Made by a program: the position numbers and the translations under genes. Under the pieces are notes generated by a model that did not search any database, had not been told where the DNA came from, and was given only the letters and a program-made list of their open reading frames with translations. A DNA stretch of 35,843 nucleotides, taken from IMG/VR virus record IMGVR_UViG_3300025943_000008, positions 1 to 35,843 of that record. One strand, given 5' to 3'. Positions within the stretch are counted from its first letter, which is position 1, and every line of letters starts with the position of its first letter. Of this stretch, positions 1-35,843 are shown piece after piece. This DNA is from a virus (lineage: Duplodnaviria; Caudoviricetes).

Positions 1-8
1 GGTGCGCA

Positions 9-590
9 ATGAAAGAAATCATTACTGATTTATTGCTGAATGTAACGCGCGATGGAGTAGTTGCGCTGACAAATTGGTTGAACAACGAAACTGATTTTTT
101 TACGGCACCAGCGTCAACACGTTTTCACGGATCATTTAAAGGCGGGTTGTCGGAACATTCGTATAATGTTTACAATTGCCTGAAAGAAATCGATTTGATG
201 CCGTCATTTTTGCAAAAAAGATTTGATATAGAATCTATTATTCTTGTTTCGTTGCTTCATGATATTTGCAAAACTAATTTTTACAAAACATCAATGCGAA
301 ACAAAAAAAATGAACATGGGGTATGGATACAAGTTCCGTTTTACGAGGTCGAAGACACTCACCCATACGGTCACGGCGAATGTTCTGTAATGTTGATCGA
401 AAAATTTATAAAATTGACAGATGAAGAGCGTTACGCGATACGGTGGCATATGGGCGGTTTTGATGACTCAGCGCGTGGCGGATCATATGCCATAACAAAA
501 GCATTTGAAAAATATCCGCTTGCATTAGCGTTACACATGGCCGACATGATGGCAACATATATAATGGATAAACGGAGCGAAGAACAATGA
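9..590 (+). CDS. HD-domain phosphohydrolase
   Basis: H..HD..H..H..D pattern: EHSYNV, LLHDICK, GHGE, RWHMG, HMAD. Confidence 0.85.
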   Translation: MKEIITDLLLNVTRDGVVALTNWLNNETDFFTAPASTRFHGSFKGGLSEHSYNVYNCLKEIDLMPSFLQKRFDIESIILVSLLHDICKTNFYKTSMRNKKNEHGVWIQVPFYEVEDTHPYGHGECSVMLIEKFIKLTDEERYAIRWHMGGFDDSARGGSYAITKAFEKYPLALALHMADMMATYIMDKRSEEQ

Positions 591-724
591 AAAAAGTAAA
601 AATCACATTTGAAATGACGGTCGATGACGATATCTCCGAGGATCGATTCAAAAAACAACTACTGTTTTTTTTGGATCACGGTTGCCGCAATGTCGAAAAT
701 CTTACTATTGAGGATGTAAAATAA
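587..724 (+). CDS. Small hypothetical protein (45 aa, MKKVKITFEMTVDDD...), not in the ORF track
   Basis: ATGA overlap with the HD gene stop and TAATG overlap with the next start; fills the gap exactly. Confidence 0.7.
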   Translation: MKKVKITFEMTVDDDISEDRFKKQLLFFLDHGCRNVENLTIEDVK

Positions 725-1011
725 TGGCTAAAAAAATTTATGATCTATGTGTTGCCGTCGGAAAATATCAGAAAGACGGGCAAGAAAAAACTCGGTACGA
801 AAATATCGGAACCGTATTGCAAAAAGATGACGGCGGTAAATTTATCGTTTTGAAACGCACGTTTAACCCCGCCGGTGTACCGAATCCCGACAATAAAGAC
901 TCGATCCTGGTTTCATTGTTTGGCGAAAAACATAACGATCCGGCACCACAGACGCCGCAAAAATCGCTAAATAATTCAGAACATTTTGACGATACCAATA
1001 TACCGTGGTAG
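724..1011 (+). CDS. Putative single-stranded DNA-binding protein
   Basis: Short beta-rich core (GKYQKDGQEKTRYENIG), low-complexity linker, acidic C-tail ending DDTNIPW as in SSB tips; replication context. Confidence 0.6.
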   Translation: MAKKIYDLCVAVGKYQKDGQEKTRYENIGTVLQKDDGGKFIVLKRTFNPAGVPNPDNKDSILVSLFGEKHNDPAPQTPQKSLNNSEHFDDTNIPW

Positions 1012-1020
1012 GATAAAAAA

Positions 1021-1662
1021 ATGACACGAAAAAAAATAATCAATAGATTAAAACGTAAAATGCGAATACCAACATGGCTTATGATCTTGATGTTTTTGAT
1101 GTCATGGGCGTCTACGATTACGATATTCTTGGCGGGTGCGCAGATAAGAAACATGCAGGACCGCATCGATAAGCAGCAAAAAATAATCCGACAAGAATAC
1201 AATATTTTACATACACAATATCCGAATCTTACCTACAAAAAATATTGCATCATCAAAGATTCTTGCAAAAAATATGAGGCTGAAATTTTCAGAAGGTCAC
1301 ATTGCCAAATAAAACCAGACGTTAAGCTAGTTTGTAGCGTAATAAAGGAGGAATCTGACTTTTTATCAACTGCCGTTTCAAAATCTGGGGCCGTGGGCGA
1401 TATGCAACTTATGCCGTGCACTGCAAAATATTTACATGTGACTGACCGAACCGATCCGAAACAAAATATTGACGGTGGAATCAGACATTTATATTTTACC
1501 TGTTTGCCAAAATCCGGAAACGACATGCAGAGAGCTATTGAATTGTATAACTGCGGCCAAAACAAAAAATATGAAGATATACCGGACGAATCAAAACGTT
1601 ATGCGTCGCGTTGTATGCGCAATTATGAAAGATCGACTGGATATATGTTGGCGATGTTATAA
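1021..1662 (+). CDS. Membrane-anchored lytic transglycosylase (SLT/GH23-like)
   Basis: Basic N-terminus plus hydrophobic segment; EES, AVSKSGAVGDMQLMP, DPKQNIDGG and YNCG motifs of SLT domains. Confidence 0.85.
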   Translation: MTRKKIINRLKRKMRIPTWLMILMFLMSWASTITIFLAGAQIRNMQDRIDKQQKIIRQEYNILHTQYPNLTYKKYCIIKDSCKKYEAEIFRRSHCQIKPDVKLVCSVIKEESDFLSTAVSKSGAVGDMQLMPCTAKYLHVTDRTDPKQNIDGGIRHLYFTCLPKSGNDMQRAIELYNCGQNKKYEDIPDESKRYASRCMRNYERSTGYMLAML

Positions 1663-1683
1663 TATCAGAAAGCGGCGGTATCA

Positions 1684-4359
1684 ATGTCTAACGATTGCAA
1701 TCAATACAAGCGTCGCCTCCGTGAATTTTTACAAAAACGCGGCGTAGAATATAAAGCATCTACAAAAACATGGCGATGTCCCAATCATAACGATGCTGAC
1801 CCCTCGGCAACGTTATACGATAAACAGGACATCCCCATGTTTTATTGTCCCGTCTGCGAACAATCATGGACGGTGATCGACCTTGCCGGGATTATGGACG
1901 GCGTGACTGAGACAAAAGATAAAATTGAAGCGGTGAAAAAAACGTTGGGCATTGTTGACGACAAATACCCCCCCGAATCTGTCAAAAATCGTGACAAATA
2001 CCAACCTGAATCTGTCAAAACAAATGCCGTGCCGCTCACTCTCGAACAAGCTCGCGAGATATATCAAAAATCGGAGATCCAGAAAGTCGCGGACAAATCG
2101 GGATGGGGTCAGATAGTTAAATCATGGCCATATCATGATCAACATGGAAACATCATTGCGATGGATGTTCGGTTTGAAAATGAAAAAGGGAAACAGGTCG
2201 TCACATGGTATTACAACGGGAAAACGATCGCAACAAAAAATTATCCAAAATTGATATACAATTTGGCCGATGCCATGTCAACCGAGAAACCATTATTGAT
2301 TGTCGAGGGTGCCAAATGTGCGGAGATCGCGCGCGCGCTGAATTATTTTTGTCCGGTGTCATGGAACGGAGGATCTGGCAAGGCCCATTTGATAGATTGG
2401 TCTGTATTTGCTGATCGCGAAATATTTATTTTGCCGGACAATGATGATCCAGGTATTCGCGCTGCAAAAAAAATTAAAGAGCAATTGCCGCAAGCTAAAA
2501 TAATTAAACCAGTTACCAACGGCAAAGGCGATGACATCGAACAATTTTTACAGATTATGACGCAGGAAGAATTAACAAAAGCCATATTGGACCCGCGAAA
2601 TATCCTAAACGATTCCGGCGTGGAGTCGGTCGACCAGGCACCCATCCACGAAGGACCGCCGCCCCTTCAGGGTGACGCGACCGACTCCACGTCCGAGCCG
2701 TTTAAGATTTTAGGGATTGGTGATGATGGTCGCGCGAATTTTATTGATCATTCCGGACGATTGCAAAATGAAAAATTGACAGCAGTTTCAAAAAACTTTT
2801 TGCGCGTGCTGGCGCCTGAAACAATATATTGGTCGCATTATTATGATACATATAAAAAAGAGGGATGGGAAAAGGCGGTAGGCGATATCGTTTTATTATC
2901 TCAGAGAAAAGATTTTGATCGCAACATTCTGCGCGGTCGCGGGGCATGGCGTGACGGTGACAAGGTTTGTTATTTTGACGGCAAAAAAATTACAGGCGAG
3001 ACAACGGAAAAATATCAATACGCGAAAAGCCGACAGGTGGATATCGGGATAAATGATGAACCGATCGCTGAATCAATAATTCATGAACTCAGAAATTTAC
3101 TTTTTAAAATTTCATTTGAAACAAAAGCCGACGCGGTCCGTTGTATGGGGTGGGCTACACTTGCGCCTTTTGCCGGTGCGTTAAAATTTCGTCCGTCGAT
3201 ATTATTGACGGGCCCATCTGGCTCGGGCAAAACAACGGTGCAACAAATATTTATCCGGCAGTTATCAGCTTGTGAATGGTTGGATATGAAGGAGTCATCG
3301 ACCGCCGGTGTGCGGTCACTCATCGGGATACATTCTCGTTGCGTGGTTTTTGATGAAGCGGAAAAAACTACCGAGAAAATGAAAATGAACATGGATGATA
3401 TCTTGTCATTTATGCGATCCAATTTCACAATCGATGCACCTGACGCCGTGAAGGGCACAAAAGAAGGCGGGTGGGTCAATTATAAATTGAATTCGATGTT
3501 CGGACTTGCCGCAATTGATCCAACCATAGAAAAAGTAGCGGATGAGAACAGGATATTTAGAATCAATTTTATAAAAGCGCAAAATCAATATGAATGGAAT
3601 GATATTGAAAAACGATTAACCGAATTGTTATGCGACAAAAATTGTCGCGCGATACGTGCGTACGCGTGGAAAAATTTTAAACGCATGGAAGAATTGACCG
3701 AGCGCGTCGCAAAAATGATTATGGATAAAACGGGACGCGGGTTGCGAAAATCATATTCTGACGCCATGCTTGCATCGGCATTTATTATTGTCTGGAATCA
3801 TATTGAAAATCCGAGTGGTGAACAAATAAACGAAATGCTGGATAAATATTACGAACTGCAACCGATGAGCGAAACTCGCGACGAATCTGAGGAGTTTATT
3901 GACCGTTATCTGGACGAAATTGTAGAGGTAATATATGACGGTCGCCGCGAAAAAATCACATTGCGGGAATGTCTGACACGCGAATATATCGGCGAAATAA
4001 ATGACGGGGTTGATTTCAAGATCATCACGGATGAACATCGCGCGGCATATAGACAGACAGCCGGGAGATATGGCGTGAGATTGTTAGATGGTGGATTGAT
4101 CGGTATCGCATCTAAACATCATGAGGTTATGCGGATCATGCAATGCAGTAATGGGTACTCACAGATTTTAAAACGTCATCCCGGATATATTAAGCACATC
4201 AAAAAAGACGGGACGTGTGAAAATGATAAACCGATGGCATTTGCGGACGGATCGACGAAACGCGCGATAATGTTAAATGGGATTATGAAGAAAAAACAGG
4301 GCGACAAAACACAAATGGAATTATTGGATGAGACTATGTTCGGGGCGGCTGAAATATGA
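1684..4359 (+). CDS. DNA primase-helicase (Zn-binding + TOPRIM + P-loop NTPase)
   Basis: CPNH...CPVC Zn motif; VEGAK and LPDND TOPRIM motifs; Walker A GPSGSGKT and Walker B VVFDE. Confidence 0.88.
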   Translation: MSNDCNQYKRRLREFLQKRGVEYKASTKTWRCPNHNDADPSATLYDKQDIPMFYCPVCEQSWTVIDLAGIMDGVTETKDKIEAVKKTLGIVDDKYPPESVKNRDKYQPESVKTNAVPLTLEQAREIYQKSEIQKVADKSGWGQIVKSWPYHDQHGNIIAMDVRFENEKGKQVVTWYYNGKTIATKNYPKLIYNLADAMSTEKPLLIVEGAKCAEIARALNYFCPVSWNGGSGKAHLIDWSVFADREIFILPDNDDPGIRAAKKIKEQLPQAKIIKPVTNGKGDDIEQFLQIMTQEELTKAILDPRNILNDSGVESVDQAPIHEGPPPLQGDATDSTSEPFKILGIGDDGRANFIDHSGRLQNEKLTAVSKNFLRVLAPETIYWSHYYDTYKKEGWEKAVGDIVLLSQRKDFDRNILRGRGAWRDGDKVCYFDGKKITGETTEKYQYAKSRQVDIGINDEPIAESIIHELRNLLFKISFETKADAVRCMGWATLAPFAGALKFRPSILLTGPSGSGKTTVQQIFIRQLSACEWLDMKESSTAGVRSLIGIHSRCVVFDEAEKTTEKMKMNMDDILSFMRSNFTIDAPDAVKGTKEGGWVNYKLNSMFGLAAIDPTIEKVADENRIFRINFIKAQNQYEWNDIEKRLTELLCDKNCRAIRAYAWKNFKRMEELTERVAKMIMDKTGRGLRKSYSDAMLASAFIIVWNHIENPSGEQINEMLDKYYELQPMSETRDESEEFIDRYLDEIVEVIYDGRREKITLRECLTREYIGEINDGVDFKIITDEHRAAYRQTAGRYGVRLLDGGLIGIASKHHEVMRIMQCSNGYSQILKRHPGYIKHIKKDGTCENDKPMAFADGSTKRAIMLNGIMKKKQGDKTQMELLDETMFGAAEI
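1960..2020. repeat. Tandem direct repeat, 2 x 28 bp, period 33 bp, inside the primase gene
   Basis: 1960-1987 vs 1993-2020 match at 25/28 (gacaaatacc..gaatctgtcaaaa); encode DKYPPESVK / DKYQPESVK. Confidence 0.9.
2617..2693. repeat. GC-rich inverted repeat / long hairpin inside the primase-helicase linker
   Basis: cgtggagtcggtcg (2619-2632) is the exact reverse complement of cgaccgactccacg (2678-2691); inner stems caccc/gggtg and gaagg/ccttc. Confidence 0.9.
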
Positions 4360-5972
4360 TCCAAGCACTCCGCACATATCAACAGGATATATATAATCGC
4401 GCGCGCAATGCGCTCGGCAACAATCGCGCGGTATGTGTACAGCTATGTACGGGCGGCGGCAAAACTCCGATCATGGCGGCAATGTGCGAATCGGTATTGT
4501 CAAAAGATAAACGAGCCTGGATTATCGTTAATCGCAAAGAATTGATCGCACAAGCATCAAAACATCTTGTAAAATGGGGGGTGCAACATGGAACGATCGC
4601 GCCTAATATGCATGAATCCCGCGCATTTAAAATCCACATTGTGAGCAAGGATACCCTTATCCGCCGGTATGACAAAATCAAGAACTGGCCCGATCTGTTG
4701 ATATTTGACGAATGCCATTTATATCTTGATCGGCAAATTGAAATTGTATCGCATTTACCAGAACAATCAAAAATAATCGGAATGACGGCAACGCCTGAAA
4801 GATTGGATCAACGCGGATTGTCTACGCGCGCAGGCGGAGTGTACGACGAATTGATCGAGGGTCCATCTATACCGTGGCTTACAGATAACGGATTTTTGAC
4901 ACCGCTTCGATATTTTTCGCCGCCTATCGAAGGGTTAGACGACATCCATAGACGCGGAACTGACTACGACGAGGAAGAACTTGAGGCATTGCTGCAACGA
5001 CGAAAGATTTATGGCGAGCTTGTTGGCCATTACGAAAAATACGGCAAGGGCAAACCGGCATTGATATTTTGCCGATCAGTAAAATCGGCATATCAGACAG
5101 CTGAACGATTTAGAGATAAGGGATTTAAATTTTATGCGATACATAGCGCAACGAATGAACATCCCATGACTGCCGCAAAAAGAAAAGAGCTCATTGATGC
5201 CCTTACCGCTGGTTCAATCGACGGACTGACGAATTGTGAAATCGCAACATACGGTCTCGACATTCCACGCGTTGAATATGGAGCAAGCATTCGCCCGACA
5301 TTATCCAGGGCATTATATTTCCAGATGATCGGCAGAATTTTGCGTCCATTCACCGATCCCGTCACCGGCTATAAAAAAGAAGATGCTCTATTTTTTGACC
5401 ACGTCAATCTTGTGCTTGAACATCAGGAACCGAGTTATCCGGGAATCCCGCCGCACTACGTACCGCGAATTGAATGGAATTTTAACGGCACAGAAAAACG
5501 GTCACGCGATAAAAAAGAGACTAACGTTGTATTATGTCCTCATCTTGATTTTATGTATTGCGCAAAACCGCATTGCAAAACATGTCAACATAATCCTGAT
5601 AAATCGATATCAGATGCGCGTAAACCGATGGTCGTGATCCCGGCTGAACTTGTCGAGGTGGAAAAACCGAAGGGATTATCGGAACTACCTTATGAAGAAC
5701 GTCGTGAGATACAAGATAGAATCGGTGCGGCCGTTTTGGAATTTGACAACGCGGCAAAGCTCGGAAATATTTTACCTGGACCAGTGGGCGAATTATTGGC
5801 GATTGCTGATCAATGCGGCTACAAAGAATTATGGGTGTATCACAAATTAACGAGAGAAAATAGATTGACAATTAACGTTTCGTTGCTATATGAAATAGCT
5901 CGGCAACGTGGCTACCGTCCGGGATGGGCATATTTTACGATGAAAAAATTAAAAGAGAAGGTGGGCGCATGA
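4356..5972 (+). CDS. Superfamily 2 DEAD/DEAH-type helicase (RadD/YejH-like) with C-terminal Cys cluster
   Basis: TGGGKT, DECH, TATP, YGLDIP and QMIGRILR motifs. Confidence 0.9.
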   Translation: MIQALRTYQQDIYNRARNALGNNRAVCVQLCTGGGKTPIMAAMCESVLSKDKRAWIIVNRKELIAQASKHLVKWGVQHGTIAPNMHESRAFKIHIVSKDTLIRRYDKIKNWPDLLIFDECHLYLDRQIEIVSHLPEQSKIIGMTATPERLDQRGLSTRAGGVYDELIEGPSIPWLTDNGFLTPLRYFSPPIEGLDDIHRRGTDYDEEELEALLQRRKIYGELVGHYEKYGKGKPALIFCRSVKSAYQTAERFRDKGFKFYAIHSATNEHPMTAAKRKELIDALTAGSIDGLTNCEIATYGLDIPRVEYGASIRPTLSRALYFQMIGRILRPFTDPVTGYKKEDALFFDHVNLVLEHQEPSYPGIPPHYVPRIEWNFNGTEKRSRDKKETNVVLCPHLDFMYCAKPHCKTCQHNPDKSISDARKPMVVIPAELVEVEKPKGLSELPYEERREIQDRIGAAVLEFDNAAKLGNILPGPVGELLAIADQCGYKELWVYHKLTRENRLTINVSLLYEIARQRGYRPGWAYFTMKKLKEKVGA

Positions 5973-6232
5973 CCAGCACAGAGCGAATGCGGATATGGAG
6001 ATCACAACAACCGAAAAGGAAATGTAAAGAACTTGATTGCCATAACAAGGCAGAATTCAGATCACAATATTGCGCCGAATGCTCAGTTATACGGAGGCAA
6101 TTAAAACAAGATATTTATCGATATGACTGGAAAAAAAGAAATCCTAAAAAAGTTAGAGCAGATTATGAAAAACACAATATGATTAAATCATTACGGCGAG
6201 GTGCAAGATTGATTTTCGGAATTACCAATTAA
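5969..6232 (+). CDS. Basic Cys-containing hypothetical protein (possible Zn finger)
   Basis: ATGA overlap at 5969; CKELDC...CAEC motif. Confidence 0.6.
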   Translation: MTSTERMRIWRSQQPKRKCKELDCHNKAEFRSQYCAECSVIRRQLKQDIYRYDWKKRNPKKVRADYEKHNMIKSLRRGARLIFGITN

Positions 6233-6246
6233 AGGCGGTTTGCGGC

Positions 6247-7629
6247 ATGGATGATTATTATAATTTTTTACAAAACAAAACACAATTGTCGGGCAAATAT
6301 GGATTTGATCCAATAATATTACCTGAATTTTTATTTGATTTTCAGAAATCACTCATCGAATGGTCATTGCAAAAAGGTCGTGCGGCAATATTCGCCGATT
6401 GTGGCCTTGGAAAATCTCCGATGGAATTGATTTGGGCACAAAATATTGTAGAAAAAACAAACGGTAATGTATTATTTTTAACACCTATTGCCGTAGGTAT
6501 TCAAATGCAAAAAGAAGCGGATAAGTTTGGCGTAGAGGCCCATCGGTCCAGAGATGGTGAAATACACGGCAAAATAACTATCACTAATTATGAAATGCTC
6601 CATCACTTTAATCCTTGCGATTTTGCCGGGATGATATGCGATGAATCGTCTATTCTAAAAAATTTTAACGGAAAATATAAACATGAAATAAATATTTTTA
6701 TGCGTAAAATTCCATATAGATTACTCGCGACGGCCACCGCAGCGCCTAATGATTTTATTGAATTAGGAACATCAAGCGAGGCGCTCGGATATCTTGGATA
6801 TATGGATATGCTCGGCAAGTTTTTTAAAAATGATCAAAACAATTGCGCTACAAATAAACGTGGAAGATTTACGGAAGAAACAAAATGGAGATTAAAGGGT
6901 CACGCCCATAAATCATTCTGGAGATGGGTAACATCATGGGCGAGGGCAACGCGAAAACCATCAGACATCGGATTTTCAGATAATAATTATCATTTGCCAA
7001 AACTTATCGAAATAGATCATCTTGTCGATTGCAATGGCAGATTTATTGACGGTGTATTGCCAGGATTTGAAATGCCCGCACATGGATTAAAAGAACAACG
7101 CGACGAAAGACGATCAACGATAAAATATCGTTGTGAAAAATCGGCTGAAATAATATCAAATAAGCGCGGATTTTCTGTCGCATGGTGCAATCTTAATGAT
7201 GAAGGGGATTTATTGGAACAAATTATTCCAGATTCTATCCAGATAAGCGGTAAAGATTCGGATGATGCTAAAGAAGAAAAGTTAGTTGCATTTTCAACAG
7301 GACAAATTAAAAAACTTATTATAAAACCAAAAATAGGAGCATTCGGATTAAATTGGCAACATTGCAATCACATGACAATATTTCCCACGCATTCATACGA
7401 ACAATATTATCAAGCTGTTCGCCGTGCTTGGAGATTCGGACAAAAAAAACCAGTAACTATAGATATGATTTACACTAAAGGCGATGAAAATGTTATCGGT
7501 AACTTTAAACGAAAACAAAAACAGGCTGACGAGATGTTTGACAAACTTGTAGTAGAGATGAATAATTCGTTGCATATAAATCATGTTAAAACATTTGATA
7601 AAAAAATGGAGGTTCCATCGTGGCTATAA
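6247..7629 (+). CDS. SNF2-like helicase/ATPase associated with a DNA methylase
   Basis: DCGLGKS, DESS, TATAAPND, FGLNWQHC and QAVRRAWRFGQ motifs. Confidence 0.85.
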   Translation: MDDYYNFLQNKTQLSGKYGFDPIILPEFLFDFQKSLIEWSLQKGRAAIFADCGLGKSPMELIWAQNIVEKTNGNVLFLTPIAVGIQMQKEADKFGVEAHRSRDGEIHGKITITNYEMLHHFNPCDFAGMICDESSILKNFNGKYKHEINIFMRKIPYRLLATATAAPNDFIELGTSSEALGYLGYMDMLGKFFKNDQNNCATNKRGRFTEETKWRLKGHAHKSFWRWVTSWARATRKPSDIGFSDNNYHLPKLIEIDHLVDCNGRFIDGVLPGFEMPAHGLKEQRDERRSTIKYRCEKSAEIISNKRGFSVAWCNLNDEGDLLEQIIPDSIQISGKDSDDAKEEKLVAFSTGQIKKLIIKPKIGAFGLNWQHCNHMTIFPTHSYEQYYQAVRRAWRFGQKKPVTIDMIYTKGDENVIGNFKRKQKQADEMFDKLVVEMNNSLHINHVKTFDKKMEVPSWL

Positions 7630-8609
7630 AAGATCAAATTATCGGTAAAAATTATGCATTATATAATGGCGATTGTATCGAGGTTATGCGGGATATGAAA
7701 GATGAATCAATTCATTTTTCGATATATTCCCCTCCATTTTGCGGGTTATATCATTATTCGTCATCGGAAAGAGATTTATCAAATTGTGATAGTTATGATG
7801 ATTTTTTTGTACATTACAGATTTGTAGTGCGCGAGATATCAAGATTAACCAAAATGGGCCGATGCACCGCTGTGCATTGTATGGATGTCCCTTCCAGCAA
7901 TTCGGGTTGTGATAATTTGGTTGATTTCCCCGGTGATATAATCAGACTACATGAACAGGAAGGATTAAAATATATTGCGCGTCATTGTATTTGGAAAGAA
8001 CCATTGACGGTTAGAAATAGGACCATGCAAAAAAATCTTGCGCATAAAACCATTGTTGATGATTCTATAAAATGCGGAGTCGCATCGGCCGATTATTTAT
8101 TGATATTCAGAAAAACGGGAGACAATGAAACGCCGGTATCGCATCCATCAGGATTACAGTATTATGCGGGTGAAAGAAAAATTCCAGAGGAGTTATTATC
8201 ATTTAAAAATTATAAGGGCAAACAGACAGAAAATAGATATTCGCATTGGATATGGAGACAATATGCGTCTTCATTTTGGGATGATATCAGGCTTGATAAT
8301 GTTTTACCATATCGCGAGGCGAGAACAGAAGACGATGAAAAACATGTTCATCCATTACAACTTGATGTTATCGATAGAGCGATAATTTTACGCACAAATC
8401 CGGGTGAAATAGTTTTTACTCCGTTTATGGGCGTTGGATCAGAAGTATATGTTGCAGTAAAAACAAAACGGAAGGGAATTGGGGTTGAGCTTAAAGAATC
8501 ATATTATCAACAATCAATAAAAAATGTTGAAAGCGCAAAAGATGATGACTCAGAAGACATTACGCTTTTTGAATCAGAACAACAGAATGAATCAGACGGT
8601 ATAATATAG
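7620..8609 (+). CDS. DNA amino-methyltransferase (N4-C/N6-A, beta order)
   Basis: GDC start, catalytic SPPF near the N-terminus, SAM-binding TPFMGVGS and GVELK near the C-terminus. Confidence 0.9.
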   Translation: MAIKDQIIGKNYALYNGDCIEVMRDMKDESIHFSIYSPPFCGLYHYSSSERDLSNCDSYDDFFVHYRFVVREISRLTKMGRCTAVHCMDVPSSNSGCDNLVDFPGDIIRLHEQEGLKYIARHCIWKEPLTVRNRTMQKNLAHKTIVDDSIKCGVASADYLLIFRKTGDNETPVSHPSGLQYYAGERKIPEELLSFKNYKGKQTENRYSHWIWRQYASSFWDDIRLDNVLPYREARTEDDEKHVHPLQLDVIDRAIILRTNPGEIVFTPFMGVGSEVYVAVKTKRKGIGVELKESYYQQSIKNVESAKDDDSEDITLFESEQQNESDGII

Positions 8610-8620
8610 TGAGGCATAAA

Positions 8621-8968
8621 ATGAAACGTGTATATGTCGCAGGTGCATACTCAGCGGATAACGTGATCGATGTATTAAAAAATATTGGTCGCGGTGAACA
8701 TTGGGCCGCTGTAATATTTATGCACGGATTTGCTCCATTTTGTCCATGGCATGACAAGCAATTTGTTACGGATAATTATAATCATGATTTTACCGTGGAT
8801 CAATTTTATGAATATTCAATAGCATGGCTCAAAGTGTCAGAGGCCCTGTTTCTTGTTCCGGGATGGGGGAAAAGCAAAGGGACATTAAAGGAAATAGAAA
8901 TATCAAAAGAAATGGGAATACCGATATTTGATTCATTTGAATCCCTCATTACATGGGGTAAACAATAA
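8621..8968 (+). CDS. Nucleoside 2-deoxyribosyltransferase-like (DUF4406/DUF1937-type) protein
   Basis: VYVAGAYS...PGWGKSKGTLKE...GIPIF pattern; ATG 8621 preceded by GAGG. Confidence 0.7.
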   Translation: MKRVYVAGAYSADNVIDVLKNIGRGEHWAAVIFMHGFAPFCPWHDKQFVTDNYNHDFTVDQFYEYSIAWLKVSEALFLVPGWGKSKGTLKEIEISKEMGIPIFDSFESLITWGKQ

Positions 8969-9807
8969 TGCAAGCATTTACACTACGTCAAGATTATTCA
9001 AAACAAAAAGAATTTTACTATTTTCTTTGTTCTGATTTGCATTTTGGAAACAAGGGTCAAGACAAGGAAAAATTAAAACATGATTTTGATGAAGCCAAAA
9101 AGTTAAACGCAAAAATATTTATCAACGGCGATTGGGGCGAATTTATCATGTCGGGGGATATGAAGCGGTATCATCCATCGTCTGACGCGTATGGAACAGA
9201 TAATAATATCAACATGACGATAAACGAGGCGTATGATTTTTTATCTGATTATGTCGAAAATATTGTAATGATCGGGACCGGAAACCATGAATCATCGGTG
9301 AGCCGGTTTCATCATTTCGACGCAACACAACAATTGATATATTCGCTCAATAAAGAACATGGCACGAAAATAATTCACGGGCAATATTCCGGATATATTG
9401 TTTTGCTGTATCATCATGGCAAAAATTGCGCTGCTCGCACTTATAAAATATATTATAATCACGGGCAGGGAATGACGGCTGAAATATCAAAAGGGACTAT
9501 CGACCTATCGCGGCACATGGCAACAAAAATATCTGATCTGACATGGTTGGGTCACAAACATACCAGAGTATTGTTACCGTCCGAATTTATCCTTGATGTT
9601 GATAATGTCGGATCTATCGTATCGCGAGAACGAAAAGGACTGATAACCGCTGCATATGTCAAACCCTTTGATCAATACGACGCAATGAAAAAGGGATATC
9701 GCATAAATTACGGTGAAGAAAAAATGAGGACGTTACAATCAATGGGCGGCGCGATAATGAAACAGAATATTGTGAATCATGAAATATTGACTCAATTTAT
9801 TATGTGA
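8968..9807 (+). CDS. Calcineurin-like metallophosphoesterase
   Basis: SDLHFG, NGD, GNHE, HG and GHKH motifs. Confidence 0.85.
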   Translation: MQAFTLRQDYSKQKEFYYFLCSDLHFGNKGQDKEKLKHDFDEAKKLNAKIFINGDWGEFIMSGDMKRYHPSSDAYGTDNNINMTINEAYDFLSDYVENIVMIGTGNHESSVSRFHHFDATQQLIYSLNKEHGTKIIHGQYSGYIVLLYHHGKNCAARTYKIYYNHGQGMTAEISKGTIDLSRHMATKISDLTWLGHKHTRVLLPSEFILDVDNVGSIVSRERKGLITAAYVKPFDQYDAMKKGYRINYGEEKMRTLQSMGGAIMKQNIVNHEILTQFIM

Positions 9808-9813
9808 GGTGTT

Positions 9814-9981
9814 ATGAGCTGTAAACAAGATAAAAAAATCAGGCGGCAAGTGAGAAAAGAATCAAATAAAATTAAATGCGTGGGGTTGGATGAATTCCTT
9901 GCGTTTGTGCGCGGTCATGGATTTTTTGGACGTGTTAAAATTTGTTTAATGATCGCATTTAATAAGGCGATTGTGAAATGA
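9814..9981 (+). CDS. Small basic hypothetical protein (55 aa, MSCKQDKKIRRQ...), not in the ORF track
   Basis: GAGGTG SD upstream; ATGA overlap with the C5-MTase start. Confidence 0.7.
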   Translation: MSCKQDKKIRRQVRKESNKIKCVGLDEFLAFVRGHGFFGRVKICLMIAFNKAIVK

Positions 9982-11138
9982 TTTGCTTGTCGTTATTTGA
10001 TGGTATGTCATGCGGCCGCATCGCGTTTGATCGTGCCGGTATTCCAATAAAAAAATATTATGCGTCGGAAATAGATAAATACGCGCAAATTGTAAGTGCG
10101 GCAAATTATCCAGATATTATACGGCTCGGAGACATAGAAAAATGGCGCGAATGGAATATTGAAAATCCTGATATTATTATCGGCGGATCGCCATGCCAAG
10201 GCTTTTCATTTGTGGGAAAGCAATTAAATTTTGAAGATGAGCGATCAAAATTATTTTTTGTATTTGTTGAAATTTTAAAACATTACAAGCCTAAATATTT
10301 TTTACTTGAAAATGTTGTTATGAAAAAAGAATATAATGATGTTATTTCGTCCATGTTGGGAGAAATATATCCTGAATGCATTACGCAAAAAGAATTATTT
10401 AGACACGGCAGACTCGAACCTATTCAAATAAATTCTGCTTTAGTTTCGGCGCAAAACAGAGAGCGGCTATACTGGACGAATATACCGAACGCAACGCACC
10501 CTAAAGACAAAGGGATATTTCTGAAAGACATAATTGAGACTGGAGAAGTTGAGAAAGGGATATCTGAAAAATCATTAAAATACATCATAAATAAAAAAGG
10601 CTCGCCGGATAAAAATTTAGAAAGAAAATCAAAATGCTTCACCGCCGGGGCGCACAGTTGCGGCACGCATTCGGATATGGATTTAATACCTGTTTGCCTC
10701 TCGGGAGTCGAAAAAGATAATTTAATACTAATCGGTCACGCCAAAAACATAAAAGGACATGATTATAATAAGCGGGTGTATTCAGCCGAAGGGAAATCAC
10801 CGTCTCTATGCGGTGCTACGGGTGGAAATTTAGAGCCGAAAATCGCCATGAAACAATTGCAGCATGAATATAATCGTGGGTCTGAAAAAATTTGCGGAAA
10901 AGCACCTCCTATAACATCATCAGCATACGAACAAAATAATTTTATCGGCGACATGGTGACGTGGCGAAAATTGACGCCCATGGAATGCGAACGCTTACAA
11001 ACCGTGCCTGATAATTTTACAAATCATGTGAGTAATTCTCAGCGTTATAAAATGCTCGGCAATGGTTGGACGGTTGACGTTATCGCGCATATATTTTCAT
11101 TCATTTCAGCACCCGATAAATTGCACCCATGCCAATAA
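9978..11138 (+). CDS. DNA (cytosine-5)-methyltransferase
   Basis: LFDG, GGSPCQGFS, ENV, QNRERLY and LGNGW motifs. Confidence 0.95.
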   Translation: MICLSLFDGMSCGRIAFDRAGIPIKKYYASEIDKYAQIVSAANYPDIIRLGDIEKWREWNIENPDIIIGGSPCQGFSFVGKQLNFEDERSKLFFVFVEILKHYKPKYFLLENVVMKKEYNDVISSMLGEIYPECITQKELFRHGRLEPIQINSALVSAQNRERLYWTNIPNATHPKDKGIFLKDIIETGEVEKGISEKSLKYIINKKGSPDKNLERKSKCFTAGAHSCGTHSDMDLIPVCLSGVEKDNLILIGHAKNIKGHDYNKRVYSAEGKSPSLCGATGGNLEPKIAMKQLQHEYNRGSEKICGKAPPITSSAYEQNNFIGDMVTWRKLTPMECERLQTVPDNFTNHVSNSQRYKMLGNGWTVDVIAHIFSFISAPDKLHPCQ

Positions 11139-11451
11139 ATAAATCGCGGAATTTGTCTTGCAGAGATCCTTTTTTTATGGATGATTTTCCGGCCTTGACC
11201 TCCTCCGCCGTGAACACTGCAATTTTTTTGCCGACCATTTCGGGGGTTATTTCTATAACGGTAAATCCTACGAGGTCCGGAAAACCCTCCGGCATGGCGT
11301 GTAAAACCCGCGCATCCTGGATTACGGTAAATCTGCCCTTGCGCGTGGCCTTTCCGGCCCACCCCATGCCGCAATTTGCACGGAATAATCGCTCATTCGG
11401 AGCCAGTCCGGCCAGACGCTCGTTGATAATATCTCGTTCAGCTTGTCCCAT
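11101..11451 (-). CDS. VRR-NUC-like PD-(D/E)xK nuclease (resolvase-like)
   Basis: LFRAN, GFPDL, EVK and Q..F motifs; own TTGACA box upstream. Confidence 0.8.
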   Translation of the reverse strand: MGQAERDIINERLAGLAPNERLFRANCGMGWAGKATRKGRFTVIQDARVLHAMPEGFPDLVGFTVIEITPEMVGKKIAVFTAEEVKAGKSSIKKGSLQDKFRDLFIGMGAIYRVLK

Positions 11452-11538
11452 ATATCAGATATAATCTGTTATTTTTTTCTGTCAAACCAAAAAAAATCAT
11501 GTAATTTGCTTGACAAAAACCCAAGCGGTTTGTATATT
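11452..11538. promoter_or_regulatory. Divergent sigma70-type promoter pair
   Basis: + strand: TTGACA 11510-11515, 17 bp spacer, TATATT 11533-11538. - strand: TTGACA 11485-11480, 28 nt before the VRR-NUC ATG, with a weak -10. Confidence 0.7.
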
Positions 11539-11582
11539 ATTTGTATGAGATACGGGCGGCGGCCCTTAAACGGAGGAAGAAA

Positions 11583-11798
11583 ATGAAAAAATATACAGGA
11601 AGTTGGTCAGCAAACAACGGATCAACGTATGCAAGTGGCTATACATCAAACAACAAACGACAACTTGCCAAAGAGATGCGCGAGATTGCGCAGGGAAATG
11701 TTTTTGCGGGGAATACGGGGCATTGGAATGTACATAAAATTGACGCGGAAGGAAATGAAAACTACGATCCAATTTTAAGCGGTATGGTAAGAAACTGA
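11583..11798 (+). CDS. Small hypothetical protein (71 aa) in its own transcription unit
   Basis: GGAGG SD before ATG 11583; promoter upstream and terminator downstream. Confidence 0.75.
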   Translation: MKKYTGSWSANNGSTYASGYTSNNKRQLAKEMREIAQGNVFAGNTGHWNVHKIDAEGNENYDPILSGMVRN

Positions 11799-11808
11799 TA
11801 ATTATTTG

Positions 11809-11831
11809 AGGGGGCTTGCTCCCTATTTTTT
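11809..11831 (+). terminator. Intrinsic terminator
   Basis: AGGGGG-CTTG-CTCCCT stem-loop followed by ATTTTTT. Confidence 0.7.
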
Positions 11832-11833
11832 GT

Positions 11834-11862
11834 TTGACATCGACTAATATATTATATAATTT
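11834..11862 (+). promoter_or_regulatory. Sigma70-type promoter for the lipoprotein gene
   Basis: TTGACA 11834-11839; TATAAT 11855-11860 (15 bp spacer) or TAATTT 11857-11862 (17 bp spacer). Confidence 0.6.
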
Positions 11863-11881
11863 GTATGCGGAGGATAAAATC

Positions 11882-13081
11882 ATGAAAAAAATACTGTATT
11901 TTATTTTTGCAATCGCAGCGGTTGCGTGGCCTATCTTGTCATGCGGGTCTGACAAATCCACTCACTCACCGATTGTGGTAACTGATCCCGATGAACCTGG
12001 TGATCCGGGCGATCCGGGTGACCCCGGAGACCCAGACGATCCCGGTGACCCCGGTGATCCAGACAATCCGGATGACCCGTCTGATCCACCGTCTGCGCCA
12101 TTTGACATTATCATTGCATGGTATGACGGCGCACAGGTTAAATATTATGACGGCAATCAGATAACGACATGGCAAACTGGGAAGGCCGTATATGCCGGGA
12201 ATCGACAAATCTGCTGGAGTGATGCGTTATATTCACTCGACCAAAAAGGCGCGGTCCTATCATCCAAATTTATTGTCGGCACTCCTGATTTTGCGCGCGC
12301 AGACGGTGATGATATATGGATGCTATACAAGATCGATCCGGAAACGGCATATAATAATGGCGCAATGTATAAATGGTATGAAAAATATTTGCTGAATGCC
12401 AGTGAATACGGGAACTGGAAATCAAGGCAATATGAAGCGGCAAAAATGATCATGAATGGTCATGACCTATTTACAATCGGAACAACTCATGGGTGGCGGC
12501 ACATAAACGGGTCACGGACAAATATATTATACGTCGACGATAATTTGATCATCGACGATGTCGACAATGTAAATCGCGCTGGTAAATTTAACGGCGTGCC
12601 TGTATCATGGTCGCTGAATTTTTTGACATCAATAAATAGGTGGCAAAAAGCGGATGGAAAATATTACTCGTGGAATGGGTATATATTCGACGGCACGGCG
12701 TTACTGGAAACATCGGGAAACGCAATGGAGGCATGGAGACTGCGGCCCAATTATCCGTTTACTGTACAGGAAAATGCAGTAGTAATTCCCGCTGGCGTTG
12801 CGACTGAAAATGAAGAACAAGTCACATATTGGATCGAATGTAATACGGGATGGCTGTTTAGATATGTTCCGTCTACAAATCAGATAACACAAAAAGCGCG
12901 GCTGTATATCGGCGACGGAATGCGCGATACCGGAATATATTATTCGACAATTTTAAAACCTGTTGCCGGATATGACGGGATATATTTTTGTTTTGATGAC
13001 GGCGCGATCTATCGGTACAGATTTGACAACGGACTTGTCGGCTACATTTCGCAGGGCGCGGAATGGATGGTGGCGTGGTGA
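11882..13081 (+). CDS. Putative lipoprotein with Pro-Gly-Asp linker and Trp/Tyr-rich beta domain
   Basis: GGAGG SD; MKKILYFIFAIAAVAWPILS-C signal/lipobox; (PGD)n linker. Confidence 0.75.
   Translation: MKKILYFIFAIAAVAWPILSCGSDKSTHSPIVVTDPDEPGDPGDPGDPGDPDDPGDPGDPDNPDDPSDPPSAPFDIIIAWYDGAQVKYYDGNQITTWQTGKAVYAGNRQICWSDALYSLDQKGAVLSSKFIVGTPDFARADGDDIWMLYKIDPETAYNNGAMYKWYEKYLLNASEYGNWKSRQYEAAKMIMNGHDLFTIGTTHGWRHINGSRTNILYVDDNLIIDDVDNVNRAGKFNGVPVSWSLNFLTSINRWQKADGKYYSWNGYIFDGTALLETSGNAMEAWRLRPNYPFTVQENAVVIPAGVATENEEQVTYWIECNTGWLFRYVPSTNQITQKARLYIGDGMRDTGIYYSTILKPVAGYDGIYFCFDDGAIYRYRFDNGLVGYISQGAEWMVAW
11984..12090 (+). repeat. Degenerate 9-bp coding repeat (D-P-G/D, about 12 units)
   Basis: DPDEPGDPGDPGDPGDPDDPGDPGDPDNPDDPSDPP. 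Confidence 0.9.
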
Positions 13082-13293
13082 TGATTGAAAACAGAATGGC
13101 ACCCGACGGCAAACCATATACTCAAGATGAGGCGGATAAATGGTTGCCGTTGTGGGAAAAGTATTTATCTGAATATTTTTGGAATCGACCTTTATTATCT
13201 TGTCCGATAACATTGACTGATTTTTTAGAAAAATGTTGGCGGGATGATTATCCAGATAAAGCAATAGCGTTAAATCTTGGGGCAAATATTTAA
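13081..13293 (+). CDS. Hypothetical protein (70 aa)
   Basis: TGATG overlap with the lipoprotein stop. Confidence 0.55.
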   Translation: MIENRMAPDGKPYTQDEADKWLPLWEKYLSEYFWNRPLLSCPITLTDFLEKCWRDDYPDKAIALNLGANI

Positions 13294-13307
13294 AATAGGA
13301 GTATATC

Positions 13308-13568
13308 ATGATAATCGGATCAAATTTTTACAACAGGAATATCGCGGTGAGGGGAAAACTGCCAAAACATGTAAAGGTAATTGTAAGGCGCGACGTTCCG
13401 GAAAAAGATCAGCATGCTGAAACCGTAGTTTTTGATCAAATCAAGAATAAAAAACAAAACAATATGCGTATGTTTTCGCTTGCAAGATTTGATTTTCAGG
13501 CGCGTAAATGGATGCCAAAAAAAGACTCGCCCGAGATTGATATTTTGAATTGTACAGTGTCAAAATAA
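13308..13568 (+). CDS. Hypothetical protein (86 aa)
   Basis: AGGAG SD; ends before the terminator. Confidence 0.7.
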   Translation: MIIGSNFYNRNIAVRGKLPKHVKVIVRRDVPEKDQHAETVVFDQIKNKKQNNMRMFSLARFDFQARKWMPKKDSPEIDILNCTVSK

Positions 13569-13592
13569 TTATTGCACGATCATATTAAAATC

Positions 13593-13620
13593 AAAGCCCC
13601 GATTATTCCGGGGCTTTTTT
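13593..13620. terminator. Intrinsic terminator between the convergent arms (likely bidirectional)
   Basis: AAAGCCCCG-attattc-CGGGGCTTTTTT. Confidence 0.85.
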
Positions 13621-13621
13621 A

Positions 13622-14479
13622 TTACGCGTATAACGTTTCGATCTTTGCGACTTCAGTATCCCGCCACGCTTTTGCTTCTGTAAGTGCTGCCGATGCGGTT
13701 GCGCCGTTGATTTCCAGCTCTACTTTTTTCTGCGCTGCCATAGATGTCACGCCCGATATTCTGATCGCTTTTTCATCTGTTTTTTGCTGCGTCGTAAGTG
13801 CCGCGATCCGCTCACGTTCATGCTGATCGGCTATTTCCTTGCGCTGCTTATCATCAAGTTCCTGGATCGTTTTTTCGTCTGGTTTTGGTTTATCGTTGAT
13901 TTTTGTGATTTCGCGCGAGATCCATTTATCAACAGGTTTACTCCATACGACAATGCCGCGATAATCATCAATCATTTTCATGTTTTCATCTAAAAATTTA
14001 CCCGCTTGTGCCGCTTCGATCATTTTGTCGGTGATGATAATTGCATCTTCTTCTGTGATAATATTCTCTCCCTGTTTTGGCGTAAAATATACGGCATGTT
14101 TTAACATCAATTCTTTCCGCTTTTCTTTGAGAGGTGCTTCCATTGCTGCAAGTTCTGTCTCTTTGGATGCGATCAACGTTCGTGCTGATTGATATTCAAA
14201 CGCATATTTATTTTTTTCAGCCGCATAACGTGTTTTGTCTGATTGATTTGTGGCCTTGCGTTCCAGTTGAAACATCTTTGAGGCATTTTCAAACGATAAC
14301 CGCGCCGAAATTACAAGTGGTTCTATCTCTTTTTTCTTTGCCAGTACATCTGTAAATTCTTTTGTGGTAATAAGTTCGGCCTCTGCCAGCGGCTCGGTTG
14401 CTTTAGGATCAATCTGTGCTTCACCTATTCCAACAATTATTTTTATCCCATCAATTGTCGTTGTGATTTTTGTTTTCAT
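13622..14479 (-). CDS. Coiled-coil-rich protein downstream of the tail fibre (possible fibre assembly/accessory protein)
   Basis: GGAG SD; position after the fibre; helical, charged composition. Confidence 0.55.
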   Translation of the reverse strand: MKTKITTTIDGIKIIVGIGEAQIDPKATEPLAEAELITTKEFTDVLAKKKEIEPLVISARLSFENASKMFQLERKATNQSDKTRYAAEKNKYAFEYQSARTLIASKETELAAMEAPLKEKRKELMLKHAVYFTPKQGENIITEEDAIIITDKMIEAAQAGKFLDENMKMIDDYRGIVVWSKPVDKWISREITKINDKPKPDEKTIQELDDKQRKEIADQHERERIAALTTQQKTDEKAIRISGVTSMAAQKKVELEINGATASAALTEAKAWRDTEVAKIETLYA

Positions 14480-14564
14480 AAAATCTCCGTTATGTAAATA
14501 TAAATCAGAGGGATTATTATTATGATGTCAATTATAATTCCCGCTATAATCGGTTTATGGTCCA

Positions 14565-15326
14565 TCAATATGTTATTCCGAAATTTGTACCTATCGTGCA
14601 GTCGCGAGTTGTTGCCCCGGTACGAGGAGTTCCATTCACCCCGTCATCCGTTGGATTGTCAATAATAGCATTAGTTAATTCTCCCGTAACGCCTGAGTCA
14701 ACGAGAATATTGTTATTGTTTGGGCCGACTAATTGATTTGTAGATGCGTGTTTGTGCCCCTGCATTTGATCTTCTTCAATCGCCGTAAACGCTGGTCCAG
14801 TTTTTACGCGAGTATTTATCGTATGATTCCCCGCGCCTTTGGGCGATACGGCGCGGTGATCTGGAAGGACAAAATATCCGCCCGCCGTATCTCTCGTGGT
14901 GCCTCCCGCGTCAGATGTTTTGTAATACGCCGGAGCCGTGGGATTATTGGCATCACCCACATAACAGGCATTCCCAAGATCGGTATAACTTGCAATCTCA
15001 ATAACCTGTCCCTGCAACAATAATACCCGGTCCCCATTTGCCGCAGGTGTTCCGTTTTTATCGTACATGACCCGATAGCCGGGGCCAAGTGCAAAACCCT
15101 TTTTAAGCGCGTCAAGTATTTGAGATGCCCCCGCCGCCTCTGTTATACCGTTAGGCGATACACCGGCATAATCAAGTAACGCCTGTTGCCATCCCCACAT
15201 GCCATCATCTATAAGAGCCGCTACAAATTCAGTGCCGTCACCTGCGCCGGGGGCAGTAACATTTTTAGCTGTAATATCTGGCCATATCCCATTAAATTCG
15301 GCGAAAACAGTTGACATATCTTTCAT
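14565..15326 (-). CDS. Short tail fibre with collar-like domain
   Basis: Follows the gp48-like gene; ALLDYAGVSP..QILDAL N-terminus; FVLPDHRA collar-like motif; EDQMQGHKH HxH motif. Confidence 0.75.
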   Translation of the reverse strand: MKDMSTVFAEFNGIWPDITAKNVTAPGAGDGTEFVAALIDDGMWGWQQALLDYAGVSPNGITEAAGASQILDALKKGFALGPGYRVMYDKNGTPAANGDRVLLLQGQVIEIASYTDLGNACYVGDANNPTAPAYYKTSDAGGTTRDTAGGYFVLPDHRAVSPKGAGNHTINTRVKTGPAFTAIEEDQMQGHKHASTNQLVGPNNNNILVDSGVTGELTNAIIDNPTDDGVNGTPRTGATTRDCTIGTNFGITY

Positions 15327-15339
15327 GATAAATCCTCCA

Positions 15340-16155
15340 TCATGTATATATTACAATCAATCCGCCCCATGAATGCAGCGGTTTAAATCTCAAAATTGTT
15401 CTGCGAAATTCTACGCGTCGCTGATTTGGCACACCATAAAAATCAATTGCCGTAATCGCGTTAGTTACCGGATCGCGTGTCGCGGGGCCGCCAACAAAGA
15501 AAAATAATGACCAATATCCGGAAACGGTTGGAATCTCGTATGAAATATCCATCGATAAAGATTTGTATCCGTCAAAATCTCCACAAAATATATCCGCTCC
15601 GCAACATACGCCGGGTTCATCGCATTTATTAACATAGTTAGGTGTCTGTGAAAACAAATCTCCGTTAACTATAAGCTCACCGCCTAACGATGCGCAAATT
15701 GCCTCAGGTTCGCCACATTGCGCATCATTTCCGCCGGGCAACAGATCACCGCACATCATATTAAATGCTTGCGTTAAAAACATCGCCGGATCAATAGCCG
15801 GACTATTTACATGCACGTACACATCGTCAAATCCGGCTTCCCTCAATTTGGCTTGCATCATATCGGCGGCGCCGGTGGAAGTTCTTCGATATCGGAATGC
15901 TTTTAATCGTGATCGCCGTTCCTCTTCCGTTGATCCGGTAACCGGTATTACTCCATATTCTTTTTCAAGATCAGGCAACATAATAGTACGTTCAGGATCG
16001 CGTAAATATGCTAACTGTTCCATGTCATCAATTATAACATCTGAATTATCGCCGATACCATTGAGCAATAAATCATAATCATCATCTGATTTTGGTTGCC
16101 ACGCAATACCCTCAGGCAATAATGTATTTATGATTTGTCGCGATAGATCAGGCAT
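15340..16155 (-). CDS. Baseplate wedge protein (Mu gp48/YmfQ-like) with Cys-rich insert
   Basis: LLPEGIAW, DPERT..LPDLEKEYG and C-terminal KPLHS motifs; position after the J-like gene. Confidence 0.8.
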   Translation of the reverse strand: MPDLSRQIINTLLPEGIAWQPKSDDDYDLLLNGIGDNSDVIIDDMEQLAYLRDPERTIMLPDLEKEYGVIPVTGSTEEERRSRLKAFRYRRTSTGAADMMQAKLREAGFDDVYVHVNSPAIDPAMFLTQAFNMMCGDLLPGGNDAQCGEPEAICASLGGELIVNGDLFSQTPNYVNKCDEPGVCCGADIFCGDFDGYKSLSMDISYEIPTVSGYWSLFFFVGGPATRDPVTNAITAIDFYGVPNQRRVEFRRTILRFKPLHSWGGLIVIYT

Positions 16156-17323
16156 ACGTCACCGTACCGAGTTTGCCGAGTTCACCTTGACCTAACGTAT
16201 ATGTCGATAAGAACACGCCCACCACAAGACCAAATCCAACCGACGACGCAGTGGCACCAAACGATGATAACACGTCTTGAATAATATTGCCTACCGACAT
16301 AGATGTTATAGTATCATTTCGTTCTTGCGGCAAATCAACGCCATCGACAAATGGTTTCACCGTGGTAAAATATAATGATGAGGCGTCACTGATAGCGGTT
16401 TTGCAAGCCGTTTCTTTGTCCGCATCCACCGTAAGATCCCTGACCTCAACGTGAAAAGTTGATCTTGATATTGATCGTAAAAATAATGTTGCATCAGTTA
16501 TCCCGAGTGGTGCGCGCTCCTCCCCGGTTTCTGGATCAATCGCAATCGCATCGCGCACGTCATCCAATAACCACGATGGGGCTATACCCTCAACATCTAC
16601 ATCCGTTGTCGCCTCTATAAAAATTTGTCTGTCACCTGGAAAACTTGTTCCCTCATCGGCCGGACGGCCTGAATAAGGAAACGCTTGTTTTACCCCGATA
16701 ACAGTTTCAGCCCAAATTTTGTGGTCTGTCGCATTTGCTCCGCCTGTGATTGCGCGTTGTGCAAATAATACACGAGGTCTATAATCCTCATCTGATTCGG
16801 CATCAACTCCATTTGTGGTCATGGCGGTAACGGTTGCCGTTGTTTCTGCGCCCGTAATTTGTGATGCTATTTGTAATTCGTCGCCAATTTCAAGATTTCC
16901 GTTTGATCCAGATTCGGTGCACCGCAGTGATAGTGTTGCCACGTCAGCAACCGCAGTCACATCAGATTCGGGTCGATATCTCAATCCGTTTGCATCGGCT
17001 ATAAAATCCATCGTGGTAGGTATTATCGTTCCTGTGGCCGCCGGTAATGTCGCTGTTAATATTGCGGTTTCTGCTGCCTTACGTGGCGTATTTTCATTGT
17101 TGCCTATTACGTCAAGGTCTTCACCGATTGCGGTTAATGCAAAATTGGCCTTTGCGCGATCTGCGGCATAATGATAAATCCCCACATCTTGCCCCGCCTC
17201 AGTCAGTGCAAGGACCGGGATAAACGCTTTATCGTGACTCGGCGCATCTTGTTGTATTGCAGTTTCAAGGCGAGTTTTATGAGCCTCAAAAAGTTCCTCT
17301 GTCGTTGGGATTAAATATGCCAT
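16148..17323 (-). CDS. Baseplate J-like protein (Mu gp47-like)
   Basis: TAIGEDLD, G.NGN, GVDAESDEDYR, GGANATD..WA motifs. Confidence 0.9.
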   Translation of the reverse strand: MAYLIPTTEELFEAHKTRLETAIQQDAPSHDKAFIPVLALTEAGQDVGIYHYAADRAKANFALTAIGEDLDVIGNNENTPRKAAETAILTATLPAATGTIIPTTMDFIADANGLRYRPESDVTAVADVATLSLRCTESGSNGNLEIGDELQIASQITGAETTATVTAMTTNGVDAESDEDYRPRVLFAQRAITGGANATDHKIWAETVIGVKQAFPYSGRPADEGTSFPGDRQIFIEATTDVDVEGIAPSWLLDDVRDAIAIDPETGEERAPLGITDATLFLRSISRSTFHVEVRDLTVDADKETACKTAISDASSLYFTTVKPFVDGVDLPQERNDTITSMSVGNIIQDVLSSFGATASSVGFGLVVGVFLSTYTLGQGELGKLGTVTYA

Positions 17324-17776
17324 TTATTTATCCTCCGGAAATTTTGCATGCGCCGGATTAGATATTTGCGCGGTCCAGTTTGTGCCGTTTTTTGTTATCG
17401 ATAATTTTGACGCGCCTAAAATTATCGAGGTATTTATATGATCTGATTTCGGATTTGTGACTTCAATCAAAATTGATTTCATTATTTTTTCATCTTTAAA
17501 CCATTTCAGAGCTTGTTCTGCGGCATCTGTAATATCATTTATCGTTATCAATGATTGTATAGGTTTATTACATTTCGCTTCATATTCCGATCCTATTTTT
17601 TGCGATTGTTTTTTGAATAATGAATTACCCCAATATCCTGAGCGTGTAAATAACGATATAATCGCGGCATTTTCAAAACCTTGATCCATCACTGGTTGTC
17701 CGCCTATAAATCGCATTGATGCACCGTCTGGCGTTATGTGTATCGCGGGGTCACCTTGAAATCGTGAGCATTTCAT
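17324..17776 (-). CDS. Baseplate protein (Mu gp46-like)
   Basis: AAIISLFT, GYWGN, IGS and AEQALKW motifs. Confidence 0.8.
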   Translation of the reverse strand: MKCSRFQGDPAIHITPDGASMRFIGGQPVMDQGFENAAIISLFTRSGYWGNSLFKKQSQKIGSEYEAKCNKPIQSLITINDITDAAEQALKWFKDEKIMKSILIEVTNPKSDHINTSIILGASKLSITKNGTNWTAQISNPAHAKFPEDK

Positions 17777-17955
17777 CTGTCTGTAATTCTCTCATATAAC
17801 TTTGCAAAAAATGTAAATAATGCCGGTACAAAAATAATAGATATTATCTTGCATAACCCGTCAAGATGGTCATTGACTCTCGATATGACAAGATACGTCA
17901 TACACGCCGCAAAAATATATACAAACAACCCTTTTATTCGCAATCGTTTTATCAT
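17773..17955 (-). CDS. Small two-TM membrane protein (holin-like candidate)
   Basis: Two hydrophobic stretches; ATGA overlaps on both sides. Confidence 0.5.
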   Translation of the reverse strand: MIKRLRIKGLFVYIFAACMTYLVISRVNDHLDGLCKIISIIFVPALFTFFAKLYERITDR

Positions 17956-18161
17956 GACAGCGTACCTGTTCCCGTTGTTGATCCGTTTATCGTATCCGGA
18001 GTAGTAACGGTAATCCCTGAATTTACTTGCGCCGATAAAATTGCGTTGCGAACAATGTCGGCCATGCGATCGGCAAATGTGTCGTCGCTCATCGGATCAT
18101 CTCCGCGCGCATCATTATACAATGATACTAACGCAGCTTTAATTGTTGCTTTTACAACCAT
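17952..18161 (-). CDS. Small baseplate-associated protein (possible spike tip)
   Basis: Directly after the spike gene; Thr/Gly-rich C-terminus. Confidence 0.5.
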   Translation of the reverse strand: MVVKATIKAALVSLYNDARGDDPMSDDTFADRMADIVRNAILSAQVNSGITVTTPDTINGSTTGTGTLS

Positions 18162-18162
18162 A

Positions 18163-18654
18163 TCATGCCTCAGTCAATAAATTTCCAATGCGAGTTTTTA
18201 TTGCTTCAAGCGCAATTTTACTTGCAGGTGAAACTGAATGATTAGACGGACTACCAAATGTTGTCATGTCTTCAATTGCATCTATCAAATCATCAATAAT
18301 CGTTTTGAAATTTTCAGTTTCATTTTTTAGAAACGTTTTGCCATTTGCTTTTAATCGCAATTGTGCTTTTTTTTGCGTCACGGGATTATTTGTACTATAA
18401 ATTTCTTTATCTCCCGGATCTGTTTCAGGCAATAATCCGTCTGAAATTCCGGATGCGATTTGATATGAATCAGATACGGGTATCACACACACGCGACAAC
18501 CGTTCGCAGGGTTGGAATCGTCACCTGCGCCGGAAAATAACTCGATAGTGCGGACGTCTTCGCCGGGGATTATTTCAATCTGTAAAATAATGCGGTCCTT
18601 GTCTCCGTCGCGGTTTTTACCGATTCGGCATCCTGTGATTTTTCCTAACTCCAC
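18163..18654 (-). CDS. Baseplate spike / assembly protein (Mu gp45/gpV-like)
   Basis: Follows the hub; S.P..G OB-fold-type segment and PGDKEIY motif. Confidence 0.7.
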   Translation of the reverse strand: MELGKITGCRIGKNRDGDKDRIILQIEIIPGEDVRTIELFSGAGDDSNPANGCRVCVIPVSDSYQIASGISDGLLPETDPGDKEIYSTNNPVTQKKAQLRLKANGKTFLKNETENFKTIIDDLIDAIEDMTTFGSPSNHSVSPASKIALEAIKTRIGNLLTEA

Positions 18655-19850
18655 GGCTCAACCATTTCCCCCGCCGCGTATAATGTCGGCGGAACTATTT
18701 TGAGTATGGCGCTTGATTCTTCGCGCGATGAAGTAAACTCAACATCAGTGATCAAAAATGTAAAGCCATTTTTTACCAGTAAGGTCGGCGAAATTATTGT
18801 GACAAGCGAATTTGCTTCCCATAATTTGCCATTTGGCGCGTACCACGTATTTACCGGAAATGGTATATCCAGCGATTCAGCTGCTGTTTTATTTTTGCGC
18901 CATTCCGCCGCTGATTTGGCGTTACCCGGTATATCATCAGACGCGTTAAATACTAATAGTCGCGGCGATTTGACTGTCAGATCTGTGGCGACTCCGGTTT
19001 TTGACGCATTTTTTGAATGTGCCGATTGTGCTATGGCTTTGTATGTCGCATAACGTTTTCGGCCTATAAATGACGCAACATATTGTTCCGCGATATAGCT
19101 TCCATCCTCTGTTATTGTACCTACGGATTCACCGTTAATATTTGCCGTTGTGATGAGCAAGTCTCCATGTTTTGTACATGATAATATGACGCCGCGCTGT
19201 TTTGCGAGTGCGACAAGATGATCAAATATTTTTTCAGTTGGTTTTGCGCATACGCGGGGGAATTTTTTTTCCTCTTTTATGAGTTTTGATTTATACGTGG
19301 GAACATATTTTATATCTTTATTTCCAAATTGCAATCCGGTATAATTTTTATCGTTTTGTTTTGCGGTTTGCCATTTATACCCCGTCATAACAACTTTTCT
19401 GCGTGTCTCATTTATTTTTTCAGCCGCATCAGGTCCGACAATAACCTGTATCCCGTACGGTTCACATTGTTGTTTACATCGCTCAGATAATGTGACGTTG
19501 TTCATTTCATACGGCGGATATATTGTTGAGTCAATTATATTAGCAATTTTGCTCCACCCATCAAGTTTTTTTGTACGGCCCCTGTTGTCAATGTTATGCG
19601 ATACGTCATACAAGGTCGATTCATTTTGCAATTGTCCGCCCAAATAAATAGCCGCGTTGGAATATTTATAAGGCATTGTAATTTTGTCAAGTTCAGGATC
19701 AAGTCCCTCTTGCCAAGGGATTACCGCCGTCCATCCGTCCGCGCCGTGGTCAAATGATCGGCGAAGCGATAACGTATCAAATATTATTTCTCGGCCCTCA
19801 ATAATAAGAGTGGCCTCGTTTTGCCCTTTGTTTGGCAGAGTGTCAGACAT
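18645..19850 (-). CDS. Baseplate hub (Mu gp44/gpP-like)
   Basis: Position, size, C-terminal WYAPNGKLWEAN..V.I motif. Confidence 0.8.
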   Translation of the reverse strand: MSDTLPNKGQNEATLIIEGREIIFDTLSLRRSFDHGADGWTAVIPWQEGLDPELDKITMPYKYSNAAIYLGGQLQNESTLYDVSHNIDNRGRTKKLDGWSKIANIIDSTIYPPYEMNNVTLSERCKQQCEPYGIQVIVGPDAAEKINETRRKVVMTGYKWQTAKQNDKNYTGLQFGNKDIKYVPTYKSKLIKEEKKFPRVCAKPTEKIFDHLVALAKQRGVILSCTKHGDLLITTANINGESVGTITEDGSYIAEQYVASFIGRKRYATYKAIAQSAHSKNASKTGVATDLTVKSPRLLVFNASDDIPGNAKSAAEWRKNKTAAESLDIPFPVNTWYAPNGKLWEANSLVTIISPTLLVKNGFTFLITDVEFTSSREESSAILKIVPPTLYAAGEMVEPWS

Positions 19851-21120
19851 ATATCACGACCTCCCGGCCAGCAGGGAGGATCAAAATATCTTTGCCGTAT
19901 AAATTGTTTGATTGCAAAAATAATTTATAGTTAGCATCATCGTCTCCGAGTGACCCATATTCGGTAACTGTTATTTCAATCGGAGACCTTGTTTTTTTAA
20001 GAGTAAAACGTTTTTCAGTTTTAAGGTTAAAAAATTGACTGGTTAAGTAAATCATCGTTGATGAAAATAATTTTTGAAGCGACGTGTATGATTGCATTTG
20101 CGAAAAATATTGTTTGTCGATATCAAGATCAGTAAAATTAGACTGTACATCTTCAATTGCGGCTATCATGCCGTTAAAAATTGCTGTTATGTCATCCATC
20201 GCCGCGATAATTTCAGACCGCACGGTAAAATCAGATGTTACAATAATGCGACAAATGGAAATCAAAATTGCCATGATCCCGAACTCTTGAAAAATAGCCT
20301 TGTTATAATCTTCCGGGGTATTGCTCGGCGGTGATAAATTTGTTACAGACTCGGAAAAATCTTCATACGCTGAAAATCTTGCGGTAAAATCGCTACTTGA
20401 TTCAAGCGGGATAGCAATCACATCGATAAGCGCCTGACACATTAAATCAATGGTGTCTTCGTCACTTGCATCAGATTGAAATTGCGTAACCAATAATGAT
20501 AAGCTGCTTTTTGCCGATAACCACGCATCATTTATTATTGCGTCTGTAGCTGACAAATTTTTTAGATCATTTGCAAGTCCTGAAATTTTGTTGATCATAT
20601 TTGCGGCGGCTTGCACTGCGGCGTAAAGATCGGAACGCAATTGTTTTGCCTGTGCAATTGAGTCTTCTATAACTGCAAGAACGTTTGATAACGTTTGCGT
20701 AATAGATTCTTGTGCGGATATCGTTGTCTCAATATTGGCCGGTTCAAACATCACCAGATCGCATTGCGTGAAATTTCCGTTTTCAACGGGTTGGATGTCT
20801 TCCTCAAAAGAAACAAGTTGGAGATTTAGAGTGCCTTTTGTGGGGTGTATAACTATCCATACACCTCTTTCTTTTTTGCATGACTCAATAAAAGATTCAG
20901 CTTCTTTATGATGATTTAACCCTTGAAAAAATATTGTTAACGGATATTGAATTGATTTTACTCCGAGATCCTGAACAATAGTCCCGTTAAAATTTGGCGG
21001 ATCAAATATACCGAGCTTGCGTTCGCCTGTACGCTTCCCGCCTTTCCATAACGCTGAAAATTCATTCCCATCCGGCGAGGTAAACTCAATAGTATCGCGT
21101 GTATCTGATTTCCAACTCAT
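19843..21120 (-). CDS. Mu gpN-like DNA circularisation / tail initiator protein
   Basis: MSWK, VQDLG and IHPTKG N-terminal motifs; LysM-like C-terminus; follows the TMP. Confidence 0.8.
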   Translation of the reverse strand: MSWKSDTRDTIEFTSPDGNEFSALWKGGKRTGERKLGIFDPPNFNGTIVQDLGVKSIQYPLTIFFQGLNHHKEAESFIESCKKERGVWIVIHPTKGTLNLQLVSFEEDIQPVENGNFTQCDLVMFEPANIETTISAQESITQTLSNVLAVIEDSIAQAKQLRSDLYAAVQAAANMINKISGLANDLKNLSATDAIINDAWLSAKSSLSLLVTQFQSDASDEDTIDLMCQALIDVIAIPLESSSDFTARFSAYEDFSESVTNLSPPSNTPEDYNKAIFQEFGIMAILISICRIIVTSDFTVRSEIIAAMDDITAIFNGMIAAIEDVQSNFTDLDIDKQYFSQMQSYTSLQKLFSSTMIYLTSQFFNLKTEKRFTLKKTRSPIEITVTEYGSLGDDDANYKLFLQSNNLYGKDILILPAGREVVIYV

Positions 21121-22685
21121 TAGTTGGCCCCCGCCATTTCCATATTCACGCGCGCGCCACGTCGCGGCGACACTTCGGCCTTTGATCCTGGATTTGCATT
21201 ATACAGATTTACGCGTACATTATTATTATTACGGATTTCCGCTTCGGCTTTATTTGGTGCCTGATATTGCGTGTTTTTTTCATTTGCAGGAGCATATTTT
21301 TTGAGAAAATCAGGGGTCGCATCAACTCCGGTTTTTGTTTGTAATTCTCGGAATGTTTTTTTGTTGACCTCATAAGTTAATTTTCCCATGCCCTCTAAAA
21401 AACCTTTGGTTTTAAATGTGTCCCACGCCTCAGATAATGCTTTTAACATCCCAATAACTGCGCCTAACGTTCCCATTGTATTGACTTGTGATTGTGTCCA
21501 TTGATCCCAATTAGCGATGATTCCGGGAAGTTCCGTTGCTAAAAATGTAATTGCGGCTATAAGTGCAAACCACGGCATCGCTTTTGTAGCAATATTTAAA
21601 GCTTTTTGCGCAAATTCCCATTTTTGGATTGCTGATACTACATTGCTGATAGTCCCTGGATATGTTTTCAATGTTTCCAACAATCCAAATGCTTTCCATA
21701 ACTGCGTAAATGCGATCACGCTTCGGAGCCCCTTTGAAAATAGAAAAAATCCTTTTGCGATTGTAAAAACAACCTTGAGCCCCGCAATTGACATCACTAT
21801 ATACGGCAACAACGGCGCGAGTTTTGTAATTATTTTTAAAATTGGCGGCAACGCTTTTGTAAATGGCGGCAATATTTTTAAAACAAATTCGAGTAACGAT
21901 TTTTTAAGCGGAACTAATTGTTCGCCCACTAACTCCATGGCGTCACCGATTTCATTTTTTGCCCCTATTTCCATCCCGGCAGCAGTTTTACGCAATGCAA
22001 CGTTTGTTCCGCCATACAATTTATTTATTTCTTTTAACAAATATGCTTGAGCTTTTTCGCGCCCCTCGGTCCGCTGCATAACCTTAATCATATTTTCTTG
22101 CTGTTCGGTAAATTGTATCCCACGTCGACGCAACGCAGTCATACCGCGAGCCGGATCGTCCATCGCTTTTCCAAGCATGATTGTAACACCTTGCAATTGC
22201 TCGGAAGACGCTTTAACTCCATACAGTTTCGCGGTTATATCCATAGCCGCACCCTGCATTTCGTTAAAATTCTTTTTCGTCACCGATCCGAAAGTCAATA
22301 ATTGCGTTGTAACATTTTGCAAAATAGCTTCGTCGCCGAATATGCCTATTTTTTGCCAATCAGAGGCCATATTTTGAAATTGTTTTGATGTCGTCCCGAT
22401 TGCGTTATTTGTAGATTTCAATCCCGCTTCTAAATTTGCAACCGCCGTCTCTTGCTCATGCCATGCCTCAATGGATGAATTGGCAAATTTCAATACACCA
22501 GCCGCACCTAACACAGGTAGATATCCCTTTATCCCGCCTAAAAAACTATCGCTTGCCTTATTGAGTCGCGCAAATATGGCAGATCCGCGACGCGAAAATT
22601 TATCAGCGGCCGCACCCATGCGCCCAAATGTTGCAGACACTCTGTCAACCGCTGTAAATTGTGTTCTTACTGCCATATCCGGCAT
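21120..22685 (-). CDS. Tape measure protein (521 aa)
   Basis: TAVDRVS N-terminus, LGKAMDDP..G..AL.R.G motif, hydrophobic middle; follows the chaperones. Confidence 0.85.
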   Translation of the reverse strand: MPDMAVRTQFTAVDRVSATFGRMGAAADKFSRRGSAIFARLNKASDSFLGGIKGYLPVLGAAGVLKFANSSIEAWHEQETAVANLEAGLKSTNNAIGTTSKQFQNMASDWQKIGIFGDEAILQNVTTQLLTFGSVTKKNFNEMQGAAMDITAKLYGVKASSEQLQGVTIMLGKAMDDPARGMTALRRRGIQFTEQQENMIKVMQRTEGREKAQAYLLKEINKLYGGTNVALRKTAAGMEIGAKNEIGDAMELVGEQLVPLKKSLLEFVLKILPPFTKALPPILKIITKLAPLLPYIVMSIAGLKVVFTIAKGFFLFSKGLRSVIAFTQLWKAFGLLETLKTYPGTISNVVSAIQKWEFAQKALNIATKAMPWFALIAAITFLATELPGIIANWDQWTQSQVNTMGTLGAVIGMLKALSEAWDTFKTKGFLEGMGKLTYEVNKKTFRELQTKTGVDATPDFLKKYAPANEKNTQYQAPNKAEAEIRNNNNVRVNLYNANPGSKAEVSPRRGARVNMEMAGAN

Positions 22686-22860
22686 TATTTTATTAACCCC
22701 GCTTTTTTTGCGGCCTCAATATCTGCATTGATCATCGATTCATGACATAGGTCATAAAATTTCAATTCATGGTATGGCATTTCTCGTATAACGTTCACCG
22801 GCTGATGCCTCCGAAACATGTCCCACATCATTTGGCCTATTTTGTCTAACACGACAAAAA
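22685..22860 (-). CDS. -1 frameshift extension of the tail assembly chaperone (G-T-like)
   Basis: Open -1 frame from the slippery site to the TMP start; EMPYHELKFY motif typical of T segments. Confidence 0.7.
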
Positions 22861-23322
22861 AATGGAACCAAGCACCTCGCAAAGGGAAAGATCAACGGAT
22901 TTTAGCTTTGCGATACCGTCAGAGCCTACATTCGATAGCGTACCCATGACCTCGTATATTTTGCCGTGCGCGTCATTTGCTTTTACGTTTGCCATTGATA
23001 GTTTTGCGCGTCCGTCAAGTTCACGATATACCAGATCATCTTCTTTCCGGCCTGATCGCATATGTTGTACAACTTTAAACGTTCCGTTTTTGTCGTCGAT
23101 TTCAAGTCTTCCGAGGCGGATAGCTTTTACCGCGCGATTGATAGAGTTTTCAAAAATCTTTTTGTAGTCTTCGTCAAAATCTTTTTCCGGATCTATTTCG
23201 TAAAAATCCAGGATGCGTTTTATTTCAGAAAAAGCAACTTCCTCGGAAAGTTTATATTTCATTTCCGAATCTGATTCGTCTCCGTCTGCGGTCAATTTTT
23301 TGAATTTATCAAAGATGTTCAT
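22846..23322 (-). CDS. Tail assembly chaperone
   Basis: Acidic 158 aa protein before the TMP, AAGGAG SD, slippery site at the 3' end. Confidence 0.75.
   Translation of the reverse strand: MNIFDKFKKLTADGDESDSEMKYKLSEEVAFSEIKRILDFYEIDPEKDFDEDYKKIFENSINRAVKAIRLGRLEIDDKNGTFKVVQHMRSGRKEDDLVYRELDGRAKLSMANVKANDAHGKIYEVMGTLSNVGSDGIAKLKSVDLSLCEVLGSIFLSC
22855..22861 (-). other. Programmed -1 frameshift site T TTT TTG
   Basis: ATT TTT TTG near the chaperone end; -1 frame reads TTT TTT GTC into the downstream ORF; same heptamer type as P2 E/E'. Confidence 0.75.
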
Positions 23323-24110
23323 GCTGAACTCCTTATAATATTATAGTCAGGAAAAATTAATGATGCAATTCCTAATCTTTCCATATCGCAAGCAGTTTTG
23401 AAAGCCACAACTTTTTTTTCGCCTTGCCTGATCCATGTTTCTTTCGGTCCAAATCTGTTTGATGCTGTACCGATAATGCAGACCTTTGATTTTTCGGTGA
23501 ATTTTCCGGTGCCTTGATATTTTTTTCCGGTTTTATCTTTTTTGTGCCCATACCCTTTACCTTCCTGTGCTTTGCAAATTAAAATATCATTCCAATTTAT
23601 CGGCATGATCGCTGTTAACTGCCTTGAATAATTATGATCACCGCCCTGATGCGGCCACCACCGAGCTTTATTTCTGTGCGACGCATGTGTAAAAAAACAT
23701 TCCGTCTGAAAAGATTTTTGATTCATCCATTTATTCGGAAATATTTTACCGTTATGACGACCTACTTTAAATACATTTACATGATCGCGTAAAGAAAGAG
23801 CAACCATTTTTTCTATGGCGTCAGCACTTACAAGCTCATCGTCGTCGTCCAGAAAATAAAACCAACCGTCATCTAACGGTATTTGTTTTAAAAGATCGTT
23901 ACAATATAGATTGTAAGTTGCGTCGCCTAACGATTTGTCGTAAATTGGGCCCTGTATTATAATGTCACCGTTTACATACTCATCGCGCGGATCATCGGTG
24001 TATATTATGGTAACGATACTTTTGTACGTCTGCTCCTTTATCGTCTCCATCATTCTCCGAAAAAATTCGGGACGCCGTGACGTGCGAATGAGTATGTAAA
24101 CAGGCAACAT
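23319..24110 (-). CDS. GT-A fold (GT2-like) glycosyltransferase
   Basis: ILIRT..R, IKEQTY, YFLDDDD (DxD) and GGD motifs; start ATG 24110 after AAGGA. Confidence 0.8.
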   Translation of the reverse strand: MLPVYILIRTSRRPEFFRRMMETIKEQTYKSIVTIIYTDDPRDEYVNGDIIIQGPIYDKSLGDATYNLYCNDLLKQIPLDDGWFYFLDDDDELVSADAIEKMVALSLRDHVNVFKVGRHNGKIFPNKWMNQKSFQTECFFTHASHRNKARWWPHQGGDHNYSRQLTAIMPINWNDILICKAQEGKGYGHKKDKTGKKYQGTGKFTEKSKVCIIGTASNRFGPKETWIRQGEKKVVAFKTACDMERLGIASLIFPDYNIIRSSA

Positions 24111-24120
24111 CCATAAATCC

Positions 24121-24504
24121 TTACTGCGCAAGAAACGCAGTGAATTCACTTATCGGAATAAGGTTAACTGAAACTTTGCCGGTTGATGAATCCCACTTGT
24201 CGGCCTTGATCCTCCCGGTCCCGCGATATGCTGATCCGTCGATCGTATATATTGCAAGGGTAAGATCCGCGAGCGAATTTGCTTTTGCGCGCAATCTCTC
24301 AAGCATCGCCGGTGTTCCTTGCAATTCAAGCCCTTCAATGGTCGGGACAATTTTTGTCATTTTCATAAGCGTATCGCCGGTTGTCGCCTGACCTTCAATG
24401 TCGTAGCTTGACGCGGAAAAATCGCCTTTGCCGTCAGCAGCAACTACAAACGGTTCACCATCTATTACGCATTTTTTTAATGTGCCTACAATATTTGATG
24501 CCAT
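24121..24504 (-). CDS. Tail tube protein (Mu-like)
   Basis: 127 aa immediately after the sheath; GGAGG SD. Confidence 0.75.
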   Translation of the reverse strand: MASNIVGTLKKCVIDGEPFVVAADGKGDFSASSYDIEGQATTGDTLMKMTKIVPTIEGLELQGTPAMLERLRAKANSLADLTLAIYTIDGSAYRGTGRIKADKWDSSTGKVSVNLIPISEFTAFLAQ

Positions 24505-26063
24505 TACGCATTACCTCCTGCTGTCAAAATTGCAATCGACGTATCAAGTGTAAGATCGGAATTTATAATCCCGCCCTCTCCCGACGGTATGAACGGACAA
24601 TAAATATCAAATCCGGTAAGACCCGATCTGAGATCAACGGTAAATCTTGTTTTCGGAATTGTTGTTTCAAAAATCCACCCGAGCGCATAAAATGCGTCAA
24701 TGAGCGCATTGACATCGTCTTTTACCGCGTCCACATCACGAGCTTTTCTGCGTGCAGTGGGATCTGTGACGGTCGCGGTATCGGTAACGATAAAAATGCC
24801 TTTCCATTTTTCGCGTTCAAAATTTGCTTTCCAGTTCGCAAGCATATTTTGTTTTATTGAGATGTTTTTCATCTGCCGGAATGAATTTGATTCAACGGCT
24901 ACCGAGTCGGGATGATAAAATGTCACGATGTTTTGCGCATATACGATACCATTTTTTACCATTGATGTCGATATACCTGATTTCACGGCGAGGTCGCGGT
25001 TATCATAATCATTTGTCCATCTGTCGGCGGTTGCCCCAGGCCATACGCCATCAAGTGCAACGTCGATATATCCGACCTGCGGCAATGTTGAATTTATCAC
25101 CGCCATAGCGCCTATCATCTGCGCTGCAATTTCTTGCGGGTGTGACTGTGATCCGGGAACACAAATCATGCCGTTGGTTCTATCTGTCGCCTTACGCGCG
25201 AGACCGACCGCAAGTGCAGCAGATAATCCACCTGATCCGGCGGTGACGTCGCCGATCAGTGAACGAAATGGGCGACCGCATTCCTTTGCATAATTACCGA
25301 CGTAATCGTTCCCGAGTCCGTTATATGTGGAAATTGCATTTAACGTTGCTGAATCGTTTCCGTATCCATGTATGAGGTTTGTAAAAAACTTTTCGTTTTG
25401 TCCGTCACCTGTTCCGAGCGCGTCGAGCGCGTCTTGTATGTCCGGAACACCAGTTCCACCAGACATATCAGTGATTGTACATGCGACGCCCGATGGCAAC
25501 GCCTCGCCTGCATTGAGAGAAAACGCAAGTGAAATATCATTACCCCACGGTCCGCCCGATTTTGATGTCAGATTAACCGCTGCGCTTGCAGCAAGAGCCG
25601 TGACAGGCAAATCATTGATTGCGTTTATAGCCGCCGCTACTGCGGTTGCGATTGCTGTATTTGCCATACCTTCCGTTGTCGCGATTGCTACGCGGTCCCC
25701 GGCAATATAAAGCGCAATGGTACCCGCGACAACGCCGGTCGACGCGGTAAAATCAAGCGATCCTGTTGCCTGATCCGGATCAGAGCCGCCCTCAAGTTGC
25801 GGGATGACCCATGTCTCCACGGTGCCCGGTTTAAACGCGGCTTTTGCAAGTCGATGGAGCATAAACCCGAATCCGGTTTTTGATGCTACATCGTTAGGCG
25901 AAAAAACTTGAAACGGCACATTTTCCGCAAGTGCTGAAAATGTTGCCTCGTCAAATGTACCAATAATAACATTTTTTTGCGCGATAACCGACGCGGATAC
26001 GGCAAGTTGTTCATTTTTTATTCCGACCGCGTTAATAGCCGCGAGTGAGTTACTTGTTATCAT
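24504..26063 (-). CDS. Tail sheath protein (Mu gpL-like)
   Basis: GTIALYIAG, AINA..DLPVTA, GGTGVPDI..AL motifs; ATG 26063 after GGAGG. Confidence 0.9.
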   Translation of the reverse strand: MITSNSLAAINAVGIKNEQLAVSASVIAQKNVIIGTFDEATFSALAENVPFQVFSPNDVASKTGFGFMLHRLAKAAFKPGTVETWVIPQLEGGSDPDQATGSLDFTASTGVVAGTIALYIAGDRVAIATTEGMANTAIATAVAAAINAINDLPVTALAASAAVNLTSKSGGPWGNDISLAFSLNAGEALPSGVACTITDMSGGTGVPDIQDALDALGTGDGQNEKFFTNLIHGYGNDSATLNAISTYNGLGNDYVGNYAKECGRPFRSLIGDVTAGSGGLSAALAVGLARKATDRTNGMICVPGSQSHPQEIAAQMIGAMAVINSTLPQVGYIDVALDGVWPGATADRWTNDYDNRDLAVKSGISTSMVKNGIVYAQNIVTFYHPDSVAVESNSFRQMKNISIKQNMLANWKANFEREKWKGIFIVTDTATVTDPTARRKARDVDAVKDDVNALIDAFYALGWIFETTIPKTRFTVDLRSGLTGFDIYCPFIPSGEGGIINSDLTLDTSIAILTAGGNA

Positions 26064-26064
26064 G

Positions 26065-26700
26065 CTATTCCTCCACAATATTATCGTTTACTGCGTCAAT
26101 TCCGTGGCCCTCACCAAAATCGGTTGACGTGGTAACAGTATCCGGATATATTCCGGTTTCACCGCGAATATCTTCACTCACGCGGCATGTATATTTTATA
26201 ACTGCTGTTTTTACTACAAGATTTCCGTTTTCAAGCGCGTCATGTTTTATGATGCTATCTACAAATCTGTTTGCAATTGATCCCGAATCAAGTCCGGCGT
26301 CAACGTTACGCGCATCCATCAAAATTTGAAAAACTTCTTCGATAAAATTATCGATTTTGTCATCGGCTTCCGCTGATGCTGTTTTTATCGACGCAATCGC
26401 GGCGGCTTTTTGTATATCTGATGATCCTGGATTTTCTAACACCGACAAATCGCCTTTCGCGGTTGCGGAAACTGAGAGCACTACATCAAAACTGATGTCG
26501 TGCGATACCGGTCCGTATTGTCCAGATGATCCCTTTGGGAATTGCCCCTGATCATACACAACCTGGACAAGCTGATCGATCCCCTTCATCCCTTCTGCGC
26601 TTTTGCTTTGTGTGTCATGTCCAATTACCCGGAACAATCCGAGAGATTGATCATTCAACAAATTTACAAGCGCAGTTTTTACGGTGCGAAACATCATCAT
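26065..26700 (-). CDS. Tail completion/terminator protein
   Basis: Position between the head-closure gene and the sheath. Confidence 0.55.
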   Translation of the reverse strand: MMMFRTVKTALVNLLNDQSLGLFRVIGHDTQSKSAEGMKGIDQLVQVVYDQGQFPKGSSGQYGPVSHDISFDVVLSVSATAKGDLSVLENPGSSDIQKAAAIASIKTASAEADDKIDNFIEEVFQILMDARNVDAGLDSGSIANRFVDSIIKHDALENGNLVVKTAVIKYTCRVSEDIRGETGIYPDTVTTSTDFGEGHGIDAVNDNIVEE

Positions 26701-27122
26701 GATTCTGATCCTGTTGGAATTACTGTATCATTTTCAATTGTCTGCGGCATAATTTTTATAATCCCGAGATCAGTTCCTTTTTCATAAGCGCGATCTATTG
26801 AAAATAAAAATTGTTTCATCGGTGCGCCATGCACCGGAGATGTCGCAAATCTGATAAACCATTTTTCGTTTGGTGCCGGTACGCGCGTGAGGCTTGATGT
26901 CCGCAACGTTACCGATGGTTTATCAACTACAATCGGCTCTCCGGTTTCTGGATTTTCTCCGCGCGAGTACATACGAATAGATCCTCTCAACAATTCCGTC
27001 GGGTTATTTGCGCTATATTTTTGCGTTGCCCCGTCTGGTGATGTTAATTCTATAACTGTACCGAGTTCAGATTCGATGCAATCATATAGATCCTGTTCCG
27101 CTGTCTCGCGCAGAGATTCCAT
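26697..27122 (-). CDS. Head-tail joining/closure protein (gpFII-like)
   Basis: Position after the capsid gene; size and beta-rich composition. Confidence 0.55.
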   Translation of the reverse strand: MESLRETAEQDLYDCIESELGTVIELTSPDGATQKYSANNPTELLRGSIRMYSRGENPETGEPIVVDKPSVTLRTSSLTRVPAPNEKWFIRFATSPVHGAPMKQFLFSIDRAYEKGTDLGIIKIMPQTIENDTVIPTGSES

Positions 27123-27129
27123 TATTCTC

Positions 27130-28344
27130 TTAGCTCTCCGGAGTCAACACGCCGGTAAGCGTTGCGAATGCGTCTGTATGAGTCGTCGCAAATATCGGCG
27201 CGGTTTGCGTTCTGATGTTTACAACTTTGTTTTCAGCGGCAAATGCGTCATGATAGAACATTGCCGGTGAAATAACCGCTCCCTGATTTGCCACAACGGG
27301 CATCGGGGGATTTGCCATGTTAAAACCGAACATCTCCTGGTACCATGCCATTTGCGAAGCTACAGGTGGCAGAATGTCGGATGGTCCGAAATATCTGTCG
27401 CAACGTGCGCCATAATATCCCATAAACACGGTATCCGATGGAATATAATCTTGCACGACGTTATTAGCATCTTCGTAAACTGCCACATAACTAAATAGCC
27501 AGAATTGATATCCGTTTTTAGTTCTGACCAATCCCATGCATACCGCACCACCATCTACAAGCGGTTGCAATTCAGCAGGAACCGGATTCGCGGCGGATAC
27601 CACGACAAGACTGTAATAATCTTTGTTTGCGTCTGCTTTTACTTTTATATTATCAAGATACACCGGTAATACATCTTGAGACATAAAAACAAAATTCGGT
27701 TTTATTTTCCCATAAACGAGAATTCGTTTAAACATGGTCTCCAGATCATGATTCGGATCTGAGTTTGTCTGATCCCATGCAAGCGTTCCGAGCGCGGATA
27801 TCGTCGTGGTCAATGCCGCATTACGTCGGAAGTCATAAATCAAATCGGTGTTTGTAGTCCCGATGATTGACGGCATTTTACCGGTAATGAGCGATTGCCA
27901 CGACAGATATTCAAAGGTCCGGACAAATCGGCGGATATGCTCAAGGTGTTCGTTAAGTGCCAGTTCGCGGAGACGATCAAAACGAGTGCGCTGTGCATAC
28001 GGATTTTCACCGGCGAGACGTGTCAGCAATTGCGAAACATCTATCGGCGATTTTTCTTCCATGAGCGGATACACCCTGGAAAAAGTTGAAAATTTCTGCG
28101 TCGTTCCGGTTTTGCCCGAAATATCTCGTGAGTCAGTGCCTCGGCTGATCATTGCGGCAAGTTTTCTGTTGCCTTTGATCACATCGATTTCAACGACAAG
28201 TTTATCCTCGGAGTAAACCGTTTTGCTTCCATGCGACGGATTTCCAAAAAATGATTGACCCGTGGTGTTTACGGCGATCATCTGTCGATCGTCGAAAAGC
28301 TCAGCCATATATCGGGAATACATATCTACTGCTTGTAGTGCCAT
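27130..28344 (-). CDS. Major capsid protein (lambda gpE-like)
   Basis: VEIDV..G.RKLA, R..EY...Q.L.TGK and QTAP motifs; follows the decoration gene; AGGAGG SD. Confidence 0.88.
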   Translation of the reverse strand: MALQAVDMYSRYMAELFDDRQMIAVNTTGQSFFGNPSHGSKTVYSEDKLVVEIDVIKGNRKLAAMISRGTDSRDISGKTGTTQKFSTFSRVYPLMEEKSPIDVSQLLTRLAGENPYAQRTRFDRLRELALNEHLEHIRRFVRTFEYLSWQSLITGKMPSIIGTTNTDLIYDFRRNAALTTTISALGTLAWDQTNSDPNHDLETMFKRILVYGKIKPNFVFMSQDVLPVYLDNIKVKADANKDYYSLVVVSAANPVPAELQPLVDGGAVCMGLVRTKNGYQFWLFSYVAVYEDANNVVQDYIPSDTVFMGYYGARCDRYFGPSDILPPVASQMAWYQEMFGFNMANPPMPVVANQGAVISPAMFYHDAFAAENKVVNIRTQTAPIFATTHTDAFATLTGVLTPES

Positions 28345-28360
28345 GTATGACTACCTCCTG

Positions 28361-28810
28361 TTAATTCTCAAGTTCGTCGAGGGAATTTGTATCCTCGATG
28401 ATTATGCCGACTTCACGCAAAACCATTTCGGCTGTGCGCTCGGATATTGTTGATGGATCACAAACGGAATCTGCGGATTGTGTGTCTGCATCCCATTCAA
28501 TCAAATCGCCATTAACCGTACATCCCTGCCCGATGAGAATCGGAACATCTTCGACATCTGCTGCCGCTAGTGTTGCAACCGCGATGTCTTCACCCATGTA
28601 AATACCTTTTGGGAGTGATGCGCCGGTTACAAGGTTAAGCGCAACAAACGGAGTCCATTTTTTACTGTCCGCAATTTGAGCCATGACAGTATATTTTTTG
28701 AGTATGGTTGCACGTTGTGCATCCGTTACGATAGTCTGATTTTTTACAACACCACGCCCCGATATGATAAACGGTTTATTCGTAATTGTTCCAGATACTT
28801 GTACTGCCAT
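28361..28810 (-). CDS. Head decoration protein (gpD-like)
   Basis: Between protease and capsid; TVMAQ, P.GI and LREVGI pattern. Confidence 0.75.
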   Translation of the reverse strand: MAVQVSGTITNKPFIISGRGVVKNQTIVTDAQRATILKKYTVMAQIADSKKWTPFVALNLVTGASLPKGIYMGEDIAVATLAAADVEDVPILIGQGCTVNGDLIEWDADTQSADSVCDPSTISERTAEMVLREVGIIIEDTNSLDELEN

Positions 28811-28812
28811 GA

Positions 28813-29229
28813 TTATTTCCTCCCAATGCCGAGACGTTCCTTGTCTCGTTTCAATTCGGCCTGAAAATCTGCCTCGGTCTGTATCGCGCCACTCAGTTGT
28901 CCTGTTGCCCGTCCGAGTTCAGCATGTCCGCCGGTTGCGGCTGATTCGGCCTGAGCAGCGTTAGACGCTTGCATTTCTTTGATCATGTCCGCGCTAGAAA
29001 CAAGTGCGTCAAGTGCGTCCATTGTTTTTTCGCCTTTAATGACCTTTACAGCCATTACGCCTATCTGGTCCGGATAATTTTTGTTGCCGATAAATGCCGA
29101 GGCTTTATCTGCCATCGCGCGCATATCAGTTTTCCCTTTTTCATAACCCGCCTTTTCTGCGTCTTCAAGTTTTTTGTTGAATTCACTTTTCGCGGCGGGG
29201 TTTTGTGCAAGAAGCTCATCAAGATTCAT
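28813..29229 (-). CDS. Nested in-frame scaffolding protein (Nu3-like, 138 aa)
   Basis: CGGAGGTTGCAAGC-ATG at Met230 (MNLDELLAQNP) after a low-complexity linker. Confidence 0.7.
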   Translation of the reverse strand: MNLDELLAQNPAAKSEFNKKLEDAEKAGYEKGKTDMRAMADKASAFIGNKNYPDQIGVMAVKVIKGEKTMDALDALVSSADMIKEMQASNAAQAESAATGGHAELGRATGQLSGAIQTEADFQAELKRDKERLGIGRK

Positions 29230-29916
29230 GCTTGCAACCTCCGAAATATTTTTTCCCGCGTTGGCGGGGGTTTTGCTTTTATCTGTAATATTTAGCATGG
29301 CTGCGGCCCTTGCTATATCAGTTTTTGCGTTTTCATGCGTTTTCATTTTATCAACTAACGCTGTAAACGATATTTTTGATCTTGCCAAGGCCGAGGTTTT
29401 GTTTTCCTTTTCATCAGTTTTAATTATTTCATCAACAAATCCTGCTTCTTTTATTTCGTCACCGAATAACCATGTCGTGGAGTCCATCATCTCTCGGATT
29501 TCTTTTTTTGATTTACCAGTTTTTTCTACATATTTATCCGCGAGCAAGTCGGCAAGTCCTGCAAGTATTGATGCTTGCTGTTCCATTTCTCTATAATCGC
29601 CCCATGCAAAATTAGAGGGATTATGGATCATAAATACGGCGTTATCTTCCGCCGCCACAAGATCAAACGCTTCGTTAACCGCTTCATAAGTTCCCATCGA
29701 TGCGACAAGGCCCTTGAGCGTTATCATATTTTGTGATTTTGGATTATCTCGTTTGTAATCGCGGAAAATATTGTAAATCTCAAGCCCTTCTTCAACAAAA
29801 CCGCCAGGGGTCGCAAGATGCACGTCAAGATCTTCGCCATTTGTAGGCAATTGCGCTCTTAACCAGTTCGGCGTTAATTCCATTCCGATTGCGCCGCTCA
29901 TCACAATTTTTTTCAT
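28813..29916 (-). CDS. ClpP-type prohead protease with C-terminal scaffold
   Basis: TPGG.V.EG, ASMG (Ser), MIHNP (His), TWL..E..EAGFVD motifs. Confidence 0.92.
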   Translation of the reverse strand: MKKIVMSGAIGMELTPNWLRAQLPTNGEDLDVHLATPGGFVEEGLEIYNIFRDYKRDNPKSQNMITLKGLVASMGTYEAVNEAFDLVAAEDNAVFMIHNPSNFAWGDYREMEQQASILAGLADLLADKYVEKTGKSKKEIREMMDSTTWLFGDEIKEAGFVDEIIKTDEKENKTSALARSKISFTALVDKMKTHENAKTDIARAAAMLNITDKSKTPANAGKNISEVASMNLDELLAQNPAAKSEFNKKLEDAEKAGYEKGKTDMRAMADKASAFIGNKNYPDQIGVMAVKVIKGEKTMDALDALVSSADMIKEMQASNAAQAESAATGGHAELGRATGQLSGAIQTEADFQAELKRDKERLGIGRK

Positions 29917-29927
29917 TCGTCTCCTAT

Positions 29928-29969
29928 AACAAAAAAGCCCGTACCGGAGTTAACCAGTACGGGCTTTTT
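29928..29969 (-). terminator. Strong intrinsic terminator upstream of the protease/capsid genes
   Basis: AAAAAGCCCGTAC-TGG-TTAACT-CCG-GTACGGGCTTTTT-TGTT. Confidence 0.9.
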
Positions 29970-30003
29970 AGAAATCTCAAAATGAGGCTAAAAAGAAATC
30001 CGC
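29959..30003 (-). promoter_or_regulatory. Putative antiterminator hairpin overlapping the terminator 5' arm
   Basis: GCGG[ATTT]CTTTTTAG[C]CTCA-TTT-TGAG[ATTT]CTAAAAAG[C]CCGT. Confidence 0.65.
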
Positions 30004-30144
30004 TTAAAATTCGATACTTTCGGATTTGATTTTTTTAATCGCGCGAATTCCTCCGCAGTTAAATTTCAACATGATTTCGCCGGTATATTTCTCATCAATC
30101 AATTTTTTTATTATTTTCATTATGCGCGAAATATTGTCAATCAT
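30004..30144 (-). CDS. Small basic protein (46 aa, MIDNISRIMKIIKKLIDEKYTGEIMLKFNCGGIRAIKKIKSESIEF), DUF2292/YezD-like from memory; not in the ORF track
   Basis: ATGA overlap with the upstream stop; helix plus YTGEI.L.F..G.I beta-hairpin pattern. Confidence 0.7.
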   Translation of the reverse strand: MIDNISRIMKIIKKLIDEKYTGEIMLKFNCGGIRAIKKIKSESIEF

Positions 30145-30350
30145 TTTTTATAACCTTCGCGACCCTCAAGAAATCCGGCAATTTTGCTGACATCTGATTG
30201 GATATTGCTGATCCCTCGTTTTATCTCGGATATATCATCGCGCGCGTCTTTTGCGTCCTTACATGCGGTATTTGCTTTTCCTTCAAGACGGACCAACCAC
30301 GCAACGGCACCGACCAATACCACCCCTGCGGAAATTGCAGCTTCAATCAT
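30141..30350 (-). CDS. Small membrane protein, one TM plus coiled coil (holin-like candidate)
   Basis: N-terminal hydrophobic helix, heptad segment, basic tail. Confidence 0.6.
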   Translation of the reverse strand: MIEAAISAGVVLVGAVAWLVRLEGKANTACKDAKDARDDISEIKRGISNIQSDVSKIAGFLEGREGYKK

Positions 30351-31068
30351 AATTTGCCCCGCTATTTATTTTTTTATTCCATGGTATCCGCCCTTGTAGT
30401 GCAATAGACATTTTTCTTTTTGATTCTTCGGAATGTTTTTTACCATACATTCCATTATTTTCACCCGACGTCAATTTGCCGTTAAAATTAGGATTTTTTT
30501 CTCCGATCCATTTTTTTTTAGCTTTTAGTTTATCAGATATTATAATTTTTGATGTTTCTGGAAATTTTTTGCCCTTCATGGGAGATCCGCGCCTTAATAT
30601 CGCTTCTCTAAGTTTTATTTTTGTTTCTTCAGAATATATATTTGTTTTGCCCTTGTTCCATGGCACCATGCTTCGGCCATACATCGGATTCTTATTTCCT
30701 GCGCATTTGCCCTTATTTGCTTTTGATATTTTTTCTTTCGCTTTTTCTGATAAACAAAATCCCGACATCCCCTCCCCTCCGTCGGTTGAATTATAACATT
30801 TAGTTATTTTTCTATATTCAGAAATATAAAATTTTTCCAGATTATTTAATTCTTCTCTCGAATAAGCCCGCGCCAATATCTTCCATCCAAAATTATCCCA
30901 TCCATATTTTCTAATAGCATGGTAAAAAAAATGGTTTATGTTTTTCTTAAACGCATCATGTTTGTGCCTTATTTTCCTGTTTTCAAGACTATAAATGGTT
31001 TGGCCTATATAAACATGATTGTTTGTTATATTTTCGGCTTTATAAATAATACCATTGAATTCATTCAT
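30343..31068 (-). CDS. Free-standing GIY-YIG homing endonuclease with NUMOD3-type repeats
   Basis: GIIY...VYIGQT, R...H, LE..YI, YN...GG; repeated SEETK.K / NPMYG / HSEESKRKMS. Confidence 0.93.
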   Translation of the reverse strand: MNEFNGIIYKAENITNNHVYIGQTIYSLENRKIRHKHDAFKKNINHFFYHAIRKYGWDNFGWKILARAYSREELNNLEKFYISEYRKITKCYNSTDGGEGMSGFCLSEKAKEKISKANKGKCAGNKNPMYGRSMVPWNKGKTNIYSEETKIKLREAILRRGSPMKGKKFPETSKIIISDKLKAKKKWIGEKNPNFNGKLTSGENNGMYGKKHSEESKRKMSIALQGRIPWNKKINSGANYD

Positions 31069-32716
31069 CTTGCTTATCTTCTTTGTTTACGTTATCTGAA
31101 TTTTGTTTATTACCCCATCCCCATGGAGGTTGTGGTAACTCTGCATATTGTCTATTCAATTTTGCTCTGTTGGATTTTCCTGAACTTCCGTTGTAATCTC
31201 TTGAAATATCATCTAAGGTTTCTGCACTTAATTCAACGGCCATTTTACTTGCTTGTATCGATTTCAATGGATCAATGTTTGGCATCGGCAAACCGGCCCA
31301 TTCGCAACACAACCACGCCGCGCGGAGTAATGGATCAGACCATCCCGGCGCGGAAATATTTCCGGATGCTATTTCCTCGGACAACCAACATTCATACGTC
31401 GGATCGAGGAAATCGGATGACATTTCATTGCGCCAGTATTGCGCAACACGCCAAAATAATATCATGGTTGCGCGTGATGCCGAATAATTCTGGCTGAATT
31501 TCATGAGCAACATTTCGACCGGCATGTTTACGGACGCACAAAGATATGAGCAAAACGCATTTACGAACGCTTCATATTGCGCAGACGGTGAGGTGTCCTG
31601 TAAATATTTTAACTGATCACCTTCACGCAGGTTAAAAATACCCACGCCCGGCGCGGTCATAGTCGCTTCCGGATGCGCTTCATAATTGACGCGGGGCTCT
31701 GTGTCAACCGTGGCCTCGGTCGTTAATATGTCCTCGGCGCCGGTTCCGTATGTCATCTCGGGCGGACCGGCGGCGCGGCCTTGCATCGGATTTGACGGGT
31801 CTTTCTGTGGATTTTCCACCGCCATCACATACGACGCCTGAATTATCGCTTTTTGTATTGTTGCCTGTTTAAAATTTGTGATTTCCTCAAATTCGTGGAG
31901 CGCGTGAGACAATCTCGGATATCCACGACCCTGTCCCGCATATTCAATCGTATGTCCGTGGATCATAAAAATTCGTCCGGATTTTTCTCCGCGCGCGGGG
32001 ATTGTAGAATCAGTCATCTTTCCGGTTGCCGGGTCGGTATTCCAAACTTTATACCCAACCTCGCGACCATTTGAATCCCGGATTATACCGTCATCGCAAC
32101 CGTATTGCATATATGTTGTCGTGTAATCGTATCCCCTGATTTGATTTGGATCGATAAATTCGATTTGGAGCGGATTAAACTGATCTTTGTCGCGGCCATA
32201 ATAAAATCTGACAAAAACGTCGTTATCGCGTTGCTGGAAAAATTCGTATAAATGCTGGTTTTGATAAAAATTATTTTGCCGGTTCCTCGCTGATTTTTTG
32301 GATGATGCCCATAAATGGAATCGTTGTGCCACATTATCCGCCCATGTTTCCGCCTCTTCAAGCGTCATTCCGATCACATCGGCAACCGGGGTCGGTTTGA
32401 GTTTGAGACCCGTATCAACCACCGTGTCGGTAAATCGCTCAACAATCCCGCGCGCGACGGAGCTGTCATACATGGCATCGCGTACATTTTGGCGCAATCT
32501 GAAATGGTCATGAATATTCACCAAGCGCGATGCCGATAATCCAGCGGGAAATTTTGCACCAGACCCATATGTTGCGTGACTTTGTGCGAAGCCGTTGCCT
32601 GATCCTATCGCCATAGTGATAACCGTTTTGCGCGGTGCCGGTCCGTTTACGATATAACTGCCAACCCGCGCGGCGATTTTACCGAGGTTAGATTTTATTG
32701 ACCGAATGTTTGGCAA
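31061..32716 (-). CDS. Portal protein (lambda family)
   Basis: VVDTGL, GQGRGYP and NYSASR motifs; TTG start after GGAG. Confidence 0.92.
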   Translation of the reverse strand: MPNIRSIKSNLGKIAARVGSYIVNGPAPRKTVITMAIGSGNGFAQSHATYGSGAKFPAGLSASRLVNIHDHFRLRQNVRDAMYDSSVARGIVERFTDTVVDTGLKLKPTPVADVIGMTLEEAETWADNVAQRFHLWASSKKSARNRQNNFYQNQHLYEFFQQRDNDVFVRFYYGRDKDQFNPLQIEFIDPNQIRGYDYTTTYMQYGCDDGIIRDSNGREVGYKVWNTDPATGKMTDSTIPARGEKSGRIFMIHGHTIEYAGQGRGYPRLSHALHEFEEITNFKQATIQKAIIQASYVMAVENPQKDPSNPMQGRAAGPPEMTYGTGAEDILTTEATVDTEPRVNYEAHPEATMTAPGVGIFNLREGDQLKYLQDTSPSAQYEAFVNAFCSYLCASVNMPVEMLLMKFSQNYSASRATMILFWRVAQYWRNEMSSDFLDPTYECWLSEEIASGNISAPGWSDPLLRAAWLCCEWAGLPMPNIDPLKSIQASKMAVELSAETLDDISRDYNGSSGKSNRAKLNRQYAELPQPPWGWGNKQNSDNVNKEDKQDE

Positions 32717-32991
32717 GGCGTTTTTCTCCGGAGTTTTAACGATATATGTCCCATGTTGTATAATTCGTTGATGAGGTGCGCTTCCGTGGCCTCAAGCCGT
32801 TTAATTTGGTCAAACATCGAATCCAATTGACGCCGGGTAACTCGTTGCGCACCCTCACCAGAATCGATAGAATATGTATCAACACCGGTTGCTGTCGCTG
32901 ACGTATAGGTCGTCCACATCGCGGTTAATGCGGTCTGTACTCGCGTGAGTTGTTGCTGTAATCTTGTTTTTCTGGCGCTTGCGTAGGACAT
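32695..32991 (-). CDS. Head completion protein (gpW-like)
   Basis: Between TerL and portal; helix, YSIDSG..VTR hairpin, helix. Confidence 0.7.
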   Translation of the reverse strand: MSYASARKTRLQQQLTRVQTALTAMWTTYTSATATGVDTYSIDSGEGAQRVTRRQLDSMFDQIKRLEATEAHLINELYNMGHISLKLRRKTPCQTFGQ

Positions 32992-33036
32992 AAGTTTTTA
33001 ACGCACCCCCCCTGTTAAAAGTCAAGCGTTTTTATA

Positions 33037-35034
33037 TTATGGTTGTGCCGGTTTTACCCTCACCGCCGTTTTTGCAATCATATCGTCGATCACGGTTCGG
33101 TGAGTTATTTTTTGCACCTCAGAAACAGACGCCCCCCGTTGTTTGGCGTAAAGGCGAAAATCTGTAAGCAATCCATCAAGAAAAACATCAGCCGCACACA
33201 AACACCCGACGCGGCAGTCAAGAGCTTCGTTTCTCCGCCCATGAGCCTCATACGATCCATCGGCCATTTTTTCCTCTGCGGTAAGCATATCGAAATAATG
33301 CTCGCCATAATCGGCGGGAAAATCGCAAAATCCTGGTGATTGTTCACCCCCCACATTCCGAGATATTTTTAAATTGTTATAAACCTGATTTTTGTAGTAC
33401 ACCGTTGAAATTTCATACAGCAAAATATCTTCCGACATTTTTGCCGGGCGATACCGCTTGAATGTCGAGTCTGTCAACTCATCAGCTTTTTCATTTTTTC
33501 GCCTTTGAATAGATCGACGCCCTTTTGTGGGAAACGTATTTACCCACCGTTGCGAAAATCGATATATAACGTCCGTGTTTTCGCCATCGCCTGAATCGAT
33601 AAACACTATGCTCACCGGAAATTTAAAACCGTCTTTCACGCGGGTAAAGGTTAATTTATTAACCATCGCCCACTGGTGCAACTCCTCCCATGCTCCACCA
33701 TACGGGTTTTCAATTTCACCCTCAATTTGTTTGTACAATATCGACCATGTTTTATATCCAGCGCCAATACCCAAAACTTCAAACTCAATGCGCGATGGAT
33801 TTTCAAGATCCATTTTACTCCCGCGCTGAACATCTGCGAACATAGTGAGATATAAAACACCCTCCGGCACTTCCCCCGATCGATATTGACCACGGTTCTC
33901 ATATATTTTTTCCGATTTTGGTCTAATCCCTGAATCTATAAATGGCATCCCGTCTTGATGGTTTGTAAATGTCCGCATACCGTCGGGGGTTCGTTGCGCA
34001 GAGCAAAAACTGTTCCAGTAGTCTCGCCATGAATACATTCCGATCGGCGACAATAGCGAATTGATATGAAATGACCGCCGTAAATATTCCGGCTTTGTCA
34101 TCGCCTCCCACTTTCCGCCGCGTATCATATCGTTTTTCTGGTGCTCAAATATTGCGTCATGGCAAAAATCGCAAAGATAATATATGTATTGTATCTCGCC
34201 CGCCACTTTTTCGGCTCGTAACCCATGAGATCCTTTTTCTGATCCGCGATCCAGTAATTGCAATTTACCACATAACGGACATGGCACAAGATATTCGCAT
34301 TGATCGCCGAGCATGAACCGACGATATATCGTTGATGTCTGCACTTCCGTCGGCGTGGAGCATGCTAATATTTTGCGCCGGTTACCCCATCCCTTAGTTC
34401 GCGCTTCTGCGTTTTCATCCCAATATCCCTCTCCTGTGGTAAGTAGCGGCGGAGCTGCGTCGACTTCATCTAACATCAAAATCCGGATTGAATCCGACCT
34501 CTGTGATGACGGCGATTGCGCAGACGCCATTTCCAAAAATCCACCGCTGAATAATTTTTGTCCTGACGTGTCACCGGTTCGACGTGATTTTTCGTTTTCA
34601 ACAGGTGAAATAAATTTTGATCGTAATCCGAGTGAATCGATAAGGGGTTCGAGGCGTTTGCTTGACCATTTACGTAAGAGCGCATCGGTACCAGACATAA
34701 ATAACATTGGTGCCGGACTTGCCCCGATATAATACCCGATCGTATTTTCCATGAGCGAGGTTTTCACAACCTGTGACGCAGACATAACATCAACGTGTTG
34801 TGTCGGGTTCCACGGTGAAAGACAGTCCATAATTTCAACCGCGTATTGTGTACGCCAATTTTTCCATGGACCGGGGATTGGTGTATTGTTTGGCATCACG
34901 CGGCGATTTTCTATGTATTCAGAAATATAGCGGGGAGGCCTATTTATTGGTTTATCGTCGTTGATATGTAATAGGTATTGGGCGTCAATATTTAATTCGA
35001 GGTTATTCAATTCGAAATTATTTAATTCAGACAT
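33037..35034 (-). CDS. terL: Terminase large subunit (GpA family)
   Basis: PGPW..RT.Y, SQVVKT, LDEVD, STPT, CPLC/CDFC, DVQ, FIDSG and NEALDC motifs. Confidence 0.95.
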   Translation of the reverse strand: MSELNNFELNNLELNIDAQYLLHINDDKPINRPPRYISEYIENRRVMPNNTPIPGPWKNWRTQYAVEIMDCLSPWNPTQHVDVMSASQVVKTSLMENTIGYYIGASPAPMLFMSGTDALLRKWSSKRLEPLIDSLGLRSKFISPVENEKSRRTGDTSGQKLFSGGFLEMASAQSPSSQRSDSIRILMLDEVDAAPPLLTTGEGYWDENAEARTKGWGNRRKILACSTPTEVQTSTIYRRFMLGDQCEYLVPCPLCGKLQLLDRGSEKGSHGLRAEKVAGEIQYIYYLCDFCHDAIFEHQKNDMIRGGKWEAMTKPEYLRRSFHINSLLSPIGMYSWRDYWNSFCSAQRTPDGMRTFTNHQDGMPFIDSGIRPKSEKIYENRGQYRSGEVPEGVLYLTMFADVQRGSKMDLENPSRIEFEVLGIGAGYKTWSILYKQIEGEIENPYGGAWEELHQWAMVNKLTFTRVKDGFKFPVSIVFIDSGDGENTDVIYRFSQRWVNTFPTKGRRSIQRRKNEKADELTDSTFKRYRPAKMSEDILLYEISTVYYKNQVYNNLKISRNVGGEQSPGFCDFPADYGEHYFDMLTAEEKMADGSYEAHGRRNEALDCRVGCLCAADVFLDGLLTDFRLYAKQRGASVSEVQKITHRTVIDDMIAKTAVRVKPAQP

Positions 35035-35740
35035 CTATCGGCTCCGCACCTATTGATTTTATAAATCGATCAATCTCAATTTTCACATGTGAAAGCACGG
35101 ACCACAATTCATCATCAATCGCTTTCTCCGCTTCCAATAAAACTTTTTCGTCGGTACATTTAAAAATTTTTGCAAGTTCTGGTATGGCTCTAATTTTTAC
35201 CGACATGAATTCGTTCATATCAATTTCATATAGTTTCCCGCAAAACATTCTAAGCATTTTCCGTGCAATTAATTCCCGTCGGTCATGTCTGCGTTTCTGT
35301 GATATTGATTTCACCTGTTCGTACAGTTTTATTTTTTCAACCCACGCCTTCGGGAGTGACAAAATCATTTGTGCGGTAAGCTGATTCTTTTCGAGTTTTT
35401 CTATTATTTCCGGAGGGATGACGGGGTCATTATTTTTGCCGCGTTTTGGTTCATCAAATACGACGGGGTCTTTAATCTCTGATTTTTTTTGCGCGGTAAC
35501 TTTGCCCGACTTTGATTTTTGGGCTGGTTTTTGTTCCGCAACTTTGACCGGTTTATCCTCTGATCGGGATCGCGCGTTATTCTCGTATTCGATGACTGCC
35601 GGGTCTGCAAGATCCACCTGTTTCACGCCACCGATCATTACGGTGGGAAATACCCCGTCTTTCTCGGATAAATATATCATCTGCCTGGATCGGCCTATAC
35701 GTTGCGCAAACGCTGCAAGGGTTAGATATTGTTGTGTCAT
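35027..35740 (-). CDS. terS: Terminase small subunit (Nu1-like, N-terminal HTH)
   Basis: LTLAAFAQRIGRSRQ HTH, Lys-rich linker, ELI motif and helical C-terminus; directly upstream of TerL. Confidence 0.75.
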   Translation of the reverse strand: MTQQYLTLAAFAQRIGRSRQMIYLSEKDGVFPTVMIGGVKQVDLADPAVIEYENNARSRSEDKPVKVAEQKPAQKSKSGKVTAQKKSEIKDPVVFDEPKRGKNNDPVIPPEIIEKLEKNQLTAQMILSLPKAWVEKIKLYEQVKSISQKRRHDRRELIARKMLRMFCGKLYEIDMNEFMSVKIRAIPELAKIFKCTDEKVLLEAEKAIDDELWSVLSHVKIEIDRFIKSIGAEPIDV

Positions 35741-35756
35741 ATTGCGGGGTTTACGG

Positions 35757-35806
35757 TGTCAAATGATGTCTGTCAAGCACAAAACCACTTGACAAGCCGT
35801 TTGACA
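35757..35806. repeat. Four TTGACA boxes in a nested inverted arrangement upstream of terS
   Basis: TGTCAA at 35757-62 and 35771-76; TTGACA at 35789-94 and 35801-06. Confidence 0.85.
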
Positions 35807-35843
35807 GGTCCGGCACGTGGGAAAGATCGGGAGTCGCGTTTTG

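Follow-up and report, generated by a model that had tools for sequence, protein, structure and literature searches.

A gene for a basic protein of 46 amino acids, an RNA hairpin with two internal loops and an intrinsic terminator are adjacent in a phage genome and conserved together in other phage-like loci, with stems that covary and loop bases that are fixed. From these comparisons we consider it likely that the 46-aa protein binds the twin-loop hairpin, probably as a dimer, and thereby antiterminates transcription into the capsid and tail genes. The sign of this regulation cannot be read from conservation. The module is apparently undescribed.

Genomic setting

We analyzed a stretch of 35,843 nucleotides, referred to as the window, from a virus record that is 72% complete. 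In the right half of the window the minus strand carries a lambda-type head module and a contractile tail, and the locus lies on this strand between the packaging genes and the prohead protease gene. Its features are listed below.

30141..35740 (-), upstream packaging run: putative small terminase, large terminase, 98-aa gene, portal, GIY-YIG endonuclease, 69-aa gene
30113..30140 (-), predicted sigma70-like promoter: TTGACA 30140-30135, 16 nt, GAAAAT 30118-30113; 10 of 12 consensus matches
30004..30144 (-), 46-aa basic protein, candidate RNA-binding antiterminator (ORF, homologues, codon pattern, structure model)
29959..30003 (-), twin-loop hairpin, candidate antiterminator (ViennaRNA fold, homologues; single copy in the window)
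30003-30000 with 29962-29959 (-), hairpin outer stem, 4 bp
29999-29996 (-), hairpin loop 1, AUUU, opposite C 29963
29995-29988 with 29971-29964 (-), hairpin central helix, 8 bp
29987 (-), hairpin loop 2, C, opposite AUUU 29975-29972
29986-29983 with 29979-29976 (-), hairpin apical stem, 4 bp, with apical loop UUU
29928..29969 (-), intrinsic terminator (from folding), sharing 29969-29959 with the hairpin
29969-29965, 29964-29937 and 29936-29928 (-), terminator A tract, 11-bp core stem with a 6-nt loop, and U tract
29925-29921 (-), Shine-Dalgarno sequence AGGAG of the protease gene, outside the terminator core stem
28813..29916 (-), ClpP-type head maturation protease (PF00574; phrog_94), first gene past the terminator
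13622..28810 (-), remainder of the putatively gated run: head decoration, lambda-type major capsid, tail sheath, tube, tape measure, baseplate, fibre

The first gene of the packaging run would be the small terminase, judging by position alone. The run ends with the 46-aa gene, whose ATG overlaps the stop codon of the 69-aa gene, and the major capsid gene (28344-27130, -) belongs to the run beyond the terminator. Among the ten strongest terminator-like sites, the next one on the minus strand after that of the locus is found only at 13595. There, a terminator-like hairpin with T tracts on both strands (13595-13615) marks the point where the plus strand replication run meets the minus strand virion run. 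Note also a GIY-YIG/NUMOD3 homing endonuclease gene (30343-31068, -) that lies between portal and locus and overlaps its neighbours on both sides, a weak glycosyltransferase-2 match (E 2e-4) at 23319-24149 (-), past the tail tube gene and among the tail genes, and a 421-aa ORF (11816-13081, +) whose only match, a weak one, is to the phiKZ capsid decoration family.

Two RNA folds predicted to compete

The hairpin comprises 45 nt, and its first base, 30003, directly follows the stop codon of the 46-aa ORF (TAA, 30006-30004), as the preliminary description of this DNA had stated. ViennaRNA returns exactly the twin-loop fold (-10.9 kcal/mol, 56% of the ensemble), so that sequence and folding agree on the two identical internal loops in opposite orientation that had been described there. 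The underlying tandem of GATTTCT-N4-AGCC is likewise present, in two copies 24 nt apart, a count that is weak by itself, as at least two matches with one mismatch allowed occur in 6 of 100 shuffles. Hairpins of equal stability arise in 5 of 200 shuffles, and in 16 of 2000 when the terminator arm is held fixed. In the window alone the hairpin is thus modestly unusual, and the case rests on the homologues. Comparison with Rfam gave 31 weak matches for the window, including RF02278, every one below its gathering score, and for 20 loci only a tRNA and a c-di-GMP-I riboswitch, both elsewhere in the loci.

The terminator fold (-27.3 kcal/mol) was matched by none of 200 shuffles and heads the window's 90 hairpin-plus-U-tract sites with a core of -21.1, the runner-up reaching -14.0. 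The earlier claim of a strong terminator is borne out to this extent, but the 13 bp given for its stem need correction: the core stem (29964-29954 with 29947-29937) has 11 bp including one G-U pair, and A-U pairs can extend it to 16 bp. A separate terminator scan of the window did not list the site, probably because pairing with the A tract consumes the U tract as stem. An overlap with the hairpin had also been claimed, and 11 nt are indeed shared, but only six of them, GCCCGU, fall within the core stem.

In stepwise folding the hairpin forms first; the terminator core then displaces its outer stem along with loop 1, but leaves loop 2 and the central helix in place until the U tract is free. 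Hairpin and terminator are therefore predicted to be mutually exclusive, with the terminator replacing the hairpin when unaided, a default OFF state. The same holds in the 18 loci introduced below, where the terminator pair probability is 1.0 in 17 cases and 0.69 in one, the hairpin outer pair probability is close to 0 in all, and the two elements overlap by 8-11 nt. With the terminator fold winning in every one of the 18 loci, read-through would need a stabilizer.

The modest stability of the hairpin, reached by the 5 of 200 shuffles, is what one would expect if the site were a plain terminator closing the packaging run and the hairpin had arisen by chance. We find this hardly credible, given the recurrence and covariation in 17 other loci and a promoter scan that yields no site between the terminator and the protease start at 29916, a gap in which only 12 nt separate U tract and ATG.

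Recurrence in other phage-like loci

The module of protein gene, hairpin and terminator was found in 17 other phage-like loci, giving a total of 18 loci and 19 hairpins. Homologues of the 46-aa ORF, whose comparison had been proposed in the preliminary description, thus keep both the twin loops and the overlapping terminator. Two routes led to these loci. A search starting from the protein gave 12 loci, two of which, the record of the window itself and a locus that the RNA search had already yielded, were dropped; in nine of the ten new loci hairpin and terminator lie 0-10 nt past the stop codon, and in the tenth, L143, they lie 662 nt past it and before a scaffold gene, with a different ORF ending about 16 nt before the hairpin. 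The other route used an RNA pattern that specifies neither ORF nor terminator and matched 96 viral stretches. Six of these hold true hairpins, five with a family ORF directly upstream and one where the contig starts at the hairpin (L085/L116/L133, a single contig, not counted here). Locus L115 came from a further pattern, one that includes the terminator. From bacterial genomes, 99 loci were picked by a loose RNA pattern, of which the RNA model matched one and the protein profile one, in both cases L188. Chance matches of the loose DNA patterns amount to about 90 of 96, 5 of 11, 14 of 21 and 98 of 99. Two candidates, L104 and L109, were rejected for want of an ORF or of a complete hairpin.

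Locus L142 was read by eye, since a long apical insert defeats the RNA model; this insert (L142:1622-1739) contains further stem-loops, one of them again resembling the motif. When eight viral records were searched over their whole length, each showed one site, as does the window, except L080, which has two in tandem (L080:758-899). There, only the second hairpin overlaps a terminator, before the terminase genes and 64 nt from the stop codon of the small gene.

Across the set, the hairpin stem begins 0-10 nt past the stop codon in 16 of 18 loci. The protein cores share 19-81% identity (median 39%), and the loci are partly non-independent, forming 17 clusters at 70% identity and 5 at 50%; the RNA model and the 63-row protein profile also share many source loci. 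The gene downstream of the module encodes a ClpP-type protease in six loci, another protease in one, a scaffold in four, terminase genes in two, a portal or adaptor-portal in two, an excisionase-like protein in one and an unnamed product in two. Amid varying downstream genes and phage types, the hairpin has one constant neighbour, the small gene (18 of 18 loci). Judged by this comparison, the module is real, conserved and more than a product of chance.

In L007, a phage with a 40%-identical capsid protein, no module was found before the protease gene (record 50% complete), so that the gate would be optional in this phage group. The small protein is absent from five partial records with related proteases or capsid, weak evidence as these are 10-65% complete, and the RNA model found no hairpin in the partial records L001-L005 and L007. 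Note that such blanks carry little weight, because the whole-genome RNA search missed even L188's own hairpin.

These loci bear on a second reading from the preliminary description, according to which a ribosome terminating at the small ORF sets the fold by translation-coupled attenuation and the protein product is irrelevant. The short distance between stop codon and stem in most loci agrees with it, as does the different ORF that ends close to the hairpin in L143. A ribosome on the 5' arm, however, would only aid the terminator, which wins regardless of it, and the hairpins at 64 nt (the terminator-overlapping copy in L080) and 662 nt from the stop codon further weaken the idea. Moreover, such a mechanism needs no fixed loop bases, and the protein is conserved in sequence, its gene changing in a coding pattern. 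We consider it improbable in comparison with an RNA-binding function of the protein.

Covariation and fixed loop bases

In the hairpin alignment, 88.7% of the cells are paired; shuffles reach 71.1% and slid alignments no more than 57.3%. Both sides change in 13 of 16 pairs, in an alignment that was fitted to the structure and includes L109, a chance match. Next to loop 2, the pair (n=16) is G-C in eight sequences, A-U in three, U-A in three, C-G in one and unpaired in one. Outer and central helices together contain seven G-U pairs versus one A-C, which points to selection on the transcribed strand. The loops in turn are fixed in sequence. They are 3x1 or 4x1 and start with a G-C closing pair followed by A, and in the 19 hairpins 35 of 38 parsed loops read G-A-N2/3 opposite a single C, where G-A was required by the parser and, for the loci picked by RNA, also imposed by the search pattern. 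The spacing of the motifs varies with the length of the apical stem. By the measure of these substitutions, the hairpin is an RNA structure under selection.

The same data speak to the possibility that a transcription activator or a packaging factor recognizes the tandem motif as DNA, or else that the motif forms a cleavage hairpin of the RNase III type. Two direct repeats 24 nt apart with a conserved promoter-like hexamer close by would suit the former, and some late RNAs of phages contain symmetric bulged hairpins that RNase III cleaves. In a DNA site, however, the bases between the fixed motifs would not be expected to covary, nor the spacing to follow the apical stem, and the wobble pairs point to the transcribed strand; in addition, folding of the full-length RNA does not predict the hairpin. 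Either version appears very improbable to us.

The 46-aa protein and its relatives

The conserved sequence indicates that the 46-aa ORF is a real gene. In close family pairs codon changes number 500, 267 and 762 at positions 1, 2 and 3, the pairs not being independent of each other, and this third-position excess is a coding pattern that reflects a conserved protein sequence. A single-sequence search with the protein returned no match but itself, a full HMMER scan gave five relatives at 45-65% identity, and a profile search extended the family to 55 proteins. The protein has a net charge of +4, and 61 of 63 family members are positively charged; G22, G31, G32 and R34 are near-invariant. A structure model (pLDDT 88.5) shows a helix (residues 2-17) and two strands (23-29 and 32-39). 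The dimer prediction scored 0.22 against a mark of 0.42, which speaks neither for nor against a dimer, and fold searches with the model gave a best E of 2.9 in Foldseek and a best Z of 3.3 in VIA, 46 residues being a small query. A PDB sequence search with the family returned nothing clear, and no named family in Pfam, NCBIfam or PHROGs was matched by any of the 63 members. A close homologue of the protein had no match among 50,697 cultured phage records, and hence no laboratory phage with the module was found.

The CAT domain is all-beta. With a helix-strand-strand model and with PF03123 matched by none of 63 family members in Pfam, the protein is not CAT-like, in keeping with the preliminary description. 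Its label 'DUF2292/YezD-like' holds loosely: the predicted helix-strand-strand topology is the same, but none of the 63 members has a Pfam match. At the cut-off of PF10055 (22 bits) no family member matched, whereas the positive control L271 reached 66.6 bits. Profile comparisons of the family with DUF2292 by hhalign gave E values of 0.089, 0.17, 0.05 and 0.0054 at probabilities of 0.3-6.8%, with a best P of 0.005 at 7% probability, and in one such comparison 14 of 200 column shuffles scored equally high. An Atlas cluster with 23% DUF2292 members at 0.75 is a lead only. The resemblance thus consists in size, a glycine before the first strand and predicted topology, not superposed (H2-17, E23-29, E32-39 here versus H2-17, E21-28, E31-39 in a DUF2292 protein), and the differences in other conserved residues and another RNA. 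Taken together, the sequences indicate an unnamed family, perhaps a remote relative of DUF2292, and not a CAT protein.

In nine loci with true DUF2292 genes (L271-L279) the hairpin RNA model, R1, found no match. Inspection by eye shows one or two small hairpins that share a motif behind most of these genes, and in one of the nine loci (L272:1635-1740) such a hairpin overlaps a terminator that precedes a nitrite/sulfite reductase gene. It may be that DUF2292 itself acts as an antiterminator for sulfur genes; an established function for it was not found in the literature searched.

More distant relatives of the small protein (E 1e-7 to 8e-4) occur in 12 loci from bacterial genomes, and beside none of these genes did the RNA model find a match. 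A different hairpin is present in three of them and a terminator-like hairpin in two more. As the twin-loop hairpin occurs in 0 of 12, its pairing with the protein does not span the whole protein family. The three loci (L258, L266 and L269) belong to a sister protein group, in which a different bulged hairpin follows the gene and overlaps a terminator in L266 and L269. A second motif copy lies about 200 nt further in L269, and a c-di-GMP-I riboswitch lies further downstream in L258.

A predicted promoter at the small ORF

The predicted sigma70-like promoter sits within the first codons of the 46-aa ORF, with a predicted start near 30107, and taken alone this region of the window shows no enrichment of such sites. 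Across the loci, an exact TTGACA occurs near the ORF start in 13 of 18 cases, compared with 66 of 2028 background windows, and a promoter score of 10/12 is reached in 10 of 18, compared with 51 of 2028. We thus predict, from sequence comparison, that the promoter at the ORF start is a conserved part of the module, one that is absent from the preliminary description. Its predicted transcription start lies 0-5 nt before the ATG in six relatives, but inside the ORF in the window and in L139, L141, L142 and L149. With the promoter inside the ORF, the 46-aa protein of the window would come from the upstream packaging transcript, in line with the overlap of its ATG with the preceding stop codon. In L007, TTGACA stands immediately before the protease gene (L007:3330-3380), without small ORF or hairpin.

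A model for the switch

Our preferred model is the following. The 46-aa protein would bind the hairpin on the nascent RNA, probably as a dimer whose two subunits each contact one loop, and the bound hairpin would block the overlapping terminator, so that RNA polymerase proceeds into the capsid and tail genes. Being encoded upstream on the terminated transcript, the protein would accumulate past a threshold, for instance on genome copying, and open its own gate, a positive feedback. In this phage the promoter inside the ORF would produce a short attenuated leader.

Linkage alone ties the small protein to the RNA, and a host RNA-binding protein or another phage protein might be the actual ligand of an antiterminator hairpin, the small protein being otherwise employed in late development. 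The absence of the twin-loop hairpin from the 12 distant-relative loci would fit such a division, and so would the position of the predicted promoter within the ORF, as in the window and in several relatives. Nevertheless, no gene other than the small one keeps its place beside the hairpin, and a hairpin that differs from this one accompanies a sister protein group in 3 of 12 loci, as would be expected of a cognate pair; we hold a foreign ligand to be unlikely. Somewhat less probable still is that the protein binds the hairpin without causing read-through and instead acts on the short transcript, by stabilizing or processing it, or limits its own production. The hairpin does adjoin the stop codon of its own gene in most loci, and the sequence does not reveal the sign of the effect. 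But as the 3' arm of the hairpin is the 5' arm of the terminator (8-11 nt, 18 of 18), holding the former would disfavour termination, and the finished RNA is predicted to lack the hairpin.

To our knowledge, the delay of capsid synthesis in phages without a Q-, N- or activator-type gene is unexplained for most uncultured groups. If the model of a protein-stabilized hairpin is right, some 250 bases would explain it here, by an undescribed late-gene switch and with a new RNA-binding fold among the few antiterminator proteins. It would further provide a testable lead on the uncharacterized DUF2292-like microproteins, and synthetic circuits could draw on it as a very small protein-RNA switch that comes with natural variants. 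Because the two loops are strictly symmetric, a 45-nt RNA and a 46-aa peptide would suffice to test the binding model directly. A wider generalization, to which we give slightly less than an even chance, is that of a portable phage switch in which a host-type promoter, a 40-50-aa RNA-binding protein from an unnamed family and a symmetric RNA over a terminator sense copy number by positive feedback and fit any late operon. This switch would then represent one branch within a larger group of DUF2292-like microproteins, each with a cognate hairpin, and that group would be an unrecognized class of antiterminators in phages and bacteria.

Comparison with known antiterminators

Lambda N/nut and Q are phage antiterminators, and Thermus phage gp39 and conAn reportedly time phage or mobile-element genes by overriding terminators. 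With all of these the proposed switch would share gene timing by a small factor that overrides terminators, but they act on RNA polymerase and mostly on many terminators, whereas here a single terminator and a competing fold would be involved. No publication on this protein-RNA pair was found in the literature searched, chiefly open-access, which agrees with the earlier statement that no described phage system of this form was known. The small-protein family (63 members) has no Pfam match to the ANTAR or HutP families. In the portions covered of the RNA-motif catalogues PMC10690425 and PMC5737381 no account of the pair was found; the short motif strings were not found in six supplementary files of PMC10690425, a catalogue of phage RNAs whose other files may hold the motif. 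The table of RNA-binding antiterminators in a 2025 review lists, in the part consulted, only CAT, ANTAR and HutP (PMC12591593). ANTAR proteins and HutP resemble the present case in protein-dependent antitermination through repeated RNA elements, but as far as described in the part consulted they use two separate hairpins or repeats and a protein controlled by ligand or phosphorylation (PMC12591593).

The closest likeness is to BglG, SacY and LicT. According to the sections consulted of work on LicT, a CAT dimer contacts two equivalent RAT loops, and RAT and terminator overlap by 6-10 nt (PMC5393181; see also PMC7430163, likewise consulted in part). The RAT analogy drawn in the preliminary description fits the RNA geometry in this respect, with two loops and a terminator overlap of 8-11 nt versus those 6-10 nt (PMC5393181). 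As far as these sources go, both cases combine a weak hairpin, two equivalent internal loops and a 3' end that overlaps an intrinsic terminator; in both the terminator is the default winner, and a small dimeric RNA-binding unit is proposed as the stabilizer here. RAT elements measure 29-33 nt in the parts consulted, the hairpin of the window 45 nt and most of its homologues 40-50 nt, with loops 8-9 bp apart. BglG and SacY further carry two PRD domains, where the present protein is a stand-alone 46-aa ORF with an unrelated fold and no sensor part, and the BglG/SacY/LicT systems gate sugar operons, while the module described here sits behind its own gene and would gate virion genes. We therefore propose that the module works like CAT-RAT without being a member of that family.
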